The notes under the pieces: generated by a model
Seen by the model: the letters and a program-made list of their open reading frames with translations, nothing else
The model's database searches: none
What the model was told of the DNA's origin: nothing
Made by a program: the position numbers and the translations under genes
Shown here: positions 1-64,000 of the stretch, in pieces
Numbering within the stretch: position 1 is the stretch's first letter
Layout: each line of letters starts with the position of its first letter
Origin: Candidatus Staskawiczbacteria bacterium
GTDB lineage: Bacteria; Patescibacteriota; Minisyncoccia; Minisyncoccales; Staskawiczbacteraceae
Direction of reading: 5' to 3'
Assembly (NCBI GenBank): GCA_963756225.1
Contig: CAVWMZ010000003.1
Coordinates: 275,988 to 339,987, forward strand
Length of the DNA stretch: 64,000 nt

Positions 1-1195
1 CTGAAATCGGATCTTTTGAAACTTTTTCAACTAAATATTTTAAATGCCTTAATTTATAGGGTTCAGCTTTTGGAACACCGGATCCAATCCTGTCTGCCTG
101 ACGCACCTGTAATAATTCTTCCATATTTTCTGGACCGACATTTCTTACTAATCTTCTTACAGACGCCTCTTTCACTTCATCAACATTGTAGTAAAACAAA
201 TGGTATCTTACAAGTTTTGTTATTTTTTCAACTTCTTTTTTAGAAAATTTTAAATTATTTAAAATCTGAAAAGTCATTTTAGCTCCAATCATTTCATGGT
301 TGTAAAAAGTAGCACCATCTCCCTCACCAGCTTTTGACCTTGGCTTTCCGACATCGTGGAGCAGGGCAGCTATCCTTACATACATATTAAGCTTTTTCTT
401 GGCGGTAAACTCCAAAGCTTTTATAGCATGCATATAGCAATCGTAAATGTGGTGTTTATTTTGAGAGACTCCATAGTTTTCTAAAAGTTCAGGAATAACA
501 TATTTTAACAAGCCAAGTTCGCGCAATAATTCGACGCCTTCGGCGGCGCTATCAGCCATTATTATTTTTATAAACTCGTCCCTAATTCTCTCTTTCGAAA
601 TAGCGTCTAGCCAAATGCTATTTTTTCTAATTGCTTGGGCGGTTTTTTCTTCTATCTTAAAATTTAAATTTGTGGCAAACCTTACAGCTCTTAACATTCT
701 TAAGGCATCTTCGTTAAACCTTTCTTCCGGGTTGCCAACCGTTCTGATAATTTTATTTTTCAAATCTTTTTGTCCATCAAACAAATCAATAACCTTTATT
801 TTCGCCTGCCTACCGGCAGGCAGGTCCATGGCCATAGCATTTACCGTAAAATCTCTTCTGCTTAAATCATCTTCAAGTTTTTTTGCATATTTCACTTCGT
901 CGGGATGCCTTTTATCAGAATATTTTGCATCAAGCCTATAAGTTGTAATTTCAATCTCGGCCAATTCCGGTTTTTTACTTTTTGTCCTAGCGGTGACAGT
1001 TAAAAAACTGTTCTCATAAAAGCTATCTGGGAAAACCTTTTGAATTTCTTCTGGCTTGGCATTAGTTGTAACGTCCCAGTCCTTAGGTTCTTTTTCCAAT
1101 AAAAAATCGCGCACACATCCACCCACGATATACGCCTCAAAGCCCGATTTTTGCAAATCCTGGATTATTTTTTTTACTTCTTTCGGGATAATCAT
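1..1195 (-). CDS. cca: CCA-adding enzyme / tRNA nucleotidyltransferase with HD domain; C-terminal end lies beyond the window start
   Basis: Not in the ORF track because there is no stop inside the window. My translation of the minus strand from ATG 1195-1193 reads MIIPKEVKKIIQDLQKSGFEAYIVGGCVRDFLLEKEPKDWDVTT...RRDFTVNAMA...ALRMLRAVRFA...LLHDVGKP. These are the nucleotidyltransferase head and HD motifs of CCA enzymes. The frame stays open to position 1. Confidence 0.8.
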   Translation of the reverse strand, partial: MIIPKEVKKIIQDLQKSGFEAYIVGGCVRDFLLEKEPKDWDVTTNAKPEEIQKVFPDSFYENSFLTVTARTKSKKPELAEIEITTYRLDAKYSDKRHPDEVKYAKKLEDDLSRRDFTVNAMAMDLPAGRQAKIKVIDLFDGQKDLKNKIIRTVGNPEERFNEDALRMLRAVRFATNLNFKIEEKTAQAIRKNSIWLDAISKERIRDEFIKIIMADSAAEGVELLRELGLLKYVIPELLENYGVSQNKHHIYDCYMHAIKALEFTAKKKLNMYVRIAALLHDVGKPRSKAGEGDGATFYNHEMIGAKMTFQILNNLKFSKKEVEKITKLVRYHLFYYNVDEVKEASVRRLVRNVGPENMEELLQVRQADRIGSGVPKAEPYKLRHLKYLVEKVSKDPIS

Positions 1196-1282
1196 AGTTT
1201 ATATATCTTAGACTAAAAATTGATTTTTTTCAATAAATTTGATATAATTTAGCCAATTTAATACGCTTATCTTCAATTAATA

Positions 1283-1633
1283 ATGCAACCCAAAATAGAC
1301 AAAAAAATAGTAGAGGCTTCGGGTATAAAATTTTTCGTTGAAAAAGATGGCAAAGAAGTTGCCAGAGCCTTTTTGTATGTGATGAAAAATGATTTAAAAG
1401 AAAAACCCTTTGGATTTTTAGAGGATTTATTCGTTGACGAAAGTCTTAGGGGGCAAGGAATTGGCACCAAACTTTTAAATAATGTTATTGCCGAAGCGAA
1501 AAAACTTGGCTGCTACAAGCTTGTAGGAACCAGCCGGCATGAGAGAGAAAACGTTCATAGAATGTATGAAAAGATAGGTTTTAAAAACTTTGGGCTTGAA
1601 TTTAAGATGTATCTGGAGGATGAAAAAAACTAA
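1283..1633 (+). CDS. GNAT family N-acetyltransferase
   Basis: 116-aa ORF with the acetyl-CoA binding motif region RGQGIGTKLLNNVIAEAKKLGC and ...HRMYEKIGF, typical of GNAT. Confidence 0.7.
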   Translation: MQPKIDKKIVEASGIKFFVEKDGKEVARAFLYVMKNDLKEKPFGFLEDLFVDESLRGQGIGTKLLNNVIAEAKKLGCYKLVGTSRHERENVHRMYEKIGFKNFGLEFKMYLEDEKN

Positions 1634-2624
1634 AGATATAAAAAACAGACAAAAAATTGTAACTATCGGAGGAGGCTCTGGCAGTTTTATGGTTTTGTCG
1701 GGCTTAAAAAAATATCCCGTAGATTTATCAGCTATTGTTACAATGTCTGATGACGGCGGATCCACCGGCATTTTAAGAGACGAGCTTGGTGTTTTACCTC
1801 CGGGCGACGTAAGGCAATGCTTAGTAGCGCTTTCCCATTCCAGTAAAACCCTAAGGGAACTTTTTAATTACAGATACGGAAACGGCGGATTAAGCGGACA
1901 TAGTTTTGGAAACATTTTTCTATCTACTTTAGAAAAAATTACAGGCGGTTTTGATACGGCAGTGATAGAGGCCAGTAGAATTTTAAGAATCCGCGGCTAT
2001 GTTTTACCGGTCACCCTAAAAAGTACGAGACTGGTAGCTATTTTAAAAAATGGCAAAAAGATAGTTGGCGAAAAAAATATTTATTGCTATAAAGATGATT
2101 TTTCAAATATAAAAAAATTATACTTAACGCCACCGGCCAAATTAAACCCAAGAATATTTCAAGCGCTGAAAGAGGCCGATAAAATAGTAATCAACCCTGG
2201 TGATCTTTATTCTAGCTTAATACCTAATTTTTTAGTTAAAGATTTGTCAAAAGCTATTAGCAAGTCCAAAGCTGAAGTTATATATGTTGCCAACTTGATG
2301 ACCAAAGCCGGTCAGACTGATAATTTTACCTTGAATGAATATATTTCTACTATAGAAAAATACCTGGGCAAAAAAATAATCAAATACGTTGTCTTTAACA
2401 CGGAGACGCCTGACTCAAAATTATTAAAAAAATATTATAGATATGGCGAGAGATTGGTGATCCCGGGTGATTTTAAAAAATTTCCAAAAATAAAATTTTT
2501 GGGGTACAAACTATTGAGTCACAAAATTCATAAAGCCGATAAAAATGACGCGCTCTCGGGTGAGCGATCTTTTATCAGGCACGATTCTTGCAAGCTGGCA
2601 AAGATAATTTATGATTTGCCTTAA
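1620..2624 (+). CDS. YvcK/CofD-like gluconeogenesis factor family protein
   Basis: IVTIGGGSGSFMVLSGLKKY...LSAIVTMSDDGGSTGILRDELGVLPPGDVRQCLVALS matches the conserved N-terminus of the YvcK (UPF0052) family. The start is taken as the internal ATG at 1620 (MKKTKD), which overlaps the GNAT stop. Confidence 0.8.
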   Translation: MKKTKDIKNRQKIVTIGGGSGSFMVLSGLKKYPVDLSAIVTMSDDGGSTGILRDELGVLPPGDVRQCLVALSHSSKTLRELFNYRYGNGGLSGHSFGNIFLSTLEKITGGFDTAVIEASRILRIRGYVLPVTLKSTRLVAILKNGKKIVGEKNIYCYKDDFSNIKKLYLTPPAKLNPRIFQALKEADKIVINPGDLYSSLIPNFLVKDLSKAISKSKAEVIYVANLMTKAGQTDNFTLNEYISTIEKYLGKKIIKYVVFNTETPDSKLLKKYYRYGERLVIPGDFKKFPKIKFLGYKLLSHKIHKADKNDALSGERSFIRHDSCKLAKIIYDLP

Positions 2625-2707
2625 CAAAGTTGTTTTTTGTTGATTTTTTAGGTAGAATAATATAAAATTGCTCTCGCGGTGGAATCCTCACCCCACACCA
2701 AAGTTCT

Positions 2708-2781
2708 GCCCCCGTGGTGAAATTGGATATCATATTTGGCTTCGAACCAAAAGTCTGCAGGTCCGAGTCCTGCCGGGGGCA
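2708..2781 (+). tRNA. tRNA-Arg (anticodon TCG)
   Basis: Hand-folded 74-nt cloverleaf. Acceptor GCCCCCG/CGGGGGC. D stem GTGA/TCAT. Anticodon stem TTTGG/CCAAA with loop CTTCGAA. T stem GCAGG/CCTGC with loop TCCGAGT. Discriminator A. Confidence 0.8.
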
Positions 2782-2811
2782 CAAAAAAATATTTAATAAA
2801 TTTATTTAAAT

Positions 2812-3177
2812 ATGAATTCAAAAAAAATATTTATAACAGTCACTTTGGCTTGTTTATTATCAATAATTTTTATTCCTATCTTAGCTAAAGCCGCCCTGGT
2901 TAATTGCCAGGGTTCAGACTGCACCTTAGACATGCTTACTCAAGTAGGAACGCAAATCTACAGCCTTATTGTTAATGACATAGCTGCACCCCTGGGAACA
3001 TTGGCAATTTTAATCGGCGCGGTTTTAATGATGACATCCGCTGGAAACCCTAGCATGATGGGTCTTGGGAAAAAAGTTTTTTGGATTGCAGTTATCGGAT
3101 TGTTTTTAGCTCTTGGCACAAAAGCAATAATAAATACCATTATAAGCGCAACCGGATATACTGGATCGCCAGTTTAA
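2812..3177 (+). CDS. Small VirB2/TrbC-like (T4SS pilin-like) membrane protein
   Basis: 121 aa. It has a signal peptide (…ILAKA), a short Cys-containing segment (LVNCQGSDC), and two hydrophobic helices separated by the loop MTSAGNPSMMGLGKK. The same architecture forms the N-termini of the three large proteins at 24309-30233. Confidence 0.5.
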   Translation: MNSKKIFITVTLACLLSIIFIPILAKAALVNCQGSDCTLDMLTQVGTQIYSLIVNDIAAPLGTLAILIGAVLMMTSAGNPSMMGLGKKVFWIAVIGLFLALGTKAIINTIISATGYTGSPV

Positions 3178-3270
3178 AAAGAATATCAAAGCCAATGCCC
3201 GGTCAAACAAGCCAACAAAACGGTTGCCCCTAGTAATTACTTCAAAAATCGATTAGTATCACTTGCGGCC

Positions 3271-3343
3271 GCCCTCATAGCTCAGCTGGTAGAGCAGTTG
3301 CCTCTTAAGCAATTGGTCACAGGTTCGAATCCTGTTGAGGGCA
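3271..3343 (+). tRNA. tRNA-Lys (anticodon CTT)
   Basis: Canonical cloverleaf. Acceptor GCCCTCA/TGAGGGC. D arm GCTC-AGCTGGTA-GAGC. Anticodon loop CTCTTAA. T arm ACAGG-TTCGAAT-CCTGT. Confidence 0.9.
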
Positions 3344-3354
3344 CACTTCGCCTC

Positions 3355-3384
3355 GCCTTGCTCGCTCGGTGCGAGTAAGGCTTT
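3355..3384 (+). terminator. Hairpin after tRNA-Lys (putative terminator)
   Basis: GCCTTGCTCGC-tcggt-GCGAGTAAGGC forms an 11-bp stem with one G-T pair, followed by TTT. Confidence 0.4.
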
Positions 3385-3457
3385 ACAAAACAGAGAAAAT
3401 AGAGTATATTAAAATATTAATTAACCTAAGGTGCCGGAAGCACCTTTATATATAGAA

Positions 3458-3727
3458 ATGGCACTAAATACAAAAGAAAAGTCAAAAATCATAAAAGATG
3501 TCGGGACAAATGAAAAAGATACCGGATCTTCAGAGGTTCAAATCGGCTTATTATCTAAAGGAATAGACAAGCTTGTTTTGCATCTAAAGAAACACCCACA
3601 GGACGTTCACTCAAAAAAGGGTTTGATAACAATGGTTATAAAGAGGAAAAAATTGCTAGCCTATTTGAAAAAAATATCTGAAAAAAGATATTCTGTTATA
3701 ATTAAAAAAATAGGACTTAAAAAGTAA
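3458..3727 (+). CDS. rpsO: 30S ribosomal protein S15
   Basis: …GSSEVQIGLLSKGIDKLVLHLKKHPQDVHSKKGLITMVIKRKKLLAYLKK is the S15 signature. The start is taken as ATG 3458 (MALNTKEK). It lies upstream of pnp, the common rpsO-pnp arrangement, although other genes intervene here. Confidence 0.9.
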   Translation: MALNTKEKSKIIKDVGTNEKDTGSSEVQIGLLSKGIDKLVLHLKKHPQDVHSKKGLITMVIKRKKLLAYLKKISEKRYSVIIKKIGLKK

Positions 3728-3740
3728 CATATTAAAGTAG

Positions 3741-4244
3741 ATGCAGCCAAAACCAAAAGAGCAGAGAGTAGAGGCGCTGATAGATGTACAAAATTTATAC
3801 TATTCGGCAAAAAACCTCTATCATTCTAAAGTAAATTATCAGGAAGTTTTAAAGCAGGCAGTCGCGGGCAGAAAGTTTATTAGAGCTTTTGGTTATGTTG
3901 TGCGCACAAAAACTGGCGAAGAAGCGCCATTTTTTGATGCATTAAGTAAAATTGGAATTGAAACAAGGGTAAGAGACTTGCAAGAATGGTACGGCGGAGC
4001 TAAAAAAGCAGACTGGGATGTTGGAATTGTAATTGACGCCATTAGAACCGCCCCCGGAGTTGACGTGGTTGTGTTGGTTTCCGGTGACGGAGATTTTATT
4101 CCACTAGTAGAATATTTAAAAAATATGGGCAAACGAGTTGAAGTTGTGGCTTTCGGCAGAACAACTTCTGGAAAGCTAAAAGAGGCCGCTGACGAATTTA
4201 TTGATTTGGATGAAGGTGCTGCAAAATTCTTATTGAAAAAGTAG
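3741..4244 (+). CDS. NYN/LabA-like domain protein
   Basis: ALIDVQNLYYSA…DVGIVIDAIRTA…VDVVVLVSGDGDFIPLVEYLKNMGKRVEVVAF matches the NYN (LabA/DUF88) pattern. Confidence 0.65.
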   Translation: MQPKPKEQRVEALIDVQNLYYSAKNLYHSKVNYQEVLKQAVAGRKFIRAFGYVVRTKTGEEAPFFDALSKIGIETRVRDLQEWYGGAKKADWDVGIVIDAIRTAPGVDVVVLVSGDGDFIPLVEYLKNMGKRVEVVAFGRTTSGKLKEAADEFIDLDEGAAKFLLKK

Positions 4245-4463
4245 CTTTATGAAAAAACAAAAAAGAATTTCTACCCTAGTCGGCATAATGATTATTGTCG
4301 TCGCAGTGATTATTCTATTTGGTGGAACCTTCACATATCAATATTTTGCGATAAAAACTTTGCCTACGCAAAATAATCAAATTAACCAAATTGTGCAACC
4401 TGTTTCCGAAGGATGTAAATTACTGCCCTATACCGGGAAGGTGCCTCTTAACCAATTAGAATA

Positions 4464-5228
4464 GGCTCTAGACTAGCAAGACTAGTCAAAGTAGCCGATT
4501 AATTTAATAATATTTTTTAATAATTTTCCACAATTCCTTTTTCATTGTATCATTTGTTTTTCCGTAGCGCCACTCCGACTCTTTAAGATGCAGTTCGAAA
4601 TTCTTTTTTACACCATTAAATTTAGCCAGTCGACGTTTGGTGAAGCTCCAGAAATTTTCAATGCCGTTGATGTGAATACCTGTACCTTTCCTTGCAAATT
4701 CATTGTCTCCGTGATTAACCCTGAAATGTTTGTCGTATCCTACATCAACAAGTCCGTCATAGCTACGCCAGCTGTCCGAATAAATTACTGCTGATTTATC
4801 TACTTTCCCTCTGATAATGCTTTGCAGAATGTCTTTTTTGCAGTTAGGGACGATTTCTGTGTAAACATGTCCGTTGCGTTTCAGTATTCCGAACACCGGT
4901 TGCTTCTGCGTGCCTCGTCCGCGTTTCAGCTTGCCGTGAAATCCGCGTTTGCGCCTTGCTCCAAAATATGATTCGTCCACTTCCGCTTCACCGAAAATCT
5001 TTTCGAATTCTTTGTGCTGATGAGCATAAATTGCCACACGAAATCTGTTGTACCAGTAATTTATCGTGTTGCGATTTACGCCCACCAGAGGAGCTGCTTT
5101 GGAGGCGTTAATATCCAAACAAAAGTGTTCAATAATTTTTTTAATTTTAAATGTCGATAATTTAGATTTTTTGAGACTATTTACTAACATTTTGTCATTA
5201 TACCATGACAGACTGCTAGTCTAGAGCC
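4464..5228 (-). mobile_element. IS1595-family insertion sequence (765 bp)
   Basis: Terminal inverted repeats GGCTCTAGACTAGCA are perfect over 15 bp, at 4464-4478 and as reverse complement at 5214-5228. Direct repeats TAGAATA lie at 4457-4463 and 5229-5235. There is a single transposase ORF inside. Confidence 0.85.
4504..5190 (-). CDS. IS1595-family (ISXO2-like) DDE transposase
   Basis: 228 aa with an N-terminal HTH-like region (…NRNTINYWYNRFR…). The DDE region reads AEVDESYFG…KQPVFGILKRNGHVYTEIVP…IYSDSWRSYDGLVDVGYDKHFRVNH…HINGIENFWSFTKRRL, characteristic of the family. Confidence 0.85.
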   Translation of the reverse strand: MLVNSLKKSKLSTFKIKKIIEHFCLDINASKAAPLVGVNRNTINYWYNRFRVAIYAHQHKEFEKIFGEAEVDESYFGARRKRGFHGKLKRGRGTQKQPVFGILKRNGHVYTEIVPNCKKDILQSIIRGKVDKSAVIYSDSWRSYDGLVDVGYDKHFRVNHGDNEFARKGTGIHINGIENFWSFTKRRLAKFNGVKKNFELHLKESEWRYGKTNDTMKKELWKIIKKYY

Positions 5229-5943
5229 TAGAATATTATGTTAAGGGCGACGAAGATTTTCGCGGAGGCATGATTTGTAGATTTATAGTTAATCCAAAGC
5301 TTCCAATTTTTACTTTTAAGTTTATTGGCCAAGAGGATAACACTTTCGGAGACTTACAAATTACTGAAGGGAATAACCCAAATATAATTCAAGCTATTGG
5401 CAGTGGCATTGATCCAAACGCTATTGCACCAGCTACTGCTCAAGATGTTCTCGGACTTCCTGATATGAACTTTGATGGGTATAATGATTTATCTATTTTA
5501 AATAACTGCGGAGCTACTGGTAACTGCAACTATGACATATGGTTGTATAATCCTCAAAAAAATATATTTGTTGAAAATGATGATTTATCTAATGTAACGA
5601 ACCCAACGCCCGACCCGACTGCAAAAACAATCTCGTCGACTTATAATTGGGGCGCGAGCGGATACGAACAGGACACGTATAAATTTGACGCAAATGAAAA
5701 ATTATTTTTAACGAATGCATACAGACAAGAGGCCGTAGGAGATGGCTCGTCCTGCAAAGAAACTACTAGCGATTTGGTTAATGGAAAAATGATGACAACA
5801 ACAAAAATTGTTGATTGCACAAACTAATAATTTTAAAAAAATAAATAATCCGCAAAGCTAAGAATATACGGCTATACGAAAGCGCTGGAGAAATCCAACT
5901 TTTTGGCATATTCGTACTCATTCAAATCTCTGCGGACAAATAA

Positions 5944-8079
5944 ATGGCAGTAAAAGATACGTTCGAGATAAAAGTGGGCGAAAAGCCCGTCATAATTAAA
6001 ACTACAAACTGGACAGAGCAAGCATCTGGATCTTGTTTGGTTTCGCAAGGAGAAACGGAAGTTCTAGTAACAGCTGTTTTATCCCCTTTCACAAGAGAAG
6101 GAATCGATTATTTCCCGCTAACAGTTGAATATGAGGAAAGATTTTATGCAGCAGGAAAAATTTATGGCTCAAGATTTGTAAGAAGAGAAAGCAGGCCAAC
6201 AGATGAAGCAATCTTAACTGCCAGAATGATTGACCGAGCGATAAGGCCGTTATTTCCAAAAGATTTTAAAAAAGAAGTTCAGGTTATTGTCACCTGCCTT
6301 TCTTGGGACGGAGAAAATGATCCTGATATTCTAGGAATGATTGGTGCGTCATTTGCTTTAGCGACTTCCAATATTCCTTGGAACGGACCTTTGGGGGCAA
6401 TAAGAGTTACCAGAAATAATGGAGAGTGGGTTTTTAATTCTAATTATGCGCAAAGAAAAGAATGCGACATGGATTTAACTTTGTCGGCAATCGAAAGAGA
6501 CGGAGATATTTTGGTTAACATGATTGAAATGGGAGCAAAAGAAGTTTCAGAAAAAGATGTTATGGACGCTTATGGGGCCGCTAAAAAAGAATTGAAAAAA
6601 ATTATTGATGCACAACTTCACGCAGTTAAAAAAATAGGAAAAGAGAAAGATGTTTTTGAACCGGCCGTTGAATTGGATCTTGCAGGGGAGATTAAAGAAT
6701 TTTTAGGTGATAGGTTGGAAAAAGCAATAAGTAATGCTCCAAAAGGAGAAAAAAATCTGGGGGCCACCGAATTATTAAAAATGGAATTAATTGGACATTT
6801 AACATTAAAGTATCCCGGAGAAGGAAAAGAAAAACAAGTTTTAGCTTTTTTTGAGAGAGAAATAGAAAAAATAATTGTCAAAAATATAATTGAAAGAGAT
6901 TATAGGCCAGACGGCAGAAAATCTACCGAGATAAGACCTTTATCTTGCGAGGTTGGAGTCTTGCCGAGAGCTCACGGATCAGGAGTATTTTTTAGAGGGT
7001 TAACAAGAGTGCTTTCTGTTTTAACTTTGGGCGGACCAGCTGATTCGCAAATAATTGAAGGCATGGAAATTGTTGGCAAGAAAAGATTTATGCATCATTA
7101 TAACTTCCCTCCGTTTTCTTCTGGGGAAACCTCTCCAATGAGAGGACCAAAAAGAAGAGAAATTGGACATGGAGCATTAGTTGAAAAAGCATTATTGCCA
7201 GTAATTCCTGAGCTAGAAAAATTTCCGTACACGATTAGAATTGTTTCTGAGGTTGTGTCTTCAAACGGATCTACCTCGCAAGCTTCTGTTTGCGCTTCAT
7301 GCATTGCATTAATGGATGCTGGCGTACCAATAAAAGAACCCGTTGCTGGAATTTCAGTTGGCCTAGCAAAAGACGAAGAAACAAAAAAATATAAAGTACT
7401 AACAGATATTCAAGGACCCGAAGACCATTATGGCGATATGGATTTTAAAGTTGCAGGAACCCGCAATGGAATTACAGCAATTCAAATGGATATTAAGATA
7501 GACGGTATTGATTCTAAAATAATGGAAGAGGCAATGGACCGAGCAAAAGATGCAAGATTAAAAATACTTGATATAATAAAGAAACAGATAGCTGAACCAA
7601 GAAAAGAGTTGTCGCCCTATGCTCCTAAAATATCTACACTCAAAATTAGTCCCGCTAAAATTGGCGAAGTTATCGGTCCTAAGGGTTCTGTGATAAATAA
7701 AATAATTGAAGAGTGCGGGGTTACTATTGATGTTGAGGACGACGGATTTGTTTCTGTAACCGGAGTAGACGCCGAGGGCGTTGAAAAAGCGGTAAACTGG
7801 ATTAAAGGAATTGTTAGAGAAGTTGAAGTTGGAGAAACATTTCAAGGCAAAGTTGTAAAAATTATGGATTTTGGAGCTTTCGTTGAAATATTACCAGGAA
7901 CTGACGGCATGGTGCACATCTCAAAATTTGTGCCGTCTCGCATACAAAGCGTTTCTGAAGTTGTGAAAGAGGGAGATATAATCCCAGTTAAAGTTATGTC
8001 TGTAGACGAACTTGGCAGAATAAACTTATCAGCGCTAGATGCGGGTTTTAAACCAAAACCAAAAAACGAAAAAAGATAA
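5944..8079 (+). CDS. pnp: Polyribonucleotide nucleotidyltransferase (PNPase)
   Basis: 711 aa with two RNase PH domains (…RPDGR…IRPLSCEVG…), then KH (IGEVIGPKGSVINKI) and S1 (GKVVKIMDFGAFVEILPGTDGMVHISK) domains. Confidence 0.95.
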   Translation: MAVKDTFEIKVGEKPVIIKTTNWTEQASGSCLVSQGETEVLVTAVLSPFTREGIDYFPLTVEYEERFYAAGKIYGSRFVRRESRPTDEAILTARMIDRAIRPLFPKDFKKEVQVIVTCLSWDGENDPDILGMIGASFALATSNIPWNGPLGAIRVTRNNGEWVFNSNYAQRKECDMDLTLSAIERDGDILVNMIEMGAKEVSEKDVMDAYGAAKKELKKIIDAQLHAVKKIGKEKDVFEPAVELDLAGEIKEFLGDRLEKAISNAPKGEKNLGATELLKMELIGHLTLKYPGEGKEKQVLAFFEREIEKIIVKNIIERDYRPDGRKSTEIRPLSCEVGVLPRAHGSGVFFRGLTRVLSVLTLGGPADSQIIEGMEIVGKKRFMHHYNFPPFSSGETSPMRGPKRREIGHGALVEKALLPVIPELEKFPYTIRIVSEVVSSNGSTSQASVCASCIALMDAGVPIKEPVAGISVGLAKDEETKKYKVLTDIQGPEDHYGDMDFKVAGTRNGITAIQMDIKIDGIDSKIMEEAMDRAKDARLKILDIIKKQIAEPRKELSPYAPKISTLKISPAKIGEVIGPKGSVINKIIEECGVTIDVEDDGFVSVTGVDAEGVEKAVNWIKGIVREVEVGETFQGKVVKIMDFGAFVEILPGTDGMVHISKFVPSRIQSVSEVVKEGDIIPVKVMSVDELGRINLSALDAGFKPKPKNEKR

Positions 8080-8082
8080 AAA

Positions 8083-8108
8083 ATATGAATTGCTGAAGCA
8101 ATTCATAT
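8083..8108 (+). terminator. Perfect hairpin downstream of pnp
   Basis: ATATGAATTGC-tgaa-GCAATTCATAT has an 11-bp stem. There is no strong T-tract, so its role as a terminator is tentative. Confidence 0.35.
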
Positions 8109-8175
8109 AATCACTTCGCTCGGTCGGAGTGAAAATAAATTTTCCCTCTTCCCTCGTTAATAATTATAAAAAATT

Positions 8176-9012
8176 ATGAAACAGCAATCAACAAAATTAT
8201 TTTTTGTTATTTTATTATTAGTTGTATTTATTGTTCCATCGGTGGCACTCGCAGCTTGGTGGAATCCCCTATCGTGGAATTGGAATATTTTTAATTGGTT
8301 TTCAGGGAATCAAATCTCCATGGTTCAAACAAATCAAAACATAACCCAACAAGCAAATGATAATAAACCCGCTTGCGTTCCAGAAAATGGGCGCTATGCA
8401 GCTCCCGAAACTAGCGCAGATTTATGCTGCGACGGGCTGGTTCAACAACCCGACCCTCAAAGCCAAAGTGGCACAACGGGCACCTGCGTAAAACCGGGCA
8501 ACCAAACCACTGGTTGGAAAACGTATACAAATACTAAATATGGATTTTTATTTCAATATCCCAATAACTACGGACTTTATTCAAGGCTGAGTGACACCGA
8601 TTTATCTGTGGCAAATATTTTATCTCCAATCGCTTCAGATTCTGAGTATATTTATTTAGCAAAATCAGGATCGACTGGTCAAAACTTTACTAATGCTATT
8701 TTACACATAGAGGTTGATCCAATAGATGATATATCTCATAGAAATATTGACAGCTTTGAAGCTTCGGTAAAACAAATTGATCAATCAAATTTAAGATTAG
8801 GACAAATATCGGTTCTTCCTCAATATAGTCGATTTAAAACAGACTCTGGTGAAGACGTGTTTTCGGCTGGAAATTTATCCGATGGAATTCAATACTATCT
8901 TGTGAAAAATGACAAATTAATTGTGATAGAACCAGCAGATCATTCACCACTCCAAAAGAATGACGAAATTGCTATTCAAAATTTAATTAAAACTATTAAA
9001 TTTACGAAATAA
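8176..9012 (+). CDS. Secreted hypothetical protein
   Basis: 278-aa ORF with an N-terminal signal/TM segment (LFFVILLLVVFIVPSVALA). No family recognised. Confidence 0.5.
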   Translation: MKQQSTKLFFVILLLVVFIVPSVALAAWWNPLSWNWNIFNWFSGNQISMVQTNQNITQQANDNKPACVPENGRYAAPETSADLCCDGLVQQPDPQSQSGTTGTCVKPGNQTTGWKTYTNTKYGFLFQYPNNYGLYSRLSDTDLSVANILSPIASDSEYIYLAKSGSTGQNFTNAILHIEVDPIDDISHRNIDSFEASVKQIDQSNLRLGQISVLPQYSRFKTDSGEDVFSAGNLSDGIQYYLVKNDKLIVIEPADHSPLQKNDEIAIQNLIKTIKFTK

Positions 9013-9030
9013 TTAGTATGATTACTAATC

Positions 9031-10089
9031 ATGCCAACTGAAGACGAAGAAATACAAGCTAAAGAATTTCTAAAACGCGCCGAAATTAGAACAATGAAAA
9101 AGGACCTTCTGGCCCTTAGAGAGGTTGATGCCCTAAAAGAGAGAGACAAAATTGTTAAATTAAAAACACTAGAAGAACAATTAGAAGAAAAAAAGAAAGC
9201 CGACGAATCGGCCGTCGGACAAGCCGAGGCAGAAAAGGCCGGGAGAGAAGAGGTTTTATCAAAAAATGAAGGGCAGGAAACGATAGCTGAAAAAGATTTA
9301 AAAAAATATGCCAACGAGCAGGAGCGCCAGCAAATATTTTTATTTGAGTCTCAGCGTCTTGGTTTTGAAAAACAGGTTGATGCAATTGATAAAGAGAAGG
9401 ATCCCGCATTAAAACTAGAAAAAAACAAACTACTATTACAGAAACGTGATTTGCAAATAAAATTAAACTCTGTCTTAACAGATGAGAAGAAACTTGAAGA
9501 TGAACAAAAATTTATTGTTGATAAAGAAAAAACAACCACTATTCCCACCCAAAGAAAAGGCCTAGAACAATCAAGGTGGGATTTAGAAGAAAAAATAAAA
9601 GAGATAGAGAAAAAAAGATGGGCGGCAGAAAAGGCAATACAAGACTTAGATGATAGGGCGTCCCAAATAGATAAATCATCCGAGGGACTTGTAGTAGAAA
9701 AAAATATACTACGAGATAAAATTTTAGGCGCAGATAAATCATTACGAGAAATTTATTCGATTATCGTTAATAGAGAAGAAGAAAAGAGGAAGGGTTTGGC
9801 CGCAGAACAATTAGCCAAAAAAGCAACTGTGGCGAAAATAAGAGAAACAGAAAAAGAAAAAGTTCAAAGAGAACAATGGTCTCCGATAACTATCGCAAGG
9901 AAACAAGCGACCACCTTCAGTGGAGGAAATATAAATAATGTTCCAAAACCCGCAAGAGACAAATTTTTAACATCTTCTGGCAAAGAAGAGGAGGATAGAA
10001 AAAAATTCTTACGCGATGTAGAAAATTGGGACCAGAAAAAAGAAGGCCCACTCGTTAAAGAAGTGCCCGTGCCACCTAAAAAAATATAA
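9031..10089 (+). CDS. Lys/Glu-rich coiled-coil hypothetical protein
   Basis: 352-aa ORF with highly charged, heptad-like composition. The antisense ORFs in the track are composition artefacts. Confidence 0.5.
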   Translation: MPTEDEEIQAKEFLKRAEIRTMKKDLLALREVDALKERDKIVKLKTLEEQLEEKKKADESAVGQAEAEKAGREEVLSKNEGQETIAEKDLKKYANEQERQQIFLFESQRLGFEKQVDAIDKEKDPALKLEKNKLLLQKRDLQIKLNSVLTDEKKLEDEQKFIVDKEKTTTIPTQRKGLEQSRWDLEEKIKEIEKKRWAAEKAIQDLDDRASQIDKSSEGLVVEKNILRDKILGADKSLREIYSIIVNREEEKRKGLAAEQLAKKATVAKIRETEKEKVQREQWSPITIARKQATTFSGGNINNVPKPARDKFLTSSGKEEEDRKKFLRDVENWDQKKEGPLVKEVPVPPKKI

Positions 10090-10099
10090 CAAAAAACAT

Positions 10100-10460
10100 A
10101 TGGATAAAAAAATAATCGACAAGTTAAAAGTAAAATTAGAAGAAGAAAAAAAATCAATTCAAGAAGAATTGAGAAGTTTTGCGACTGAAGATCCAAATTT
10201 AAAGCACAATTGGGATACAAAATATCCCAACAGAGAAGATGATGACAAAGACGAGGCAGCAGACGACCTCCAAGAATACGACAACAAGCTTGTCTTTGGA
10301 ATATAGTTTTGAATTAAAACTTAAAGATATAAATATGGCTTTAGAGAAGATAGAAAAAGGAACGTATGGAATCTGTGAAAAATGCGGTAAAAAAATTGAT
10401 GAAGAAAGGCTAGTTGCCTGCCCCGAAGCAAAGACTTGTCTAAAATGCAACTCTAAATAA
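10100..10460 (+). CDS. DksA/TraR-type C4 zinc-finger protein, apparent frameshift near 10285-10300
   Basis: The N-terminal part (10100-10306) and the C-terminal part (frame of 10239-10460) together give …LQEYDNKL/SLEYSFELKLKDINMALEKIEKGTYGICEKCGKKIDEERLVACPEAKTCLKC. This is the DksA/TraR C-terminal zinc ribbon. Confidence 0.6.
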
Positions 10461-10485
10461 TAACCTACTTATTAATATTTTTTTA

Positions 10486-10515
10486 AAAACCGGACCTAGT
10501 TTCGGTTTTTTATTT
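10486..10515 (+). terminator. Rho-independent terminator after the DksA-like gene
   Basis: AAAACCG-loop-CGGTTTT followed by a T-run. Confidence 0.5.
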
Positions 10516-10520
10516 TTCTA

Positions 10521-10549
10521 TTGACAATAATAAAGCGATATTGTAATTT
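10521..10549 (+). promoter_or_regulatory. Sigma70-like promoter in front of the high-GC islet
   Basis: TTGACA (10521-10526), a 17-nt spacer, then TAATTT (10544-10549). Confidence 0.4.
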
Positions 10550-10613
10550 ATAGTATCGCCTGCTATTTAACAATTTCGTGAACCAACAGCCAACAGAAAG
10601 CGAGGATAAGACT

Positions 10614-10910
10614 ATGGAAACGACAGAAAGAAAGATTGCAGCCGCCGGAAATATCCCGAATAAGCCTTGCGTATATCTGTTCAGCGAACCAGACAAAGAA
10701 ATCCTCCGAGGAGACGGCACGGGACTCGTGCGTAGCGGGACCTTGCGACTTCTTTTGGAGAAAAATTTTGGAAAGGACGTGTTAGATGGCGGAAACCGGT
10801 TCAGCGAACCAGACAAAGAAATCCTCCGAGGAGACGGCACGGGACTCGTGCGTAGCGGGACCTTGCGACTTCTTTTGGAGAAAAATTTTGGAAAGGACGT
10901 GTTAAAATGA
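10614..10910 (+). CDS. Hypothetical protein containing an exact tandem 40-aa repeat
   Basis: ATG at 10614 is preceded by GAGGA. The product contains FSEPDKEILRGDGTGLVRSGTLRLLLEKNFGKDVL twice. The strand choice is uncertain because an antisense ORF (10496-10840) also exists. Confidence 0.4.
   Translation: METTERKIAAAGNIPNKPCVYLFSEPDKEILRGDGTGLVRSGTLRLLLEKNFGKDVLDGGNRFSEPDKEILRGDGTGLVRSGTLRLLLEKNFGKDVLK
10679..10904 (+). repeat. Perfect 106-bp direct repeat, two copies, 120-bp period
   Basis: 10679-10784 and 10799-10904 are identical base for base by visual alignment of lines 10681-10784 and 10801-10904. Confidence 0.9.
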
Positions 10911-11006
10911 ACACAAAACTAATAAGACAGTTTTACGTAGACGTTATCTGTCCCATACCCGTAATTCCATTTATTTTTCTCAACTTCTTTTTACCCCCGC
11001 AAATTT

Positions 11007-11333
11007 ATGCGCACAGAAACGACAATGCCCCAAGAGCATCTTGATAAAAAGGTCAACGAATTCGGTGCATATCTTGATGCCGAGCTGGCGGTACTAGATG
11101 CTGCAAAAAACTATCAGACCGCCCATCGACTCATCAACGAGTTACAAACGAGGGCAACGCGATTCATAGATGCGGAAATGCTCTCGCTCGATGGGCAAAG
11201 AGAGGACTACCTCAAGAGTATAGTATCTGTCGTACAGCGAGCGGATGAATATTCCGCGCGAGATGACTCCCTGCCACAGGAAATTGGTGCGAGATTACAA
11301 GGCCTATCAAGGCACATTCTCACATTAATGTAG
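11007..11333 (+). CDS. Hypothetical protein (high-GC islet)
   Basis: 108-aa ORF with much higher G+C than its surroundings. No family recognised. Confidence 0.4.
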   Translation: MRTETTMPQEHLDKKVNEFGAYLDAELAVLDAAKNYQTAHRLINELQTRATRFIDAEMLSLDGQREDYLKSIVSVVQRADEYSARDDSLPQEIGARLQGLSRHILTLM

Positions 11334-11417
11334 GGATTTACGTTCGGGCCCGTGATACGTCGTGGGCCTTTTTTATTTACAAAAAAATTTGGTATAATAA
11401 ATAAAATAAAGTATTAT

Positions 11418-12947
11418 ATGCCTTCAAAAGTTTTCTCTGGAGCTATAAATGGATTGGACGCGCAATTAGTAGAGGTGGAAATAGATGTATCGCAAGGATT
11501 GCGCTCATTTTCTATTGTAGGTTTGCCCGATAAGGCGGTAAAAGAATCAGAAGAGAGGGTTGATTCGGCAATAAAAAGCACAAAATTATTATCACCTCAT
11601 AGCAGAACTTTTAAAGTTTTAGTAAATCTAGCCCCAGCTGACTTAAAAAAAGAAGGCTCTATTTATGATCTGCCAATTGCTTTGGCTTTTTTAATTGCAT
11701 CAAAACAAACTATTTTTAATGTTTCTGATAAAATATTTATAGGCGAACTTTCTTTAGATGGGAAATTGCGCCCGATAAAAGGCGCGCTATCTTTTGCTCT
11801 AATGGCAAAAAAGCTAGGCGTTAAAGAAATTATTTTGCCAAAACAAAATGCAAAAGAGGCCAGCCTAATAAAAGAGGTAAAGGTTGTAGGCATAAATTCG
11901 CTATCAGAAGCTTTGGCTTATTTAGAACACAGAATACAAATTCAGGGAACAGAATTTAGAGAAGATACTATTTTAAACTCCTCCAATCAGGCATCAGAAC
12001 AGATTGATATCAGTTGGGTGAAAGGGCAAGAATATGCAAAAAGAGCACTCGAGATTACAGCTGCTGGCAGCCATAATCTTTTTATGTTTGGACCTCCTGG
12101 CGGAGGAAAAAGCCTGTTAGCGAAAGCGTTGCCTTCTATCCTGCCAAAACTAAATTTTGCAGAATCTTTAGAGGTTACAAAAATTTACAGTATCGCTGGT
12201 CTTCTGCCAGAAAATACGGCTATTATAAATTTTAGACCATTTCGTTCTCCCCACCACATTTCTTCTGAAGTTGCTCTAATCGGTGGAGGAAGTCCGCCAA
12301 GACCCGGAGAAATAACATTAGCCCATCGTGGAGTTCTATTTTTAGATGAGTTCCCAGAATTTCATAGAGATGTTTTAGAATCTTTGCGTCAGCCGATTGA
12401 AGAGGGGAAAATAACTGTCTCGAGGGCAAAAAATACTTTTACCTTTCCTTCACGATTTATGCTTATAGCAGCGTCAAACCCATGTCCTTGCGGATATTTT
12501 AACGATCCAGAAAAAAACTGCACCTGCTCACCTTCTCAGGTTTCGATGTATAGAAGAAAAATGTCAGGACCCTTAATGGACAGAATTGATTTATTTATTG
12601 AAGTACCAGCAGTAAAATATGAAAAGCTAACTTCCGACTCTGTTGAAAACCAAAGTCAAAACGTTAGGGGAAAAATTGAAAAAGCCCGAGAAAAGCAAAA
12701 GGCCAGATTTATCAACGGCAATATTTTAACAAACTCTGAAATGAACATTCCTGAAATAAAAAAATACTGCGAACACGATGATAAATCACAAAACCTTTTG
12801 AAGAAATACGTTGACTCAGGGAAATTATCAGCCAGAGGATATCACAGAATTTTAAAAGTAGCCCGAACAATTGCCGACCTAGCCGATTCTGACAAAATTC
12901 AATATGAACATATTGCCGAAGCGCTGATGTATCGGGTTAGGGAGTAA
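11418..12947 (+). CDS. comM: YifB/ComM family Mg-chelatase-like AAA ATPase
   Basis: N-terminal Lon-like domain (VEVEIDVSQGLRSFSIVGLPDKAVKESEERV), Walker A GPPGGGKS, and VLFLDEFPEF…MDRIDL…, typical of the family. A TGGTATAAT extended -10 lies at 11390-11398. Confidence 0.85.
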   Translation: MPSKVFSGAINGLDAQLVEVEIDVSQGLRSFSIVGLPDKAVKESEERVDSAIKSTKLLSPHSRTFKVLVNLAPADLKKEGSIYDLPIALAFLIASKQTIFNVSDKIFIGELSLDGKLRPIKGALSFALMAKKLGVKEIILPKQNAKEASLIKEVKVVGINSLSEALAYLEHRIQIQGTEFREDTILNSSNQASEQIDISWVKGQEYAKRALEITAAGSHNLFMFGPPGGGKSLLAKALPSILPKLNFAESLEVTKIYSIAGLLPENTAIINFRPFRSPHHISSEVALIGGGSPPRPGEITLAHRGVLFLDEFPEFHRDVLESLRQPIEEGKITVSRAKNTFTFPSRFMLIAASNPCPCGYFNDPEKNCTCSPSQVSMYRRKMSGPLMDRIDLFIEVPAVKYEKLTSDSVENQSQNVRGKIEKAREKQKARFINGNILTNSEMNIPEIKKYCEHDDKSQNLLKKYVDSGKLSARGYHRILKVARTIADLADSDKIQYEHIAEALMYRVRE

Positions 12948-12961
12948 AAAAATAAATAATA

Positions 12962-12996
12962 AAAAACAGCCCGAATTTTATCGAGGCTGTTTTTTA
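12962..12996. terminator. Bidirectional terminator between convergent comM and the M23 peptidase gene
   Basis: AACAGCC-loop-GGCTGTT flanked by an A-run and a T-run. Confidence 0.6.
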
Positions 12997-13002
12997 TTTA
13001 TA

Positions 13003-14142
13003 TTAATAACTTATTTTTGTTCCTACGGGGAATCTTGCTAAAGGATTTACAGCTCCTATAACTTCGAAGTGAACATGGCATCCGGTTGCATCTCCAGTTC
13101 TGCCCATCAATCCTATAGTGTCTCCAACAGTAACTTTGTCTCCAGGTTTTACATAAACATACTCAAAGTGACCATAATAGGTGACGGTGCCATTTCCATG
13201 CAAAATTGTAACATAGTTTCCTTTGCCCAAATTCCAAGCATTATTAAATACGGCTCTTTGAACCACGCCGGAAGCTGCAGCATGAACTGGCGTGCCGCAT
13301 TTATTGGCAAGGTCAATGGCATTATAATAATGAAGCCCCTGGGTGATATCTCCTTCTGCCGGGTAAATAAAATAATTATTAGCTAAAGGAATTTGGTTAT
13401 TACTTATTGGCGCTGGTGCAGCATTTTTTGGCATTACTCCTCCAGGCACTATTAAAATATCGCCAATATAAATATCGTCTTGGTTTGCTAAATCATTAAA
13501 AGAAATTACGTCTTCTGCTTGCGCCTTATATTTTGCAGCAATGGCCGACATGGTGTCTCCAGATTTTACAAGATGCAAAACGCCATCTACCGGCAAGATC
13601 GTTAAACTCTGGCCGGCTTTTACCGCAGAAGAACTTGTTAGCTGGTTTGCCCAGGCTATGGTGTTAACGGATATATTATAAGAATCTGCAATTGATTTCA
13701 ATGTATCTCCAGGCTGAACAATATAGTTAGTTATATCTTTTTGGGTCTGGTTGGTTCCGCCAAACACGTCTCCCAAGGTTTTAGCAGATATAGCGCATGG
13801 CGTTGATACTGCACAAAGCGTATTGTCCTGCATTGTTTTTAATTCTGGAGTTTCTAATTGAATCGCATTTGCTTGGCTAAAAAATAAACTGTCTCCACTA
13901 GGAGCACCAGACTTATCAAAAAAAGAATTAAAAAATACGATATGACTTGAAGCTAGGCCACCCATATTAGCCGGGCTGTCGCAAGACGCATACATTCCCC
14001 AAAACAAGATGACAGAAACTAACCCGAAAAAAAATAGGGGTTTTTTAAATAACCTCTTAAAATTAGCCCCCTTTGTTGCATTTTTAGCAGAGAGCCAAGC
14101 CATTTTTATCCCTATTAAAATTCTGTTAAATATTTTTAACAA
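13003..14142 (-). CDS. LysM-domain M23 family metallopeptidase
   Basis: Two LysM repeats (YIVQPGDTLKSIADSYNISVNTIAWAN; HLVKSGDTMSAIAAKYKAQAEDVISFN). The M23 motifs are HYYNAIDLA…GNYVTILHGNGTVTYYGHF…GRTGDATGCHVHFEV. Confidence 0.85.
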   Translation of the reverse strand: MLKIFNRILIGIKMAWLSAKNATKGANFKRLFKKPLFFFGLVSVILFWGMYASCDSPANMGGLASSHIVFFNSFFDKSGAPSGDSLFFSQANAIQLETPELKTMQDNTLCAVSTPCAISAKTLGDVFGGTNQTQKDITNYIVQPGDTLKSIADSYNISVNTIAWANQLTSSSAVKAGQSLTILPVDGVLHLVKSGDTMSAIAAKYKAQAEDVISFNDLANQDDIYIGDILIVPGGVMPKNAAPAPISNNQIPLANNYFIYPAEGDITQGLHYYNAIDLANKCGTPVHAAASGVVQRAVFNNAWNLGKGNYVTILHGNGTVTYYGHFEYVYVKPGDKVTVGDTIGLMGRTGDATGCHVHFEVIGAVNPLARFPVGTKISY

Positions 14143-14207
14143 TGTAAGTCAAATTTACCATTTTAAAGACTGCCCGTCAAGCAGTTATTCACAATTAATT
14201 TTATATT

Positions 14208-14235
14208 AAAAAAAGACGCTTTTTTGAAAAGCGCC
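14208..14235 (-). terminator. Rho-independent terminator of the high-GC two-gene islet
   Basis: The minus strand reads GCGCTTTTcaaAAAAGCGTC followed by TTTTTTT. Confidence 0.6.
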
Positions 14236-14258
14236 CTAACTTAGCTCAAAATTTCTGC

Positions 14259-15008
14259 CTATTTCCTAGTAAAGGACATCTTGGGAAGCGGCATAGAAAA
14301 AACCTGATTTTGTTGCGGCTCCACAATAGGCGCGGTTGATTCCAGGAATCTATTCTGCGAGACGGTGCGAGGCACAACTACATTAGGCGATGCTACTATG
14401 GGCGCTTCCTTGCGTTGCACCGCGATAAGCGCAAGCGCTGATTTTTTTAGCCCAACAAACTGAGCTCCATTCCACACCGATCCATTGTCTAACGACACCC
14501 AAGTGTCCGGTATCTTTTTGTCTCTAACGCAATATTTCATCGTAACGCGCCAAAGCGGGTTTGCGCTGTCTCTGTTTTGTATTTTAATTGCCACTATAAG
14601 GATGCCATCATATTCTTTGACGCTGTCAAAGGTCCACGGAGAGAATGACTCTGTTTCTCCCAGCCATTTCAAGTGAGCCGGAATTCCAAACACCCGATCC
14701 AAGGGATCCATAATGCAATAATTATATCTTTCACCAAATTCATCCCCCGAGTCGGAATAATTAAAATTCTCGATAACCGGATCTCCGGTAATGATAATCT
14801 GAAATGGCAAATTTGGATCTGCGTGCCTGTAACAACCACAACCAAACCAATGGGAAAAATAAACTCCGCTAAACGCGGCACCATTGGACAAAAATTTCCG
14901 CACACCTTGCATAATATCGTCTCTATAGGTGACAAGCTTGTCTTCCTGTTTCTGTTTTTCCAATTCTACGGCATGCTGTTCAACCTTCCTCTGCCAGCTG
15001 AACTGCAC
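14259..15008 (-). CDS. Hypothetical protein (high-GC islet)
   Basis: 249-aa ORF with a GTG start that overlaps the upstream lipoprotein gene by 29 nt. No family recognised. Confidence 0.45.
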   Translation of the reverse strand: MQFSWQRKVEQHAVELEKQKQEDKLVTYRDDIMQGVRKFLSNGAAFSGVYFSHWFGCGCYRHADPNLPFQIIITGDPVIENFNYSDSGDEFGERYNYCIMDPLDRVFGIPAHLKWLGETESFSPWTFDSVKEYDGILIVAIKIQNRDSANPLWRVTMKYCVRDKKIPDTWVSLDNGSVWNGAQFVGLKKSALALIAVQRKEAPIVASPNVVVPRTVSQNRFLESTAPIVEPQQNQVFSMPLPKMSFTRK

Positions 15009-15444
15009 GTTGCCGAGCCTGTTCCGCTTCTTGAGCGGCGTGTTCTTTGTCGCGATATTCTTTCAACCGCTCGGGCAATAGATATACCTCCTTCGTATCA
15101 GACTGGCGTATGCCTTCTGGCAAAATATCGTAATAAGACACCGAGGTCTCCATGCCCCTCCTAACAATTCTCAGCCTATTATCATCCCTCGTATATTCCT
15201 CAAGGCGGATTTCGGAGTTCATCTTGAACTCACATTCAGTTTCTGATATCAATGTTATAGTAAATCCATATTTTGGGTTGGTAAAAACGACTTTCTGAAA
15301 AACGTTCTTTTTCTCGGGAATAGCCTGGAGGGCATTCTCTTTCTCTGAAATAGGGGGCACTGATCCGCTCCGACTACAAGAAACAAAAAAACAAACCGCG
15401 GCACCAAACATCAACAAGCATGCTTTTCTGCAATATCTCTTCAT
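14980..15444 (-). CDS. Putative lipoprotein (high-GC islet)
   Basis: MKRYCRKACLLMFGAAVCFFVSCSRSG is a signal peptide with a lipobox-like FVSC. The start is taken as the internal ATG at 15444. Confidence 0.5.
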   Translation of the reverse strand: MKRYCRKACLLMFGAAVCFFVSCSRSGSVPPISEKENALQAIPEKKNVFQKVVFTNPKYGFTITLISETECEFKMNSEIRLEEYTRDDNRLRIVRRGMETSVSYYDILPEGIRQSDTKEVYLLPERLKEYRDKEHAAQEAEQARQRAVQLAEEG

Positions 15445-15686
15445 GTCTTGCTCCTTTCTTAGAAACAAATTTTCAATGCTGAAAATGGCCTGCTAGCTGC
15501 ATGCCACATTATTCCCAGCGAACTAATTTAATTGTGCTACTCCGACACCATAATGTCAAGTCTTCGCCCCACAAATTTGAGTTTTTAATTAAAATTTAAT
15601 GTAATCGAAGCTCTACTATAAAAAATTTACCGCTGGGTAAAGACTTGAACTTATTACCAAATTTTAAACTATGCTATAATATTCTA

Positions 15687-16514
15687 ATGGATTTAACTTC
15701 TCCAACTACAATAAAAAATATTTCTTCGAAATATGACACCAAACCATCAAAAGGATTGGGACAAAATTTTTTAATAGACAAAAATGTTTTGAGAAAAATA
15801 ATTGAGGCTTCGGATATAAAATCAAGCGACACTATTTTAGAAGTGGGGCCGGGCATTGGGACTTTAACTCAAGAATTGGCAGAAAAAGCAGAACGCATTA
15901 TCGCGGTTGAAAAAAGTAAAACAATGATTGAGATATTAAAAGAAACTGTAAAAGATTATAAAAATATAGAAGTTATTGATGAAGATATATTAAAATTTGA
16001 ATCGGAAATTACAAACTACAAATTAATTGCGAACATCCCTTATTATTTAACATCTCCTTTAATCAGAAAGTTTTTAGAGACAAACAATCCTCCAGAATTT
16101 ATGGTTTTAATGCTCCAGAAAGAAGTGGCACAAAGAATATGCGCCAAGCCGTCGGACATGAGCTTATTGGCAGTATCTGTGCAATTTTATGCAGAAGCTA
16201 AAATTATAAGCTACGTCTCAAAAAATTGTTTTTGGCCAGCGCCAAAAATTGATTCTGCAATAATAAAAATTACGCCGCTAATTGATAAAAATAAAAAACA
16301 AATTGACATAGATTTATTTTTTAAAGTTGTGAAAGCCGGATTTTCGCAACCCAGAAAACAACTAGGCAATAATTTATCAAAAATATTAAAAATTGAAAGA
16401 AAAAAAATTGACGAATGGCTATTAAAAAATAACCTGAAGTCAAACCAGCGGGCCGAAACACTATCAACTGAAGATTGGAAAAAATTGTCAGAAAATTTTC
16501 CCTTTTTGGCATAA
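15687..16514 (+). CDS. rsmA: 16S rRNA (adenine1518/1519-N6)-dimethyltransferase
   Basis: …KPSKGLGQNFLIDKNVLRKII…ILEVGPGIGTLTQEL…IANIPYYLTSP… are KsgA/RsmA motifs. ATG 15687 lies 6 nt after a TGCTATAAT extended -10 (15672-15680). Confidence 0.9.
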   Translation: MDLTSPTTIKNISSKYDTKPSKGLGQNFLIDKNVLRKIIEASDIKSSDTILEVGPGIGTLTQELAEKAERIIAVEKSKTMIEILKETVKDYKNIEVIDEDILKFESEITNYKLIANIPYYLTSPLIRKFLETNNPPEFMVLMLQKEVAQRICAKPSDMSLLAVSVQFYAEAKIISYVSKNCFWPAPKIDSAIIKITPLIDKNKKQIDIDLFFKVVKAGFSQPRKQLGNNLSKILKIERKKIDEWLLKNNLKSNQRAETLSTEDWKKLSENFPFLA

Positions 16515-16657
16515 TTTTAATTTCTTTAAAACGCTTGACAATATACTTACCAATATATCATAATAAATATAGCCGTTAGAAATAATCTGGCAAAGCAACG
16601 GGTAGCCTATCTCTAACATTGAAAATTTAGATCCATAAATCCAGAAAGGAACAAAAA

Positions 16658-16948
16658 ATGAGCACTATATCGTCGCCGCATTTGTCTGAAATAGAAAGAA
16701 AGTCTTTGATTGCCGAAGAGATGGACAAGAAACGCGTCAGCAACAAAACGATCGCTATTGTGGTTATATCGTTGACTGTTCTAGTTATTTTTATTTTTGC
16801 CTTTGTTATACCGATAATTGAGAAACAGGCTGTTGAAGATGCCAATAAGGCAAAAGCACAAGAAGTAAACCAACTGTTAAATTCTTCGCAAGAAGGAGTC
16901 AACCAATTCATAAATCACAAAGCTACCTACAACCCACACAACAAATAA
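16658..16948 (+). CDS. Small membrane hypothetical protein
   Basis: 96-aa ORF with one TM helix. A TTGACA-N17-TCATAA promoter-like sequence lies at 16535-16563. Confidence 0.4.
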   Translation: MSTISSPHLSEIERKSLIAEEMDKKRVSNKTIAIVVISLTVLVIFIFAFVIPIIEKQAVEDANKAKAQEVNQLLNSSQEGVNQFINHKATYNPHNK

Positions 16949-17025
16949 TAAACACTATCGCTTAAGGCTAGGCAAAATGCTCTCAAATAATTTCTTGAGG
17001 GCTCTTTTTTTACAAAAAAAATTTT

Positions 17026-17214
17026 ATGGGTGTTAATAACTTGACTAGCTTGAAATTTTTAAATGGTGTAAAATCAAGTAATTCAAAAGAACAAATCGTT
17101 GAATGGCTTTCAAAAAATAACTTAAATTCAAATCAACGGGCAGAAACCCTTAGTGTTTCTGATTGGATAAATTTAACAAAAAGCTTCTCAACTTTTAAAA
17201 AAATAAAAAAATGA
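17026..17214 (+). pseudogene. Relic of the 3' end of an rsmA gene
   Basis: …KEQIVEWLSKNNLNSNQRAETLSVSDWINLTKSF aligns with the C-terminus of the intact RsmA (…KKIDEWLLKNNLKSNQRAETLSTEDWKKLSENF). The nucleotide sequence is diverged, so this is not a recent local duplication. Confidence 0.6.
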
Positions 17215-19235
17215 TAAAATTCTCTCAACCTTTAAAGAATAAAAAATTATTATTTTTTGTTTTTTTATTTATTTTTATCTTCGCGGTGAAAATAAACTTT
17301 GCGCAAGCCGCCGATTGCCCTAGTGGTGACAGTTGCTACTGCATGGAAAACACCTGTTTCCCATATTCAAACGCAGCAATAGCCATAGGAGGAAATCCTG
17401 TAGGAATCCCGTGTTTAAGAGACGTCGATTGTGCACCTTCTCCGACTGGCGATTGCCCTGGTGTCGATAACCTAAGCTACGGCAAGCAGGTTGCAGTGTC
17501 TCTCATAGACGCAGTAGCAGCATTTCCCAATTACATCGCCAAAACCGCCGGATCGCTTGCTTCTATTGGCATGGGCACCGTACTAACTTATCCAATAACA
17601 AATCCAAGCTCAGGATCCGGCCCTATTTCTACATCGGGAGCAACAGCTTTTGTGGCTGGCTGGAAATCAATGAGAGATTTGGCTAATATGCTTGTTGCTT
17701 TAGGTTTTGTTATTATTGGTATAGCAACCGCTCTAAGAATTAGAGAATACGAAGCCGGGAAAGCCCTTATGCCATTAATAATAGTAGCTATTTTAATCAA
17801 TTTTTCTTTATTATTCTGCGGGTTAATTATTGACGCCTCAAACGTGACAATGAACGGATTATTGGGGGGCGGGAGCACAGTAACTACAAGCGGATTTACT
17901 GCGCCATCTATGGGTACGGCCCTATATCAGGCCACGTTGAGCGGAGAATATTCATGGAAATGCCAAGCAGTATCCGCCGAAAGCGTAAGCGGCTATGCTC
18001 TTGTAGTTGTTGCTTATTCGTTTTTATACATGGTAATAGCGTTTGCCTTTTTATATCTTTTTCTTGTGATTCTAGCTAGATATGCCGTTCTTGGAATTCT
18101 ATTTATGCTTTCTCCACTTGGATTTATTTTTTGGGCATTTCCATTCCCGGGAGCAAAAGAACTGGGACAAAAATGGTGGAATCATTTCTTAAAATGGTCG
18201 TTTGTCGGCGTAAGCATGTGCCTTTTCCTTAACTTGGCCCTAGGGATATTAAACAACACCCCATCACTTAATGGCACCCAAACGCCAACCGTAGAAACGG
18301 TGATAGAACCCCTTTTCATTGTTATAATGGTAATTGTAGTGGGAATATACATTAGCGCCAAATCAAACGGAATAGCGTCAATGGCCAGTAAGGCAGTGAT
18401 AGGGGTGGCGACTGGCGGAGCTGCACTTGCGGGGGGAGCAATCGTCGCAGGAGCCGCAGGGGGCTCAAAGATGTTAAATAAAATGACCGGAGGAAAAGTG
18501 GCCGATGCTGGCAGACGAATTAGTAACGCAACCGGACGAGTTTTAGCAAAAGTTGGCCTAGCGGATAGGGAGGCGGTTGATGCAAAAGCTTCAGCGCCAC
18601 TTCAAGAAGCGAAAAAAGCAATGAGCGGCGCAAGCAAAGAAACGTTGACTTCACATGCCCAGGGCAAGGGAATTGGTGTCACCGAACAAAAAAGAGTAGC
18701 TTCAATAGAGGCCATGATTCAAAAAGGCGATATTGGCGACATAGGAGACACCGCGGCGCAACATGCTGCCGTTTCTCGGGTTGAAAATTATCACAAAACT
18801 ATGGGAACGAGTGCCGATTTTAATGTCAGAAAAACCGCAGAAGATCAAAACTATAAGTTAGCTGGCTTCAACGAGGCGAACGTGACAAAATTAAGATCAA
18901 GTCAGCCCGGACTCACAGATGCTGCTGCCAAAGACAAACTAGTCCAAACAAAGCTTGATGAAACATTGCCAGCAATGACCCACACCCAACTTAGAAATAT
19001 TGATGCACCACATCTTACCTCTGAACGAGTAAGCAGATTAACTCCAGAAAAACTTAGCGCATTTAGAACTGGCTCCAAAGACCAGATTGACCAGATCCAG
19101 GGACCAGATGTTAGGGGAAAAATGGATTCTGAACGCATAAATCTTGAGACAGATAAGCATGCTGGACAGAGGATAGATGAGGCCAAACTCTCAAAACTAA
19201 ACAACCAAGTCAAAGAGATAGATAACCTAGCATAA
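17211..19235 (+). CDS. VirB6/TrbL-like polytopic membrane protein (putative T4SS channel component)
   Basis: 674 aa. It has a signal peptide, a Cys-rich N-terminal segment, about 6-8 hydrophobic helices, a Gly/Ala-rich segment and a hydrophilic C-terminal tail. The call rests on architecture and on context next to VirB3-like and VirB4 genes. Confidence 0.45.
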   Translation: MIKFSQPLKNKKLLFFVFLFIFIFAVKINFAQAADCPSGDSCYCMENTCFPYSNAAIAIGGNPVGIPCLRDVDCAPSPTGDCPGVDNLSYGKQVAVSLIDAVAAFPNYIAKTAGSLASIGMGTVLTYPITNPSSGSGPISTSGATAFVAGWKSMRDLANMLVALGFVIIGIATALRIREYEAGKALMPLIIVAILINFSLLFCGLIIDASNVTMNGLLGGGSTVTTSGFTAPSMGTALYQATLSGEYSWKCQAVSAESVSGYALVVVAYSFLYMVIAFAFLYLFLVILARYAVLGILFMLSPLGFIFWAFPFPGAKELGQKWWNHFLKWSFVGVSMCLFLNLALGILNNTPSLNGTQTPTVETVIEPLFIVIMVIVVGIYISAKSNGIASMASKAVIGVATGGAALAGGAIVAGAAGGSKMLNKMTGGKVADAGRRISNATGRVLAKVGLADREAVDAKASAPLQEAKKAMSGASKETLTSHAQGKGIGVTEQKRVASIEAMIQKGDIGDIGDTAAQHAAVSRVENYHKTMGTSADFNVRKTAEDQNYKLAGFNEANVTKLRSSQPGLTDAAAKDKLVQTKLDETLPAMTHTQLRNIDAPHLTSERVSRLTPEKLSAFRTGSKDQIDQIQGPDVRGKMDSERINLETDKHAGQRIDEAKLSKLNNQVKEIDNLA

Positions 19236-19262
19236 TTAATAGTTATTAATTACTATAAAATC

Positions 19263-19880
19263 ATGGACGAACAAAATAATTTAAGAGTTATCTTCACAAA
19301 AAAAGCCGACGCAGTTCTTGCGGGCATTATGAATAAATATAATTTGGAAGAAAACGACGAGCAAACTAGCAAAAAAGTTTTAGAAAAAAAACCATTTAAT
19401 GTAACGACATTAAATCATCTTGCAAAAAAATTTGTAAGAGAAAATATGTCTAAGATTGATTTATCTAATTCACTACAAAAGGAAATAGAGCTCCCGCAAC
19501 AAACAGCAGATAAAGTATCTGACGAAATTATAACGACACTAATCCCATTATTAGAAAAAGCTCCTGAAGAAAAATTTAATGATCCGACCTTTAGAGAAGA
19601 AATATCTAAAAAAGTTACCGGAGAATCAGAGCCGCAAGAAAATAAAAATATTTTCTATAAGGTTGAACCCGCTACAAGCGTTGACGAAATAATTAAAAAA
19701 AATATTCTAGCCGCAACCGAAGAACCGAAAATTGCAGAACCTACAAAAATAGAGACTGCAACGCCTCCCAAAAAAAGAGAACGGATAAAAAAAATAATCA
19801 CTCCAGCGGAAGCTAAAGAGTCTAACCAACAAACAAATCAGACTAAAGGCTCAGATAGATATAGGGAGCCTATTGAGTAA
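19263..19880 (+). CDS. Hypothetical charged protein
   Basis: 205-aa ORF. No family recognised. Confidence 0.4.
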   Translation: MDEQNNLRVIFTKKADAVLAGIMNKYNLEENDEQTSKKVLEKKPFNVTTLNHLAKKFVRENMSKIDLSNSLQKEIELPQQTADKVSDEIITTLIPLLEKAPEEKFNDPTFREEISKKVTGESEPQENKNIFYKVEPATSVDEIIKKNILAATEEPKIAEPTKIETATPPKKRERIKKIITPAEAKESNQQTNQTKGSDRYREPIE

Positions 19881-19897
19881 AAAATTTACAAAAAAAA

Positions 19898-19934
19898 GGG
19901 GGTGGCTTCAGCAAACGCCGAAGCCACCCTTTTA
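19898..19934 (-). terminator. GC-rich terminator belonging to the high-GC SPFH-like gene
   Basis: The minus strand reads GGGTGGCTTC-ggcgtttgct-GAAGCCACCC followed by CCTTTTTTTT. Confidence 0.7.
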
Positions 19935-19951
19935 CTTACATTGACTGATAA

Positions 19952-21184
19952 CTAGGTGGACTCACCTTTATGTCTTTCCAACCAACTGGGTGAAGGTTGG
20001 CCTCCCGAAGCCTCTCCCTCCTGACCACCAACAGGTTTAGCGCCTGAGCCTTGCCCCCGACCGCCACGACCACCTTGTTTACCTCTGCCGCGCCCTAACG
20101 CGCCACCTATAACCTCGGCTCCGCCGAGAATGGCCGCATAATTAGGATCTATGGGCTTTCCACCGCTGCTGATGTCCAGTTCTTGTTTGGAGTAATTACC
20201 CCCAGCCAAGCCCTGAGCCCGCAGCAGTTCAAGCGACTGTTCTTTGCGATCGTAGGCGCCACTCTTTTTAAGAGCTTTAACGGCCACTTTTTCAGTTACC
20301 CCCAAACGCGCAGCCTCATCTTTAACCCATTGATCCATCATGATCTTGACTGGACCACCGAGCCGAGCAGCTTCAGCTTGAGCCAGCAAATCTGCTTCGC
20401 TTTTTGCTTTTAAGGCGGCCGTATATGCCGAGTCTTCGCTGATCTTTAGGATTACGATGGAGTTTGTCTGGATTTCCATTCCCCATCGCTCCGTGATGCC
20501 GTCGAATATAGGCGCTGCTGATGGCGTATCGTTTTCTTGGACAAGCTCGTTCCACAGCCTTACGCCGTCGCCCCTGGCTTCCTGGGCGTGTTGCCGAAAA
20601 CCGCATTTTATCCATGCCCGCAAAACCGCATCCAGCCTGTCTATTGTTTGTCTTGCTACATCGCGAGGCGAGATATACAAGTAGTGAATCGGATTAACGA
20701 CCCGTCTTGTCACCTTCGCCACAACATCCAGATTAACGTTCTCAGGATCCTTGGTTTGCGCCCCGGTACAAATTAAATCCGACGTTACATCGTTGAGCTG
20801 AACCAGTACCCCTCCACCGAATCCATCGGTCGGGTCATTGTGACTTTCATACTTAGCCGGACTAACCAATGGCCAAAGGTAAAAAATCCAGCCACCAATC
20901 CTCCAGATACACCAGCATCCACCGATATTAATCGGCCGATTTTCCTTAGGATTGATGGTGTCGTCACAGCAAATAAATCCGGACATGTCGGGCCTGAAGT
21001 GATAACCCGTGAATTCCAGGGCAGTGTAAACCCGTTTTCCCAAGTATTTAAACGATGCTGCCGTTGCCTCCTGCACAATCACAATCCGCAAGATGCCGAA
21101 AGCCCAAGCGATAATTGCGAGAACCGGTATGGCCACTACAATCCCAATCAACCAATACAACGTAAACATTTCAAAGTCGTTCAT
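19952..21184 (-). CDS. SPFH/band-7-like membrane protein with a Gly/Arg-rich tail (high-GC islet)
   Basis: 410 aa. N-terminal TM helix, then IVQEATAASFKYLG…, later …AEADLLAQAEAARLGG…, and a GRGRGKQGGRGGRGQGSG tail. The resemblance to prohibitin-type SPFH domains is by pattern only. Confidence 0.4.
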   Translation of the reverse strand: MNDFEMFTLYWLIGIVVAIPVLAIIAWAFGILRIVIVQEATAASFKYLGKRVYTALEFTGYHFRPDMSGFICCDDTINPKENRPINIGGCWCIWRIGGWIFYLWPLVSPAKYESHNDPTDGFGGGVLVQLNDVTSDLICTGAQTKDPENVNLDVVAKVTRRVVNPIHYLYISPRDVARQTIDRLDAVLRAWIKCGFRQHAQEARGDGVRLWNELVQENDTPSAAPIFDGITERWGMEIQTNSIVILKISEDSAYTAALKAKSEADLLAQAEAARLGGPVKIMMDQWVKDEAARLGVTEKVAVKALKKSGAYDRKEQSLELLRAQGLAGGNYSKQELDISSGGKPIDPNYAAILGGAEVIGGALGRGRGKQGGRGGRGQGSGAKPVGGQEGEASGGQPSPSWLERHKGEST

Positions 21185-21378
21185 GGCGATTCCTTTCTTT
21201 TTGAATTATTTAATCAATTAACGGCCGGCACGGGAAACTTCCCACACCTATTAAGCTGTCTTTTTCAATGTTCTATAGTGCTTTAATTATATCATATTAA
21301 AATCATATTGTCAATATGTTGAGAACTTTTATTGCCTTTGATTTTTTATACATGATATAATGAACGAATCTTAAATTT

Positions 21379-21787
21379 ATGGAACAATATCCTATACCAC
21401 AATTTATTGAATCTGAGAGCAAGATTGCCTTCTTTATATCCTTTAGACAATTCTTTTATCTTGTGGGAGCTGGTGTTATTTGCTTTTTCATATATTGGAT
21501 TATGCCTCGTTTTCTTTTTTATATAGTAGCTTTTATAATTTTCCTCATAGCAGTAATTCTTGCTTTCGGAACTATCGGTGGCACCCCTATATTAAACTGG
21601 CTTATGGGAGGCAATAGGCTTCTCCTTAGACGGCAAAGATTATACATGGAAAAAGAAAGAATCTCCCTATCCGTTTAAGCCAATAAAAAGAACCCAAATA
21701 AAAAAAATAGACCAAGGACCCGTCTTACAAGCACAAACAAGCCAATTAAAGAAAACAAGGACGCTCGTAGAATTAAAAACAAAATAA
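21379..21787 (+). CDS. PrgI/VirB3-like small membrane protein, apparent +1 frameshift around 21596-21660
   Basis: MEQYPIPQFIESESKIAFFISFRQFFYLVGAGVICFFIYWIMP… is the typical PrgI-family start. The alternative frame continues …AIGFSLDGKDYTWKKKESPYPFKPIKRTQIKKIDQGP… to a stop at 21785-21787, 9 nt before the next gene. Confidence 0.5.
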
Positions 21788-21796
21788 TCTAAAATT

Positions 21797-22457
21797 ATGG
21801 CAGAATCAGCTACACAAGCATTTTTAGAAGTACAAGATATAAGAGAGGGGGTTTTACTTTTAAAAAATAATTCTATAAGAGGAATTTTAATGACCTCTTC
21901 TATAAATTTTGCATTGAAATCGGAAGAAGAACAAACGGCTATAATTTATGCTTTTCAAAATTTTCTAAATTCTTTAGATTTTTTCTGCCAAATTGTTGTT
22001 CAGTCCAGGAATATAAACATAACCCCATATTTAGACAGTTTAAAAGATTTAGAAGACAAGCAAACTAATGAACTCTTAAAAAGACAGACTACGTCATACA
22101 GAGAGTTTATAAAAGAAATGGTTGTAGGAGATGTAGTTATGACAAAAAGTTTTTACATAGTTGTACCATATAACCTAATGGAAATTTTTGGACTGAAGGG
22201 TGCCCAAAAGAAAATAAACTTTGGAGAGGCCCCTGGAGTAAAAAACAACAAACCAATAACTGATGATGAATTCCAAAGATGTAAATCGCAATTATGGCAA
22301 AGAATGGAGTATGTATCAATGGGCCTAAGAAGATGCGGGCTGGAAGCAGTGCCGCTTAACAACGCCCGAACTTATAGAACTTTTTTGGTCCATACACCAT
22401 CCAGATCAAGCAGAAATTGGATATTATCCAGAAATACTTCCCGAGTTATTAAAATAA
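21797..22457 (+). CDS. T4SS-associated protein of unknown function, apparent frameshift at CCC 22364-22367
   Basis: N-terminus QAFLEVQDIREGVLLLKNNSIRGILMTSSINFALKSEEEQTAIIYAFQNFLNSL… resembles the start of Gram-positive conjugation ATPase partners. After the shift the frame reads …LNNAELIELFWSIHHPDQAEIGYYPEILPELLK and stops at 22455-22457. Confidence 0.4.
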
Positions 22458-22469
22458 TTTTAAAACGTT

Positions 22470-24275
22470 ATGGCATTTCTAGACAATCTTCTTGGTAAAA
22501 AAGAAGAAGATCTAACACAAAAAATTTTTCAAGAAGAGGCGTTTGACGTGAGAGATATTATAGCCCCTCCATATATTGGCGTACTGCAAGATCATATAAA
22601 ATTAGGAGAAAGGCTTGCCAAGTCCTTCTTTGTTTTTTCTTATCCTAGATATTTAAATACGGGGTGGTTTTCACCCGTCATTGATTTAAATACTCCAATG
22701 GATATTTCATTTTTTATACATCCTGTCAGCAGCGAATTGATTTTAAAAAAATTAAGAAAAAAAGTTACAGAAGTTTCTTCCGAACTTTTAGAGAGAGAAG
22801 AAAAGGGATTAATTAGAGATCCTGCGCTAGAAACTGCATATAAAGATATTGAGAGCCTTAGAGATAATTTGATGACTGCTCAAGAAAAAATGTTTAGACT
22901 TGGTCTTTATATTACAATTTATGAAACTTCTGAAAAAGAATTAAAAGATACCGAACTTACATTAAGATCAATTTTTGAGTCTAGATTAATTTATATTAAA
23001 GCCGCTTTATTTAAACAAAAAGAAGGATTTATTTCTTGCAATCCTTATGGAATGGACTTAATAGAAGTCCACACTCCAATGGACACAGAGCCTTTGTCAA
23101 CATGTTTTCCATTTATTTGTTTTGATTTAAGCTCTAACGAAGGAATTTTATATGGGATAAATAGACACAATAATTCTTTAGTTTTATTTGACAGATTTAG
23201 TTTGGAAAATGCAAATATGGTGGTTTTCGCAAAATCTGGCGCAGGAAAATCATATGCCATAAAACTGGAAATTTTAAGATATTTGATGCAGGGAGTTGAT
23301 TGTATAATTGTTGACCCAGAAAACGAATATGAATTTTTAGCCGATGCAGTTGGCGGAGCATTCTTGAAAATTTCTTTAACTTCAGCAAACCATGTAAATC
23401 CTTTTGATTTGCCGCTGCCCGGCCCAGACGACAACCCAGAAGATATTTTAAGATCTAATGTTATAAACTTAGTTGGGCTTTTAAGAATTATGTTGGGAGG
23501 GTTAACTCCTGAAGAAGATAGCATTTTAGACGAAGCCCTAACAGAAACTTATGCAATAAGAGATATAACTGCGCAAACAGATCCCAAAACATGGGCGACC
23601 AACACTCCCTTAATGTCTGACTTTGAAGAAGTTTTAGAAAGTATGACGGGAACAGAGTCTCTGGGTAAACGTATTAAAAAATTTACCAAAGGAACTTTTT
23701 CTGATTTCTTCAACCAACAATCTAATATTTCAATGGATAAAAATCTAGTTGTTTTTGGGATAAGAGACATGGAAGAATCGCTAAGACCAATCGCACTATA
23801 TATCATCATGAGATATATATGGAATATTGTTAGAGAGAAATTAAAAAAGAGAATTTTGGTTATTGATGAAGCCTGGTGGCTAATGCAATCTCCAGACGGA
23901 GCTTCCTTTCTTTACGGTATAGTTAAAAGGGGTAGAAAATATTGGCTGGGAGTTACAACTATTACCCAGGATGTAGCCGACTTTATGAAATCAGATTATG
24001 GCAAAGCAATTGTCACAAACTCTTCATTGCAACTTTTAATGAAACAGTCTACTGCCGACATCGATTCTGTGCAAAAAGTATTTCAACTAACCGAGCAAGA
24101 AAAATATTTATTACTGGGAGCGGCAGTTGGAGAGGGGTTATTTTTTGCCGGAAGAAAACACGTGTACCTATCGGTTGTTGGCAGCCAAACAGAGAACCAA
24201 ATAATTACAACAAATCCTCAAGAAGTTCTGCAAAACAAAGCGGAAAAACAAAAACTAGAATCTGCCCAAAATTAA
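22470..24275 (+). CDS. virB4: VirB4/TraC-family type IV secretion ATPase
   Basis: 601 aa. The N-terminal VirB4 domain reads …YPRYLNTGWFSPVIDL…DISFFIHP…. Walker A is AKSGAGKSY, followed by …IIVDPENEY… and a Walker B-like ILVIDEAWW. Confidence 0.8.
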   Translation: MAFLDNLLGKKEEDLTQKIFQEEAFDVRDIIAPPYIGVLQDHIKLGERLAKSFFVFSYPRYLNTGWFSPVIDLNTPMDISFFIHPVSSELILKKLRKKVTEVSSELLEREEKGLIRDPALETAYKDIESLRDNLMTAQEKMFRLGLYITIYETSEKELKDTELTLRSIFESRLIYIKAALFKQKEGFISCNPYGMDLIEVHTPMDTEPLSTCFPFICFDLSSNEGILYGINRHNNSLVLFDRFSLENANMVVFAKSGAGKSYAIKLEILRYLMQGVDCIIVDPENEYEFLADAVGGAFLKISLTSANHVNPFDLPLPGPDDNPEDILRSNVINLVGLLRIMLGGLTPEEDSILDEALTETYAIRDITAQTDPKTWATNTPLMSDFEEVLESMTGTESLGKRIKKFTKGTFSDFFNQQSNISMDKNLVVFGIRDMEESLRPIALYIIMRYIWNIVREKLKKRILVIDEAWWLMQSPDGASFLYGIVKRGRKYWLGVTTITQDVADFMKSDYGKAIVTNSSLQLLMKQSTADIDSVQKVFQLTEQEKYLLLGAAVGEGLFFAGRKHVYLSVVGSQTENQIITTNPQEVLQNKAEKQKLESAQN

Positions 24276-24308
24276 TAAATATTTAACTTCTAAAAATAGA
24301 ATAAGAAA

Positions 24309-27300
24309 ATGGCCTTTTGGAAAAAACTTATTTTCTTTTTTCCTGCTTGCTGCGTCGCTTTTCTAAGCGCTAGTTTTGTTTTAGCCCTTGAAGTAAATCT
24401 TCCAGGCTTAGGAGGAAACCCCGACATTGGCACATATATTTGTTATCTTTTTAGCAAGGGAGTAAGTATAGCCGTTTCTATAGCTGTTGTAGCGGTAGCC
24501 GTTGGCGGAGTTTATTATCTGGTCTCCTATGGAAGTGGAAAAATTACGAACGAAGGGAAAGAATGGATAAAGGCAGGAATAACCGGGCTCTTAATAATTG
24601 TCTGCTCAACTTTGATTATGCAGACAATCAGTCCGAAGTTAGGTAGCTGCAAAATTGGCGTCCTACCACAACTTAATTTAAATCCTCTGCCCAGCAATAC
24701 CCCATTGCCCTCATATGTAACCGTCAACACATATAAAGAAATCCCTATTGGCACATTAACTGAAACACTTTTAGCAAGAACAATAAATTGTTATGGTTTT
24801 GACCAAAGTGGGAACCCTATTAACGGCGACTTTTTAGAAACAGCTAAAAGTTGCTCGGTAGACACAGATTGTGGCATAGGCAGCGGCGAAACGTGCAATC
24901 ATAAAACCAATAAATGCGATGATCCCTCGCCCACCTATATGAACCACGACAGGGCAGACTGCCTAACACAATTAGTTACGGGTGCCCAAGAAAAAGCTAA
25001 TGTCATTTCTGCTCTATCGGACCAAATAGCCAGCCTGATGAATACGTGCGATTGCGCTACATATGGAGATTGCAAGCCTCATTGTAACCCTATTACGGGT
25101 TGCGTTCTTAATGGTACAAGTCCTGATGGCTCAGGAAAAACCTCTGGGCTAGGAACTGATTGCACCGGGTCATGCACTGGAGGCGGTGATTCAACGGGCT
25201 CGTGTGTTAATGGCTCATGTCTAGAGGCTCCAAATCAAACCCCGCCAGATTGTTGCCCCACAACCGCCAGTGACACAATAACAAACACCCCCATCTCCGG
25301 GCTAACAACAAAACAACAAATTGAGCATGGGCCAGTTAATGTTGCTGCTAATGTTGGCGCAAGCGGAGGCGGGACAGCGGAAGCTCCGTCGGCATGCAAA
25401 TGCCCAGCATCATACGGTGGAGGATACAGTCCCGGATGCTGCTCGTTAACTGGAGTTTCAGGCTCAACCACAACCCCAACAGCATGCCCGTGTACTAGCG
25501 GCCCCTATGCGGGCGGCTATGATTCTAGCTGCTGCACAACCACAGATGATAGCTGTAAAACTACTGCCACTGAATATCACGGGCTAGATGAATTTAGGTG
25601 TAACCCAAACCCGATTAATGGTGATTTTCAACCTTGCGACGCTGCTTCAATAAAAAATTTTGTTGAAGAAAATGTACAAATAAATGGCGAGACAGTTGTC
25701 GCAATTAACCCAGACAATTGGAAAAAAATAAATTTATTACAGCAGTTAACCTATCTAAAACAAAAAATAGACGATGTTAAAGAAACAATGAGGGAGGATG
25801 AAACCAATCTAGATAAAGCAAGATATATGTTGGCATCTCCGCAATGCTATTTAGCGATACCCTATGTCGATCTCGTTGACACTTATGAGAATACAGACCA
25901 AACACATACAGTTGTTTTACCTGTAAAAGTTTTTAATGACCCTACCGTTACTACTACGCCCCCGCAGCCCGTAGATTCGTCAAAATATTGCAATGGATTT
26001 AATTATAATAATTCGAGTTGTTTAAAACAATGCGATGATGCATGCCCAGACTCAAGTCCTCTGGCCATGCAATCATACAATGCGTGCGGAGCTTGCGACA
26101 CCACTATTTTAAGTGGAGCAGCGCTACAGACCTGTGAAGACACACAAGAAAAATGCATAGAGAAGGCTTACACCTCAAGACCATGCATATATGCTCAAGA
26201 TACCAGCCAAACTTTTAAAGATTGTATTGGCTCTTGTCAGGATAACTGTGAATATGGTTGCAACCAAAAATATGCCGCGTGCTCTGATGCAAATAGTTTT
26301 TGCCAATCTCAGTGTGGCGATACAACTCAAGGTAATTCAAGTTGTGTTTTGGGTCACGCCGACGAGTGCCTGTTTGGAGCCAGTAATTTTGTAGACTGCA
26401 CAAATGCAAATAAGGCCACCGACCAAGGCAATACCAATTATTGCATCCAAAATGCATATATGTGCAAGAATGGATCTAACGAATATTCTGGATATCCTGA
26501 CTGTGTTATCCAAAATTCAAATTGTTCGAACTACACAGATCCGATAAGCTGCCAAAATGCCCCACAATCAGAGTGTATGTGGGATAATGCAGGATTTTGC
26601 ACCCAAACCGATTATTCATCTTATCTGTATAATTACCCGAATTCACAAAAATGCGCATATCCGGATATTCCTGCTACAAGCGGCCCGTGCACAAGTAGTT
26701 CCAGCCCCGATGCCACTTGCCAGGCCGTATGCCCAGAAACAACAAAATGCACCTCAGATTCGAGTTGTCCTTTGTGCCCATGCGATATTTTAAATGCTTC
26801 TCTTAATTTCCCTGTACCAAATACGTCTGTGCCTTATAAAAGTAGCCCCGGCTTTAATGCCGGAGATGAGGGCGTTAATAATAACCAACAAAAAGTTTCG
26901 TCGGATTTAATGACCGGACCGCAATGTGACCAATATAATTATAATGATGACCCATTAACTTTTTATTGTGAAGATAATTGGTGGAATGCGCCAGACAAAG
27001 AGGAGAATGGGAGCACGCCTGGAGGGCCTGGGGGCCCCGGAAATGCCACTGGCCCAGCAGGAACGGGTACTGGATCGTTGATACCAATAGGACAAGAAAA
27101 AATTTGCCCCGCAGAAAACGAAATACCAATCGGACAAACAATTGACGATGCGAAAAAATGGGCTAATAATATAATAACTTCAATAGGCAGCATAGATCAA
27201 GATATACAGGTGATAATTAACCAAATAACTACAATGGGGAAAGCAAAGGACACAAGCCCCGTACAAAATTACTGTAAATGTGATGCGAAATATGAGAATA

Positions 27301-27827
27301 CCAACCCAATTTGCCAAACTAATTGCAATTATAAACAATGGTACGTTTCAGATGGGAATGGAGGATATGAACCTGCTTGTAATTGCACCTTTGTCCCATG
27401 CCAAGGACAACCATGTCAACAGATGATTAACTATCATTCACAGCTTTGGAATGATTATCAAAGTTTTGAAAATGACTATATAAGTTTTTATACTGATGTG
27501 CTATATGACCAGAGGAGTGATATATTTAAAAAATTAACTTATTCGCGACAAACAACAAACAGCTGCAGCTCAACAAATACTATTTATGGAGGAGAGCAAG
27601 ACAGGCTACTAAGCTGCACTAGGGCCGAAGACGAATTACTCACTCCTATTACCGGAGGTAAAATAAGTTTCGATAATAAAACTTGGCCCAATTATTGCTA
27701 TGGGCAACAATTGGGCAACGTTGCTAATGCACCCCTAACAGATAATTGGTTTTGTTGCCAAGAGTACACCAAAACCCCAACGATAAATAATAATCCTATT
27801 TATAATATACAAAAAAATAATTTTTAA
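24309..27827 (+). CDS. Giant (1172 aa) cysteine-dense secreted protein with an N-terminal pilin-like two-helix module
   Basis: Signal peptide, then TM1 (VSIAVSIAVVAVAVGGVYYLV), the loop SYGSGKITNEGKEW, and TM2 ending IMQTISPKL. About 1050 aa follow, full of CxC/CxxC spacings, with an internal repeat CKCPASYGGGYSPGCC / CPCTSGPYAGGYDSSCC and a GGPGGPGNATGPAGTGTG linker. Confidence 0.6.
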   Translation: MAFWKKLIFFFPACCVAFLSASFVLALEVNLPGLGGNPDIGTYICYLFSKGVSIAVSIAVVAVAVGGVYYLVSYGSGKITNEGKEWIKAGITGLLIIVCSTLIMQTISPKLGSCKIGVLPQLNLNPLPSNTPLPSYVTVNTYKEIPIGTLTETLLARTINCYGFDQSGNPINGDFLETAKSCSVDTDCGIGSGETCNHKTNKCDDPSPTYMNHDRADCLTQLVTGAQEKANVISALSDQIASLMNTCDCATYGDCKPHCNPITGCVLNGTSPDGSGKTSGLGTDCTGSCTGGGDSTGSCVNGSCLEAPNQTPPDCCPTTASDTITNTPISGLTTKQQIEHGPVNVAANVGASGGGTAEAPSACKCPASYGGGYSPGCCSLTGVSGSTTTPTACPCTSGPYAGGYDSSCCTTTDDSCKTTATEYHGLDEFRCNPNPINGDFQPCDAASIKNFVEENVQINGETVVAINPDNWKKINLLQQLTYLKQKIDDVKETMREDETNLDKARYMLASPQCYLAIPYVDLVDTYENTDQTHTVVLPVKVFNDPTVTTTPPQPVDSSKYCNGFNYNNSSCLKQCDDACPDSSPLAMQSYNACGACDTTILSGAALQTCEDTQEKCIEKAYTSRPCIYAQDTSQTFKDCIGSCQDNCEYGCNQKYAACSDANSFCQSQCGDTTQGNSSCVLGHADECLFGASNFVDCTNANKATDQGNTNYCIQNAYMCKNGSNEYSGYPDCVIQNSNCSNYTDPISCQNAPQSECMWDNAGFCTQTDYSSYLYNYPNSQKCAYPDIPATSGPCTSSSSPDATCQAVCPETTKCTSDSSCPLCPCDILNASLNFPVPNTSVPYKSSPGFNAGDEGVNNNQQKVSSDLMTGPQCDQYNYNDDPLTFYCEDNWWNAPDKEENGSTPGGPGGPGNATGPAGTGTGSLIPIGQEKICPAENEIPIGQTIDDAKKWANNIITSIGSIDQDIQVIINQITTMGKAKDTSPVQNYCKCDAKYENTNPICQTNCNYKQWYVSDGNGGYEPACNCTFVPCQGQPCQQMINYHSQLWNDYQSFENDYISFYTDVLYDQRSDIFKKLTYSRQTTNSCSSTNTIYGGEQDRLLSCTRAEDELLTPITGGKISFDNKTWPNYCYGQQLGNVANAPLTDNWFCCQEYTKTPTINNNPIYNIQKNNF

Positions 27828-27839
27828 CAATCACCACTT

Positions 27840-28919
27840 ATGACAAAAAAATTATACAAAAAAAAATATTTCCTAGTTTTGTTATTTTTTATTGCTTTTC
27901 TTTTAGGAAGGGCTGGCATTGCTTCCGCGAGCGAAACATTGATATGTCCTTCGGGTTCGGGATCGAGTATTGGAGCTTGTGTTGTGGCTATTTTTAAAGA
28001 AGGCATAGCTATTGCCGGGGGCTTAGCCGCTGCCTCTTTTGCAGTGGGAGCAATTATGTATGCGATGTCGGGAGTTAGCCCCGAAATGGCAAACAGCGGG
28101 AAAGATAGGATGAGAGGTGCTGTTTTAGGGATAGTGCTTTTAGCTTGCTCTTGGACCATTATGGATACAATTAATCCTAAACTAGTGGGGACTTCTTTAT
28201 CTCCTATAAGCCCCCAAACTCCGCCCGATACAACCCTCGGATCAGGTGTTTATCTTTTTTCAGATTCAGCTTGTCAAAGTCCTCCAGAAGTCATCGCAGA
28301 TAGCCTAGCCACCATTGACTCAAACATTAAAGCATATTCAATTGTTAATGACGATTCAGACCCAACAGATAAAATTGACTATGGAGTTATTTTTCATCAA
28401 AACAATGGACTCCAAAGCGGTGGTCTCTGTAGCGACAATAGCGGCCAGCCGATAACCCAAGCAACCTGTAAGCCTGTTCCTTTTAATGGCGCCTTAAGTG
28501 TTTTCCAGTTAAACCCAGATCCAAAAACCTCCGGGTCTGGCGTAGAGTTTTATAGCGAACCTTATGGGTCAGACAGGGGAACCTCGGCTGGATATTACAT
28601 AGTAAAGGGTAGCGACATAACACTTCCATCTCTCGAAAAAGATCCAACTGCGATGCAATTTCTTTGGACAAATATTAAACAAACAGATGCATACGAATCA
28701 ACTTATAAATATTTCGCCGATCGTCCGGGGTCTATGGATTTAAATGGAGATTATTTGGTCGCCCTTTTCTCTCAAGGGACCTCTGGACTTTATGGAGCCG
28801 TGGGGAAATATTGTGAAACGTTTATTGATGATGCTAAAGACTTAAACGCAGAACCAATAATTGCATCTGGCACAGGGACCGGAAAATTAACTAATATTGA
28901 AATAATCCCAATTAAATAA
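27840..28919 (+). CDS. Pilin-like N-terminal module fused to a 240-aa variable domain (paralog A)
   Basis: Signal peptide, then …ICPSGSGSSIGAC…, TM1, the loop SGVSPEMANSGKDR, and TM2 ending IMDTINPKL. The C-terminal domain shares SGVYLF…, GDYLVALF… and …IEIIPIK with the next gene. Confidence 0.55.
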   Translation: MTKKLYKKKYFLVLLFFIAFLLGRAGIASASETLICPSGSGSSIGACVVAIFKEGIAIAGGLAAASFAVGAIMYAMSGVSPEMANSGKDRMRGAVLGIVLLACSWTIMDTINPKLVGTSLSPISPQTPPDTTLGSGVYLFSDSACQSPPEVIADSLATIDSNIKAYSIVNDDSDPTDKIDYGVIFHQNNGLQSGGLCSDNSGQPITQATCKPVPFNGALSVFQLNPDPKTSGSGVEFYSEPYGSDRGTSAGYYIVKGSDITLPSLEKDPTAMQFLWTNIKQTDAYESTYKYFADRPGSMDLNGDYLVALFSQGTSGLYGAVGKYCETFIDDAKDLNAEPIIASGTGTGKLTNIEIIPIK

Positions 28920-28958
28920 AATCATTTAAAGTCCGCAATCTATTATAGTAGAGCGAAT

Positions 28959-30233
28959 ATGGCAACAAAAAACCGAAAAAAATTTTGTTTTTGCACTTTA
29001 CTTTTTACTCTTTTATTTGTTAATTTTTTTTATATACAAATAAATAAAGTTGCTGCCCTAGAAGTACAGTACCCAACTATAACCGTACTTGGCCAGAGCA
29101 GTCCAAATGTCACGGATTTACCTAGCTATATAACATATTTATACTATGCGGGGTTGGTTGTCGGTCTTGGCTCTGTATTTATTTCTTTAGCTATGGCTGG
29201 AGTAATGTTTTTTTTATCCCCTATTAGTCCCGAGGCAAAAGCCGCTGCAAAAGACAGAACCTTTGGAGCCATATCGGGTTTACTTATTTTAGTGTTAACA
29301 TATTTAATTTTATATACTATAAATCCCCAATTAAATGCGTTTAGTTTTAATAAAATTCAGCCATCTTCGTTGTCGGTAAAAACAACTACCGCTTCGGGTG
29401 TTTATTTATATACGTCTGGATGCACGGCTCAAGATATCCAGCCCAACACAACAAGTATTGCAGATTTAGGTAAATTAAAAAAGAAAATTGGTTCTGTGGG
29501 TATTGTCCAAGATACGGCTAATGGTATTTCTTATGTGTCTATCTTATATTCTAACCCTAATTTTTGGGGCAAATGCTTATATATAAACCCTGGTAGTAGC
29601 TGCGAGTCCGCAAACGATCCCGCCACTAATATGCCGCTCGCCTCATCTGTTTCTATTTATCAATACAATCCTAGCCCAAGTGGTGATGGGGTTTATTTTT
29701 TCCGTAAATCCTGTTTTAATAATGGATATTATAATGATATGAATAGCTTGCTCCAACATTGCAAAAAAGACAGTGGGGGATACTATGAGGTTAGCAATGG
29801 CAGCATTGCCGGTGGCGTTAGTGGGAACATGTATTATTCTAAATTGGGCGATTTAACTTTCACAAATGTTCCAGACGACGAAAAAGACTGCACAGAATAT
29901 GATAAAAATGGAGACTGTTGTACTAAGGCTGATACCGCCTTAGGGTGCGATCAAGATGGTAGAGTAGCGCCGACACTTGGAGGAGAAAATATTTCTTCTA
30001 TAATAGTAAATGGAGACTATGTTGTATTGCTTATTTATGTCGCCAAAAATGATAGTGGCTCGGGGCCATGGACGGCCTGCCAAGAATTCCCTACTAGCTA
30101 TGACACAAATAAAGTGGGACCAAGACAAATAAAGTGGGAAAATATAAGAAACACAAACGGCATAGATGACGGTGGCACAAATTTAGGAAGCGTCATCCCT
30201 AATTATGTTGCCATCATACCAATACAAAGATAA
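28959..30233 (+). CDS. Pilin-like N-terminal module fused to a 300-aa variable domain (paralog B)
   Basis: Signal peptide, TM1, the loop SPISPEAKAAAKDR, and TM2 ending LYTINPQL. The C-terminal domain shares SGVYLY…, GDYVVLLIY… and …VAIIPIQR with the previous gene. Confidence 0.55.
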   Translation: MATKNRKKFCFCTLLFTLLFVNFFYIQINKVAALEVQYPTITVLGQSSPNVTDLPSYITYLYYAGLVVGLGSVFISLAMAGVMFFLSPISPEAKAAAKDRTFGAISGLLILVLTYLILYTINPQLNAFSFNKIQPSSLSVKTTTASGVYLYTSGCTAQDIQPNTTSIADLGKLKKKIGSVGIVQDTANGISYVSILYSNPNFWGKCLYINPGSSCESANDPATNMPLASSVSIYQYNPSPSGDGVYFFRKSCFNNGYYNDMNSLLQHCKKDSGGYYEVSNGSIAGGVSGNMYYSKLGDLTFTNVPDDEKDCTEYDKNGDCCTKADTALGCDQDGRVAPTLGGENISSIIVNGDYVVLLIYVAKNDSGSGPWTACQEFPTSYDTNKVGPRQIKWENIRNTNGIDDGGTNLGSVIPNYVAIIPIQR

Positions 30234-30254
30234 TATTTATATTTATATAATGAC

Positions 30255-30830
30255 GTCCTCCCCGCACTCCGCTAATCGCTACGTGCGGGGTTTCCTTTGA
30301 ATCTCATTCGAATTCTCCAGTTAAATCAATTCCACGGTCAAAGTTATTCTGCATTTCGATGTATTTTCTGATGTGCGCCTCATTGAGTCCGACTGTAGAT
30401 ACAAAGTATCCGGTGCTCCACACGCCGTCATCTCCATAAATTTTTGAAATAAATTTGAACTTCTTTTTCAAAACGAACGCGCTGTCAGCTTTCAATTTCT
30501 GCACCACCTCCGAGATGGAATACTTTGGTGGGACTTCAATCAGAATATGGACATGGTCACCTCCAGTATTGATTTTTATCAAATACCAATCAGGATATTT
30601 TTTCTGTGTTTTATACAAAACTTTCACGAGCTCTGCACGGACATACTCTTTCAAAAATTTACGTCAATAACGTGTGCCCCAAACAATATGATATTCTGTC
30701 TGATACACAGTGTGATTTAACTGACGAATTCTCATGATAACAGTTTAGCACGTCTTCGCGTGCTAAACCATTCCTCCCCGCCCTCCGGCGGACTTCCGTC
30801 CGCCTCAACGCCTACGGGCGGGGTTTCCTG
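30255..30830 (-). mobile_element. IS200/IS605-family element (tnpA only) with subterminal hairpins
   Basis: Hairpins CCCCGCAC…GTGCGGGG (30260-30290) and CCCCGCCC…GGGCGGGG (30776-30823) are both followed by GTTTCCT. There is also a perfect 10-bp stem GTTTAGCACG/CGTGCTAAAC at 30743-30768. These flank a Y1 transposase gene. Confidence 0.7.
30304..30735 (-). pseudogene. tnpA: IS200/IS605 Y1 transposase TnpA with an in-frame TGA
   Basis: The minus strand from ATG 30735 reads MRIRQLNHTVYQTEYHIVWGTRY-TGA-RKFLKEYVRAEL…GGDHVHILIEVPPKYS…WSTGYFVSTVG. The stop (30664-30666) sits where the family has Arg (…YRR…). Confidence 0.75.
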
Positions 30831-30840
30831 TAAGGAAATA

Positions 30841-30875
30841 AAAACCGCCCAATTATAGGCGGTTTTATTTTTTTA
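30841..30875. terminator. Terminator downstream of jag
   Basis: AAAACCGCC-caattat-AGGCGGTTTT with flanking T/A runs. Confidence 0.6.
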
Positions 30876-31382
30876 TTATTTAGGTCTTATTACAATATGT
30901 CTTTCAGGTCCGTCTCCCCGACTTTCTGTAATAACATCTGTCCTTTGCGATAATTCTGCATGCACTATCCTCCTCTCATAAGACGACATTGGCAATAGCC
31001 CTTTTTCTTCTTTGGTTAACGACACCTGGTCGGCAGAATCTTTTGCTAAATATTTTAAATATTCTACCTTCTTTTTTTTATAATCATTAATATCTAAATT
31101 AAGATAATAAACTTTTTGCAACTTCCTGCTTAAAATTGCTCTTAAGAGTCGCTGAATTTCAAAAAGAGTTTGCCCTTGCTGGCCGATTAAAATTTGCGGC
31201 TCTTCTATTTTTATATCTAAATCAATAACGTCAATATTTTCTTCAACTAAATCTTGTGAGTTTTTAGAATCCCTTTTTACAGAAGACAAATCAACCCCAG
31301 TGCTAGAGGCCCCTATTGTCATTTTTTCAAAAAATTCTTCTACTATCTCTTTTATTTTATTTAATTGATTTTGATCTGACAT
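30876..31382 (-). CDS. jag: Jag/KhpB-like KH + R3H RNA-binding protein
   Basis: The C-terminal R3H region is …SSYERRIVHAELS…. The position immediately after yidC is the conserved arrangement. Confidence 0.8.
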   Translation of the reverse strand: MSDQNQLNKIKEIVEEFFEKMTIGASSTGVDLSSVKRDSKNSQDLVEENIDVIDLDIKIEEPQILIGQQGQTLFEIQRLLRAILSRKLQKVYYLNLDINDYKKKKVEYLKYLAKDSADQVSLTKEEKGLLPMSSYERRIVHAELSQRTDVITESRGDGPERHIVIRPK

Positions 31383-31384
31383 AT

Positions 31385-32137
31385 TTAAATATTAACCGAG
31401 CTAACTTGTTCTGGTTTATTTTTTTCCTTAAAAATGAAATACTGTTGAATTATAGAAAATAATCCGCTCACTGTCCAGTATAGTCCTAGGGCAGATGGCA
31501 AGCCTATAAGTATTATTAGTGTGAAGACTGGCATAAAATATACCATTTGTTTTTGCATAGCTTGAGATATATCTGCTTCTTTGCTTTTCGCCGCCCCACC
31601 GAGATCGCTTTTCGGGAGTAACATTTTTGTTTGGAAATACTGAGTTAGCCCAGCCAATATAGCAAAAATTATATTTGGTTTTGAAAGATTTATTAAGTGT
31701 ATAAATAATGGATTTATCAACCCCGGGTTTGAAACAAAACTATATAGAGCGACCAGTTTTTTTTGGTTTAATCCATCCCAGAAAACCCTGTAAAGCGCTA
31801 TTAGTATGGGCACCTGTATTAATGCCAAAAGTAAGCTTGAAAATGGGTTTATTTTTTCTTTTTTATAAAGATCTAAAATTTCTCTAGCCTGCTTCTCTTT
31901 GTCGTTTTTATATTTTTTTTGTGCTTCTTGTATTTGAGGTTGTAATTTTTGGAGACTTTTTTGAGACCTGACCGCTTTAACTGAGGTGGGAAAAAGTATA
32001 ATTCTTATAATTAAAGTTAAACAAATTATCGCTATACCAAAATCATGTCCCGGCACATAATTATATAGCCAAACAAGACAATTGAATAGTGGTTGGTATA
32101 ATATAATATAAAAAAAATTTACTATAGATTCAAACAT
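31385..32137 (-). CDS. yidC: Membrane protein insertase YidC (short form)
   Basis: 250-aa polytopic protein with …GIAIICLTLIIRIILFP…QPQIQEAQKKYKNDKEK…INPFSS…, typical of YidC/Oxa1. It sits between rnpA and jag. Confidence 0.85.
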   Translation of the reverse strand: MFESIVNFFYIILYQPLFNCLVWLYNYVPGHDFGIAIICLTLIIRIILFPTSVKAVRSQKSLQKLQPQIQEAQKKYKNDKEKQAREILDLYKKEKINPFSSLLLALIQVPILIALYRVFWDGLNQKKLVALYSFVSNPGLINPLFIHLINLSKPNIIFAILAGLTQYFQTKMLLPKSDLGGAAKSKEADISQAMQKQMVYFMPVFTLIILIGLPSALGLYWTVSGLFSIIQQYFIFKEKNKPEQVSSVNI

Positions 32138-32144
32138 TTTTATT

Positions 32145-32501
32145 TTACAATAATTTTGATTTAGCTAGAGCAACTGTTACCGCCTCTTTAATTTCAGAAA
32201 AATCTTTTTTTTCTATACCCGATAAAGTTATAAAAACCAAGTCTGTCCCATTTTTTATTTTTCCCCCGGCGAATGTTTTTTTTGTTTCAAAACTTACCGC
32301 TTCCGCCAACCTTCTTTTAACTTTATTTCTTATTGTCGCTCTTTTTGATATCTTTTGACTTACAACAAATCCAAATCTATCCACTCCTAAATTATTTTTC
32401 ATTATTTTAAAAATAAAGAGATTGTTTTTAAAACTCTTTGAATTTTTAAAAATAACTTCAAAATCTTTTTTTTTCTTTATTCTATTTATTGCTGGCAGCA
32501 T
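32145..32501 (-). CDS. rnpA: Ribonuclease P protein component
   Basis: 118 aa, basic, with …RFGFVVSQKISKRATIRNKVKRRLAEAV…. It lies directly downstream of rpmH. Confidence 0.85.
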   Translation of the reverse strand: MLPAINRIKKKKDFEVIFKNSKSFKNNLFIFKIMKNNLGVDRFGFVVSQKISKRATIRNKVKRRLAEAVSFETKKTFAGGKIKNGTDLVFITLSGIEKKDFSEIKEAVTVALAKSKLL

Positions 32502-32506
32502 TTTTA

Positions 32507-32641
32507 TTAGACGGTTACCTTCGCCCTCCCTTTTCTTCTTCTTGCTTGTACCACCTGCCTGCCTGTTTTTGTTTTTTTTCTTCTTAAAAAGCCGTGGGTA
32601 TTCGCTCTTTTCTTCTTTTTTGGTTGATATGTTTTACTCAT
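32507..32641 (-). CDS. rpmH: 50S ribosomal protein L34
   Basis: Below the ORF-track size cut-off. My translation is [44 protein letters not shown]. Confidence 0.9.
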
Positions 32642-33115
32642 GATGCTGGCTTAAAAAGAGAGCTGGCGTGCGAGCTTATTGCGAGCAATTCATCTCTCTG
32701 ATTAAACGATGTAATTATACAAATATTTATTAAAAAATTCCTATTGCGTATTTTTTTAGTTAATATATAATATAGCCAGTATATCTTAAAAAGTTGGAAA
32801 TTACAACATTTTTTATAGATTAATATTTTATAATATTTATTAGATAAATTTTGTAAAATACTTATTGTGCGTCTCTGTTTAAGCGCGTTACACAGGTTAT
32901 ACACAGCTTAATAACATCCCTCTTTGTTTTATATCTATTTGACAAAGCATTAATAAAAGGGAAAAATATAATATTAAAACAGTATTTAAATAATTTTTTA
33001 GAAATAAATATTTTTCTCACCCATAAGAGCATTCGGCCCACTTTAAAATACTCTTCCCGTGCCCTGGTCGGGTTATTTTATTAAAGCCCCGCGAAAAATC
33101 TCAAAATATATAATT

Positions 33116-34472
33116 ATGAATAATTTAGAACTTTGGCAGTCAGTCTTAGCACAAATGCAGTTTCATATTTCTGGGGCGAATTTTGCTACATGGTTCCAAA
33201 ATACTGAGATTGCTTCAAGGGATAATGAAAAAATTATAATTTCTGTCCCAAACGCTTTTTCTAAAGAATGGCTAAGTAATAAATATAATAAACTAATTTT
33301 AAAAACACTACACGACATAGACGACAGTATAAAAGAATTAGAATTTATTATAAAAGTACAACCAATAAAGAATACCCCCCTAAAAAATACAACCAGCACT
33401 TCCGAACAAGAAGAGGTGCAATTAAAATTTGAAGAGTTTAAAATAAACAAAGAAACAAACCTCAACCCACGATATACATTTAATAGTTTTGTGGTAGGAT
33501 CTTTTAATGAATTAGCCCATGCAGCAGCCTTGGCCGTAGCTGATAATCCGGGCTTTACCTATAATCCTTTATTTATTTATGGTGGGACGGGATTAGGTAA
33601 AACACATTTAATACAATCTATTGGTAATAAAATAAGCGACGAACAAAAAAAGAAAAAAATAAAATATATTTCTTCAGAAAAATTTGTTTCAAGTATTGTT
33701 TCAGCTATTAGAACAAACACTATGGAGGCTTTTAAGGCAAGCCTAGCCCCAATAGATGTTTTAATTTTAGACGATATCCAATTTATAGCCGGCAAGAATA
33801 AAAGCCAAGAAGAATTTTTTCATATCTTTAATTCTTTATATGAGAAAAATAAACAAATAATTCTTTCATCAGATAGGCCGCCAAACGCGATTGCGGAACT
33901 AGAAGAAAGATTAAGATCTAGATTTGAAGGGGGTATGATCGCCGACGTTAGTTTGCCAGACTATGAAACAAGGTTGGTTATTTTAAAACAAAAACTCCAG
34001 GAAAAAAATATGGACCTCCCAGAAGATGTTTTAGATTATATCGCCACTAATGTTAAAAAAAATATTAGAGAATTAGAGGGAGCATTAAACAAAATTTTAA
34101 TCCATAATAAAATCAACCAAGAATTAAATATAGAAACGGTTAAAAAATTGTTAAGAGGTTTTGTTTTCTCCCCTTTTGACGTAGCAAATTATAAAAAAAT
34201 TATAGAGACCGTTGCTAAATTTTATAATTTAGAAGAAAAAAACCTCTTCGACCCAACAAGACGTAAAGAGATTGTGAAGCCAAGACAAATTGCTATGTTT
34301 TTATTAAGAAAAGAATTAAAATATTCCTTTCCCGGCAATAGCTAGAAAATTCGGGGGCAAAGATCATACAACCGCCATTTATGCTTACAAAAAAATCTTG
34401 CAGGAAAACGAAGAAAACAATAAATTAACAGAAGAATTAAATCTAATAAAACAGAGAATATATAGTGCATAA
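33116..34472 (+). CDS. dnaA: Chromosomal replication initiator DnaA, apparent frameshift near 34330-34336
   Basis: Start MNNLELWQSVLAQMQ…. AAA+ core is GGTGLGKTHL and …LILDDIQFIAGK…. After …LKYSFP the alternative frame gives AIARKFGGKDHTTAIYAYKKI…, the DnaA domain IV signature, with a stop at 34470-34472. Confidence 0.85.
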
Positions 34473-34741
34473 CTTGGTTTAAAAAATATAATAAAATTTA
34501 CACTAAAAATTCCGCCAACTAAATTACTAATTTTATTCTACTTATTTATCCACACAATTTGCACAGAAAAATTTAAGCTTAAAATAAAAATTTTATACTT
34601 AAACCTTCTAATAAAAATCGACAAAAATACAAACCCTAATAACAATAAGTTTAATATATTAAATTAATTAATAATTATTAGAAAAAATAATCACTCGGCT
34701 GGAAATTAAAAATATTTTATATTCCTCCGTCATTAAAACAC
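34473..34741. promoter_or_regulatory. Candidate oriC segment (dnaA-dnaN intergenic, AT-rich)
   Basis: A perfect DnaA box TTATCCACA lies at 34546-34554 inside a very AT-rich 269-bp spacer. A one-mismatch box TTATACACA lies upstream of dnaA (about 32895). Confidence 0.45.
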
Positions 34742-35874
34742 ATGAAAGTAGAAATATTAAAAGAAAATTTAAAAAATGGGATAAGCATTGTTGAAAAAAT
34801 TGTAGGGAAAAACCCATCTTTGCCGATTTTAGATAACGTTTTAATAAGTACAGAGGATAATTTTTTAAGTTTAAGTTCAACAGATTTAGAAACTGCTATA
34901 AAATTATGGATATTAACCAAAATTGTGAAAAAGGGAAAAGCAGTTGTGCCTGCAAAATTTTTCTCTAATCTAGTGTCTTTATTGCCCAATGAAAAGATTG
35001 TATTAGAAGAAAAAAATCAAGCCCTACACATTGAGTGTAAGAACCTAAAAAACCAAATTCAAGGCTTTAATCCGGACGAGTTTCCCCTAATCCCAGAGTT
35101 TGAAAATCTAGAATTTATAGAAGTAGATAATAAGAAGTTTTGCCAAGGGTTGTCTCAAATTGTGGAAATATCTTCTCCTTCACAGTCTAGGCCGGAAATT
35201 TCGGGTATTTATTTTATTTTCTTCGAAAAACTTAATAAAAATAGTTGCTACGGACAGTTTTCGCTTAGCGGAGAAGAAATATTATTCTAGAAGAGCCAAT
35301 AAAAAAAGAAACTTCTTTTATCTTGCCCCAAAAACCAGCTAGAGAAATAATTAATATTTTAGGAGAAAAAGAAGGTAAATTAAAAATATATTTTTCACCA
35401 AGTCAAATAATGTTTGAGTTCCCAATGAAAGACGCCCCTCGCCCACAAGTTCAGATTATTTCTAGACTGATTGAGGGGGAATATCCTAATTACGAAGAAA
35501 TTATCCCTAAAAAATTTAAAACACATATTATTATAAAGAGAGATGAATTTTTAAATCAAATTAAAACAGCATCACTTTTCTCTGGTAAAATAAGCGAGAT
35601 AAAAATTAAAATAGATCCAGAGAAAAAAGAGGTTGGAATTTCTGCTCAAGACCCAGATGTTGGCGAAAGCAATTCTAATATTGCGGCCAAAATTGAAGGA
35701 GAGCCCATAGAAACATCTTTTAATTATAAATTTTTAGCAGATGGGCTATTAAATATTAAAAGTTCAGAGGTTATATTTGATTTAAGCAAAGAGGACGGGC
35801 CATGTGTATTAAGGCCAGTGGGAGATGCCAGCTATATTTATGTGGTTATGCCAATTAAATCGACACAAAGGTAA
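34742..35874 (+). CDS. dnaN: DNA polymerase III beta sliding clamp, two apparent frameshifts (about 35205-35225 and the A7 run 35301-35307)
   Basis: The three track ORFs concatenate to …RPEISGIYFIF/SSKNLIKIVATDSFRLAEKKYYSRRANKK/ETSFILPQKPAREIINIL…. The VATDSFRLA motif and overall length fit DnaN. Confidence 0.8.
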
Positions 35875-35885
35875 GATTATTAAAA

Positions 35886-35920
35886 CAAAAAAGCACCCTT
35901 CTTAAGTGCTTTTTTGTTTG
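35886..35920. terminator. Bidirectional terminator between dnaN and the PBP1A gene
   Basis: AAAAAGCAC-ccttctta-GTGCTTTTT followed by a T-run. Confidence 0.6.
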
Positions 35921-35922
35921 TT

Positions 35923-38074
35923 TTAAGAGGCGCTTGAATCGGGTGCGGCCGTACTATTTGTTGACAACCAATCATTAATCCCCGCTTGCCATAAGAAGTA
36001 TTGTGGGTCAGATGATGGGTTTTGAGGAGGAGGCCCTAAGGGATTATTTTTATCAACATAATATAAGATTGTATTTGTGTCTCCCGGCGGTAGTAGGCCC
36101 AATAATACGGGACTTCTGTTAGTAATTGGATCTGGCGGGGTAAAGTTTTCGGTGGGGCTCGCGGATACTATTTTTGTCATAACTTTATTCCACATTGGGG
36201 CGGCAATTCCTACTCCCTCGTCTTTTGTCGGGTGGTTATTATTATTCCCAGTCCACACCCCGATAACAACAAAAGGGGTGTATCCCATTGTCCAACCATC
36301 AACAAAATTTTGTGTGGTTCCGGTTTTTAGCTGCTACCTGATAGCCGGGCACATATAATGGGGAGCTATATCCGAAAATTGGACCTCTCGCGTTATTGTC
36401 AGACAAAACATTATTAATTTGTCTTGCAATTTGTGTATCTAAAACTTTTGTCGGCTGTTCTTTGTTTTGTTCAATAATATTCCCATTAGCATCTGTTATT
36501 TTTAGAATACTTACCGGGGGAATATAATTACCCTCTGTTGCGAAAACCCCATACGCAGACGTCATCTCTAATAAATTTACATCACCTCCCCCCAATACTA
36601 AAGACAATCCATAATCTTTAGTGTCTGTAAGTGTTGTAATCCCTAAATCTTTGGCTGTTTTTAAAGTATCTGGAATGCCAGCTAAATATAGCGTTTTTAC
36701 GGACGGGATGTTTAAAGAACAATCTAGCGCTGTGCGCATAGTCACTGGTCCCCTATTTTTACCATCATAGTCTTGTGGGTTGTAACAGGCGCTGCCGTCT
36801 GTGCCGACCACGCCATTCCCGCTTGGGTCACAGCTCGGGTTAAATTCAGTTTTTACGTCCCATAATACTGTGCTTGGGGTATATCCCTTTTTCAAAGGCT
36901 GTTGCATAGGCGAAGGGCTTGAAAGAAGATCCTGGTTGTCTTTGTCCCATTGTGGCTACATCGTATTTGGGTTCAAATAAACAACTATTTGAGGTGCTAT
37001 CATCACAACCAGCAGGATACGAAGGGGCGAAGTAATCTTTTGACCCCACTAGAGCTAAAATTCGGCCAGTTTTAGGGTCTAAAACAACCATGGCTGCATT
37101 ATATGCCCCCTTACTTATATTTGTTTTTTCTGCGTCTTTAATAACCTGTTCTGCATACTGTTGGACATCCCAATTTAAAGAAGTGTAAACCCTTAACCCT
37201 TTTTCCTTTAAATAATCTTCTCCATATTTATCATCTAAATATTTTTTAACGTACATTACAAAATCTGGAGCCTTTATTGGTTCTGTGTTTTCGGCAAAAG
37301 TTATTTTTTCGGCCTTAGATTCAATTAATTGGGCGTTAGTTATATATCCCAACTTCTGCATTTTATCTAAAATAAGATCCTTTTTTTGTAGCAATTCTGC
37401 TTGTTGGGCCCATAAGGAGAATAATAACTTGGGGCTGGTATTAGGGCAGTTAGGGTGGCGGCCTGGGCTATTGTCAGGTCAGATGCTGGTTCGCTAAAAT
37501 ATGTTTGGCTGGCAGCTTCAGCTCCGTAGGCATTTTCTCCGAAAGGAATTTCATTTAAATACCAGTCAAAAATTTGGTCCTTAGAATATCTTTCTTCTAA
37601 TTCTATGCTTAAAACAATTTCTTTAATTTTTCTAGATAAACTTTTTTGATTTGTTAAATATACGGCCCGTACAAGCTGTTGGGTTAAAGTAGATCCTCCC
37701 TGGCTTTTAGATCCAGAAGTGAAGTCAACCCATGCAGCCCTTATAATTCCTTCAAAATCAACCCCTCCATGTTGGTAAAACCTGGAATCCTCTGAAGATA
37801 AAACAGAATGTTTTAAATTATCTGAAATTTTATCAAATGAGACAATTTCCCTTTTTTCTTCGCCATAAATATCATATAAAAGAACCTTGCCCGTGCTGTC
37901 GTAAATTTTAGTAGATTGGATAAACGGGGTCTCGGTAAATTTTTCCGGTTGGGGCAAATCCCAGGTGTAATAAACAAAAACTAATAAAAGTAAAACGCAC
38001 CCTCCTAAAAACAAAAAAGCCAAATATTTACCGGCCGTGATTAAAACGTCAAATTTTTTATTTTTCTTAAACAT
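35923..38074 (-). CDS. Class A penicillin-binding protein (transglycosylase/transpeptidase), three apparent frameshifts
   Basis: Four consecutive minus-strand ORFs. GT51 motifs are EDSRFYQHGGVDFEGIIRA and GGSTLTQQL. The transpeptidase SxxK is PGSSFKPF, with …KTGTTQNF… recovered across the junction at an A-run near 36310. Other junctions lie near 37385 and 36890. Confidence 0.8.
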
Positions 38075-38228
38075 ATTATATTGTGCAATTGGACGCTTTT
38101 ATTAATATCGCAAGCGTTTTTCTATTATAACCTTAAGAACTATTTTATAAAAGAAGTTAATGATATAAATACGGCCTGCTAAATAAAAAACCCGCCTATC
38201 AAAGAACGGCGGATTATTTATTGATTAT

Positions 38229-38402
38229 TTATTCTTCTTCCTCTTCTGGTGCGGCAGCATCATCTGTGTCATCATCGTCATCATCATCGTCTACGTCGTC
38301 ATCTGCGTCCTTGTTTGTATCATCATCTGAGCCGTCATCCCAATTAGTATCTTCAAAATCATCGTCTTCGCTTATAAGTCTAGTTAAAAATTCCTCTTCC
38401 AT
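38229..38402 (-). CDS. Possible 57-aa extremely acidic peptide
   Basis: The minus strand gives MEEEFLTRLISEDDDFEDTNWDDGSDDDTNKDADDDVDDDDDDDDTDDAAAPEEEEE. It is followed by its own terminator (CCGCC…GGCGG plus a T-run at 38185-38215). It is too short for the track. Confidence 0.3.
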   Translation of the reverse strand: MEEEFLTRLISEDDDFEDTNWDDGSDDDTNKDADDDVDDDDDDDDTDDAAAPEEEEE

Positions 38403-38649
38403 TTTTTTATAACTGGAAAGAGCAAGAAGAAGAAAAAATATTTTTTATTCTTCGAGCGGTCAAACCGGCTATATTATTTTCTTTATTTAATAAATCTAGT
38501 TGTCCTGCCTTGGGTCGCCAAAGCCCTTGATCTATCAAAATAGTTAATAATTTTAATATATAGATACGTTTGTATCTCTATTGCTCTTTATTATATTTTT
38601 TAACAAACTATTGTCAATACCAAACTTTCCACAATTACTTTTATGAGGT

Positions 38650-39159
38650 TTAATAGCTTTTTAATGCCACGCAGATCGCCATTCCTAGTGCATCGAAAGC
38701 GTCATCTTTTTTTCTATTGTTTTTTGTTAAATCAAAATTATCTATATTAATAGTCTTTTTGATCATTTTTTGGACCTGTTTTTTTTCTGCCCTACCATAC
38801 CCCGCAATAGACATTTTCATCTGCAGGGGGGTGAATTCTTGCACTGGGATTTTCCCCTCTTCGGCGGCAAGCAAAATCACGCCCCTTGTTTGGCTAACGG
38901 GCATTACGGTTTTAAGGTTTTTAAAGAAAAATAATTTTTCAATAGACATTATATTCGGTCTGTGTTTTTTTATTATTTTTGTTATCTCGCCGTGTATTTT
39001 TTTCAACCTTTCTCCCGTTGTAGCAAACTTATCGGTTATTATACACCCAAAATCAACAACCCTTAGGCACTCCTCTTTTGATCCAGACGGCAGGCCACGC
39101 CGTTCAATAATAGCGTATCCCGTTATAACAGATCCTGGGTCTATCCCTAAAATTATCAT
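38650..39159 (-). CDS. ruvC: Crossover junction endodeoxyribonuclease RuvC
   Basis: MIILGIDPGSVITGYAIIE…EKLFFFKN…DAFDALGMAI are RuvC catalytic motifs. Confidence 0.85.
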   Translation of the reverse strand: MIILGIDPGSVITGYAIIERRGLPSGSKEECLRVVDFGCIITDKFATTGERLKKIHGEITKIIKKHRPNIMSIEKLFFFKNLKTVMPVSQTRGVILLAAEEGKIPVQEFTPLQMKMSIAGYGRAEKKQVQKMIKKTINIDNFDLTKNNRKKDDAFDALGMAICVALKSY

Positions 39160-39885
39160 CTAGTTTTTAATATTTGAGTAAGTGTCGTTTACGGAGTCGT
39201 TTTCGTCTAGTGCCTCAAAAAGTCTTTGAGCCTGCTCTTTTTCTTTTTCTGAAATATTAATTTCTTCTTTTGCGATGTATTCTATAGAAGAGGATTCTAT
39301 TTTTATTCCTTTTTCTTCAAGGGTTTTTTTAATGTTTTCTAAATCTTCCGGCTTTGTATAAATATCTATATTGTTTTCATCTGAGGAAACATCATCTGCT
39401 CCAAGCTCGATTGCTAACAGCTCTAACTCTTCTTTTGTTCTACCTTCTGCAGATATTGTTATTGTCCCCTTTTTTTCAAACATCCATCTTACGGCGCCCT
39501 CTCCGGCCATCTTCCCATTATTTTGGTTTAATATAGATCTCACTTCATTTAATGTCCTGTTTTTATTGTCGGTAATGCCATTAATTATTAAAGCAATTCC
39601 TCCTGGTCCGAACCCTTCTACGGAAATTTCTTCCAATGCCTCTCCTGCTAATTCTCCGGTGCCTCTCTTAATAGCCCTTTCGATATTCTCTTTAGGCATG
39701 TCCATTTGTTTCGCTTGTTCGATGGCTGCTTTAAGCTTGGAGTTTTTGGATGAATCTCCAGAACCACCACCGTCTTTAACTGCGATCGTAATTAGTCTGC
39801 CATATTTAGAAAATACTCTTCCTCTTTTTTCGGCATTGGCCATTTTTGTGGCCATAACTGTTTTTGCGTGACTATGTCCTGACAT
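39160..39885 (-). CDS. yebC: YebC/PmpR family DNA-binding regulator
   Basis: MSGHSHAKTVMATKMANAEKRGRVFSKYGRLITIAVKDGGG… is the family signature. It lies upstream of ruvC, as in many bacteria. Confidence 0.9.
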   Translation of the reverse strand: MSGHSHAKTVMATKMANAEKRGRVFSKYGRLITIAVKDGGGSGDSSKNSKLKAAIEQAKQMDMPKENIERAIKRGTGELAGEALEEISVEGFGPGGIALIINGITDNKNRTLNEVRSILNQNNGKMAGEGAVRWMFEKKGTITISAEGRTKEELELLAIELGADDVSSDENNIDIYTKPEDLENIKKTLEEKGIKIESSSIEYIAKEEINISEKEKEQAQRLFEALDENDSVNDTYSNIKN

Positions 39886-40432
39886 GATTTTTTAAAAATT
39901 TTAATTTTATAAATAATACAATTACGGCCAAGACTATAGTTGCCGCCAAAACTGTAAAAAATAAAAACCAAGGATTTTTTATATTATTATTCTCTTGGTT
40001 TCCATCTAAACTTTGGCTGACATCTGCTAGTCCTGGAGCTGATACGTCATTTTTAGCAGAATTTTTGCTTTTTGACAAGGCTTTATTATTGTTTGTCGTT
40101 CGGACTGCAGTAATAATATTAATAGCTCCCGGAGTTAATGTTGAGCTCCACTGCCAACTAGACCCGACTTTATTATAAGACTGATTCAGCGGGGCTGACG
40201 CGAAAGTCATAGAATCAACAGCCTTCCCGTCGGGTGTTAATAAATTTAAACCATCCTTATCATTATTTAGCATTATTTTTGTGTCAGGTCTTTTAAAAAC
40301 TAAAAATCCATTCGCTAAAATATTTGTATTTTGTGGTATCGTATAGGTTGTTATTGTGCCCCGTATGTCTTGTAATTCCCATCCAAATAAATCAACATTA
40401 ACATTATTAGAATTATATAATTCAATCCATTC
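39872..40432 (-). pseudogene. 3' half of a ComEA-HhH/lamin-tail-domain (LTD) gene, separated from its 5' half by the integrative element
   Basis: From the GAATGG core the frame reads EWIELYNSNNVNVDLFGWELQD…, the LTD consensus start, then a Thr/Asn-rich region and a C-terminal TM helix. The residues upstream of the core (MARSDCRVVATTQ) are element sequence. Confidence 0.75.
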
Positions 40433-40443
40433 TTGGGTTGTCG

Positions 40444-42099
40444 CTACAACCCGACAGTCGCTCCTGGCCACTTTCTCCTCTTAGGGGTATTAGGAACTCT
40501 ATTTTCGAGCTTATCGTCAGTTTTAACCACTTTTTCTACTAAGTCCTGCAGAATCTCTCTCTTTAATTCATAAGTAGCATTTTCAAGCCCATTTTTCAAT
40601 TGTCCATAAAGCTCCTTTATAGACATCAATTGAATTGCCTTTTCATTTTCAGATGTTGCGAACCGCCCCAGCTTTGCATCCTCTTCTTGTAGTTTTTCAA
40701 TTTTATCATCACACTCTTTTATTTTTTTATCATAAAAGTTTTTGCTTACAGATTTTTCGGCATATAATTCAGCGTACCTTTCCTTTTTTTCTTCTTGGGA
40801 CGCAAACTCTTTTTTAATGGTTTCTAACCGATCAGATACATTATTACCGCCACCTTGGTTTTTACAATCTTCAATTTCTTTCAACGCTACCTCCGGTTCA
40901 AGAAAAATTTCTTTTAGCTTGTCCCACACCGGCGGCATAATTCTTGATTCACTTATAGTTGGCACACAGCACCTCCTCGCAGTCATGTATGGCCTATTTC
41001 CCACACAGAAGTAGTATTTTGTTTTTCTTTTTTCACCCTCGTCTGTTTTATATTTTCTGTTGGCGCTTTGGTATTTATAGCCATCGTAGCCGCAGACTAT
41101 TTTATGCTGGAGGGTGTAAATTTCTTTTGTATTTCTTATCGCCTGTTCTTTATTCTTTTTCAGTTGTTTTTGTCCTCTTTCAAATATTTCTTTGGAGATA
41201 ATTTTTAGAGACTTGTCCTCAACTTTAATCCAGTCTTCTTTCGGCCTTAAATTGTTTTCATTTTTTGTCCTGCCGGGATGCAAATATTTTCTGTAGTAAA
41301 ATGTTCCCGTGTAAACTTCGTTGCTCAGAATTCTGTCCACCGTTTTTCTATTCCACCAGCCTTTAGTTTCTGTTATTTTTTTTCTTCCTATTAAATCAAA
41401 CTTTGTGGGAACTTTCATGTCGTTTAATCTTTGCTGTATTTTGTATTCGCTCAATCCTTCGTCCACAAGCCATCCATACATCATTTTTACTGTTTTTATT
41501 TCATTCTTTTCAATTTCCAGTTTTTGTTTTTCTTTATTGATTTTTAGTCCATAGGGAGCGGTACCACCCAAGTATTTTCCTTCCTTCATTGCCTTCACCA
41601 TCCCTTCATTTCTTGATTCCAATCCAACCTCCCTCATCCACTCAGCGAACACGCCCGCGTTAGCGAACATAGCCCTCCCGGTAGGTGTTGAGGTGTCAAA
41701 CGGCTCTGTCACTGACTTAAACTCTATCCCGATGTCCCTGAGTTCGGCCACGGTGTTTAGTAGTAGTCGTAGGTTTCTAAAGAACCGATCCATTCTATAA
41801 ACAATTATTACATCAATCTTTTTATTCCGGGCATCTTTGAGCAATCTTTGCAGGTCCGGCCTTTTTTCTGTTCCGCCCGAGAATCCGATGTCTTTATATA
41901 GTGACCCTTCGTTTATTTCCCATCCTTCATTTTTTGCAAAGCTTTTTATTTTTTCTTCCTGCGTCTCCGGGCTGTATCCTTCCTTGCCCGCCTCATCTGA
42001 CGAGCATCTAACATAAAAAGCCGCATTCTTTGTTTTAATGGTTGTTTCTCGGCCGATGTTATAATTTTGTATTGCTGTTTTCATGTTGTTTTTCTCCAT
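40444..42099 (-). CDS. Large serine recombinase (integrase)
   Basis: 551 aa. The resolvase catalytic domain is AAFYVRCSSDEAGKEGYSPETQ…DVIIVYRMDRFFRN…. It is followed by a recombinase domain, a Cys-containing zinc-ribbon region (…KIVCGYDG…FCVGN…RRCC…) and a long coiled-coil. Confidence 0.9.
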   Translation of the reverse strand: MEKNNMKTAIQNYNIGRETTIKTKNAAFYVRCSSDEAGKEGYSPETQEEKIKSFAKNEGWEINEGSLYKDIGFSGGTEKRPDLQRLLKDARNKKIDVIIVYRMDRFFRNLRLLLNTVAELRDIGIEFKSVTEPFDTSTPTGRAMFANAGVFAEWMREVGLESRNEGMVKAMKEGKYLGGTAPYGLKINKEKQKLEIEKNEIKTVKMMYGWLVDEGLSEYKIQQRLNDMKVPTKFDLIGRKKITETKGWWNRKTVDRILSNEVYTGTFYYRKYLHPGRTKNENNLRPKEDWIKVEDKSLKIISKEIFERGQKQLKKNKEQAIRNTKEIYTLQHKIVCGYDGYKYQSANRKYKTDEGEKRKTKYYFCVGNRPYMTARRCCVPTISESRIMPPVWDKLKEIFLEPEVALKEIEDCKNQGGGNNVSDRLETIKKEFASQEEKKERYAELYAEKSVSKNFYDKKIKECDDKIEKLQEEDAKLGRFATSENEKAIQLMSIKELYGQLKNGLENATYELKREILQDLVEKVVKTDDKLENRVPNTPKRRKWPGATVGL

Positions 42100-42259
42100 A
42101 TTTATCCCAAAGCTCGTTGAAACTTTTCATAATAAATATGCAGTTTTCTTTGGTTAATATTCCCTCGCTCAATTCGACCACTTTTCTTACGTCAAACATA
42201 TTAGTTGCTCCGCTGTCCCGGATTTCCAAATAAGTTTGAAATCGTTTTTTTGTTATCAT
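42059..42259 (-). CDS. Small conserved-looking mobile-element protein
   Basis: 66 aa, …YLEIRDSGATNMFDVRKVVELS…. It overlaps the recombinase start. The function is unknown. Confidence 0.4.
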   Translation of the reverse strand: MITKKRFQTYLEIRDSGATNMFDVRKVVELSEGILTKENCIFIMKSFNELWDKYGEKQHENSNTKL

Positions 42260-42316
42260 GTTTTTTCATTTTAATTATTCCGACCTCATCAAGGTAATGG
42301 ATACTCCTATTAAAAG

Positions 42317-42655
42317 TTAAGTCAAGTTGTTTCCCTCGATCATGCCTTTATATCTTTGTTTCCTATATTCAAGCCCCAAACAGATCCGGCAGCCAATTTG
42401 CTGGTTTATTGGGTGGTAAAACAGCACCCCGGCTCGTTTATTGCATATGGGGCATAGGAACCATATGCGCGCGCCGTTGAAGCAGGTTTTGGAAGTAGTC
42501 AGCTCAATTTTAAGGCCCAAGGTCTCTAACTCTGAAGTTAAGAGCGATTCTTTTAATAACACCCTACTTTTTTTCAAAAAATTATTTATGCGTATTGCTT
42601 GGCACTCGTCCACCAAAATTGTTTTTCCTAAATCATTTGGGTTCAATGTTTTCAT
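42317..42655 (-). CDS. Hypothetical zinc-ribbon protein
   Basis: 112 aa with CPICNKR…GCRIC, which are CxxC pairs. Confidence 0.4.
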   Translation of the reverse strand: MKTLNPNDLGKTILVDECQAIRINNFLKKSRVLLKESLLTSELETLGLKIELTTSKTCFNGARIWFLCPICNKRAGVLFYHPINQQIGCRICLGLEYRKQRYKGMIEGNNLT

Positions 42656-43304
42656 TTTTTTCTTTTGGATTAATATTTAGCTGTTGGTTCTGCGCAAGAA
42701 AGGTGTTTTTACTTTTTAGGTTTATTTCGATCGCCGGCGTCTTAAATTGTTTCAGCGTTGTAATGGTGGCTATAAAATGTCGATAGGCACGATCAATCTC
42801 TTTGCCGATCATTGAGTAGTAATCATTTGTCTGTTTTGTTGCTATTTCAGCGCCGGCAAAGGATATGCATCTATGCATCTGTGCTGAAAGCTCCATAATT
42901 CTTATATAGGCGTTAGCCACAGCCTGGGCCAATGCTTTTTCACCTGCCGATTTACAATCAAAATCCTCGCAAAGCTTACTTGCAAACTCTATTGCGAGCC
43001 CCTTATAAGACCGTCCGGTAACATAATAAAGGGGATAATGGTTATCTAATCCGTTCGCAATCAAAACTTCCTCTATCACTCCAAGATTTAAGCCATCTAC
43101 TCCTTCATCTACAGCTTTTTTAATTTTTTCTTTTGTGTCCAATCTTTCATTCAATTTTCCTACCGACAAACGAGGGTCGTCAAAGAATGTAAACGATTTA
43201 ATTATGAAGTCCCTTAATTCCTTAATGCTCATCTTTTCGATGACGGCTTTATTGGTTTCATCTAATTGCTTTATGTTTTCATTTTTTGAGCACCCATTTT
43301 CCAT
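42633..43304 (-). CDS. Hypothetical protein
   Basis: 223-aa ORF that overlaps the downstream gene start. No family recognised. Confidence 0.4.
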   Translation of the reverse strand: MENGCSKNENIKQLDETNKAVIEKMSIKELRDFIIKSFTFFDDPRLSVGKLNERLDTKEKIKKAVDEGVDGLNLGVIEEVLIANGLDNHYPLYYVTGRSYKGLAIEFASKLCEDFDCKSAGEKALAQAVANAYIRIMELSAQMHRCISFAGAEIATKQTNDYYSMIGKEIDRAYRHFIATITTLKQFKTPAIEINLKSKNTFLAQNQQLNINPKEKNENIEPK

Positions 43305-43484
43305 AAAATTTTTAAGCTTATTTTTATTAAATTTTATTGTAGAGTTGTTTCCACCCTGTGGAAATAATTAATGTTCTTTCCTTTGGGTAAGATTAGGAAT
43401 GCTTCTTCCCAATCTATTCCCTTTACTGCAAGATTTGCAGTGATTTTGTAATTTGGGTACAAGTGACCGATGCCTTGTTCTTTT

Positions 43485-43577
43485 ACTACCAGAACTACCA
43501 GAACTACCAAGATATAAAGTAAGGGCTACATATACAGACCCAACTCAAACCTCGGTAGTTTCGGTAGTTTCGGTAGT
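43485..43577. repeat. Inverted arrays of 9-bp-period iterons (ACTACC x3 / GGTAGT x3)
   Basis: ACTACC occurs at 43485, 43494 and 43503. GGTAGT occurs at 43554, 43563 and 43572. The right array overlaps the last codons (TTETTETTE) of the helicase gene. Confidence 0.6.
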
Positions 43578-45682
43578 TTTTGTCTTAAATTTAATATTTA
43601 GAACGGCTGAAAACGAATCCTCGTTTTGCTTCCTTTTTCCAATTTCATATCCAAGATCCCGCAATTGTTTACCGGCCTGTCGTATATTTATAATTCTTAA
43701 CCTTTTGGATTTTAACCAAAGATTAAATCTATTCCCGAATTCTTGGAGTTTTACATTTTCTCCTGCCACTTCTTCACAATTTTCTTCAATAAAAGTTGGT
43801 AGGGGATTTGATCTCTCTTCATATTTTTGCCCCCTTTCTTCGTAGCTACCTTCATTTGTGAATTTATGAGTTTCGTATAATCCCTTAAGTATATTCACAC
43901 ACTTAAAACAAAGTTTCTCGTATTCTTGTTCCGAAATTCCAGAAAGAACATCTGACTTAATGTTAAAAATGTTTGGAAAATCAGTGATAACCCACCTCCT
44001 ATAAAATCCAAGTGATTTATCCGGGGTAGTTGGCAGACTATTGGTTGCAATGAAGAAAGTAGTAATGCAATCATCGGTAAAAGAAGTTTTGCCCTTGAAC
44101 TCGTATTCTATTAAATCCTCTCCTGTTATTTTTTTTAAAACATTTGTACTGGACAGGTCGTTATATCCAACTTCTCCGGCAAACGCCACGAGTTTTTTGT
44201 AAATAGAACTCATGGCAAAATTATTTATTGATAATTTTTTTATATCTATGGAAATACAATTATTGCGACCAACCAACTGTTCTACAACTTTCAAAAAAGT
44301 TCCTTTTCCGTTGCTTCCTCCGCCAGTCAGGGCAATTATCCTTTGCATAAACAAATCATCTGTTAAGGCATACGATATATATTCGTATAAACTTTTTATA
44401 TAACTCTCATCCTGAACGCCTTCTTTAACGGCCCACTCTCGTAAAAGCCTATCTATCTCCGGCGTTTCCTCCGATTCGCCGAGTTTATGTGGGATCGGGT
44501 TGGTTAAAAAGTATTTATGATCTGCTTTTGTTTGCTCCAATGTTTTTGGATTTATTAAAACATCTTTAAATTGTATCCACCCCTTCGGCTTTAACTGAGG
44601 CGCCTGTTCGCGCCCCACTTGTTTTAAAGCATTTAATATTTGCGTTCGGTTTCCGCTACCGACCGTATCAATATTCATCTCTTTGCGAATTCCGTTTAGC
44701 AAATCAGTTTCATCCTTTGGTTCGTAACAGCATCTATCAAAATTCCAGAACCATAATAATCCTTCGGGAGAAAAGTAAATTGGTTGTTTTTCTATAAATA
44801 TCTTTGCTTGTCCTATTCTTGTAAAAACATCACCTGTATTTTTAGCTTCTTCCTTTTTCTTGTAGAAATTAAACTTATCCTTTAATTCCGCTTCTTCAAT
44901 TGGTGGTTTGTTTTGCGTGTTCCACATTTTTGTAGCTTCCCATGCAACCTTAAAATCTTCTTCAGTTTTTGCTCCAGCTAAATAGTGTCCAATCACTCTG
45001 ACTGATAAGTTGTTTCTGCCGCCGTCTTCTACTCCGTATATAGCCGAAGAATAATCAAAAGCTTCTTGAGGTTGTTCTGACTGATTCTTTCCTTCCACTT
45101 TTTGAAAAGGACACCTTTTTAAATAATCCAAATACCAATCAACGGGAAATTCTGCGAATGGCAAATCCTCAATAATTTCATAGCCAGCCCAAGTCCCGTC
45201 TAATAATTGATATTTTGTTGGTGGGGCGAATTTAGTCCTCCGTCTGAACGAATATCAACGTTTTTCGCTTGATTCTGGTTTTGTTTAACCTTGTCTGTGT
45301 ATCTATACCACTTATGTATTCCCTTCCGAGTTGCAGTCGTAAAAGTTGGTGGAAGTTTATTTAATTCTGGGAAGTTTTTGCAGTCTATATCTATAACTGT
45401 TTTGTCGCTTATCTTTCCTGTTTTTATAGCTATGCCTTCAGCAAAACTAAAACTTCTTTCCAGTTCAAAATCGTTTTTCGGATTTTCAATAATCTCACCC
45501 CATGACGGTAAAAAAGGTTTTTTCTTTTCTTCTCCCTTTGCATCCAAATATGTATCTATATGAAAAATAGGTAAAATAATGATCCCTTTTTTGATATACT
45601 CTAACGCAAATTTTTTTATTTTTTCTTTATATTCATTTTTCATCAAATATTTTATTAATTTTTTTAATAACTTCTGTTTCAA
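43545..45682 (-). CDS. Bifunctional primase-polymerase (PrimPol) fused to a P4/D5-type helicase, apparent frameshift near 45225-45240
   Basis: The PrimPol part reads …GIAIKTGKISDKTVIDIDCKN…KGIHKWYRY…NVDIRSDGG. The alternative frame continues …FAPPTKYQLLDGTWAGYEIIEDLPFAEFPVDWYL… straight into the 539-aa ORF, which has Walker A LTGGGSNGKGTF. Confidence 0.7.
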
Positions 45683-45914
45683 TTATCCCGCCAATTTCTT
45701 GGTTTATTGGGTGGAATGTGTTTATATTTTTTTCTCCAACTTTTTTACTGGGATAAACCAGCCTGTATCCCGAACCATCCAGTTTTGTATAGATCGCAAC
45801 CGAACCAACATAATATTTTTCTTCTAAAATAAAAGAAACGAAGCCAATCAGCCCGTCTTTTGGTTTAACTGGTATTACTTGAATTTCACTTATTTTCAAA
45901 TTTTGTGTTTCCAT
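45633..45914 (-). CDS. spoVG: SpoVG-family protein
   Basis: …KISEIQVIPVKPKDGLIGFVSFILEEKYYVGSVAIYTKLDGSGYRLVYPSKKVG…FHPINQEIGGIIETEVIKK has the SpoVG pattern (…HPIN…). Confidence 0.6.
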   Translation of the reverse strand: METQNLKISEIQVIPVKPKDGLIGFVSFILEEKYYVGSVAIYTKLDGSGYRLVYPSKKVGEKNINTFHPINQEIGGIIETEVIKKINKIFDEK

Positions 45915-45983
45915 AGATTTTATGCTTGGGATGGTGCAAGGTACTACCTTGCTATGTCTGCCGTGCTTTATGTTTGCTGGCGG

Positions 45984-46289
45984 CTATGTTTTACTTTTTT
46001 TGTTAAGGGGATTCACCCTTTTCTTTATGGCCTCGTCTCTCGCCAATCTTATAGCATAATTTAAGACTTCATTTTTATCTTCCGGAGCGTAGTCGTCTTT
46101 TTCAACGAGTTTGTAAAACCATTTTTTAACCAAGCGAGGATGCAATGTTTTTCTATTTTTACTTACTTCGTGAAAGCAGATCAATGAGCTCCAGCAAGGG
46201 TTTAACCTTTGCGTTTCCGAAAATTCATATTTTGGAAACTGGCCTGAGTATTTAATGTTTTGTGGATTTTCAATTATTTGGTCTTGCAT
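45984..46289 (-). CDS. Hypothetical protein
   Basis: 101-aa ORF. No family recognised. Confidence 0.35.
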   Translation of the reverse strand: MQDQIIENPQNIKYSGQFPKYEFSETQRLNPCWSSLICFHEVSKNRKTLHPRLVKKWFYKLVEKDDYAPEDKNEVLNYAIRLARDEAIKKRVNPLNKKSKT

Positions 46290-46463
46290 GTTGTTTTTGT
46301 TGTTTGATTATCGTGATTATTAAGTTCGTTAATATTTTTTTTATTGAATAAAATAATATCAATCCATTTTTGCATTTTTTTTCTTCTTTCCGCATAGGGT
46401 ATATCCGAGGACTTTATTGTTATTTCAAAAGCTTGTTTCATAATACAAGCTCATTATAAATAC

Positions 46464-46498
46464 CAAAAAAGACACTAATTTGCATAAATTAGTGTCTT
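46464..46498 (-). terminator. Strong rho-independent terminator
   Basis: A 13-bp perfect stem AAGACACTAATTT/AAATTAGTGTCTT with a 4-nt loop, followed by a T-run on the minus strand. Confidence 0.7.
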
Positions 46499-46527
46499 AA
46501 ATATACTTAATTGCGCCGACTTAAATT

Positions 46528-47358
46528 TTAACTCCGGTCTATTATTTTTTGTATTGCGGACGTAGTAATTTTAATTTTTTCTTGCCGCATATCTTGCTTA
46601 ATTTTATCAACAATATGGTTTGCGCCAACCCTCTTTTCGTATTGAGCGTATAATTCCAAGACTGTTTTTCTAATCTTACTTCTTTCGTCTCTTCTCGGTC
46701 TACCTATCAGAACTTTTTTGTCCAAAGACCCATATTCTTTTTTATCTCTTTTAGCCATTTCAGCAATTTTTGTTGAAGCCATATCCCCATCCAGTCTCAT
46801 AAATTTTTCGTATTTACCAGCTATAAAAGGGTGCGCTCTGTAGATAGTATACGGTCCGGGGTCGGCAGGGATTATCCGGTTAAAAAGTAAAAGTTCTTCC
46901 ATGGCAGAGTAATATGATTCTGATAGTCCAAATTTTACTAATATTTCGTAAACCACCTTTTTAATTTTTTCTTGTATTTTATAGTCGTGTTTTTCATCGT
47001 GCATAAAGCCAATCCATTTATTGAATTCAGAACTTCTCGCAAACAATTCGGTCGAACATAATTCATATTTTTTGGGGTCAGTTCCTTCTTTTACCCCATT
47101 TATAATTGATATATCTATTTCTTTGTCTATTTTGAATCCGGATAATAAGTTGGGCATCCCTATTATTTTTCTCCCCTCAACAATATCTTTTTGTTTTTTT
47201 GGATGTTTAATTATTTCTTGGTGCCTAAGACTATTTTTATGAAATTCTTTGAGTTCGGGCAACTCTATGGGATGTATTGTGGGACTATTAATTATCCCAT
47301 AAAAAATACTCATATCTCCCAGCTGATAAGATTCTTTTACAAATTCATATCCCGCCAA
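46528..47358 (-). CDS. Hypothetical protein
   Basis: 276-aa ORF. No family recognised. Confidence 0.4.
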   Translation of the reverse strand: MAGYEFVKESYQLGDMSIFYGIINSPTIHPIELPELKEFHKNSLRHQEIIKHPKKQKDIVEGRKIIGMPNLLSGFKIDKEIDISIINGVKEGTDPKKYELCSTELFARSSEFNKWIGFMHDEKHDYKIQEKIKKVVYEILVKFGLSESYYSAMEELLLFNRIIPADPGPYTIYRAHPFIAGKYEKFMRLDGDMASTKIAEMAKRDKKEYGSLDKKVLIGRPRRDERSKIRKTVLELYAQYEKRVGANHIVDKIKQDMRQEKIKITTSAIQKIIDRS

Positions 47359-47785
47359 ATATTCTGCTTAATATCAATATTTTTTTTCTTAAATATGGGG
47401 CTCTTTTTACACTCTATAATAAAATCTTCAGCATCCATTTTGTTTCAAATTTTGTGTTAATTATTTTTTTACTTAACTTAAACTTATTTATGCCTGCTTA
47501 CGTTTTCTACTTTATCCTGCTACTTTTTCGGCTAATTTTCAAGCTTCGGGGTGTTCATTTCCAAAAATTTGTTATATGATAAATCAACAATTTAATATGA
47601 GTTACGGCCTAAACCTTTGAAAGAAATTTCAGTGGCATGGTCATTTATCACATAGAGCTTAAAGATCCCATCATCAGGATCGCTCAATGCGTCATACGTG
47701 GAAACGCGTATGTGACCGCAAGGTCAAACTGGTGGTGGGCTTTTTGTTTATGCCACCAGAATCATAAAATTAACTTGTAAAATTT

Positions 47786-48385
47786 ATGAGTGAAATAATT
47801 TATGTTCTGATAAATGAAGCTATGCCCGGTTATGTAAAAATCGGCATGACCAATAACTCTGTTTTAGAGAGGCTTAAACAACTGGACAGGACTAATATCC
47901 CTATGCCTTTTGAGTGCTATTATGCCTGCGAAGTAGAGAATGCACACGAAGAAGAAAGGTGGCTGCATTCTATATTTTCAGATCGCAGAGTCCGCGATGA
48001 GCGCGAGTTTTTTAAGATTGATCCGGAGCGCGTCGTTGCTGCTGTTCGTAGGATCCAAAAAAAAGACGTCACACCTAAAGATTTTGTTAACGTTACAAAA
48101 GAAGAAGAAAGCGAGATTGAGGGCGCCAAAGAAAAAAGAGCGCGTTTTGATTTCGCTAATTACAAAATACCAGTCGGCTCAACCATTGTTTTTTCAAGAG
48201 ATAATTCTGTCACGGCCAAAGTTCTTGAAAATAACAAGATTGAACTTGATGGCAAGTTAACGAGCTTATCAGAATCCGCACAAAATTTGCTCGGCTACAA
48301 AAGGGGAATCGCTGGCATTTTGTATTGGATGTATGAAGACGAGACATCGGATGAGCGCCGCCAAAGGATGGACTTGGAAAAATAA
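47786..48385 (+). CDS. T5orf172/GIY-YIG-like nuclease-domain protein
   Basis: IIYVLINEAMPGYVKIGMTNNSVLERLKQLDRTNIPMPFECYYACEV…ERWLHSIFSDRRVRDEREFFKI fits the T5orf172 (MUG113-like) pattern. Confidence 0.6.
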   Translation: MSEIIYVLINEAMPGYVKIGMTNNSVLERLKQLDRTNIPMPFECYYACEVENAHEEERWLHSIFSDRRVRDEREFFKIDPERVVAAVRRIQKKDVTPKDFVNVTKEEESEIEGAKEKRARFDFANYKIPVGSTIVFSRDNSVTAKVLENNKIELDGKLTSLSESAQNLLGYKRGIAGILYWMYEDETSDERRQRMDLEK

Positions 48386-48462
48386 CTTTACTTTTTTTCC
48401 GAACCAAGCTAAAGGATTACAAAGTCGAGAATAATCGAATACTTATTAATTTTTTTTAATTT

Positions 48463-48684
48463 ATGTTAAGTATAATATTTTTAATCATCCACGGCACTTT
48501 ATTCGTAGGGGCGGTTATCGGAGGGATAAAGCCAGAAATGATGAAGAACAAGAAAGGCATAGTCCCCAAAAAATCGCAAATCATAATAAGTTCCTCGGTC
48601 TTAATGGTAATATTCCTTGTTTTGGCAATCGTGTTTGTACCCCACAGGAGAATAATTGAGCGCAGCAGTCACGAGCCAGTATGA
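48463..48684 (+). CDS. Small membrane protein
   Basis: 73 aa with two hydrophobic helices. Confidence 0.35.
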   Translation: MLSIIFLIIHGTLFVGAVIGGIKPEMMKNKKGIVPKKSQIIISSSVLMVIFLVLAIVFVPHRRIIERSSHEPV

Positions 48685-49001
48685 GTCTTACTGTGGGTCA
48701 GGTTACTTCAATGCAGGCGTTTCCTGACAGCCCTGATGCAAAAGTTGGTTGGTTGTTTTCTATCCAAAACCAAAACACTTTTGACTGGCAAGATTGCGAC
48801 TTGAAATTGAACGATACCTATACCGCGCACTTGAATGAAATACCCGCCCCGAAAGCTAAAAATGCCTATGTCTATATTTATGAGAATAATTTTTACAAAA
48901 CTGATGGAACGCGCTTCAATCCTGTCGCGCAGAAGCCACTTAAAATAATGGTCTGCTGCAATAAACCGACCGTAGACTGTTACGAAGGGGGTTGGCAATA
49001 A
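48681..49001 (+). CDS. Hypothetical protein
   Basis: 106-aa ORF whose start overlaps the previous stop. Confidence 0.35.
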   Translation: MSLTVGQVTSMQAFPDSPDAKVGWLFSIQNQNTFDWQDCDLKLNDTYTAHLNEIPAPKAKNAYVYIYENNFYKTDGTRFNPVAQKPLKIMVCCNKPTVDCYEGGWQ

Positions 49002-49004
49002 ATT

Positions 49005-49678
49005 ATGACTAATATGAAAAAGTTAATTTTAACAGTCGCTATTTTTGCGACAGCAGTTATCGCTCTACAGGCTTTCGCTACTTATGGAGTACAAACTAAA
49101 ACGAGTGGTTGCTCTGCTAATCAAATTCTCCCGGACTCTGCTTGCACGCCAGGGGCGGTTTTAACAACCAGACAACCATTGTTTGCAAAAGTCGGATATA
49201 CAAAAACCGTTAGAGATGTTTCCGAGGCTACAAAGAAAAAAGTGTTTGCCGAATATGGCATACCATACAGGGAGCACAGCAATTATGAGGTTGACCATTT
49301 AATTTCATTGGAAATCGGCGGCGGTAATGATATATCAAACCTTTCCGGAGAACTCAAAAATCACAGACGGCTCTTTGACGAAAGATAAGTTTGAGAATTA
49401 TCTGCATGCGCAAGTCTGCACAGGCAAGATGACCATTCAAGAAGCTCAAAAAGAAATCTCGGCTGATTGGCTGAGCTATTATCAGTTAGACACAAACACT
49501 AAAACAAAAACCATTACTTACTGCAACGGCTTCCGTGCTGACACAACCGTCGCCAACCCAGAGTGCTGGTTTAGTTCCCAAAGGAGCTACTGGAAAATGC
49601 AATGATGGAACTTACACTTTTGCGATAAACCACAAGGGAGCATGCTCAAAGCATGGCGGCGTAGCAAGGTGGTACTAA
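49005..49678 (+). pseudogene. Secreted HNH-type nuclease-like protein with a C-terminal DUF3761-like module, two frameshifts
   Basis: Signal peptide, then …YEVDHLISLEIGGGNDISNL / (shift) FPENSKITDGSLTKDKFENYLHAQVCTGKMTIQEAQKEISADW / (shift) …GKCNDGTYTFAINHKGACSKHGGVARWY, with a stop at 49676-49678. Confidence 0.6.
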
Positions 49679-49777
49679 CTCCTTAATTCCTCCTCAGATA
49701 GGCCCCCAGACGAGCAAATGTCTATCTTTTGATTAAGGATCGCACAAAGCTTACCGAAACAATCGCTAAGGTGCATC

Positions 49778-49806
49778 AAAAAAGCCCGATACTCCGGGCT
49801 CTTTTG
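49778..49806. terminator. Bidirectional terminator
   Basis: AGCCCG-atactc-CGGGCT flanked by an A-run and a T-run. Confidence 0.55.
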
Positions 49807-50064
49807 ATTATGAAATTATTTTTTCCTATTTTTTACCATACTCGTTCGCCTTTGTTAGATCAACAAACAATCAATAAAACTATCGACGAATTGTATTTTT
49901 CAATGTATTTTTTTGTCTCATCTGATAAATCGGGCAGTTCCTTTCAATTCTAATTTTTTTCGGCTGAAAAATAAGAATTTCTTATTATTAGATATTACAT
50001 ATTTTCTTAGAAAAAGCAACTCCTAAGTAAAAACTCTGCCTAAAATTATCACTTTATTGGATTC

Positions 50065-52455
50065 TTATTTAAACAGGTTTTCAAACATTTTCCAGTTTTT
50101 ATCCTCGTTTATTTTGCCTTTTTGGTATAAGTAATTTTCTGAATCGTTGTAATAGCAAACCCCATTGTCAAATACTACTATACCGCCGATAAATTTCTTA
50201 CCCAGTTTTTTAATCTTCAAGGCTAAAAATTTGGCTTTGTCTATGGTTTCCTGTGTAATAGCAGTTTCGCCGTCTTTTGTATCAAAAATACCTATCTTGC
50301 CGTTCTTAAAACGGATGATCCAGTCTGGATAAAATAATTCTTCCTTGTTATCCGTATTGTTAAAATACTTTATCGCAAAATACTCTTTGCCTTGATTGCC
50401 ATTTTTAAACCACCAGTCAATATGTTTGTTTTTCCCATCAATATAATTTACAAATTTCAATTCATTCTCTCTGCCCCGATAGTCTTTTAAAACATATAAT
50501 TTATCCAATACACAAAGTTTTTGCGGAACTTCTGCATAATCATCGGTAAAATCATACCTTTCTTCAATTTTAAAAATGGGAGTTTCCTTTTCCTCCTGCT
50601 GTTTCTTTTTCTCTTTTAATATCTCTTGTGCTATGGGCTTAAAATCACTTAAAGCTTTTGTTATTGCTGGTCTAAATTTACTGCTTAATCCTTTCTCAAT
50701 ATCCTTAACAAAAACACGATAATAATAATCGCTGTCATCTCCCAAAACCGACTTAAACCAAATTCTGATAGCTGATTTTAAAACTCCCCAAGATCGGGCT
50801 ATGTTTGTATATTTTGCCTTTTCGTCTGTCTGCTCTTTCAAAAGCTGATAACAAAAATAATTAAAAGTTTTTTCAACATCGTTGGTAGACATTTCTAAAT
50901 CTAAATCAATACCATTCTTTTTAAAATCAAAAGCAAGCTGATCAAAGTCCTCAAATTCGGCATTGGCAATAACAGATTTGGTTAATTTTTCAGACAAATC
51001 AATTCCTGATTTTTCTAACTTCTTTTTCGCTTTGCCTAAAATATCATCTTTTGTTATACCAAAATATTTATTCATTGATTTTGCAAAACTGGTTTGAAAC
51101 TGAAAAGACGCTGGGATGTCGCCGTAATCAATACGAGATATAAAAGCAGATTCTAACTCAACATTTTCAATGCCCTCCTTTCTGTATGCGTGTAAATCAT
51201 ACGGCTTATTACTGCCCGACTGGTCTGGGATTCTTACTTGATTTCTTTGGTAGTTAGTAAATAAATATCCAATTCTTAAATTAGGATTATTTTTATAATC
51301 TTCTTTCAGTTGTGGCTCTGGCATTCTTAAAATTCTGCCAACCGTTTGCGTGTAAAACTTATCAGATTTTATCTCTCTAAACATAACTAAAACGCAAGCA
51401 CGGGGACAATCCCAGCCAGTCCCAGCCGTTTGCTTAAACAGTAAAAAATCAATATCATTATCGTTCTCCTTAACATAATCGCCATAATTCTCTCTTCTGC
51501 CATCAAACCATTTAGCTATTTGCGGATTTTTTATACCTTGCTCGGCTAAATATCTGCAAACCACCTCTTCTTTTGTTTTGTCGCCAGTAGCCATCAGCTC
51601 CCTGTCGTCGTTTGGCAATTGGATCATCATCAATGGGTTTATGTCTTTTCCCAATGATTTTAATTCTTTTTTTATTTCTTCTCGTTTTTCCATTCCCAAC
51701 TGTAAAAGCACCTTATCTAAATCCTTATCCTTAAACTTTTTTAAATCTTCTTCCGTCTGCACTGATATTTTATCCTTAATAAGCCCCTGCTCAACAACTG
51801 GCTCTCTGGCAACTTCAATCCAGCTATTAGTTCTACGAGCCTCCAATTCATCTTCTTCGGACGGGGTCGCCGTAATATGAATAATGATTTTAGGATCAAT
51901 TCTGTTGATTATATCTTGTGCCAATTCGGTTTCCCTGTGCGTGTGCGATTCGTCTATCACTAAAATAATTTCTCGCTTATCTTTTTTTGTTTCTTCAATA
52001 AAATCCTCAAAATAACTCCCGCTTTCTTTACGCATTGTTTTATCATCAGGTCTTCTTAATACCCTTGTTTCAGCAGATTTTGAAACAACCTTTTGCCAAT
52101 TTAAAAATAAAATATCGTTTTCATAAAGCTTGCCCCTGTTTATGTCATTCACAGTTAAAAGACTATTTTCTAAATTATTTTCAAAATATTCCTTAAACTT
52201 ATCTTTGCTTTGCATCGCTAAATCATCGCTAAAAGTAATCCAAATAAACGCCTTGTCTATTTTCCACTGTGGCAAATGATTAAGCCCACGAATAAAATGA
52301 GCGATGGTTAAAGTTTTACCGCTCCCAGTTGGCGACTTAAAGACAAGCGGGAGTTGCCTTTCTGTTTTTTTCCAAAGCATTAAAAAAGCTTCGCTTAAAT
52401 CGTCAACTGCTTTCTTTTGAAATTTTAATAGATTAAAAGAGGGCATATTAGGCAA
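50065..52455 (-). CDS. res: Type III restriction enzyme Res subunit (helicase plus PD-(D/E)xK-like C-terminus)
   Basis: Helicase motif I is SPTGSGKT and motif II is VIDESH. The C-terminal …YPDWIIRFKNGKIGIFDTKDG… resembles a nuclease core. It overlaps the upstream mod gene by 8 nt. Confidence 0.75.
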   Translation of the reverse strand: MPNMPSFNLLKFQKKAVDDLSEAFLMLWKKTERQLPLVFKSPTGSGKTLTIAHFIRGLNHLPQWKIDKAFIWITFSDDLAMQSKDKFKEYFENNLENSLLTVNDINRGKLYENDILFLNWQKVVSKSAETRVLRRPDDKTMRKESGSYFEDFIEETKKDKREIILVIDESHTHRETELAQDIINRIDPKIIIHITATPSEEDELEARRTNSWIEVAREPVVEQGLIKDKISVQTEEDLKKFKDKDLDKVLLQLGMEKREEIKKELKSLGKDINPLMMIQLPNDDRELMATGDKTKEEVVCRYLAEQGIKNPQIAKWFDGRRENYGDYVKENDNDIDFLLFKQTAGTGWDCPRACVLVMFREIKSDKFYTQTVGRILRMPEPQLKEDYKNNPNLRIGYLFTNYQRNQVRIPDQSGSNKPYDLHAYRKEGIENVELESAFISRIDYGDIPASFQFQTSFAKSMNKYFGITKDDILGKAKKKLEKSGIDLSEKLTKSVIANAEFEDFDQLAFDFKKNGIDLDLEMSTNDVEKTFNYFCYQLLKEQTDEKAKYTNIARSWGVLKSAIRIWFKSVLGDDSDYYYRVFVKDIEKGLSSKFRPAITKALSDFKPIAQEILKEKKKQQEEKETPIFKIEERYDFTDDYAEVPQKLCVLDKLYVLKDYRGRENELKFVNYIDGKNKHIDWWFKNGNQGKEYFAIKYFNNTDNKEELFYPDWIIRFKNGKIGIFDTKDGETAITQETIDKAKFLALKIKKLGKKFIGGIVVFDNGVCYYNDSENYLYQKGKINEDKNWKMFENLFK

Positions 52456-54175
52456 GATTATATATTTGTTTGTATATTTCTAAAATCGGCTGTGGTATTG
52501 TTTTTACGGTTATATTTTTATCATCTTCAAATCCATTGAAATCAAGCTCTTTTTCCCAGCTAAAAATATATGCTACCAGTGGTTTTTTCAACAACCTTAC
52601 CTTCTCTTCAAAATTATCAAATTTATCAAATTCCTCCCTAAAATATACTGCCGTATATTGCTTTTCATTTTCAAATAATTGGTAATAACTATTTTCTTCT
52701 ACTTTTTCAAGCGTGTTTTCTGCGATAGCAAGCATAGCTCCCGCATTATGAGCAAGCTCTATTTTATCTCTATCATCTGCGTCCAAAATATTATTTTTAC
52801 CAACAAAAGCAGTTTTATAATATTTTATTGAATTACCTAATCCCTTTGTGTTGTTATATCCCTTAATAACTTTTTTTATTCTCGGATAACAAACATCATC
52901 CATTATTTTATGTTTTTTCCCGTTAGTAATTTCATCATTTGTTGTTATTAAAATAAATTGACGACTTCCCTCGTCTTCCTCATTTAAATCCATAACTGCG
53001 TGTCCCGTTGTGCCACTCCCAGCAAAAAAATCTAAAACAATAGCATTTTTTGGGACAGTGGCTCTTATTATTTCTTTTACTAATTTTGTTGGCTTCGGAG
53101 TATCAAAAGGCACTTCGGTTTCACTTACTTCAAAAATTTCCGCCAACTCTTTCTTTGCTGAATTAAGCGAACCTACACCCTCTAAAATGGTTTCAAAATA
53201 AAAATCTTTTTCTTCATTTTCAAAAATTTTTAACGCTGGCACGCCATCACCTCCTTTTGGAAAATAAATTCTGTTATCTTTCAAAAGTTTTTCAAATTCG
53301 TTTTTTAGAACGAAAAAATGTCTTGTAATTTTTCTTCCAGATGGAATTTCAATGGTATAATAGTAATCTGAATTTTTATCTTCTTGTTTGTGTCCCTCTT
53401 GAAAAGAAATAATGCCCTGTTTATACGCACCTCTCGGGTCGTTATCTGGGTTTGTATATTTATTTAACCAATTAGGTAATTTTTTAATTTTTTCAAAAAT
53501 AGTTTCTTCTTTGTTTTTATAAACTACTAAAATAAACTCGTGTATTCTTTTAGTCCTTTTTGTAATTTTGGCATTTGCATTTCTGTCATATTTTGGGTCA
53601 ATCTTTTTCCAAACAACAATATCAACATTTTTTTCATTAAATATCTCATCACATAATAATTTTAATTGAGCCACCTCGTTGTCATCAATATCAATAAACA
53701 TTACCCCGTTTTTACTTAACAAAGATTCTGTAAGCTGTAATCGCTTTTTCATAAACGAAAGCCAATAACTATGTCGCAGTGGATGGTCAACTGGCACTTC
53801 TGTCCCATCGGGGTATTTATCTAAAATTCTCTTGTCTTTATATTTAAAATGGTCTGAACCAGTATTATACGGCGGGTCAAGGTATATGGCGTCTATTTTG
53901 CCCTTATGCGTGTAATTTAAACAGGTTAGAGCGTGATAATTGTCGCCCTCAATTAAAATATGAGTTGGCTTGTCATCTTTGCTTTTTATGGCTAATTTCT
54001 GCACTTCTTCCAAAATTGGGAGTTTATTTTCTACATCATCCTCAAAACCCTCTGGCACATCCAGCCAAAGCAAGCCAAAATGGTCTTTTGCATATTTTGT
54101 TAATTCCCTTTTTAACTTCTCGTTTTCTTTTTCCAGTTTAAATATTTTATTATCTTTTGGATCTGTATGGGACAT
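52448..54175 (-). CDS. mod: Type III (beta-class) DNA methyltransferase Mod subunit
   Basis: IDAIYLDPPYNTGSD (motif IV) lies N-terminal and LDFFAGSGTTGHAV (motif I) lies C-terminal. Confidence 0.8.
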   Translation of the reverse strand: MSHTDPKDNKIFKLEKENEKLKRELTKYAKDHFGLLWLDVPEGFEDDVENKLPILEEVQKLAIKSKDDKPTHILIEGDNYHALTCLNYTHKGKIDAIYLDPPYNTGSDHFKYKDKRILDKYPDGTEVPVDHPLRHSYWLSFMKKRLQLTESLLSKNGVMFIDIDDNEVAQLKLLCDEIFNEKNVDIVVWKKIDPKYDRNANAKITKRTKRIHEFILVVYKNKEETIFEKIKKLPNWLNKYTNPDNDPRGAYKQGIISFQEGHKQEDKNSDYYYTIEIPSGRKITRHFFVLKNEFEKLLKDNRIYFPKGGDGVPALKIFENEEKDFYFETILEGVGSLNSAKKELAEIFEVSETEVPFDTPKPTKLVKEIIRATVPKNAIVLDFFAGSGTTGHAVMDLNEEDEGSRQFILITTNDEITNGKKHKIMDDVCYPRIKKVIKGYNNTKGLGNSIKYYKTAFVGKNNILDADDRDKIELAHNAGAMLAIAENTLEKVEENSYYQLFENEKQYTAVYFREEFDKFDNFEEKVRLLKKPLVAYIFSWEKELDFNGFEDDKNITVKTIPQPILEIYKQIYNLA

Positions 54176-54214
54176 ATTTTTTAATTTTTGCCGTTTTTAT
54201 TTATGATAGTAATA

Positions 54215-54927
54215 TTACGGTATTTCCTTGAAATTAATCAATTCTTTTATCAACCCTTCGTTTTTAAGATAACCCCTGAAATCAACGTATGTAGAATTAT
54301 GAATGAAGCTGTTGGGAGTAATAAACCCAAGTTTACCGCTATCTTTTTTTAAGGAATTAATGCCGATTTCAAAAAATACAAGGAATAAATCTATGATCCC
54401 ATTCCTGCAGAAAACATATCTGTTTTTTATGTCTGAAATTTTGCTTTTGTCTATGTTATGAATTCTAACATATGGAGGATTACCAACAACGTAATCGAAA
54501 CTCGGTAATTTTTTCTCCCAGAAATTCAGTATGTCGTCATTAAAAATTTTCCACTTAACGTCTGTTATCCCATATTTATTTGATAACTGATTAAGGCGGT
54601 TGATGCATTGCTTAAAAACACATTCGTCTATCTCGATTCCGTAAATATATTTTTCCAGTCCACTTTTTATTTCCTTTTTGCTAAGCCCATGTTTTAAGCC
54701 AGAACCAATATATCTATTGATAATCTGATACAAGAAATTACCATCACCACACCCCGGTTCAAAAACATATTTTTTTAGTATTGATTCTCCGTTATATTCT
54801 AAGCGATTCAAAATAACTCCAACAATCCAGTCTGGCGTGAATACCTGTCCCAGCTTCTTTTTTTATCAATCGCACTGCAGTATGGTATGGACAATTCAGA
54901 TTTATATTTTTCTTGTAATATCGCCAT
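54215..54927 (-). pseudogene. Remnant of an Eco57I/TaqI-like N6-adenine methyltransferase: frameshift in a homopolymer and a missing C-terminal region
   Basis: From ATG 54927 the frame reads MAILQEKYKSELSIPYCSAIDKK, then shifts in the A7 run (T7 on the plus strand, 54858-54864) to KKLGQVFTPDWIVGVILNRL…FEPGCGDGNFL…VVGNPPYVRI…. The ORF stops after about 240 aa, with no target-recognition region. Confidence 0.65.
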
Positions 54928-55015
54928 TTGAAATGAATTATTTATTACCTTATTTTGTCCTTTTTACGACAAAAATGCAACCTTACAAATTTATTATCAT
55001 TTGGTATAATCAATT

Positions 55016-55065
55016 TGGGGCTGGAAGTTGCAGTAGTTAAGCACAACTTAATAAACATCCAGCCC
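55016..55065 (+). ncRNA. Candidate structured RNA / leader hairpin, copy 1
   Basis: A TGGTATAAT extended -10 lies at 55001-55009. It is followed by GGGGCTGGA-AGTTGcagtagttaagcaCAACTT-aataaaca-TCCAGCCCC, a nested hairpin. The 22-nt core GGGCTGGAAGTTGCAGTAGTTA is identical to that at 62701-62722. Confidence 0.35.
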
Positions 55066-55143
55066 CGCCTATTTTTATTGACTTTTAATTAATATTATAG
55101 TATAATATTAATAAGTTTTATTTAACAAAAATTAGAAAAAATT

Positions 55144-56031
55144 ATGGCTAGAAAAAATAAGAAGATTGGTTTCATAGGCCAAGGATGGATCGGTAAAAAT
55201 TATGCTGATGATTTTGAAAAAAGAGGATATAACGTAGTTCGCTATTCTCTTGAGCAAAAATATATAAGAAATGCTAGTAAGATAAAAGACTGTGATATCG
55301 TTTTTATTGCTGTCCCAACTCCCACGGTTGGAAATGTTTTTGACGATAGCCTTGTGAGGTCATCAATAAAAAAAGTTGGCAAAGGGAAAGTTGCTGTAAT
55401 AAAATCAACTATTTTGCCCGGGACAACAGAATCTATCCAGAAGGAAAATAACGGTGTCTATGTTATGCATTCACCAGAGTTTTTGCGTTCAGCTAGTGCG
55501 GCATATGACTCAGCTAATCCAGAAAGGAATATTATAGGTATTCCAGTAGATAATGGAGAATATAGGAAGCTTGCAAATGATGTACTTAAGACGTTGCCTA
55601 AGGCTAAATTTGAAACTGTATGTAATTCTAAAGAAGCGGAGATTATCAAATATGCAGGCAATGCTTTTCTCTATCTGAAGGTTGTGTATATCAACTTGCT
55701 TTTTGATTTAGCGACAAAAAATGGCTGTGACTGGAATATTGTAAAACAATCATTCGGAGCCGACTCAAGAATAGGTAACAGTCACCTTGACCCTATTTCT
55801 TCTAGTGGTAGGGGCGCTGGAGGGCATTGTTTTATTAAGGATTTTGCTGCATTAGAAAAATTTTACAAAAACAGCATAGGAGATGAATCTGGGTTAAGAT
55901 TTTTAGAAAGCATATCAATAAAAAATATAGAATTATTAATAAAGAGTGGGAAAGATATAGACTTATTGGAAAATGTATATGGCAAAGATGTTATTAAAAA
56001 GATGCGAGGCCGAATCAGTAAGGATAATTAA
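55144..56031 (+). CDS. UDP-glucose/GDP-mannose dehydrogenase family protein (short)
   Basis: IGFIGQGWIGKNYA is the NAD-binding motif, followed by …IKSTILPGTT… and …HSPEFLRSASAAYDSANPERNIIG…. Confidence 0.65.
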   Translation: MARKNKKIGFIGQGWIGKNYADDFEKRGYNVVRYSLEQKYIRNASKIKDCDIVFIAVPTPTVGNVFDDSLVRSSIKKVGKGKVAVIKSTILPGTTESIQKENNGVYVMHSPEFLRSASAAYDSANPERNIIGIPVDNGEYRKLANDVLKTLPKAKFETVCNSKEAEIIKYAGNAFLYLKVVYINLLFDLATKNGCDWNIVKQSFGADSRIGNSHLDPISSSGRGAGGHCFIKDFAALEKFYKNSIGDESGLRFLESISIKNIELLIKSGKDIDLLENVYGKDVIKKMRGRISKDN

Positions 56032-56037
56032 TTTTTA

Positions 56038-56473
56038 TTGTTGATGACTATAAGCTATAAATTACCACATCAAATTATAAAATTCTTGATAATAGGTGTC
56101 TTAAACACCGCGATTGATTTTGCTATATTAAATGGGCTTGTTTTTGTATTCACACCCGGGCAAGAACACGTTGTTGTATATTTCATTCAAAGCAATTTCT
56201 TTTTTAGTTGCCGTAATAAATAGTTACTATTTTAATAAATATTGGGTATTCCATTCACAGACTAATTCTAAATCAAAGTTCAGTTATTTTTTTATCGTAA
56301 GCTTAGTTGGATTCTTTCTAAACGTGGCTGTTGCCTCAATAATATACAATATCCTTGTTAGTACATATCCGACCCACATTCAAATCATAGCTAACATAGG
56401 AGCATCAATGGGTACGTTTATCGTTCTAATTTGGAATTTCGTTGGGTATAAATTTTTAGTTTTTAAAACCTAA
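56038..56473 (+). CDS. GtrA-like membrane protein, apparent frameshift near 56155-56165
   Basis: …IKFLIIGVLNTAIDFAILNGLVFVFTPG / KNTLLYISFKAISFLVAVINSYYFNKYWVF… is the GtrA family pattern across two frames. Confidence 0.55.
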
Positions 56474-56478
56474 ATAAT

Positions 56479-59015
56479 ATGGAAGATATTTTTTTATCAG
56501 TTATAATTCCTGCATACAATGAAGAAAAAAGAATAGGGAATACTCTTTCGAGCATCCAAGAGTATTTTAAGTTGAAAAATATTACTTATGAAATTATAGT
56601 TGTTAACGATGGATCTACGGATAGTACGGTGGGAGCCGTAGAGGCTTTTCAAAATAAAGATCCAAACCTCAAACTTATTAATAATCCAATTAATTTTGGT
56701 AAAGGATATGCTGTAAACTGCGGGATGAATGAAGCCAAGGGTAAATACAGGCTATTCATGGATGCTGATAATTCTGTTCACATTGATTCTGTTGAAAACT
56801 TTTTAACTGAGATACGCGAGGGGGCTGATATTGTGATAGGTTCAATCGCCATTAATAAAGCTGAGGTCACTGAGCACAATGCTTGGCATCGAAGGATATT
56901 TGGTACTATTTCAAAGTTTCTTATTAGAATGGTTGCTGTGCCAGGTATTTATGATACACAGAGGGGTTTTAAACTTTTTACCGCAGAATCTGCTACAAGA
57001 ATATTCCCTCTTCAAACTATCTGGAGATTTGGTTTTGATATTGAGTTATTGGTGATTGCCGAAACTCAGAAAATGAAAATCAAAGAACTACCAGTTGTAT
57101 GGGACAATCCCAGCGGTTCTAAGGTTAGGCTCAGAGATTATATTAAAACCTTCTATGAACTTTTTAGAATTGTTTTAAATAAAATTCGTGGAAAATATAT
57201 TTTGAAAAGTAAAAACATTACTACGATGGAAAACAACATTGCATGTGAAGAGGATAAGGGGATAGATAAATCATATGTCGCTATTGGAGGTATGGATAGC
57301 TTTTTTGAGAAACTTGCAATGCACGCTTTATTTTTCGGTATTTTTTTGGTTTTTATTCTGAATGTAGGATTTTTTATGGGCGTTACAATCAATGGATTCA
57401 TTTTACCGGTCGCATATATATTATATTTATTAGGTCTATTATTATTAAACCTCAAGCTACATAAGAAAATAAAATTAATAGGCATTATTACCGCGATAAT
57501 TATAATACCAACGGTTTTATTTTTAGGATTCCTTTTGTTTGCTCACACATATGATTTTACAGTCGATGGGCAAGACTATCAACAAACGGCCGTGATCTCA
57601 ATGGCCAATGGGTGGAACCCGATTAGAGGTTCTCAGCTAAAGATACCAGCCCCCGTCGGTTTGTATGGATTGGGTGGGGAATTTGGATTACCATTTGCCA
57701 TAGGTTACCCAAAGACTCTTTGGATGATACAATCTTCTATTTACAAAACCACGGGCCATGTTAATTCTGCAGTTATTACCAACTTGCTGTCGGCCTTAAT
57801 CGCTTTTGTATTTCTTTTTTATCTGCTTCTTAGGCTTAAAATTTCAAAGTTTTGGGCATCATTTATAGCACTGTTTTCCGTTTTAGAGCCACACTTTATC
57901 CAACAATTTTTCTCCTTTATGTCGGATGGTTTTGGTTACGAAATTTCTATAGTAGCAATAGTCGCATTAATAAGCTTGATTATTAGTAAAGAAAAAACCA
58001 CACCCTTATTATTGTTTATATGTTCTTGGATTTTTCTTATAGGAACAAAATTCAGTAATGCATACCTCGGACTTATTTTAGCCGTTGTTTGTTTAATAAT
58101 AATTATTAAATATGTTTTCTTTCGCCAGAAATTTTCAAAAAAATAAGTAGAAATATTACTATTAGGAATATTTTTATCAATATTTATTTTATCTAACCCA
58201 TTTGTTGTAAATTTTTTTAGATATGGGTCTCCTATTTTTCCTGCTAATTTTTCTTGGGCGAAAGAACAGGTTAAAATACAAAATGTTCCACTTAATCTTT
58301 ATAACGCCAATAGTCCAGAGCTACTTTTTTACGGAATATATTCACAAACACAAACTCCATCCGAATATTCAAATTCTCATAATGTTGCTGTATTAAAAAT
58401 ACCTTTTACTATAAGTCGTGGAGAGATTCCAAGTATGTCTACAAGCCAGCCGTCTATAAGGGTTGCTACGTGTGGATTACTTTTTAGTGGTCTTTTTACT
58501 ATTAGTATTATCCTTTTGCTTTTAGTATTTATTTTTGTCCCATCATTGCTTAATGACGGGGTGATCTGGTCTGCCATTATATCCAGCGTGCTTATAATCT
58601 TTGCCGCTCTTGCTTTACCGACCCCCAACGTTTTGAGGTATACGCCCCTAATAACCTTTATTCCTTTTATTACACTTATAAGTTTGATTATGATTAATGG
58701 CGCTAGAAAAATTTTATGGTTGCGGATTGCAATATTTCTATTTGCTGTACTTTTAGCAATAAATACAATAAATTTTTTGTATATTTTCGCTGTCACTAAC
58801 ATGAACGAAACCCAGCAAGCCCGCCAACAGCTTCACTGTTGCACGATAGTGGATTAACTTACGATGTTTATGCTCCTAGCTTTTATTCCAATTATATCCG
58901 TTTTAAAGAGGCCGGTATTAAGTTCAATGAGACGAATAAACTTTCCTGTAAAAATCCTCAAACACTAGATTATACATATGGAGCATCTGCAACAAAATAT
59001 TGTCCTGTTCAATAG
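56479..59015 (+). CDS. GT2 glycosyltransferase fused to a large polytopic membrane domain; interrupted by an in-frame TAA (58144-58146) and a frameshift near 58830
   Basis: LSVIIPAYNEEKRI…VVNDGSTDST…LFMDADNS… is a dolichyl-phosphate glycosyltransferase-like GT2. The same frame stays open from 58147 to 58857 with further TM helices. An alternative frame continues …LASLLHDSGLTYDVYAPSFYSNY… to 59015. Confidence 0.6.
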
Positions 59016-59050
59016 ATTGGACTTTCTTTATTGCAGTATAAAATAATTAT

Positions 59051-60720
59051 ATGATGGATCCAAATAAAATAAATAAATATCTTTATATTGATAAAACTCC
59101 GACTTGGTTGGTGAGGGCGACATACGCCATCGGTATTTGTGTTTGGTCTTTAGTGTTATATGAATATACAATTGCTGCAATGTATAATTCATTCTACTTT
59201 TGGGTTATATATCCATTCATTATAATTTTTACTGTTTATCTATTTTTAAGTTTCGGACTGAACCTTTTTTATCGCAGGTTCGATCTTAAAAAACATTTCC
59301 CGCTTGTTAGTCAATTTTGGTCAACCATCAATAATAATTATCCATCTGTCAATGTTTTTTTGCCGATATGCGGTGAAGATCAGAGAGATTCTAATACACA
59401 CATGGGAAAACGTATCTCGGCTCAATTATAAAAACTTCAAAGTATACGTGTTAGATGATTCTAAAGAAGGGCAAGAAGAACATAGATTGATGGCTGAAAA
59501 ATACGGATTTAATTATTTTGAGAGGCCGAATAAGGGTGAAGTGAAAAAAGCGGGCAATCTTAAATATGGATATGAAAGAACAAACGGAGATGTTATTGCT
59601 ATTTTTGATGCCGACTTTGCGCCCCATCCAGATTTTTTGCATGACCTTCTGCCATATATGTCTAATCCTAAAATAGGAATAGTGCAATCTCCGCAATATT
59701 TTGAGACTTCAGAAGAAGCGAATAAGCATTCTCGCTTGGCATATGGTTCATCTTATGTACAGGAGTGTTTTTATAGATTTATAGAAGTTGTAAGAGATAG
59801 ATTCAACGCCACTGTTTGTTGCGGGACTTGTGCTGTTTATAGGCGTGCCGCTTTAAAAGATATTGGTGGTTATGTGCAAGTCGGACACAGTGAAGATCAG
59901 AGGACTGGTTTTGCCCTTCAAAGCAAGGGATACATAGTAAAGTACATTCCTATTATCTTGACGGTTGGATTGTGTCCCGATGATATATATACCTATTTTC
60001 ACCAGCGGACACAGATGGTGCGCTGGAAATATCCAGTTAATGTTGGATAAGAATTTTTGGAATTACCGGTATCCTGGCAGACAAAACTTTCTTATTTCAC
60101 TGGCTTCCTTTTCTATATCTGGTATCCGCTTTCAATCATTTTTTCCTTTCAACTTTTCTATACGCTTTTTTACTACAACCAATATATATCCTTTTATTCC
60201 GGGCTGGCATTTTATCCATATCTACTTTTTTCAATAATGTTTATGGTATCTTTTTCAACACCAAGATTCCATGTGGGGGCCATATACGCATCTTTTGCTA
60301 GGATATACGCCTACAGCCATGCCGTTCTTTCCACCTTATTTGGGCAATCGGTTGGATGGATAGCTACTGGCGCGAAGCAGTCCACCGTTTCAAAAGCTTT
60401 CCGAAACACTGTTATTATTATTTGTATATATATTTTTGTTTATATAGCACTGATAGCCTTTTCTTCCGGGGAGGATTAATACATTTATTTAATTACAATT
60501 ACTGGTCTGTTCAATTCTGGTTGTTTTATAACATAGCCCTTCCGGAATTATCTTATGGCAGATGTATGCAGCCATGGCAAGAAGGCAAAAAGAACAAATT
60601 CTACTTGAGAACAATCAATCTAAGTCTGATAATTCTTCTATTAATTTATGGATGTTAAAAACCACGGGTGTATATGTCTTATTGTTAATTTTTATGTTTG
60701 GCGTTATAGTATTTATATAG
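59051..60720 (+). CDS. Cellulose-synthase-like GT2 membrane glycosyltransferase, at least four apparent frameshifts
   Basis: The pieces give …VNVFLPICGED / ILIHTWENVSRLNYKNFKVYVLDDS…IFDADFAPHPDFL…VQSPQYF…CCGTCAVYRR…FHQR / HRWCAGN (QxxRW-type motif) / …WQTKLSYFTGFLFY…, followed by C-terminal TM helices. Confidence 0.6.
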
Positions 60721-60806
60721 GTAGCTATTTTTGTTTTTGGCTATTGACAAATTATCATGTTTAATGATATACTGATTAATATTTATTAATAATTCATTAA
60801 TAATTA

Positions 60807-61112
60807 ATGAAAACCAATATGAATAAAATTATTTTAGTTTCCGCTACATTAATTGTGGCGTTGTTTGCAGTGGTCGTCCCATTAACTACTTACGCTCAAT
60901 ATGGAGGAGGCGGTGGCGCAATGATGATACCGCCCACAGTTTCATCTATTCCCGGTGATATAACTGGCAACGGAACAGTTGATGAATATGATTTAGCAAT
61001 ATTAATGTCGCAATGGGGACAGACAGGAACTAATCTTTCTGCTGATTTAAACCATGATGGCACAGTCAACGAATATGACTTGGCTATATTAATGGCTAAT
61101 TGGGGCAAATAA
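60807..61112 (+). CDS. Small secreted dockerin-repeat protein
   Basis: Signal peptide, then two EF-hand-like repeats DITGNGTVDEYDLAILMSQWG and DLNHDGTVNEYDLAILMANWG. Confidence 0.65.
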   Translation: MKTNMNKIILVSATLIVALFAVVVPLTTYAQYGGGGGAMMIPPTVSSIPGDITGNGTVDEYDLAILMSQWGQTGTNLSADLNHDGTVNEYDLAILMANWGK

Positions 61113-61132
61113 AAATATAAATAAAAACTACT

Positions 61133-61869
61133 ATGAAAAAAATAATCTTATTAGCATTATTAACCATTGTAGGAGTATTGGGAGTAAGCCAAATGGTTTT
61201 GGCAGATACCTTCAATATTATCTACATCACCAGCAACTCTTAATAGCGCTGTTGGTACACCATTTAATGTTTCAGTTAATTTGAATCCATTCGGCAATAG
61301 TGTTTGTGTCGTAATGGGTGCTGTAAATTTTAATGGATTGGCTTGTCAAAGCATTAACGTAGCGACAAGCGGCATTATAGCTACGACACCTCCGACTTGT
61401 GCTAACCCAAGCTTTGTTATAGCTATCCCAAAATGCACAACAGCTTCTCAAGATTTGTTTTCAATGTCTATTAAAGGTAATCAAGTTGGTCAAGCATATT
61501 TGTATTTTACAGGGTTAAAGGCTGTAGGAGTTAGCGGCAATACTGCAAGTAATGTCGCGTCTGTGTGGGAAGGCGGTTCATATAACATATTGGCTACAAC
61601 AGCTCAACCAACACAACAGCCACAACACAAGTAGCGCAACCGACAATACAAACAACTCAGCCAGTCCCAACAAGGTTACTACCCCAGAGCAGCAAGCAGC
61701 ACCAGTTAATAATATTCCAACAGGCCAAGGAGCAGCAGCCGGATTGCAAGCTTCTCTTGCAACCAGATCGCCCATAAATACTACAGTGGTAATTGTTATT
61801 GTCTTGTTGTTAATTATAATAATTGGAGGAGTGTGGTTGATGATTAGCAAGAGAAAAAAGAATAAATAA
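61133..61869 (+). CDS. Membrane-anchored surface protein, possibly cohesin-like; two apparent frameshifts
   Basis: Signal peptide MKKIILLALLTIVGVLGVSQMVLA, then a beta-rich domain (…LNSAVGTPFNVSVNLNP…VMGAVNFNGL…), a Thr/Gln/Pro linker, and a C-terminal TM with KRKKNK. The cohesin assignment is tentative. Confidence 0.4.
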
Positions 61870-61961
61870 TCTCAAGATTTTTTGAAAATAAAAAGCTCTG
61901 CAATAAAATGCGGGGCTTTTTAGTTTCCAAATCATTAAAAATTGTAATATAATTAAAAAAT

Positions 61962-62681
61962 ATGATTAACTATTTATATCTTTATTTAATATATTTGATT
62001 TTTGCGTTGACTCCGGTTTTGATCTGGCTTTTCTTTTATTTCAAAAAGGATGCGCACCCTGAGCCGAAGAAAATGATTTTAAAAATTTTCATTCTCGGAA
62101 TGGTGGCAGCTTGTTTGGCTGCTCTTTTTGAAATGGTTGTTTTGAAGTTTTTTACAGGAACATCACTTTTGTTTGCGGTTTTGGAATCATTCCTTTTGAT
62201 TGCTTTAGTTGAAGAATTTGTTAAATGGCTCGTTGTAAGAATTTTTATTTATAACGATCCTGTGTTTGATGAGCCGCTTGATGTCATGCTTTATATGGTG
62301 GTTTCTGCTTTAGGGTTTGCTTTTTTGGAAAATATAATACTTTTTTTTGCTGCGAGTCAGCCATATGCTATCGGAGCAGCGATTAGGTTTGCTCTGCTGA
62401 GATTTGTAGGAGCGGTATTTTTGCACACACTAACATCTGGAACCATAGGATACTTTATAGCCTTATCTTTTTGTTCGATTAAAAACAAAACGAAACTTTT
62501 ATTTACAGGGTTTTTAATAGCAATTGTGTTGCACGGCTTCTATAACCTTGCCATAACACGGCTTACCGGATTCTGGCAGTATTCTGTCCCTGCCATAATC
62601 ATAATTATTTTAGCTGTTTTCACCACATACGGCTTTGTTAAGTTAAGAAAGCTGAAGGGTGTCTGCCAAATATCATCGTAA
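61962..62681 (+). CDS. PrsW-family intramembrane protease
   Basis: Polytopic, with LVEEFVKWLVV (the ExxK motif) and later FLHTLTSGTIGY…HGFYN. Confidence 0.6.
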   Translation: MINYLYLYLIYLIFALTPVLIWLFFYFKKDAHPEPKKMILKIFILGMVAACLAALFEMVVLKFFTGTSLLFAVLESFLLIALVEEFVKWLVVRIFIYNDPVFDEPLDVMLYMVVSALGFAFLENIILFFAASQPYAIGAAIRFALLRFVGAVFLHTLTSGTIGYFIALSFCSIKNKTKLLFTGFLIAIVLHGFYNLAITRLTGFWQYSVPAIIIIILAVFTTYGFVKLRKLKGVCQISS

Positions 62682-62700
62682 TTTTGGTATAATAGACTAA

Positions 62701-62746
62701 GGGCTGGAAGTTGCAGTAGTTAGTACAATTTAATAAATGCCAGCCC
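62701..62746 (+). ncRNA. Candidate structured RNA, copy 2 (orphan, with its own terminator)
   Basis: A TGGTATAAT lies at 62685-62693, then GGGCTGG-AAGTTGcagtagttagtaCAATTT-aataaatg-CCAGCCC. A terminator hairpin follows at 62750-62780. There is no downstream plus-strand gene. Confidence 0.35.
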
Positions 62747-62749
62747 AAC

Positions 62750-62780
62750 GAAAAGACCCTTACGGGCCTTTTCTGTTTTA
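62750..62780 (+). terminator. Rho-independent terminator
   Basis: GAAAAGACCC-ttac-GGGCCTTTTC followed by TGTTTT. Confidence 0.6.
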
Positions 62781-62876
62781 ATTATACCTCCGCCATAATC
62801 CTTTTACCTTTATTTCCTTCCGCCAGGTATGTAGTTACAAATATGCTAAAGCTGTTTGTTGTATTGTAGGTACGAC

Positions 62877-63317
62877 CCATTCATCGTCACTGTCGGCTCC
62901 TTCTGGATTAGGGAGAATTTCATTTATGTACACACCACTTGGGTATGTTATTGCTACTGCAGGAGCTGGGCTTTCTATCTCGGATGTTTGGTTTGTATCT
63001 ACGGTTGTTGGCGTTGGATTGGTTGTTTGGTTTGTATCCACTGTTTGTGTTGTGGTTGTCTGACAATTAACACATGCCCATCCTTGATTTATTATATCCT
63101 GCAAATACTTTCCATTACCGATGCCCTTTACCCTACTTAAATCTCCGACTGAAGAAAACGGTCTTGAGTCGATAATCTTTTGCGCTGTTTTTGGACCGAT
63201 ATGCACAATTTCGTCGAGTTGCGACAAGTTTGCAGAGTTAATGTCTATTTGTTCGGCTAAAATAAAAACCGGGCAGGAAAAAAACAATACGCAAAATAAG
63301 AATAAAACCTTTTTCAT
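62877..63317 (-). pseudogene. 5' half of the ComEA-HhH/LTD gene
   Basis: Signal peptide, then the ComEA-type helix-hairpin-helix (INSANLSQLDEIVHIGPKTAQKIIDSRPF…VKGIGNGK), a Thr-rich linker, and …VYINEILPNPEGADSDDEW at the core. Beyond the core the ORF runs 14 codons into element DNA and stops at 62835. Confidence 0.75.
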
Positions 63318-63462
63318 ATTTTAGAATAGAGATATTTATTAATTATATTTCTTTTAAAAAATAATTAAAAGCTATTAAAATAGATCCAACCAAAGGGTGT
63401 TGTATTTTATTGCGGATATAGTATAAAAGAAATACAAACGTAAAGCGTCATTAAATAAAAAA

Positions 63463-64000
63463 ATGAACCAAAAAATTTTATTTTCAATAATTTTCACTAT
63501 TTTAGGCCTTCTAGCCTTTAGGGTTTCTATAGATCACATAATAGGCTCAAGCCAAAATTTCACCCTGTTTGAATTTTTGGGGCCAATTGGAGGAATGTTT
63601 TTAGGGCCAGTATTGGGCGCCACATCTGCTTTGGCCGTTAGTCTATTAAATCTAATTATTTTCCACAAGTCTTTAAATCTTTTAGCAGTGGCCTTGTTTT
63701 TACCGCCGATAATGGCGGCGACTTATTTTGGGTTAAAGCAAAAAATAACAGCAATTGTTTTTCCAATTTGTATTGTTTTATTTTGGTTAAATCCTATTGG
63801 CAGGCAGGCATGGATTTATCCATTAATTTGGTTAATTCCGCTTTTCGCAACCTTTTTAAAAAAGAGGCTAATTTTTAATAGCCTCGGAGCCACATTTACA
63901 GCTCATGCGGTGGGATCTATTATTTTTCTTTATATGTTTGGATTAACTCCGGCAATCTGGATGGCTTTAATCCCGGTTGTTTTTATTGAGAGAGGAATTT
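63463..64000 (+). CDS. Polytopic membrane protein, 3' end beyond the window
   Basis: Not in the track because there is no stop in the window. ATG 63463 gives MNQKILFSIIFTILGLLAF…GPIGGMFLGPVLGATSALAV…, with multiple hydrophobic helices. No family assigned. Confidence 0.5.
   Translation, partial: MNQKILFSIIFTILGLLAFRVSIDHIIGSSQNFTLFEFLGPIGGMFLGPVLGATSALAVSLLNLIIFHKSLNLLAVALFLPPIMAATYFGLKQKITAIVFPICIVLFWLNPIGRQAWIYPLIWLIPLFATFLKKRLIFNSLGATFTAHAVGSIIFLYMFGLTPAIWMALIPVVFIERGI

Follow-up and report, generated by a model that had tools for sequence, protein, structure and literature searches.

In the concept of Juhala and Hendrix, a phage moron is an extra unit with its own promoter, its own terminator and a different composition, situated between genes that are adjacent in relatives. 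The locus described here is an 863-nt block within the window (the whole 64,000-nt stretch of Candidatus Staskawiczbacteria DNA that was analysed). It was moron-like in having a clear terminator, a putative promoter (perfect -35, 3/6 match at -10) and a different base composition; unlike a phage moron, it was chromosomal and lay between housekeeping genes, with neither a phage gene nor a match in the phage database. A second comparison is provided by the concept of Oliveira, Touchon and Rocha, in which hot spots of horizontal transfer lie between core genes and are free of mobility genes. The interval between dksA and comM resembled such a hot spot in being filled in 4/9 genomes with differing cargo, without integrase or transposase, but differed in scale, with one to three small genes and nine genomes surveyed.

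Genomic islands and transfers are also described in Patescibacteria themselves, mostly from one member to another, with competence as a likely route (PMC12455944). Those islands (mSystems 2025) likewise involve an ultra-small Patescibacteria host, compositionally atypical and uncharacterised cargo and a proposal of DNA uptake, and, as with those transfers, the relatives of the present islet were confined to other Patescibacteria-like contigs. However, this islet was far smaller than the islands that predictors typically call, and its evidence consisted of slot-by-slot synteny, rather than of trees or island software. The block is most likely a self-contained accessory transcription unit, acquired horizontally after the host split from its closest sequenced congeners; as such, it is an ordinary instance of the horizontal gene gain already known in Patescibacteria.

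Anatomy and composition of the insert

The insert and its immediate surroundings comprised the following features, numbered from the first letter of the window, with the source of each in brackets.

10485–10510, forward strand: intrinsic terminator of the upstream DksA-like gene, resident DNA of the left flank (terminator scan)
10506–10515, unstranded: 10-nt direct repeat TTTTTTATTT on either side of the insert, left copy (sequence)
10516–11378, forward strand: whole insert, 863 nt (flank alignments, interval survey)
10521–10549, forward strand: promoter-like site, with -35 TTGACA at 10521–10526, a 17-nt spacer and -10 TAATTT at 10544–10549 (sequence)
10535–10559, unstranded: imperfect palindrome with 11-bp arms, overlapping the -10 (stem-loop listing of the terminator scan)
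10614–10910, forward strand: ORF1, 98 aa, with GAGGA at 10602–10606 (ORF list)
10679–10784, forward strand: repeat copy 1, 106 nt, exact (repeat search)
10799–10904, forward strand: repeat copy 2, 106 nt, exact (repeat search)
10907–11044, forward strand: ORF2, 45 aa, doubtful (ORF list)
11007–11333, forward strand: ORF3, 108 aa (protein relatives, AlphaFold model)
11346–11378, forward strand: intrinsic terminator of the cassette (stem-loop 11346–11369) with its T-tail (terminator scan, sequence)
11369–11378: right copy of TTTTTTATTT, within the T-tail of the cassette (sequence)
11390–11420, forward strand: resident comM promoter, with extended -10 TGgTATAAT at 11390–11398, and comM start codon at 11418–11420 (sequence)

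The neighbours of the cassette were the dksA-like gene, comM, an M23 peptidase gene and rsmA. Both borders had counterparts in relatives: a hairpin and T-tail equivalent to 10485–10510 was also found 3' of dksA, and comM, assigned by its domains, had a homologous promoter region. The initial annotation had placed the segment at 10516–11350. Its start directly after the DksA-like terminator agreed with an insert beginning at 10516, and its end was indeed ahead of the comM promoter, but the cassette's own terminator stem-loop fell outside those limits.

The coding parts of the islet had 48–53% G+C, against 36.8% for the genome. An independent recount at 10681–10740 returned the same 36 G/C in 60 nt as reported initially, and the sliding-window plot that had been proposed (200-nt windows) gave a G+C of 0.50–0.53 at 10600–10899 and 0.475–0.50 at 11000–11299, on either side of an AT-richer spacer (10900–11099, 0.395), with flanks of 0.30–0.375. 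Third-position G+C was 0.52 for ORF1 and 0.48 for ORF3, the latter being 0.15 above the host mean (genome mean 0.328, sd 0.071, 95th percentile 0.461), and the order GC1>GC3>GC2 was common to both ORFs. Base composition and codon usage were atypical for the host in the manner of a horizontally acquired islet. Across the host genome, 300-nt windows had a mean G+C of 0.368 (sd 0.054, 95th percentile 0.463, 99th percentile 0.517), which placed the islet between the 95th and 99th percentiles; it was among 92 merged segments with G+C of at least 0.48, and is not exceptional for its genome. Within a 30-kb region, lineage-specific DNA had a G+C of 0.385 compared with 0.352 for conserved DNA. Since lineage-specific segments were not generally G+C-rich, G+C richness and lineage-specificity were linked loosely and weakly in this region.

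The promoter had been called canonical. This held for the perfect -35 TTGACA, but the -10 TAATTT matched TATAAT at 3/6 positions, and the site was absent from the listing of the consensus promoter scan. There were 100 sites of the class TTGACA-N16-18-TAnnnT in the host genome, and predicted promoters of the TTGACA type are the host's own type. The site at 10521–10549 may be named a putative promoter, over whose -10 the palindrome might act as an operator; as a terminator this palindrome is unlikely, because a good T-run is missing after the stem-loop. The order of the unit would be promoter, ORF1, possibly ORF2, ORF3 and terminator. A single mRNA would begin at the host-type TTGACA promoter and stop at the cassette's own terminator, and such bicistronic transcription would leave the expression of dksA and comM undisturbed. 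The cassette terminator resembled one terminator in a relative (G019:C27); a common 3' module was rejected, as the 14-nt core of the terminator had this single exact match in the genus's 25 other genomes.

The encoded proteins

About ten relatives, their invariant columns and a confident four-helix model mark ORF3 as a real gene. Its protein was acidic (pI 5.1), and the AlphaFold model (pLDDT 78, pTM 0.68) contained four helices, predicting a four-helix bundle. The relatives (P0004, P0005 and P0007–P0013) were 28–36% identical, the nearest at about 35%, with 15 invariant columns (alignment A2), and were too few and too distant for a tree. Longer relatives possessed an N-terminal domain, and ORF3 corresponded to the C-terminal domain only. 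The contigs on which they occurred were low in GC and also bore pilM/N/O-like, Nramp, restriction-modification and M23 genes; on two of three contigs examined (L035 and L038) their third-position G+C was close to that of the neighbouring genes, and on the third (L042) it was about 0.1 higher. By these matches, ORF3 is a member of an uncharacterised and very rare family whose occurrences were all on Patescibacteria-like contigs. No obvious ribosome-binding site was seen for ORF3. Its fold search returned designed helical bundles only, with nothing at E<0.001, and by sequence no PDB entry matched below E=0.29.

The initial annotation spoke of two orphan genes, and of these ORF1 alone retained that status. 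In the protein searches ORF3 had its ten or so distant relatives, while ORF1 matched only itself among 5.8 billion proteins, and no relative was found in metagenome or viral contigs; on these searches, ORF1 is a true orphan. The predicted protein was basic (pI 8.8) and contained a 35-aa module twice, without a difference between the copies and with DGGNR linking them (junction peptide KDVLDGGNRFSEPD). The exact duplication described initially was confirmed, with two in-frame 106-nt copies at 100% identity and a period of 120 nt, or 40 codons, that kept the frame open. The divergent 14-nt linker (10785–10798) matched the 14 nt preceding copy 1 at only 7/14 positions, and there was no third copy of the repeat elsewhere in the genome. 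The single-sequence AlphaFold model (pLDDT 62) had a helix-loop-helix in each module, a module that would have been duplicated in frame very recently; the 120-nt duplication, like the junctions of the insert, is as read from the assembly. A diversity-generating retroelement target was rejected, given that the copies were identical over 106 nt, in tandem and inside one ORF; the host genome's only reverse transcriptase was 174 kb distant. An EF-hand was also rejected. Calmodulin-like proteins were the top Foldseek matches to the pLDDT-62 model, at E 0.2–0.7 and a TM of about 0.3, while the loop DGTGLVRSGTLR lacked the liganding pattern of the 12-residue DxDxDG...E calcium loop, and ORF1 had no Pfam match.

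The coding status of ORF1 rests on its candidate Shine-Dalgarno site, codon-position G+C and in-frame repeat. It is possible, if rather unlikely, that ORF3 is the only real gene and that the ORF1 region is a decaying or non-coding leader, for example the remnant of another import. The lack of any ORF1 relative in protein, metagenome or viral collections, the weak structure model and the division of the block into two G+C-rich parts about an AT-rich spacer are all consistent with such a leader, and a truncated import would fit the absence here of the N-terminal domain seen in longer ORF3 relatives. However, ORF1 had GAGGA 7 nt ahead of its ATG, shared the codon-position pattern of ORF3 and maintained an open frame through a repeat of exactly 40 codons. 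Nor was the region a decayed N-terminal domain, since the profile of that domain matched none of the islet's six frames. A single longer gene, now broken, was rejected too: ORF1 and ORF3 were in the same frame, yet with stops in between. ORF2 began with an ATG that overlapped the ORF1 stop (ATGA), was situated within the AT-richer spacer (G+C 0.385) and had no family match in Pfam or PHROGs.

Given two coding genes, ORF1 and ORF3, neither product had a signal peptide or membrane helix, and both proteins are therefore probably cytoplasmic. A doubtful suggestion, prompted by the palindrome that overlaps the -10 and by the pairing of a basic with an acidic protein, is that of a small regulatory or conflict-related pair, regulator- or antitoxin-like. 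Pfam, PHROGs, PADLOC and NCBIfam returned nothing significant for the three ORFs or the relatives of ORF3, and toxin-antitoxin and anti-phage defence assignments were rejected on those searches.

The dksA-comM slot and the arrival of the insert

Both flanks matched the five closest relatives (G022, G018, G019, G023 and G007) at 69–81% nucleotide identity, while 10465–11415 was unmatched in all five; absence from close relatives between collinear flanks is again the pattern of a horizontally acquired islet. No match to the block occurred elsewhere in its own genome, where the insert was single-copy, nor in 40 relatives (DNA), 78 family genomes (protein) or 400 genomes of the class, and the contig and both proteins were seen only once in public collections.

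Adjacency of dksA and comM was surveyed in nine genomes, eight of them syntenic relatives of the host. Five of the eight had an empty gap (53, 65, 85, 108 and 136 nt). The interval was 334 nt in G018, with a small AT-rich ORF; 997 nt in G007, with a 311-aa ORF of native G+C; and 1403 nt in G017, with a lipoprotein-like gene of 50% G+C and its own TTGACA promoter and terminator. These three cargos were unrelated to the islet and to each other. Excision of the 863 nt left the terminator followed by TTTTTTATTT, ACAAAAAAATTTGGTATAAT and comM, as in the empty sites of relatives; the empty or near-empty sites of G019 and G007 read stem-TTTTTTATTT(T)ATGATA(T/A)AAT. The only element common to this islet, a second one (islet 2) and the three cargos was the TTGACA -35 box; promoters of the host are normally of this type, and the box was rejected as a shared boundary motif. 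There was no 3' CACAAC box. Comparison of the dksA-comM interval, as proposed initially, gave five empty gaps, three unrelated cargos and the block in no relative, and the situation said to speak against a foreign origin, in which the segment is present in all related genomes and its codon usage is like the host's, did not obtain. Because the gaps of relatives were empty or held unrelated cargo, the alignments identify the block as an insertion specific to this lineage, in a slot whose content varies.

An ancestral block, lost independently in the relatives of the subclade, is very unlikely. The slot is variable, with three other genomes also filled, and gene loss is easy in small genomes. Against differential loss, a homologous remnant was found in 0/8 syntenic relatives, the other cargos were unrelated to the block and to one another, the five empty sites had one common, tidy terminator-promoter layout, and the third-position G+C of the islet exceeded the 95th percentile of the host.

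Still less probable is an assembly artefact, in which a chimeric join or spurious duplication put foreign reads between dksA and comM. The source was an 8-contig, metagenome-type assembly of 83.6% completeness, the adjacent dksA-like gene contained a frameshift, and the contig and both proteins are known from their single occurrence. However, both flanks were collinear with relatives on a single 383-kb contig, and the insert had a complete resident terminator on one side and a complete resident promoter on the other, with its own host-type promoter and terminator inside. The independently assembled G017 had the same architecture in the same slot, and the assembly resolved 414-nt-period repeats with 214-nt exact copies, suggesting long reads.

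In an AT-rich genome, an island of high G+C is often an RNA, and the block had high G+C, a putative promoter and a terminator of its own, and no match to a known protein family. A structured non-coding RNA gene is nevertheless scarcely credible given ORF3's relatives at the protein level, the absence of Rfam matches at gathering score or relaxed thresholds, and folding z-scores that were -1.54 on the + strand and +0.46 on the - strand for the whole block, against +0.08 on the + strand and +0.24 on the - strand for the repeat unit, with no signal from the leader.

Horizontal acquisition, the preferred reading, had been argued initially from composition as a recent foreign origin or non-native insertion. 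The atypical G+C and the absence of the block from relatives bear this out, but the donor was probably another bacterium of the Patescibacteria type, and not some distant organism of high G+C, because the only relatives of ORF3 were on Patescibacteria-like contigs. A scan of genome contigs with the ORF3 alignment found no donor. Most likely, DNA of another Patescibacteria-type cell would have been taken up and would then have recombined with the chromosome, either by way of the conserved flanks or by way of the T-rich terminator tails.

The block was devoid of transposase, integrase, terminal inverted repeats and any attC-like site. An insertion sequence, MITE or transposon was rejected, as the block was single-copy and had neither terminal inverted repeats nor a transposase domain. 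The 10-nt TTTTTTATTT repeat is explained equally by two terminator tails and has little bearing on mechanism. An integron cassette was rejected because the only inverted repeat reported by the repeat search in 10400–11450 was a 22-nt palindrome at 11309–11344; integron cassettes are also mostly without their own promoter, unlike this islet with its putative one. The genome's single tyrosine recombinase was on another contig. Phage or plasmid origin was rejected in the absence of blastn matches and of relatives on viral contigs, and no PHROG match fell below E=0.004.

Elsewhere in the window, at 4449–5240, there was an IS of which G023 had at least 11 copies, with 98–99% identity. This near-identity suggests that gene exchange is ongoing within the genus.

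Gene gain in ultra-small genomes

The locus is a clean, base-pair-resolved case of gene gain in ultra-small symbiotic bacteria with genomes of ~0.8 Mb. It offers an empty site that can be reconstructed and a slot that is filled in four different ways in nine genomes, with no gene for mobility; ORF3 and about ten relatives are defined by it as a protein family of great rarity; and, in ORF1, it captures the duplication of a protein module at 100% nucleotide identity. We would tentatively suggest that Patescibacteria chromosomes have many fixed slots, of which the dksA-comM gap is one, where complete units of promoter, ORFan and terminator are swapped in and out by transformation and by recombination at conserved flanks or terminator tails, without a dedicated recombinase. 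The units would come from a pool of small, fast-evolving genes that is specific to the phylum. This pool might then be the source of ORF1 and ORF3 as a new two-protein module, a freshly duplicated helix-loop-helix protein with a four-helix-bundle partner, serving in regulation or in host/phage conflict. If the many similar islets of other Patescibacteria have one common mechanism, such loci could reveal that mechanism.

Islet 1 and the dksA-comM interval

The comparative evidence indicated that islet 1, the G+C-rich block between the DksA-like gene and comM (10516–11378), is an insertion. ComM was present in 24 of 25 congeners, and the order coiled-coil gene, dksA-like, comM was conserved in the eight closest of these (ComM 77–91% identical). 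When a 10-kb query (window 7000–17000) was compared with the five closest genomes, 9027–10464 and 11408–14214 matched at 69–81% identity, and 10465–11407 had no match except one 63-nt hit (11349–11411) on an unrelated contig of G019. There was no second copy of the block in the source genome (G000), no DNA match among 40 relatives and no ORF3 protein match among 78 family genomes. Because its cargo differed in four of nine syntenic genomes, the interval was interpreted as a variable slot.

Length and content of the dksA-comM interval in the source genome (G000) and relatives of the same genus
G023, 53 nt, empty
G019, 65 nt, empty
G010, 85 nt, empty
G022, 108 nt, empty
G015, 136 nt, empty
G018, 334 nt, small AT-rich ORF
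G007, 997 nt, 311-aa ORF (native composition) separating comM from its promoter
G017, 1403 nt, unrelated 383-aa lipoprotein-like gene
G000, 958 nt, islet 1

The slot gene of G017 (L014:1539–2933, minus strand) encoded a lipobox-like LAPICGCGS and, in its middle, a coiled coil rich in Gln/Glu. It carried a TTGACA promoter and a terminator of its own, had a G+C of 0.50 (0.59 at third positions) and showed no Pfam match.

TTTTTTATTT occurred at both 10506–10515 and 11369–11378. Excising the 863 nt between these copies left the hairpin, TTTTTTATTT, ACAAAAAAATTTGGTATAAT and comM, a layout matched by the empty site of G019 (hairpin, TTTTTTATTT and ATGATATAAT); as each copy forms a terminator tail, the repeat is uninformative on mechanism. 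The 63-nt hit, comprising the cassette terminator and next promoter region, was about 80% identical to L043:1215–1315 on G019:C27, a terminator-promoter stretch 3' of a G+C-rich threonine-synthase-like gene. Among the other 25 genus genomes, the 14-nt hairpin core of the cassette terminator recurred exactly only there. A good part of this match was a generic TTTTTTATTT plus TATGATAT-type module, and the likeness may reflect chance or shared origin.

Differential loss of the block from the relatives was weighed against insertion, but a remnant was found in no relative and the composition of the block is atypical. An assembly artefact is unlikely, given that the flanks are collinear with relatives, the regulatory layout is tidy and G017 offers a parallel case.

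Composition and layout of the inserted block

The source genome (778,660 bp, 8 contigs, 36.8% G+C) fits Patescibacteria (CPR) in gene content, small size and LOOT RNA, the last (Rfam RF03000) being located at window 47606–47726 with 67.7 bits against a gathering score of 46.4. For this genome, the composition of islet 1 was moderately unusual. The initial annotation had counted 36 G/C in the 60 nt at 10681–10740, and a recount gave the same value. G+C in 300-nt windows averaged 0.368 across the genome (sd 0.054, 95th percentile 0.463, 99th percentile 0.517) and peaked at 0.50 in islet 1, which was among 92 merged segments with G+C ≥ 0.48. Third-position G+C was 0.52 for ORF1 and 0.48 for ORF3, relative to a mean of 0.328 for 601 long ORFs of G000 (sd 0.071, 95th percentile 0.461), and both followed the order GC1>GC3>GC2 expected of coding DNA. 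Within the 30 kb of window that was mapped, G+C was slightly higher in lineage-specific than in conserved DNA (0.385 vs 0.352).

Sequence character shifted 3' of the DksA-like gene (Pfam zf-dskA_traR) and its terminator (10485–10510). The terminators upstream of the block and at the cassette end were complete, the comM promoter was intact, and the ORFs all lay on the same strand:

10516–10600, AT-rich start of the insert, containing the promoter-like site and palindrome
10521–10549, promoter-like site: TTGACA (10521–10526), 17 nt, TAATTT (10544–10549)
10535–10559, imperfect palindrome with 11-bp arms, overlapping the -10
10614–10910, ORF1, 98 aa, GAGGA 7 nt upstream, G+C 0.50–0.53
10907–11044, ORF2, doubtful, 45 aa
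about 10910–11006, AT-richer spacer, containing part of ORF2
11007–11333, ORF3, 108 aa, G+C 0.475–0.50
11346–11369, cassette terminator, a good intrinsic terminator
11390–11398, comM promoter, extended -10 TGgTATAAT; comM ATG at 11418

The adjacent DksA-like gene was itself divided between two frames (10100–10306 and 10239–10460), split at about 10291 by an additional G that is absent from four relatives, each with an intact ORF of about 120 aa; the gene may be a genuine pseudogene, or the frameshift an assembly error.

Reading frames of islet 1

The initial annotation described two orphan ORFs, which held for ORF1 and not for ORF3. A phmmer search of 1.84 billion representatives recovered two ORF3 relatives, P0004 (307 aa, of which the last 100 residues aligned) and P0005 (135 aa), with pairwise BLASTP identities of 32–35%, and a profile search added seven more (122–206 aa). 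The family alignment had 15 invariant columns, including S and P of an SvPEDIG motif near the C-terminus. Longer members possessed an extra N-terminal domain (AFKYLRAD...GPF...FGA.CS..YP), undetected in every frame of islet 1. With this alignment, AlphaFold predicted a four-helix bundle (pLDDT 78, pTM 0.68) with no informative fold match; ORF3, which is acidic (pI 5.1) and not hydrophobic, had no match in Pfam, NCBIfam, PADLOC or PDB. The family was very sparse: 400 genomes of the class produced only G000 itself and one N-domain-only hit, and a profile scan of genome contigs produced none.

Contigs bearing ORF3 relatives were low-GC, with pilM/N/O-like, Nramp, restriction-modification, M23 and Wzy genes as neighbours, and look like Patescibacteria chromosomes. 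Third-position G+C of the relatives was close to that of neighbours at L035 (0.478 vs 0.44–0.49 for adjacent genes; other contig genes 0.22–0.52) and L038 (0.232 vs 0.24–0.30), and about 0.1 above them at L042 (0.519 vs 0.38–0.45); ORF3 in the window exceeded its host mean by 0.15.

ORF1 matched itself alone among 5.8 billion protein clusters, and had no relatives in metagenome or viral contigs. It contained two exact 106-nt copies (10679–10784 and 10799–10904) separated by 14 nt, a period of 120 nt, and so encoded the same 35-aa module twice, with DGGNR between the two. The 14-nt linker matched the 14 nt before the first copy at 7/14 positions; a simple, clean tandem duplication with random drift thereafter therefore does not explain the repeat. 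Several other local repeats are resolved in the assembly, as are repeats of 414-nt period whose exact copies span 214 nt; this suggests long reads and lowers the likelihood of a systematic duplication artefact. A long array outside the window (G000:C3:37000–42100; 207/414-nt period, exact copies up to 214 nt) is apparently within a giant Cys/Thr/Ser-rich repeat protein gene.

Single-sequence AlphaFold modelling of ORF1, a basic protein (pI 8.8) and not hydrophobic, was weak (pLDDT 62) and predicted a helix-loop-helix for each module. The best Foldseek matches were EF-hand proteins (E 0.2–0.7, TM about 0.3), a likeness to be taken as a lead only; calcium ligands were absent from the loop. ORF1 may not be a gene, although that is the less likely reading. 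A structured RNA is very unlikely: the block had no Rfam match and unremarkable folding z-scores.

Probable expression and acquisition, and other loci

Transcription from the TTGACA promoter would start around 10556 and yield a bicistronic mRNA, and the palindrome across the -10 could serve as an operator. Promoters of this class are native to the host; G000 contained 100 TTGACA-N16-18-TAnnnT sites, some upstream of the segments richest in G+C.

The genome of G023, which belongs to another species and has a ComM of just 85% identity, contained at least 11 dispersed copies of the IS at window 4449–5240, at 98–99% identity. The DNA around the IS was 76–82% identical, and the finding is evidence of recent mobile-element exchange within the genus. 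The sole reverse-transcriptase gene of G000 (G000:C3:112223–112909; RVT_1, 67 bits) was outside the window, 174 kb from islet 1 and unlinked to it; it may belong to a diversity-generating retroelement or a retron.

Islet 2 of the window (14215–15665) comprised two minus-strand ORFs (third-position G+C 0.46–0.48) with their own TTGACA promoter and terminator; nothing in the five closest relatives matched it, and the gap from the M23 peptidase gene to rsmA in those genomes was 19–118 nt. The region 8086–9026 encoded a 278-aa secreted-looking protein (8176–9012), unconserved in relatives bar its signal-peptide region. That region matched many loci per relative, so the protein looks like a member of a variable surface protein family with a shared leader.

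Islet 1 was probably gained through DNA uptake and recombination, because no mobility gene was found there, there is evidence of recent exchange within the genus, and islands and transfers are documented among Patescibacteria (PMC12455944). Beside those documented cases, islet 1 is a well-resolved further case.

What the first reader, a model, noticed from the sequence alone, without database searches (positions are those of the whole stretch)
17211..30233. Minimal type IV secretion-like locus whose pilin-like genes are fused to large variable extracellular domains
**Gene order**
- A VirB6/TrbL-like polytopic protein (17211-19235).
- A charged hypothetical protein.
- A foreign high-GC gene inserted antisense.
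- A PrgI/VirB3-like gene.
- A 220-aa partner protein.
- A VirB4 ATPase (Walker A AKSGAGKS).
- Three consecutive proteins of 1172, 359 and 424 aa.

**The pilin-like fusions**
- The N-termini of the three large proteins repeat the architecture of the free-standing 121-aa VirB2-like protein at 2812-3177: signal peptide, short Cys segment, TM1, a charged loop, and TM2.
- In the fusions TM2 always ends in a shared motif: ISPKL, INPKL or INPQL.
- Large non-homologous or paralogous domains are appended after that motif.

**Interpretation**
- No VirD4 coupling protein, relaxase, VirB11 or outer-membrane components are in the window.
- A conjugative role is therefore not supported. An attachment, DNA-uptake or effector-display apparatus is plausible.
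- Pilin-anchored head domains of this kind are not a characterised T4SS feature, to my knowledge.
Basis: partly seen in the sequence, partly recalled or inferred. Interest (0 to 1): 0.8.

Follow-up and report, generated by a model that had tools for sequence, protein, structure and literature searches.

The report
Secretion-system pilins fused to surface heads
This is the already-described chromosomal type IV secretion system of ultrasmall Patescibacteria, but here, and in most related species surveyed, every pilin-like gene next to the motor ATPase is fused to a large extracellular domain, which the papers I could search do not describe and which suggests the machine displays adhesins or enzymes toward a host cell.

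Summary
Window 17211-30233 encodes:
- a TrbL/VirB6-family polytopic protein;
- a conserved charged protein;
- an antisense gene;
- PrgI/VirB3;
- a TrsD-like protein (a free VirB4 N-domain);
- a Gram-positive-type VirB4;
- three proteins that each carry a signal peptide, a VirB2-like two-helix hairpin ending in TI(N/S)P(K/Q)L, and a 230-1050-aa extracellular head.

The locus as a whole is not new. It is the Patescibacteria T4SS next to ksgA/rnpA/dnaA (PMC12102498, PMC10633639).

- The GC-rich antisense gene is not foreign. It is a conserved SPFH/stomatin-like gene.
- PrgI and the TrsD-like gene each carry a 1-nt insertion in this assembly. An independent assembly has both intact.

The fusion goes beyond this window. 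In 80 species-representative loci I found 134 hairpin ORFs near virB4. Of the 124 not cut by a contig end, none is shorter than 150 aa (median 476.5).

Heads in relatives include SLT, M23 and M10 hydrolases, beta-gamma-crystallin, InlB-repeat, SpaA-like, Ig/Fn3 and LTD domains.

The 1172-aa protein gives a confident predicted structure with no structural match.

Best reading: these are modular VirB2-like proteins that present adhesin or enzyme heads at the T4SS. Whether they assemble into a pilus is not shown.

I rate it a new variant of a known kind, interest about 0.6.

The parts
2812..3177 (+). Free-standing 121-aa VirB2-like pilin, lying between tRNA-Arg(tcg) at 2708-2782 and tRNA-Lys(ctt) at 3271-3344. 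Candidate major pilin. It lacks the TINPxL motif.
   Evidence: PF04956 TrbC E 7e-4 and PF18895 E 1.5e-3, both below the curated cut-offs. It is hit by my hairpin HMM. The same tRNA-pilin-tRNA sandwich occurs in 5 metagenome contigs whose pilin is 41-53% identical. The C-termini of these short pilins lack the motif.
13003..14142 (-). LysM plus Peptidase_M23 cell-wall hydrolase. It is a conserved neighbour of the locus and a possible VirB1-type helper; that role is inferred only.
   Evidence: Pfam LysM 1e-25 and M23 6.6e-25. The same gene lies next to the locus in L007, L112 and L113. PMC12102498 reports VirB1-like proteins with M23 and LysM domains.
17211..19235 (+). TrbL/VirB6-family polytopic membrane protein of 674 aa. 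It has a signal peptide, a Cys-rich N-terminus, a TM core and a hydrophilic tail of about 250 aa.
   Evidence: No direct Pfam or NCBIfam hit. It has 117 homologues, many with precomputed PF19590 or PF04610 hits. 15 of 33 aligned members hit PF04610, best E 2.5e-7. It holds the same position in L003, L004, L006, L007, L112 and L114.
19263..19880 (+). Conserved charged 205-aa protein with no TM segment and unknown role.
   Evidence: Orthologues at the same position in L001 and L003, 28% identical, and in many surveyed loci. No family hit.
19900..19929 (.). Strong terminator-like hairpin (13-bp stem, 9 G-C pairs, followed by a T run) just after the stop of the antisense gene, lying between the two convergent units.
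   Evidence: This is a consensus scan only.
19952..21184 (-). SPFH/stomatin-like membrane protein of 410 aa, with an N-terminal TM segment and a Gly/Arg-rich tail. It is conserved in place and unusually GC-rich.
   Evidence: Orthologues in L001 and L003 are 37-38% identical. 6 of 8 orthologues hit PF01145 Band_7, best E 7.8e-9. The profile hits PDB stomatins at 2e-8. GC3 is 0.47-0.56 in three genomes, against 0.26-0.37 for the other window genes measured. A 12/12 sigma-70-like promoter lies at 21314-21286 on the minus strand.
21379..21787 (+). PrgI/VirB3-like gene. In this assembly an extra A at 21613 cuts the ORF at 21678 (99 aa instead of 135).
   Evidence: PF12666 E 1.6e-8. Intact 135-aa versions in L004, L001 and L003. 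Indel list.
21797..22457 (+). TrsD-like protein of 219 aa, a free-standing homologue of the VirB4 N-terminal domain. In this assembly an extra A at 22358 shifts the frame.
   Evidence: NF041427 TrsD 1.4e-5; NF045975 positions 111-217; NF045971 positions 11-104. The other frame continues ...PELIELFWSIHHPDQ... to a stop at 22455-22457. It is 82-83% identical to intact 219-aa orthologues. Indel.
22470..24275 (+). VirB4 ATPase of the Gram-positive (MPF_FATA, CD1110) type, 601 aa, lacking its own N-terminal domain.
   Evidence: NF045971 at 347.3 bits against a cut-off of 325, matching model positions 175-732 of 752. PF19044, PF12846 and PF01935 hits. 92% identical to the L001 and L003 orthologues.
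24309..27827 (+). 1172-aa modular pilin-like protein. Signal peptide, VirB2-like hairpin (about residues 40-113, ending TISPKL), disordered linker, then a head of about 1050 aa with 80 Cys. Residues 351-415 are hypervariable.
   Evidence: PF18895 E 0.044. Orthologues reach 2e-4. 92 homologues, 82 with the motif. AlphaFold2 pLDDT 82.3, pTM 0.81. No Foldseek match in PDB or BFVD, best E 2.3 and 1.5. Some homologues carry M23 or M10 domains.
27840..28919 (+). 359-aa modular pilin-like protein. Signal peptide, hairpin (about residues 44-117, ending TINPKL), Pro-rich linker, then a beta-rich head that is probably beta-gamma-crystallin-like.
   Evidence: PF18895 at 26.3 bits, E 8e-6, against a cut-off of 26.6. 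One homologue is annotated 'pilin' and several carry PF18895. AlphaFold2 model: helical hairpin 44-78 and 81-117, beta domain 136-358. Top Foldseek hit is Hahellin, prob 0.93, E 0.058. Crystallin Pfam hits occur in related representatives.
28959..30233 (+). 424-aa modular pilin-like protein. Signal peptide, hairpin (about residues 54-127, ending TINPQL), and a head paralogous to that of the 359-aa protein.
   Evidence: No Pfam hit of its own. Its module is similar to the other two and to their orthologues, E 1e-6 to 3e-15. Head paralogy to the 359-aa protein, E 3e-17. Orthologues are 41-49% identical in L001 and L003.

Best explanation
The region is the chromosomal type IV secretion system typical of Patescibacteria. 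The organism is a Staskawiczbacteria-like member of the class Paceibacteria.

Membrane platform: a TrbL/VirB6-like channel subunit, PrgI/VirB3, a free TrsD-like VirB4 N-domain and a Gram-positive-type VirB4 ATPase. A stomatin-like scaffold protein is a conserved extra member.

The three genes after virB4 are modular VirB2-like proteins. A cleavable signal peptide puts the N-terminus outside. TM1 runs inward, a short basic loop stays in the cytoplasm, and TM2 runs outward and ends in a conserved T-I-(N/S)-P-x-L cap. A flexible linker then carries the head domain outside the cell.

I propose that the hairpin is the part handled by the VirB4/VirB3/VirB6 platform, as VirB2 is in classical systems. 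The heads would then be presented at the machine, either as minor or tip subunits of a filament built mainly from the small tRNA-flanked pilin, or as a short stalk through the wall. The heads would contact or modify the envelope of the host cell on which these bacteria live.

Shown here: homology of the parts, the domain architecture, its conservation and linkage to virB4, fast evolution of the heads, and the adhesin or hydrolase nature of heads in relatives.

Inferred: the membrane topology (from sequence and the many conserved Cys), handling by the platform, incorporation into a pilus, and the role in host contact.
For: - Component identities.
- The same gene order recurs from the LysM-M23 gene and ksgA through to jag-yidC-rnpA-dnaA in L001, L003, L006, L007, L112, L113 and L114. 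This matches the published description of Patescibacteria T4SS loci (PMC12102498).
- Hairpin module: PF18895 hits for the 359-aa protein (26.3 bits) and for 84 of 90 related long representatives.
- hhalign of the fused-hairpin profile against six annotated VirB2/TrbC proteins is colinear over the whole mature pilin, E 0.0034. Controls gave E 0.05-0.19 over 1-15 columns.
- The AlphaFold2 models show a helical hairpin, a disordered linker and a folded head.
- Survey of 80 species-representative loci: 134 hairpin ORFs in 72 loci. None of the 124 complete ones is under 150 aa, and 123 of 134 lie downstream of virB4 on the same strand.
- Head domains in relatives: SLT, M23, M10, beta-gamma-crystallin, InlB B-repeats, SpaA_2, Ig/Fn3 and LTD.
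- Heads evolve faster than hairpins, and both much faster than VirB4.
- The 1172-aa head holds 80 Cys, and 19 Cys columns of the whole protein are invariant across 83 sequences. This fits an extracytoplasmic location.
- T4SS-pilin-domain proteins are among the most highly expressed unknown extracellular genes in a Patescibacteria enrichment (PMC10936435).
- Established knowledge, not tested here: in F and T pili the pilin termini face the outside of the filament, so a C-terminal extension would point outward.
Against: - No direct evidence exists that any Patescibacteria T4SS builds a pilus, or that these proteins polymerise.
- A head of 25-115 kDa on every subunit is hard to reconcile with VirB2-type helical packing, so at best they are minor subunits.
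- The link of the hairpin to classical VirB2 is weak. The window's own PF18895 scores are at or below the cut-off, and the hhalign probability is only 9.5%.
- The 424-aa protein has no profile hit of its own.
- The beta-gamma-crystallin call for the heads rests on a weak Foldseek hit (E 0.058) plus Pfam hits in relatives only.
- In this assembly PrgI and the TrsD-like gene are frameshifted. If those shifts are real, this particular copy would be inactive.
Confidence: 0.55

Rival explanations
1. The hairpin is only a membrane anchor. The three proteins are fixed, non-polymerising surface or wall-spanning components of the T4SS. They would stand in for the VirB8/PrgL, VirB1/PrgK and adhesin functions that are otherwise missing, and no pilus is made from them.
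For: - Proteins with 3-4 tandem hairpins followed by an SLT lytic transglycosylase (P0222, P0225, P0230) look like polytopic anchors, not pilus subunits.
- Heads are large, up to 2095 aa in total protein length.
- VirB8 and VirB1 homologues are scarce in Patescibacteria (PMC12102498).
- Gram-positive T4SS hydrolases are membrane-anchored. This point is from established knowledge.
Against: - A plain anchor would not need a VirB2-like two-helix hairpin with a conserved loop and cap motif kept across 134 ORFs.
- A single TM segment would be enough for anchoring.
- The module is recognisably the same as in the free small pilin.
Confidence: 0.25
2. The proteins are precursors. The conserved T-I-N-P-x-L motif at the outer end of TM2 is a processing site, and cleavage releases the head as a secreted adhesin or enzyme, frees the pilin units, or both. 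The hairpin would then act as an export and targeting leader tied to the T4SS.
For: - The motif is nearly invariant in the fused class: N, P and L are each kept in at least 90% of 90 representatives, and 130 of 148 have the motif.
- The motif is absent from the free short pilins.
- In poly-pilin proteins it recurs once after every hairpin, at a spacing of about 98-115 residues.
- Classical pilins such as RP4 TrbC and VirB2 are trimmed and cyclised at their C-termini. This point is from established knowledge.
Against: - No candidate peptidase is encoded in the locus.
- An N-P pair at a membrane boundary is equally well explained as a helix cap before a flexible linker, which is what the AlphaFold2 models show.
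- There are no proteomic data.
Confidence: 0.15
3. The linkage is incidental. The three genes are ordinary secreted or surface proteins of Patescibacteria that merely sit next to the T4SS near the replication origin, and their hairpin resembles pilins only through hydrophobic composition.
For: - The window's own Pfam scores are marginal.
- The hhalign probability is low.
- Origin-proximal gene order is strongly conserved in these genomes anyway.
Against: - 123 of 134 hairpin ORFs lie directly downstream of virB4 on the same strand, across species whose VirB4 is only 54-91% identical and whose flanking genes differ, for example L007.
- 84 of 90 relatives hit PF18895, and three of the nine hairpin ORFs from distant loci that I scanned one by one score above the curated cut-off.
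- Reversed-sequence and PrgI controls do not align.
- NCBI already names members 'pilin'.
Confidence: 0.05

Closest known systems
Chromosomal T4SS of Patescibacteria (Quinonero-Coronel et al. 2025, PMC12102498; essential T4SS of Southlakia epibionticum, Wang et al. 2023, PMC10633639)
   Same: - MPF_FATA-type VirB4 with an adjacent TrsD-like gene, PrgI/VirB3, VirB6/TrbL and VirB2-like (PF18895) genes near virB4.
- No relaxase or coupling protein nearby.
- Location beside ksgA, rnpA, dnaA and dnaN.
   Different: - The published accounts treat the VirB2-like genes as small pilins, in arrays of 2-11, most abundant in Saccharimonadia and Microgenomatia. Their table gives no protein lengths.
- Here, and in 72 of 80 related species, the virB4-linked hairpin genes found all encode proteins of 236-2095 aa with appended heads. 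The only small pilin lies 14 kb away between two tRNA genes.
- The SPFH gene is not mentioned in the sections I read.
Gram-positive conjugative T4SS of the MPF_FATA class (pCF10 PrgI/PrgJ/PrgH; pGO1/pSK41 TrsC/TrsD/TrsE)
   Same: - VirB4 of the CD1110 type, above the NCBIfam cut-off.
- PrgI family protein.
- A separate TrsD-like protein that matches the VirB4 N-terminus.
- A VirB6/PrgH-like polytopic protein.
- No outer-membrane core.
   Different: - No relaxase, coupling protein or oriT context in the window.
- No PrgB-type adhesin.
- VirB2-like hairpin proteins are present, which Gram-positive systems lack (PMC12857230).
VirB2/TrbC/TraA conjugative pilins (T pilus, F pilus, RP4 pilus)
   Same: - Signal peptide, two hydrophobic helices joined by a short basic loop, and both ends outside the membrane.
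- Encoded with VirB3, VirB4 and VirB6.
- Weak but colinear profile similarity.
   Different: - Classical pilins are about 70-120 aa when mature and carry no extra domain.
- These proteins carry heads of 230-1050 aa and a T-I-N-P-x-L cap motif that classical pilins and the free Patescibacteria pilins lack.
Modular type IV pilins of type IV pili (for example PilB and PilC of Streptococcus sanguinis) and tip adhesins such as VirB5 and CagL. This comparison comes from my own knowledge and is an analogy only.
   Same: The principle is the same: a filament-assembly module carries a functional adhesin or enzyme domain, so the filament presents it to a target surface.
   Different: - The modules are unrelated. 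Type IV pilins use a single N-terminal helix and the PilB/PilC/PilD machinery.
- VirB5 is a separate soluble protein, not a fusion to VirB2.

Membership tests
Patescibacteria-type chromosomal T4SS (as defined in PMC12102498) | VirB4 related to the monoderm MPF_FATA class | tested here: met
   NF045971 (CD1110 family) at 347.3 bits against a cut-off of 325. The next hit is a Mycoplasma ICE VirB4 model.
Patescibacteria-type chromosomal T4SS (as defined in PMC12102498) | TrsD-like and PrgI/VirB3-like genes adjacent to virB4 | tested here: met
   NF041427 TrsD 1.4e-5 and PF12666 PrgI 1.6e-8. Both lie immediately upstream of virB4. Both are frameshifted in this assembly but intact in L004.
Patescibacteria-type chromosomal T4SS (as defined in PMC12102498) | VirB2-like (PF18895/PF04956) genes near virB4 | tested here: met
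   PF18895 at 26.3 bits for the 359-aa protein and E 0.044 for the 1172-aa protein. All three are hit by the family hairpin HMM. All of them are fusions.
Patescibacteria-type chromosomal T4SS (as defined in PMC12102498) | No relaxase or coupling protein near virB4; chromosomal site near dnaA, ksgA and rnpA | tested here: met
   No such family appears among the 30 window ORFs scanned against Pfam. ksgA is at 15645-16514 (Pfam). rnpA, yidC, jag and dnaA at 30876-34345 were recognised by eye from the translations and match the Pfam-annotated gene order in L001 and L003. The rest of the genome was not available.
Conjugative (DNA-transfer) T4SS | Relaxase and VirD4/TcpA-type coupling protein | tested here: not met
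   Absent from the 64-kb window. They could lie elsewhere on the 383-kb contig, which was not examined.
VirB2/TrbC/T4SS_pilin family | Signal peptide followed by two hydrophobic helices joined by a short charged loop | tested here: met
   Alignment of the four window proteins. AlphaFold2 helices 44-78 and 81-117 in the 359-aa protein, and 40-75 and 81-107 in the 1172-aa protein.
VirB2/TrbC/T4SS_pilin family | Profile match at the curated threshold | tested here: inconclusive
   For the window proteins:
- 359 aa: 26.3 bits against 26.6.
- 1172 aa: 14.3 bits.
- 424 aa: no hit.
- 121 aa: 19-20 bits.

For relatives:
- 84 of 90 hit PF18895 at E <= 1e-3.
- Some score above the cut-off, for example 27.3, 29.2, 33.2 and 44.6 bits.

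hhalign against classical VirB2 gives E 0.0034 and probability 9.5%.
VirB2/TrbC/T4SS_pilin family | Small single-domain protein (mature length about 70-120 aa) | tested here: not met
   Lengths are 1172, 359 and 424 aa, with folded heads. Among 124 complete virB4-linked relatives none is under 150 aa.
VirB2/TrbC/T4SS_pilin family | Polymerises into an extracellular pilus | not testable with these tools
   Needs microscopy, biochemistry or multimer modelling.
TrbL/VirB6 family | Polytopic membrane protein matching PF04610 or PF19590, encoded in a T4SS locus | tested here: inconclusive
   - The window protein itself has no hit.
- 15 of 33 aligned family members hit PF04610, best E 2.5e-7, and many have precomputed PF19590 hits.
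- Orthologous positions in L006, L007, L112 and L114 are annotated TrbL_3.
- Membership therefore rests on transitive homology and synteny.
SPFH/Band 7 (stomatin-like) family (antisense gene) | Match to PF01145 or to solved stomatins | tested here: met
   The window protein alone has no hit. 6 of 8 positional orthologues hit PF01145, best E 7.8e-9. The profile of the 8 hits PH stomatin 3bk6 at 2e-8.
Beta-gamma-crystallin fold (heads of the 359- and 424-aa proteins) | Structural or profile match to beta-gamma-crystallin domains | tested here: inconclusive
   - Top Foldseek hit is Hahellin: prob 0.93, target-normalised TM 0.62, but E 0.058.
- No Pfam hit for the window proteins.
- Among 90 related representatives, Crystall hits 4, Crystall_3 hits 4 and Inhibitor_I36 hits 2.

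The most novel reading that the evidence does not exclude
In a large part of the Patescibacteria the VirB2-type hairpin may have become a general display or export module. Any extracellular domain fused behind it (adhesin, peptidoglycan hydrolase, protease, or a new Cys-rich fold) would be handed to the VirB4/VirB6 machine. It would then be either mounted on a conjugative-type filament or released by cleavage at the T-I-N-P-x-L cap. That would make this a T4SS whose main cargo is its own pilin-fused head domains, and the device by which these episymbionts grip and open their hosts.
Probability: 0.25. Interest if true: 0.85.

Novelty: new variant of a known kind. Interest (0 to 1): 0.6.

Why it matters
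The function of the Patescibacteria T4SS is an open question. It is essential in the one species tested, it lacks the DNA-transfer parts, and its pilin genes are its most unusual feature (PMC10633639, PMC11665869, PMC12857230).

If the pilin-like genes of a whole class are really carriers of adhesin and hydrolase heads, that points to host contact and envelope remodelling, not DNA transfer.

It also gives concrete targets for antibodies, binders, cryo-ET labelling and host-range prediction, and a conserved motif (T-I-N-P-x-L) that can be mutated or mapped by proteomics.

It defines two further study objects. One is a roughly 1050-aa Cys-rich extracellular domain family with a confident predicted structure and no known structural relative. 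The other is a set of poly-hairpin proteins fused to SLT domains.

For annotation, it warns that counts of 'VirB2 pilins' based on PF18895 mix small pilins with large modular proteins.

Tried and rejected
- **PDB sequence search, 674-aa protein.** The single-sequence search gave lipase and cutinase hits (E 2e-4, residues 115-249). The family-profile search did not reproduce them and returned only low-complexity matches. I treat the lipase hits as spurious.
- **PDB sequence search, hairpin module.** The four-sequence hairpin profile found nothing meaningful.
- **Foldseek, 1172-aa model.** No significant match in PDB or BFVD. I therefore could not name the head.
- **Profile for the representative-library search.** It was meant to hold only the hairpin. 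After sequence weighting it kept 476 positions, including the beta head. The totals (51,764 clusters at E <= 1e-3) are therefore not a count of fusions. I use only the top-list architectures.
- **'Foreign gene' reading of the antisense ORF.** Rejected after finding positional orthologues with the same high GC and SPFH homology.
- **Split or pseudogenised VirB4.** I considered that the 233-aa and 601-aa ORFs are one split gene. Rejected: a real stop separates them, intact relatives keep the two-gene arrangement, and TrsD is a known separate gene.
- **The fusions as assembly artefacts.** Rejected: orthologues are intact in many independent assemblies. The Logan assembly L004 does split the 1172-aa gene through a 1-nt difference at 24583.
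- **PHROG 'terminase' hits to VirB4 and TrsD.** I read these as generic P-loop/HerA-FtsK similarity, not as a phage origin.

Full report
**What is in the window**

The window is a low-GC (36.5%) chromosome segment around a replication origin.
- ksgA lies at 15645-16514 (Pfam).
- jag, yidC, rnpA, dnaA and dnaN follow from 30876. I recognised these five by eye from the translations; the same Pfam-annotated order occurs in L001 and L003.
- The closest VirB4 sequences (89-92% identical) come from Candidatus Staskawiczbacteria assemblies. PMC12102498 places that group in the class Paceibacteria.
- The window's proteins are in public collections on a 383-kb contig with no names attached.

**Check of the gene list**

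- PrgI is confirmed: PF12666, E 1.6e-8, above the curated cut-off.
- VirB4 is confirmed: NF045971, the CD1110 family of Gram-positive conjugative elements, 347 bits against a cut-off of 325. The match covers only model positions 175-732.
- The missing VirB4 N-terminus is supplied by the '220-aa partner'. It matches TrsD (NF041427) and the N-terminal segments of two VirB4 models. This separate-gene arrangement is known from pGO1 and is the most common T4SS component found in Patescibacteria (PMC12102498).
- The 674-aa protein has no family hit of its own. It belongs to a family of 117 detected homologues. Many carry PF19590 (TrbL_3) or PF04610 (TrbL/VirB6) hits, and 15 of 33 aligned members hit PF04610. 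Its positional orthologues are annotated TrbL_3. The VirB6-like call therefore holds by transitive homology and synteny.

**Assembly problems**

An independent assembly of the same population (L004, 99.5% identical) was compared with the window.
- The window carries an extra A at 21613, which truncates PrgI to 99 aa instead of 135.
- It carries an extra A at 22358, which frameshifts the TrsD-like gene.
- L004 in turn lacks a C at 24583, which splits the 1172-aa gene.
- dnaN and a penicillin-binding protein are also split in the window, yet both are intact in related genomes.
- I read these as likely assembly errors. I could not inspect reads.

**The antisense gene is not foreign**

- Positional orthologues exist in every well-covered relative.
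- They are only 37-38% identical, yet all are GC-rich: GC 0.50-0.54 and GC3 0.47-0.56, against 0.26-0.37 for the other window genes measured.
- 6 of 8 orthologues hit the SPFH/Band 7 family, and their profile hits solved stomatins at 2e-8.
- The gene has a perfect sigma-70-like promoter match and a strong terminator-like hairpin.
- So it is a conserved stomatin-like member of the locus. The cause of its composition is unexplained.

**The pilin-like fusions**

The N-termini of the 1172-, 359- and 424-aa proteins align with each other and with the 121-aa pilin. Each has a signal peptide, TM1, a short basic loop and TM2. In the three large proteins TM2 ends in TISPKL, TINPKL and TINPQL.
- Paralogue similarity over this module gives BLAST E-values of 1e-6 to 1e-15.
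- PF18895 (T4SS_pilin) scores 26.3 bits for the 359-aa protein, just under the 26.6 cut-off. It gives E 0.044 for the 1172-aa protein and nothing for the 424-aa protein.
- Homologues of the 359-aa protein carry PF18895, and one is named 'pilin' by NCBI. The same holds for a 1216-aa homologue of the large protein.
- I compared a profile of 148 fused hairpins with six annotated VirB2/TrbC proteins taken from plasmid records. The alignment was colinear over 65 columns, spanning the whole mature pilin, E 0.0034, probability 9.5%.
- Reversed-sequence and PrgI controls aligned over only 1-15 columns, E 0.05-0.19.
- The relationship to classical VirB2 is therefore weak but consistent. It is the same level of evidence that the literature uses when it calls PF18895 proteins VirB2-like.

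**Structure**

- The AlphaFold2 model of the 359-aa protein (mean pLDDT 72) shows a signal helix, a helical hairpin at 44-78 and 81-117, a disordered linker and a beta-rich head at 136-358.
- Its best structural match is the beta-gamma-crystallin Hahellin (prob 0.93, E 0.058).
- Beta-gamma-crystallin Pfam families are hit by several related representatives.
- The 1172-aa protein was modelled with 83 aligned sequences and gives a confident model (pLDDT 82.3, pTM 0.81).
- That model has no significant match in PDB or in the viral structure library.
- Its head holds 80 Cys. Across the whole protein, 19 Cys columns are invariant in the family alignment. This fits an extracytoplasmic location.

**How general the fusion is**

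From the protein side, 7 of 8 genomic contexts show the fusion genes directly after virB4, in the same locus order.

From the VirB4 side, I fetched 80 species-representative loci whose VirB4 is 54-91% identical. They cover Staskawiczbacteria, Nealsonbacteria, Wildermuthbacteria, Kerfeldbacteria, Uhrbacteria and others. I scanned all their ORFs with a hairpin HMM.
- 72 loci carry 134 hairpin ORFs.
- 123 of the 134 lie downstream of virB4 on the same strand.
- Of the 124 not cut by a contig end, none is shorter than 150 aa. The median is 476.5 aa and the maximum is 2095 aa.
- The HMM does detect the free 121-aa pilin of the window, so short pilins were not simply missed.
- The motif T[IVL][NSD]Px[LIVMF] closes the hairpin in 94 of the 134 ORFs, and in 130 of the 148 top library representatives.
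- Free short pilins related to the 121-aa gene lack the motif.

**What the heads are elsewhere**

- Some homologues of the 1172-aa protein carry a Peptidase_M23 or a matrixin-like domain after the hairpin.
- Related representatives carry SLT lytic transglycosylase or beta-gamma-crystallin domains.
- In more distant virB4 loci the heads include four InlB B-repeats, a SpaA-like prealbumin domain, Ig/Fn3 domains and a lamin-tail domain.
- Three proteins have 3-4 tandem hairpins, each closed by the motif, followed by an SLT domain.

**Evolutionary rates against the window, over 15 related genomes**

| Region | Identity to the window |
|---|---|
| VirB4 | 69-92% |
| Hairpins | 26-66% |
| Heads | 16-52% |
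| Residues 351-415 of the 1172-aa protein | 0-28% |

The heads are orthologous and fast-evolving among close relatives. They differ in kind only across wider lineages.

**Comparison with what is known**

- The locus matches the Patescibacteria T4SS described in PMC12102498. That description includes an MPF_FATA-like VirB4, TrsD, PrgI, VirB6, PF18895 pilins, no relaxase, and proximity to dnaA, ksgA and rnpA.
- The system was found essential in Southlakia epibionticum (PMC10633639).
- Reviews stress that its function is unknown and that its pilins are its most unusual trait.
- Those papers speak of small pilins and pilin arrays. The supplementary table lists PF18895 coverage but no lengths.
- Full-text searches for PF18895, for modular VirB2 pilins, and for fused pilins in Patescibacteria found no description of the fusion.
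- One study lists T4SS-pilin-domain proteins among the most highly expressed unknown extracellular genes of a Patescibacteria enrichment and treats them as adhesion-related (PMC10936435).

**Mechanism**

I favour modular VirB2-like proteins whose hairpin is handled by the VirB4/VirB3/VirB6 platform and whose heads are displayed outside for host contact or envelope remodelling. The tRNA-flanked small pilin is a candidate major subunit.

Rivals:
- The hairpin is a pure membrane anchor.
- The protein is cleaved at the motif.
- The linkage to virB4 is incidental. This is unlikely given the survey.

None of the assembly steps is shown by sequence analysis.

**Verdict**

The system as a whole is already known. 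The fusion architecture and its lineage-wide consistency are a new variant that deserves follow-up.

Noticed in passing
window 19952-21184 (-); promoter-like site 21314-21286 (-); terminator-like site 19929-19900 (-); orthologues L001:1554-2732, L003:1734-2987: The SPFH/stomatin-like gene inside the T4SS locus keeps GC 0.50-0.54 and GC3 0.47-0.56 in three genomes of 34-37% GC, although the proteins are only 37-38% identical. It has a 12/12 sigma-70 consensus match and a strong terminator-like hairpin. The cause of the composition is unexplained.
   Followed up: partly
window 2708-3344; L094, L095, L096, L098, L099: The free 121-aa pilin gene lies between tRNA-Arg(tcg) and tRNA-Lys(ctt). The same sandwich is kept in five metagenome contigs whose pilin is only 41-53% identical. 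This suggests co-expression with the tRNAs.
   Followed up: partly
window 21613, 22358, 24583; 34742-35874 (dnaN); 35923-38074 (penicillin-binding protein): Single-base indels relative to an independent assembly (L004) break PrgI and the TrsD-like gene in the window, and break the 1172-aa gene in L004. dnaN and the PBP are also split into several ORFs in the window but are intact in relatives. Assembly errors are likely.
   Followed up: partly
L006:5784-9581, L007:5693-9505, L114:5771-9559: In some relatives VirB4 is 1262-1270 aa long and carries intein splicing and LAGLIDADG endonuclease domains.
   Followed up: no
proteins P0222, P0225, P0230 (representative library): Single polypeptides hold 3-4 tandem pilin hairpins without intervening signal peptides. 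Each hairpin ends in TINPxL, and an SLT lytic transglycosylase domain follows. They are either poly-pilin precursors or polytopic anchors for a VirB1-like enzyme.
   Followed up: partly
window 17026-17214 (+): A 62-aa ORF that overlaps the start of the VirB6-like gene repeats the C-terminal end of KsgA (...LSKNNLNSNQRAETLSVSDW... against ...LLKNNLKSNQRAETLSTEDW... at the end of 15645-16514). It looks like a remnant of a duplication or insertion between ksgA and the T4SS locus.
   Followed up: no
L006:9651-9947, L007:9509-9997, L112:9474-9983, L114:9563-9958: Relatives have an extra small ORF (98-169 aa) between virB4 and the large Cys-rich gene. It is absent from the window, where the gap is 33 nt. 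The two copies that were scanned, in L006 and L007, were not hit by the hairpin HMM.
   Followed up: no
window 40444-48385: Probable integrated mobile element. It holds a large serine recombinase (40444-42099), a DUF5906 protein, by eye primase/helicase-like (43545-45164), a Prim-Pol domain protein (45200-45682) and a T5orf172 protein (47786-48385). It is unrelated to the T4SS.
   Followed up: partly
window 50065-54811: Restriction-modification cluster. It holds a type III res subunit (50065-52455), an N6/N4 DNA methylase (52448-54175), and a further ORF (54215-54811) that I judged methylase-like by eye and did not scan.
   Followed up: partly
window 30304-30654 (-) and 4504-5190 (-): An IS200-like Y1 transposase gene lies directly after the last fusion gene, between the T4SS locus and jag. 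An IS1595-family transposase gene lies near the free pilin.
   Followed up: partly
window 10578-10910 (+): A 110-aa ORF contains an exact tandem duplication of about 35 residues (FSEPDKEILRGDGTGLVRSGTLRLLLEKNFGKDVL). A long ORF is also open on the opposite strand (10496-10840).
   Followed up: no

Follow-up and report, generated by a model that had tools for sequence, protein, structure and literature searches.

A predicted SPFH-fold membrane protein gene with maintained G+C-rich codon usage inside a type IV secretion-like locus of Patescibacteria

[quoted passage not shown] In Southlakia epibionticum ML1, the single Patescibacterium studied by genetics and the sole source of Tn-seq data, this locus corresponds to SEML1_0006-0019, where PrgI directly abuts the VirB6-like gene without an SPFH gene between them, and that genome encodes just one SPFH protein, the distant slipin SEML1_0609. 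None of the words SPFH, stomatin, flotillin and Band 7 appears in the main texts of PMC12102498, PMC10633639 and the 2025 T4SS review. Proteins of this superfamily have been connected with secretion in other bacteria: the flotillin FloA of S. aureus promotes assembly of the T7SS (PMC5718613), and the T4SS of A. tumefaciens co-purifies with SPFH-marked detergent-resistant membranes, in an association reported to be independent of SPFH proteins (PMC8656257).

The window analyzed here is a stretch of 64,000 nt from a Candidatus Staskawiczbacteria genome. A preliminary description of this DNA had placed a 410-aa gene on the opposite strand between VirB6-like/hypothetical genes and a PrgI-like gene, and the ORF listing of the window agrees with it, giving an ORF at 19952..21184 on the minus strand that starts with ATG and has the flanks described. 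Its product is labelled only "hypothetical protein" in public databases. The gene is monocistronic, and its surroundings consist of T4SS genes and hypotheticals, as follows.

17211..19880, plus strand: upstream convergent unit, VirB6/TrbL-like gene and 205-aa hypothetical (ORFs, blast across loci)
17211-19235, plus strand: VirB6/TrbL-like polytopic protein, 674 aa (ORF; homologs elsewhere carry PF19590 TrbL_3)
19263-19880, plus strand: acidic hypothetical protein, 205 aa (ORF; blast matches across loci)
19952..21184, minus strand: CDS of a divergent, predicted SPFH (stomatin/HflKC/flotillin-fold) membrane protein (ORF, codon-position identity, profiles, AF2, Foldseek)
21379..24275, plus strand: downstream divergent unit, PrgI, TraC-like and VirB4 (Pfam, cross-locus identity)
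21379-21678, plus strand: PrgI/VirB3-like protein (Pfam PrgI, 1.6e-08)
21797-22498, plus strand: TraC-like/TrsD-like protein (PF26593 TraC-like on homologs)
22470-24275, plus strand: VirB4 ATPase (P-loop_TraG, 5.4e-27)

Between loci, the VirB6-like and hypothetical genes evolve fast (25-39% identity) and the PrgI/TraC-like/VirB4 unit shows 65-91% identity. No NfeD or FtsH domain was found among the 27 scanned window proteins or in the gene tables of the related loci.

The preliminary description had called the product SPFH/band-7-like. Taken alone, the window protein matches no family in Pfam (E <= 0.1) or NCBIfam and nothing meaningful in PHROGs, and the PDB hits found by phmmer were confined to Gly/Arg low-complexity stretches of MRE11, so that the call stands through family profiles and fold search and not through a Pfam match of the protein itself. 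A search with the A1 profile recovered 238 representatives. Band_7 (PF01145) is matched by 23 of the 32 close members (E < 1e-67 to the A1 profile), with a best value of 1.3e-06, and by 66 of the 98 members of the wider family, with a best value of 7.6e-14; the family profiles also match the stomatin of P. horikoshii (3bk6), at E 1.1e-4 for the close set and 1.2e-16 for the wide set. A search with the 32-sequence profile added just P0033, the low-complexity words of the tail having probably crowded the candidate list. With an alignment of 6 sequences AlphaFold gave a pLDDT of 41, and a confident model (AF2, pLDDT 86.4, pTM 0.70) needed the 98-sequence alignment. Searched with Foldseek, this predicted structure found SPFH-type structures or the major vault protein in all of its best 42 matches, PDB matches 1-18 being stomatin, HflC/K, flotillin, prohibitin and QmcA (E down to 9e-9, probability 1.0), and TM-scores reached 0.70-0.80 when normalized to isolated SPFH domains (4fvg, 8gn9, 4fvj). 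Membership in the SPFH/Band_7 group thus holds at the level of the family, by way of transitive profiles and a predicted structure. Among homologs, identity is highest at second and lowest at third codon positions, with dN at 0.4-0.7 and dS saturated, which identifies this as a genuine protein gene. The parts predicted for the protein, all on the minus strand, are listed below.

21101..21181, minus strand: N-terminal transmembrane helix, residues ~2-28 (AF2 helix 2-28; hydrophobicity)
20435..21091, minus strand: SPFH alpha/beta domain, residues ~32-250 (profile alignment to 3bk6; DSSP E32-E162, H165-E250)
20204..20431, minus strand: long coiled-coil-type helices, residues 252-327 (AF2, Foldseek)
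19955..20203, minus strand: disordered Gly/Arg-rich C-terminal tail, residues 328-410 (pLDDT <50 over 336-394)

Scanned in 19-residue windows, the protein has one hydrophobic peak (windows beginning at residues 3-24) and no second one; this N-terminal membrane anchor is kept in the 98 family members (mean hydropathy 2.65), and the positive-inside bias is weak (K+R 0.8 before the helix vs 1.7 after). Inside the SPFH domain the family carries an insertion of its own, rich in Cys and Trp (G-x-CWCIWRIGGW-FY, residues ~88-102), in which C90, W91, C92, R95, G97 and G98 are invariant columns in A1. The helices that follow are predicted at pLDDT >90 (H252-294, H298-308, H310-327), and the Foldseek alignments run over 340-350 columns against full-length chains of stomatin, HflC/K and QmcA. 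In solved SPFH complexes such coiled-coil helices form the wall of a ring or cage. The tail had been noted before as Gly/Arg-rich, in keeping with the composition of the last 75 residues (G22/S7/A6/P5/E5/R5), and it is encoded by the most G+C-rich stretch of the gene (G+C 0.65 in 20000-20099).

The gene is delimited by regulatory elements of its own, together with a promoter that points towards PrgI.

19890..19929, minus strand: intrinsic terminator of the SPFH gene (fold energy, sequence, other loci)
21185..21285, minus strand: 5' leader, ~100 nt (alignments A4, A5)
21217-21274, minus strand: structured leader element, GAACAUUG...ACAGCU, an 8-bp covarying hairpin, then GGCUGUUA (A4, A5)
21286..21314, minus strand: predicted SPFH gene promoter, TTGACA-17-TATAAT with TG extension (12/12 consensus matches)
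21332..21361, plus strand: predicted divergent promoter of the PrgI-TraC-like-VirB4 unit, TTGCCT-18-TATAAT with TG (motif, conservation)

An extended -10 promoter with 11-12/12 matches lies 55-105 nt 5' of the start codon in nine related loci (L001, L003, L004, L007, L008, L010, L011, L014, L015), and in L012 the promoter (TTGACA...TGCTATAAAT, at 5739-5768) is displaced by an insertion of ~170 nt. Read on the reverse complement of these upstream sequences, TGnTATAAT toward PrgI is kept in L001, L003, L004, L010 and L011, and an inverted repeat, I2, connects the -10 regions of the SPFH and PrgI promoters. For the leader, RNAalifold gave 14 pairs, 8 of them with compensatory change; 91.9% of cells are paired vs 33-49% in slid controls, and the covariation score was reached by 0/500 shuffles. 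The leader covariance model scored 71 bits in the window, and its sole site in each locus is the leader position. Further copies of the motif, as a regulon would have, were found neither in the window nor in the other 13 loci, apart from a match at 49863-49909 that is at chance level (E 0.53), and Rfam has no family at gathering score on the leader, the best being rli28 with 37.9 bits vs a cutoff of 45. At the other end of the gene, the hairpin GGGTGGCTTC...GAAGCCACCC at 19900-19929 has a 13-bp stem (9 G-C pairs) and a 4-nt loop, is followed on the minus strand by CC-T8, and folds at -27.5 kcal/mol (z = -5.1; 0/200 shuffles fold equally well), in line with the earlier report of a GC-rich terminator plus a T-run; an equivalent strong hairpin and T-run stands 3' of the stop codon in 11/11 other loci examined. 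As TTTTACTT follows the hairpin on the plus strand, this terminator may also end the VirB6-like/hypothetical unit. In the closer loci the gene is, from these predicted elements, a single-gene transcription unit, with its promoter back to back with that of PrgI, a structured leader and a strong terminator.

The G+C content of the window rises to 0.50-0.54 in 20001-21000 vs ~0.32-0.37 on both sides, and a 100-nt profile places the steps, a rise at 19900 and a fall at 21200, at the ends of the gene. The earlier count of 41 G/C in 20041-20100 is exact, and a G+C far above the host's is confirmed at the level of codons: the gene has a GC of 0.513 and a GC3 of 0.513, against a mean GC3 of 0.313 (sd 0.046) over the remaining 49 ORFs, so that it ranks highest in the window (z = 4.3). 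The preliminary description had taken this as the mark of an islet inserted as a passenger, and a recent horizontal insertion of a foreign, G+C-rich SPFH gene, antisense within the T4SS operon, would indeed account for a G+C and GC3 far above those of the neighbors, for the possession of a promoter and terminator of its own, and for a third-position profile like that of two atypical window genes (14259-15468) that are missing from that position in related loci. The comparison with other genomes argues strongly against it. A related-locus search with the close alignment retrieved one GTDB genome and six metagenome loci, and overall 12 further independent loci (L001/L002, L003, L004/L005, L006, L007, L008, L010, L011, L012, L014, L015, L017) carry a homolog at this site, likewise on the opposite strand, at 25-55% identity and including members that are only 25-33% identical to the window protein. 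Wherever a recovered locus shows its flanks, the slot has the VirB6-like/hypothetical pair on one side and PrgI(VirB3)-TraC-like-VirB4 on the other. The named relatives are of Parcubacteria type plus one Saccharibacteria MAG (L007). Genes for IVP, transposase and pilins vary among the loci while the SPFH placement stays; a Y1 transposase adjoins the SPFH gene in L003 only, and one member of the wider family, L016, has no recognizable T4SS neighbors. Independently assembled sequences from ENA, JGI, Logan and a GTDB MAG show this arrangement too, which in practice excludes the assembly chimerism that had been considered at the outset.

The divergence of these loci points the same way. Synonymous sites are saturated among the SPFH homologs (pS 0.68-0.84), and pS in the flanking VirB4 and TraC-like genes, at 0.52-0.75, comes close to saturation for AT-rich sequence; the pairwise identity between SPFH proteins, taken from identity matrices, tracks that of the TraC-like protein (Spearman 0.79, p 1e-10, 45 pairs) and of VirB4 (0.64), so that the divergence of the SPFH gene parallels that of the flanking genes, and the divergence of the loci excludes a single, recently spread mobile segment. 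Neither flanking repeats nor an integrase nor a tRNA marks the borders of the gene: the search for insertion scars in the window gave only short AT-rich repeats at chance level and no mobility genes, and no tRNA was found near the gene. We consider a recent insertion very improbable. What stands of the splitting of one operon is that the T4SS genes fall into two co-directional units with a separate unit between them; the conserved synteny does not fit an inserted islet. Judged from sequence and gene order, the gene is a resident of a T4SS-like locus in a clade of Patescibacteria (CPR).

The same comparison showed that the homologs found at this position are not of host-like composition. GC3 was measured in ten low-GC loci (the window, L001, L003, L004, L006, L008, L010, L011, L012 and L014) and is 0.38-0.56 in the SPFH gene vs 0.12-0.38 in its neighbors, and the excess amounts to 0.12-0.30 in every low-GC close relative. 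Since the homologs at the same site are G+C-rich too, the anomaly belongs to the gene as a conserved property and does not signal a recent arrival. GC3 stays even over the whole length of the gene, A occupies 0.205 of the four-fold sites vs 0.35, with T unchanged, and the codons AAA (0.47 vs 0.86) and AGA (0.15 vs 0.64) are depleted. The high G+C is a gene-specific codon usage that consists mainly in avoiding A-ending codons. Strand-specific mutation bias was rejected as its cause, since mirrored neighbors predict A at 0.34 and G at 0.17 and the observed values are 0.205 and 0.21, and amino-acid composition was ruled out as the sole cause because GC3 itself is doubled. At least one other gene family, represented by 14259-15008 in the window and by homologs in L018 and L019, shares the GC3-rich usage poor in A-ending codons.

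A different history that would leave such a signature is recurrent replacement in situ by mid-G+C alleles from Patescibacteria, plasmids or phages, perhaps together with the VirB6-like/hypothetical block, in which repeated swapping would never let the composition equilibrate with that of the host. The Saccharibacteria locus, of higher G+C, is the one that best fits it: the GC3 of its SPFH gene (0.52) matches the genome (~0.55), and its adjacent hypothetical and VirB6-like genes are AT-rich (GC3 0.23 and 0.35), as if a block had been imported. Its SPFH protein is also closer than expected to the low-GC clade, at 43-56% identity, equal to the identities within that clade, despite a more distant TraC-like protein (62-74% vs 73-92% within the clade). 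Patescibacteria are naturally competent (PMC10633639, as cited in PMC12857230), and homologs of another GC3-rich window gene occur in different genomic contexts, again GC3-rich. Against these points stand the overall co-divergence with TraC-like and VirB4 and the host-like GC3 of neighboring, even faster-evolving genes in the low-GC loci; moreover, no mid-GC donor was found, and the full-length relatives with DNA are all in low-GC T4SS loci except that of Saccharibacteria. Replacement of this kind therefore appears unlikely.

The G+C richness could also betray a second function, with the CDS either overlapping an antisense gene or harboring a structured RNA. When A is avoided at third positions, one antisense frame has fewer stops, and structured RNAs classically stand out by their high G+C in AT-rich genomes. 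Stops nevertheless interrupt every alternative frame in all loci; the antisense frame in question has 1-12 of them in the close loci, and in the window it stays open for at most 136 codons. Conservation is lowest at third positions (identity 0.29-0.43), and no Rfam family reaches the gathering score inside the gene. This explanation is the least credible of those weighed. The persistence of an odd GC3 across lineages with saturated synonymous sites indicates that the composition is no residue of recent transfer but is actively maintained, selection at the level of the mRNA or of its translation being the most likely agent. Codons ending in G are as enriched as those ending in C, a pattern atypical of translational selection in AT-rich bacteria, and among the genes of the window there is neither a ribosomal-protein gene nor another reference of high expression. 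The tRNA genes of the window include a tRNA-Lys(CUU) at 3271-3344 and a tRNA-Arg(UCG) at 2708-2782.

As regards function, the preliminary description had left the choice between a passenger and a gene recruited to the secretion apparatus, and the second is the better of the two options. The protein shows no homology to a recognized family of T4SS subunits, as there is no T4SS Pfam match and the predicted fold is that of SPFH proteins and not VirB8/PrgL-like or that of another subunit. Like the solved stomatin, HflK/C, QmcA and flotillin, it probably oligomerizes through its coiled coil, and the oligomer would be a membrane-attached ring or cage that delimits a microdomain; such a ring would help to assemble, stabilize or gate the inner-membrane translocon of the T4SS (VirB6-like, VirB3, VirB4). 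By analogy, its most likely role is to scaffold the membrane complex of the T4SS as a ring, co-location being what ties the protein to the T4SS.

It could instead be a conserved neighbor with an unrelated function in membrane housekeeping, for example the control of FtsH-type proteolysis, that occupies a stable gap between T4SS units. A monocistronic gene in opposite orientation with a regulatory leader of its own would suit such a role, as would the lack of visible T4SS neighbors in L016 and the fact that the best-studied Patescibacterial T4SS works without this gene; the essential T4SS of S. epibionticum means that the gene is not universally required for such systems. The exact placement inside the T4SS set nevertheless persists down to 25-30% identity while other gene content changes, the intergenic region common with PrgI carries paired divergent promoters, and long-lived linkage in streamlined genomes is usually functional, as far as may be presumed. 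An unrelated function consequently seems improbable, though less so than the other alternatives. Taken as a whole, the reading of this DNA as a single-gene unit that encodes a divergent SPFH protein, resides in a T4SS locus, probably acts as a scaffold there and keeps its composition under maintenance is one that we hold with reasonable confidence. A bolder version, in which the gene would encode a hard-wired SPFH ring accessory of the T4SS throughout a large clade of Patescibacteria and its codon usage would be a selected regulatory device, is speculative, and we give it little weight. In such a device the codon usage could tune or gate translation according to physiological state, for instance upon attachment to a host with host-derived RNA or tRNA; the codon usage of Patescibacteria has been argued to be "complementary" to that of G+C-rich hosts (preprint 10.64898/2026.06.21.733656).

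A conserved gene for a predicted membrane scaffold within the T4SS locus of many lineages is a new candidate subunit or assembly factor, and the lineages that carry it offer, together with S. epibionticum, which does not, a natural comparison. Should the bolder version hold, no secretion system before this one would have had an SPFH scaffold of its own linked to it genetically. A GC3 some 0.2 above that of the genome, kept through saturating divergence and seen also in a second, unrelated gene family, provides a testable case of gene-specific composition for which recent transfer does not account, and cautions that G+C "islets" in these genomes need not be insertions.

Among described SPFH proteins, the stomatin PH1511 (3bk6) and QmcA (8z5g) have in common with the window protein an N-terminal anchor, the SPFH alpha/beta domain and then a long helix. 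The best sequence-profile match is 3bk6 (E 1e-4 to 1e-16); human stomatin (9oh9) matches in fold at E 9e-9, and QmcA gives a TMq of 0.39 and a TMt of 0.55. Compared with the stomatin/slipin type, the window protein is ~14-18% identical, carries the extra CWCIWRIGGW segment in the N-terminal half of the domain, has its disordered Gly/Arg-rich tail where that type has a compact C-terminal cap, and falls below the Pfam threshold of Band_7; its gene lacks an adjacent NfeD partner and lies within a T4SS locus. With HflK/HflC (7vhq, 7wi3, 9cz2) it shares a single N-terminal transmembrane helix, the SPFH1/2 domain and two coiled-coil helices, and the structural alignment is full-length (~350 columns, E 1e-8 to 1e-6); HflK and HflC are a paralogous pair, whereas the window has one gene, with a different tail and no neighboring ftsH. 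The Patescibacterial T4SS, related to MPF-FATA (PMC12102498, PMC10633639), comprises the same VirB4, TrsD/TraC-like, VirB3/PrgI and VirB6-like proteins and VirB2-like pilins, and where S. epibionticum has nothing between PrgI and VirB6-like, the window has the SPFH gene. In function the nearest parallel is FloA/FloT, an SPFH scaffold proposed to promote the assembly of a multi-subunit secretion complex in a monoderm (PMC5718613), and a flotillin structure (9bq2) is among the fold matches (E 3e-7). FloA is encoded elsewhere in its genome and has many clients, whereas the SPFH gene of the window, known from its sequence, is hard-wired into the secretion locus itself.

The preliminary description placed a 410-aa antisense gene between the VirB6-like and hypothetical genes and the PrgI-like gene of a T4SS-like locus, and this observation was confirmed in every detail (features below). 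A recount of positions 20041-20100 gave exactly the 41 G/C reported. The G+C described as far above that of the host passed from about 0.33-0.37 before the gene to 0.48-0.65 within the gene ends and 0.24-0.32 past 21200, with G+C at third codon positions (GC3) of 0.513 compared to a mean of 0.313 (sd 0.046) for the 49 other ORFs of the window (z = 4.3). Large pilin-domain proteins come after VirB4.

The SPFH gene, its signals and its neighbours
Upstream: VirB6-like protein, 674 aa
19263-19880, plus strand: hypothetical gene, 205 aa, upstream of and convergent with the SPFH gene
19900-19929, minus strand: terminator hairpin GGGTGGCTTC...GAAGCCACCC, 13-bp stem then CC-T8, 3' of the stop codon
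19952..21184, minus strand: SPFH ORF, 410 aa
21217-21274, minus strand: leader element GAACAUUGUCAAA-ACAGCU, 6 nt, 8-bp hairpin, GGCUGUUA, within the leader 21185-21285
21314..21286, minus strand: SPFH promoter TTGACA-17-TATAAT, perfect, with TG extension
21332..21361, plus strand: PrgI promoter TTGCCT-18-TATAAT (TG), back to back with the SPFH promoter
Downstream: PrgI gene (VirB3-like), Pfam match 1.6e-08
Downstream, after PrgI: TraC-like gene
Downstream, after TraC-like: VirB4 gene, P-loop_TraG 5e-27

The ORF is a real protein gene. A search among 5.8 billion proteins yielded five close homologs at 42-52% identity, and codon alignments with four homologs showed identity decreasing from second to first to third positions (e.g. 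0.74/0.67/0.38), with dN of 0.39-0.68 and saturated pS (0.68-0.84). No alternative reading frame on either strand was open throughout across the loci, and an Rfam scan within the gene found no family. Identity between loci was 87-88% for VirB4, 73-86% for the TraC-like protein, 43-55% for the SPFH protein, 29-39% for the VirB6-like protein and 25-34% for the hypothetical protein, placing the SPFH gene's rate of evolution above that of the ATPase module and below that of the remaining upstream genes. The C-terminal end of the hypothetical protein is kept across loci (window sequence ...YREPIE*), with near-identical DNA surrounding the stop codon, the 25-34% identity applying to the remainder.

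The SPFH-like core proposed for this protein was supported through its family and not by direct matching, as the window protein alone had no Pfam, NCBIfam or PDB match. A profile built from six close sequences retrieved 238 representatives out of 1.84 billion cluster representatives (56 at E < 1e-30). Pfam Band_7 was matched singly by 23 of the 32 closest members (E < 1e-67 to the profile) and by 66 of 98 wider members (best E 7.6e-14), and the stomatin of P. horikoshii (3bk6) was matched at 1.1e-4 with the 32-sequence profile and 1.2e-16 with the 98-sequence profile, in an alignment spanning the SPFH domain and reaching into the beginning of the coiled coil. AlphaFold modeling with the six-sequence alignment was unusable (pLDDT 41), whereas 98 sequences gave a pLDDT of 86.4 and a pTM of 0.70. 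The resulting model predicts a single TM helix (residues 2-28), a beta-rich plus alpha/beta region (32-250), long helices (252-294 and 298-327) and, over roughly residues 328-400, a disordered tail. Foldseek matched this model to stomatin (E 9e-9), HflC/K, flotillin, prohibitin, QmcA, erlin and vault, the first 42 places against the PDB being occupied only by SPFH-type proteins or major vault protein, with TM-scores of 0.70-0.80 normalised to isolated SPFH domains. Two features set the family apart from canonical SPFH proteins: a Cys/Trp-rich segment that is invariant (G-x-CWCIWRIGGW-FY, residues 88-102), and the Gly/Arg-rich tail that had been noted from the sequence. Some members end in a YP-x-WWDP-like motif, which the window protein lacks.

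The reading of the gene as an inserted islet or passenger was not sustained. Among homologs with fetchable DNA and visible flanks, the order was RrnaAD ... VirB6/TrbL-like, hypothetical (142-275 aa, in most loci), SPFH gene reversed, PrgI, TraC-like and VirB4. The gene occupied this slot in the opposite orientation in the related loci L001/L002, L003, L004/L005, L006, L008, L010, L011 and L012, as well as in L007, a GTDB MAG labelled Candidatus Saccharibacteria, and distant members at 25-33% identity (L014, L015 from Parcubacteria bacterium DG_74_2, and L017) kept the slot; the family member in L016 had no recognisable T4SS neighbours. Because the arrangement recurs in independent assemblies, assembly chimerism, named earlier as a possible source, is disposed of. 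Across pairs of loci, identity of the SPFH protein correlates with that of the TraC-like protein (Spearman 0.79, p 1e-10) and of VirB4 (0.64), so the gene broadly co-diverged with the locus, and neither repeats (direct or inverted) nor a tRNA or mobility gene was seen at its borders in the window. An islet had been expected to lack a host-composition homolog at this position in related genomes: the homolog is present, and its composition is G+C-rich, not host-like, in low-G+C loci.

The gene is not universal in Patescibacterial T4SS loci; in the essential T4SS locus of Southlakia epibionticum ML1, PrgI (SEML1_0010) abuts the VirB6-like gene (SEML1_0011), and the sole SPFH protein is an unlinked slipin (PMC10633639, supplementary tables).

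Near the SPFH and PrgI genes, related loci differ in the presence of small 23S_rRNA_IVP / bAvd-like four-helix-bundle genes (L004 3305-3667; L014 12266-12622) and of an IS200/IS605-type Y1 transposase in L003, where such genes and/or the transposase lie at 763-1122, 1641-2003 and 3489-3920. The window has none of them at this position. Mobile genes occur elsewhere in the window:

4504-5190, minus strand: IS1595-family (ISXO2-like DDE) transposase gene, near tRNA-Arg (2708-2782) and tRNA-Lys(CUU) (3271-3344)
40444-48385: probable integrated mobile element, comprising the next four features
40444-42099: large serine recombinase
43545-45164: DUF5906 primase-like protein
47606-47726: LOOT RNA, 67.7 bits, above the gathering score
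47786-48385: T5orf172/GIY-YIG-like gene

The SPFH gene carries its own transcription signals. An extended -10 promoter matching at 11-12 of 12 positions was found in 10 further loci, lying 55-105 nt before the start codon in L001, L003, L004, L007, L008, L010, L011, L014 and L015; in L012 alone, an insertion of about 170 nt (5770-5945) parts the promoter (5739-5768) from the conserved leader. The GC-rich terminator attributed to the gene was borne out, with an energy of -27.5 kcal/mol that none of 200 shuffles equaled, and a strong hairpin plus T-run follows the stop codon in all 11 other loci examined. The leader element is conserved in the window and seven related loci, its outer 6-bp helix (ACAGCU/GGCUGU) enclosing a covarying 8-bp hairpin. 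RNAalifold gave 14 pairs, eight with compensatory changes; in the trimmed alignment 91.9% of cells pair, compared to 33-49% with partners slid, the inner helix has six pairs altered in both partners, and the covariation score was reached by 0 of 500 shuffles. The 184 kb searched with a covariance model contained the element at this one position of each locus and at no other, and no Rfam family corresponds to it. The hairpin has no U-run after it and leaves the ribosome-binding site free, which suggests a role in binding or stabilisation more than in attenuation. An inverted match (82%) to the opening 17 nt of the gene (ATGAACGACTTTGAAAT, 21168-21184) lies shortly before the PrgI start (21360-21376) and begins a 4-codon mini-ORF (ATGAACGAATCTTAA); it could be left over from duplication of the start region, or be coincidental.

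The unusual composition is itself conserved. In every low-G+C locus measured, GC3 of the SPFH homolog was 0.38-0.56 compared to 0.12-0.38 for its neighbours (L001, 0.56 and 0.21-0.34; L014, 0.46 and 0.15-0.24; L011, 0.38 and 0.12-0.21). The excess is even along the gene, ends at the gene ends and consists chiefly of fewer A-ending codons: four-fold A was 0.205 compared to 0.35, with four-fold T unchanged (0.33 and 0.34), and AAA (0.47 vs 0.86), GAA (0.59 vs 0.81), AGA (0.15 vs 0.64) and TTA (0.11 vs 0.41) were all reduced. It is not a strand effect, because the mirrored strand composition of the neighbours fails to reproduce it, and amino acid composition cannot account for third positions. 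A G+C peak of 0.52 at 25001-25500 differs in this respect, being driven by amino acid composition in a Gly/Ser/Thr/Cys-rich low-complexity stretch of a Cys-rich protein of 1172 aa whose N-terminus weakly resembles a T4SS pilin (24309-27827, plus strand).

Had the gene been transferred once, long ago, and then ameliorated, almost none of the excess should remain, since synonymous sites are saturated (also in the flanking VirB4 and TraC-like genes, pS 0.52-0.75, allowing for AT-skewed composition) and the excess is still present in L014 at about 35% protein identity. The most distant members show a weak excess (L015, 0.34 vs 0.20-0.31; also L016 and L017), and L007, which has a G+C-richer background, shows none. 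The simplest reading of the bias is that the mRNA, or its translation, is under selection. The main rival is recurrent allelic replacement of the gene from a mid-G+C pool, to which the L007 pattern gives some support: there, the hypothetical, VirB6-like and 183-aa genes beside the SPFH gene (9163-12804) are AT-rich (GC3 0.23-0.37 vs about 0.55), an opposite anomaly suggesting that the variable T4SS part was imported from a low-GC relative.

Two further genes share the A-poor third-position profile, and their products had no Pfam matches:

14259-15008, minus strand: 249-aa protein, GC3 0.476
14980-15468, minus strand: lipoprotein-like (signal peptide + Cys), GC3 0.460

Related loci lack counterparts between the LysM-M23 peptidase and RrnaAD. 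The 249-aa protein has homologs (44-48% identity) in other low-GC contigs, L018 and L019, where the gene surroundings differ and GC3 is 0.45-0.49 compared to about 0.23-0.27 for clearly AT-rich neighbours; codon usage that stays mid-G+C thus seems to mark a small set of genes in these genomes. No ribosomal-protein gene, which could serve as a reference for high expression, lies in the window.

These results show that a membrane-anchored SPFH-fold protein, encoded as its own strongly signalled transcription unit, has a fixed place in the T4SS locus of a Patescibacterial clade. By analogy with the solved assemblies among the Foldseek matches (stomatin 16-mer, HflK/C cage, QmcA, flotillin), it would oligomerise via helices 252-327 into a membrane ring or cage that would enclose or organise client membrane proteins, the VirB6-like, VirB3 and VirB4 translocon subunits being the obvious clients because of gene linkage. 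A weak positive-inside bias in the sequence slightly favours a cytoplasmic SPFH domain and, speculatively, the Gly/Arg tail could interact with nucleic acid or with the cell envelope, according to which side of the membrane it faces. Follow-up is warranted by the fixed place in a poorly understood T4SS, essential in the one species tested, and by an atypical composition persisting through saturating divergence.

The flanking genes correspond to the Patescibacterial MPF-FATA-like T4SS (PMC12102498, PMC10633639). By keyword search, SPFH, stomatin, flotillin and Band 7 are absent from the main texts of these papers and of the 2025 T4SS nomenclature review, mention elsewhere being possible, and public records name family members 'hypothetical protein'. 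The gene family itself is ordinary; the SPFH subfamily found here is divergent, has a distinctive insertion and tail and is built into a secretion locus, with a conserved leader RNA and a conserved codon-usage anomaly. Precedents for SPFH proteins supporting secretion machines are FloA of S. aureus, which supports the T7SS (PMC5718613), and the A. tumefaciens T4SS, which lies in SPFH-marked detergent-resistant membranes, with a membrane association independent of SPFH proteins (PMC8656257).
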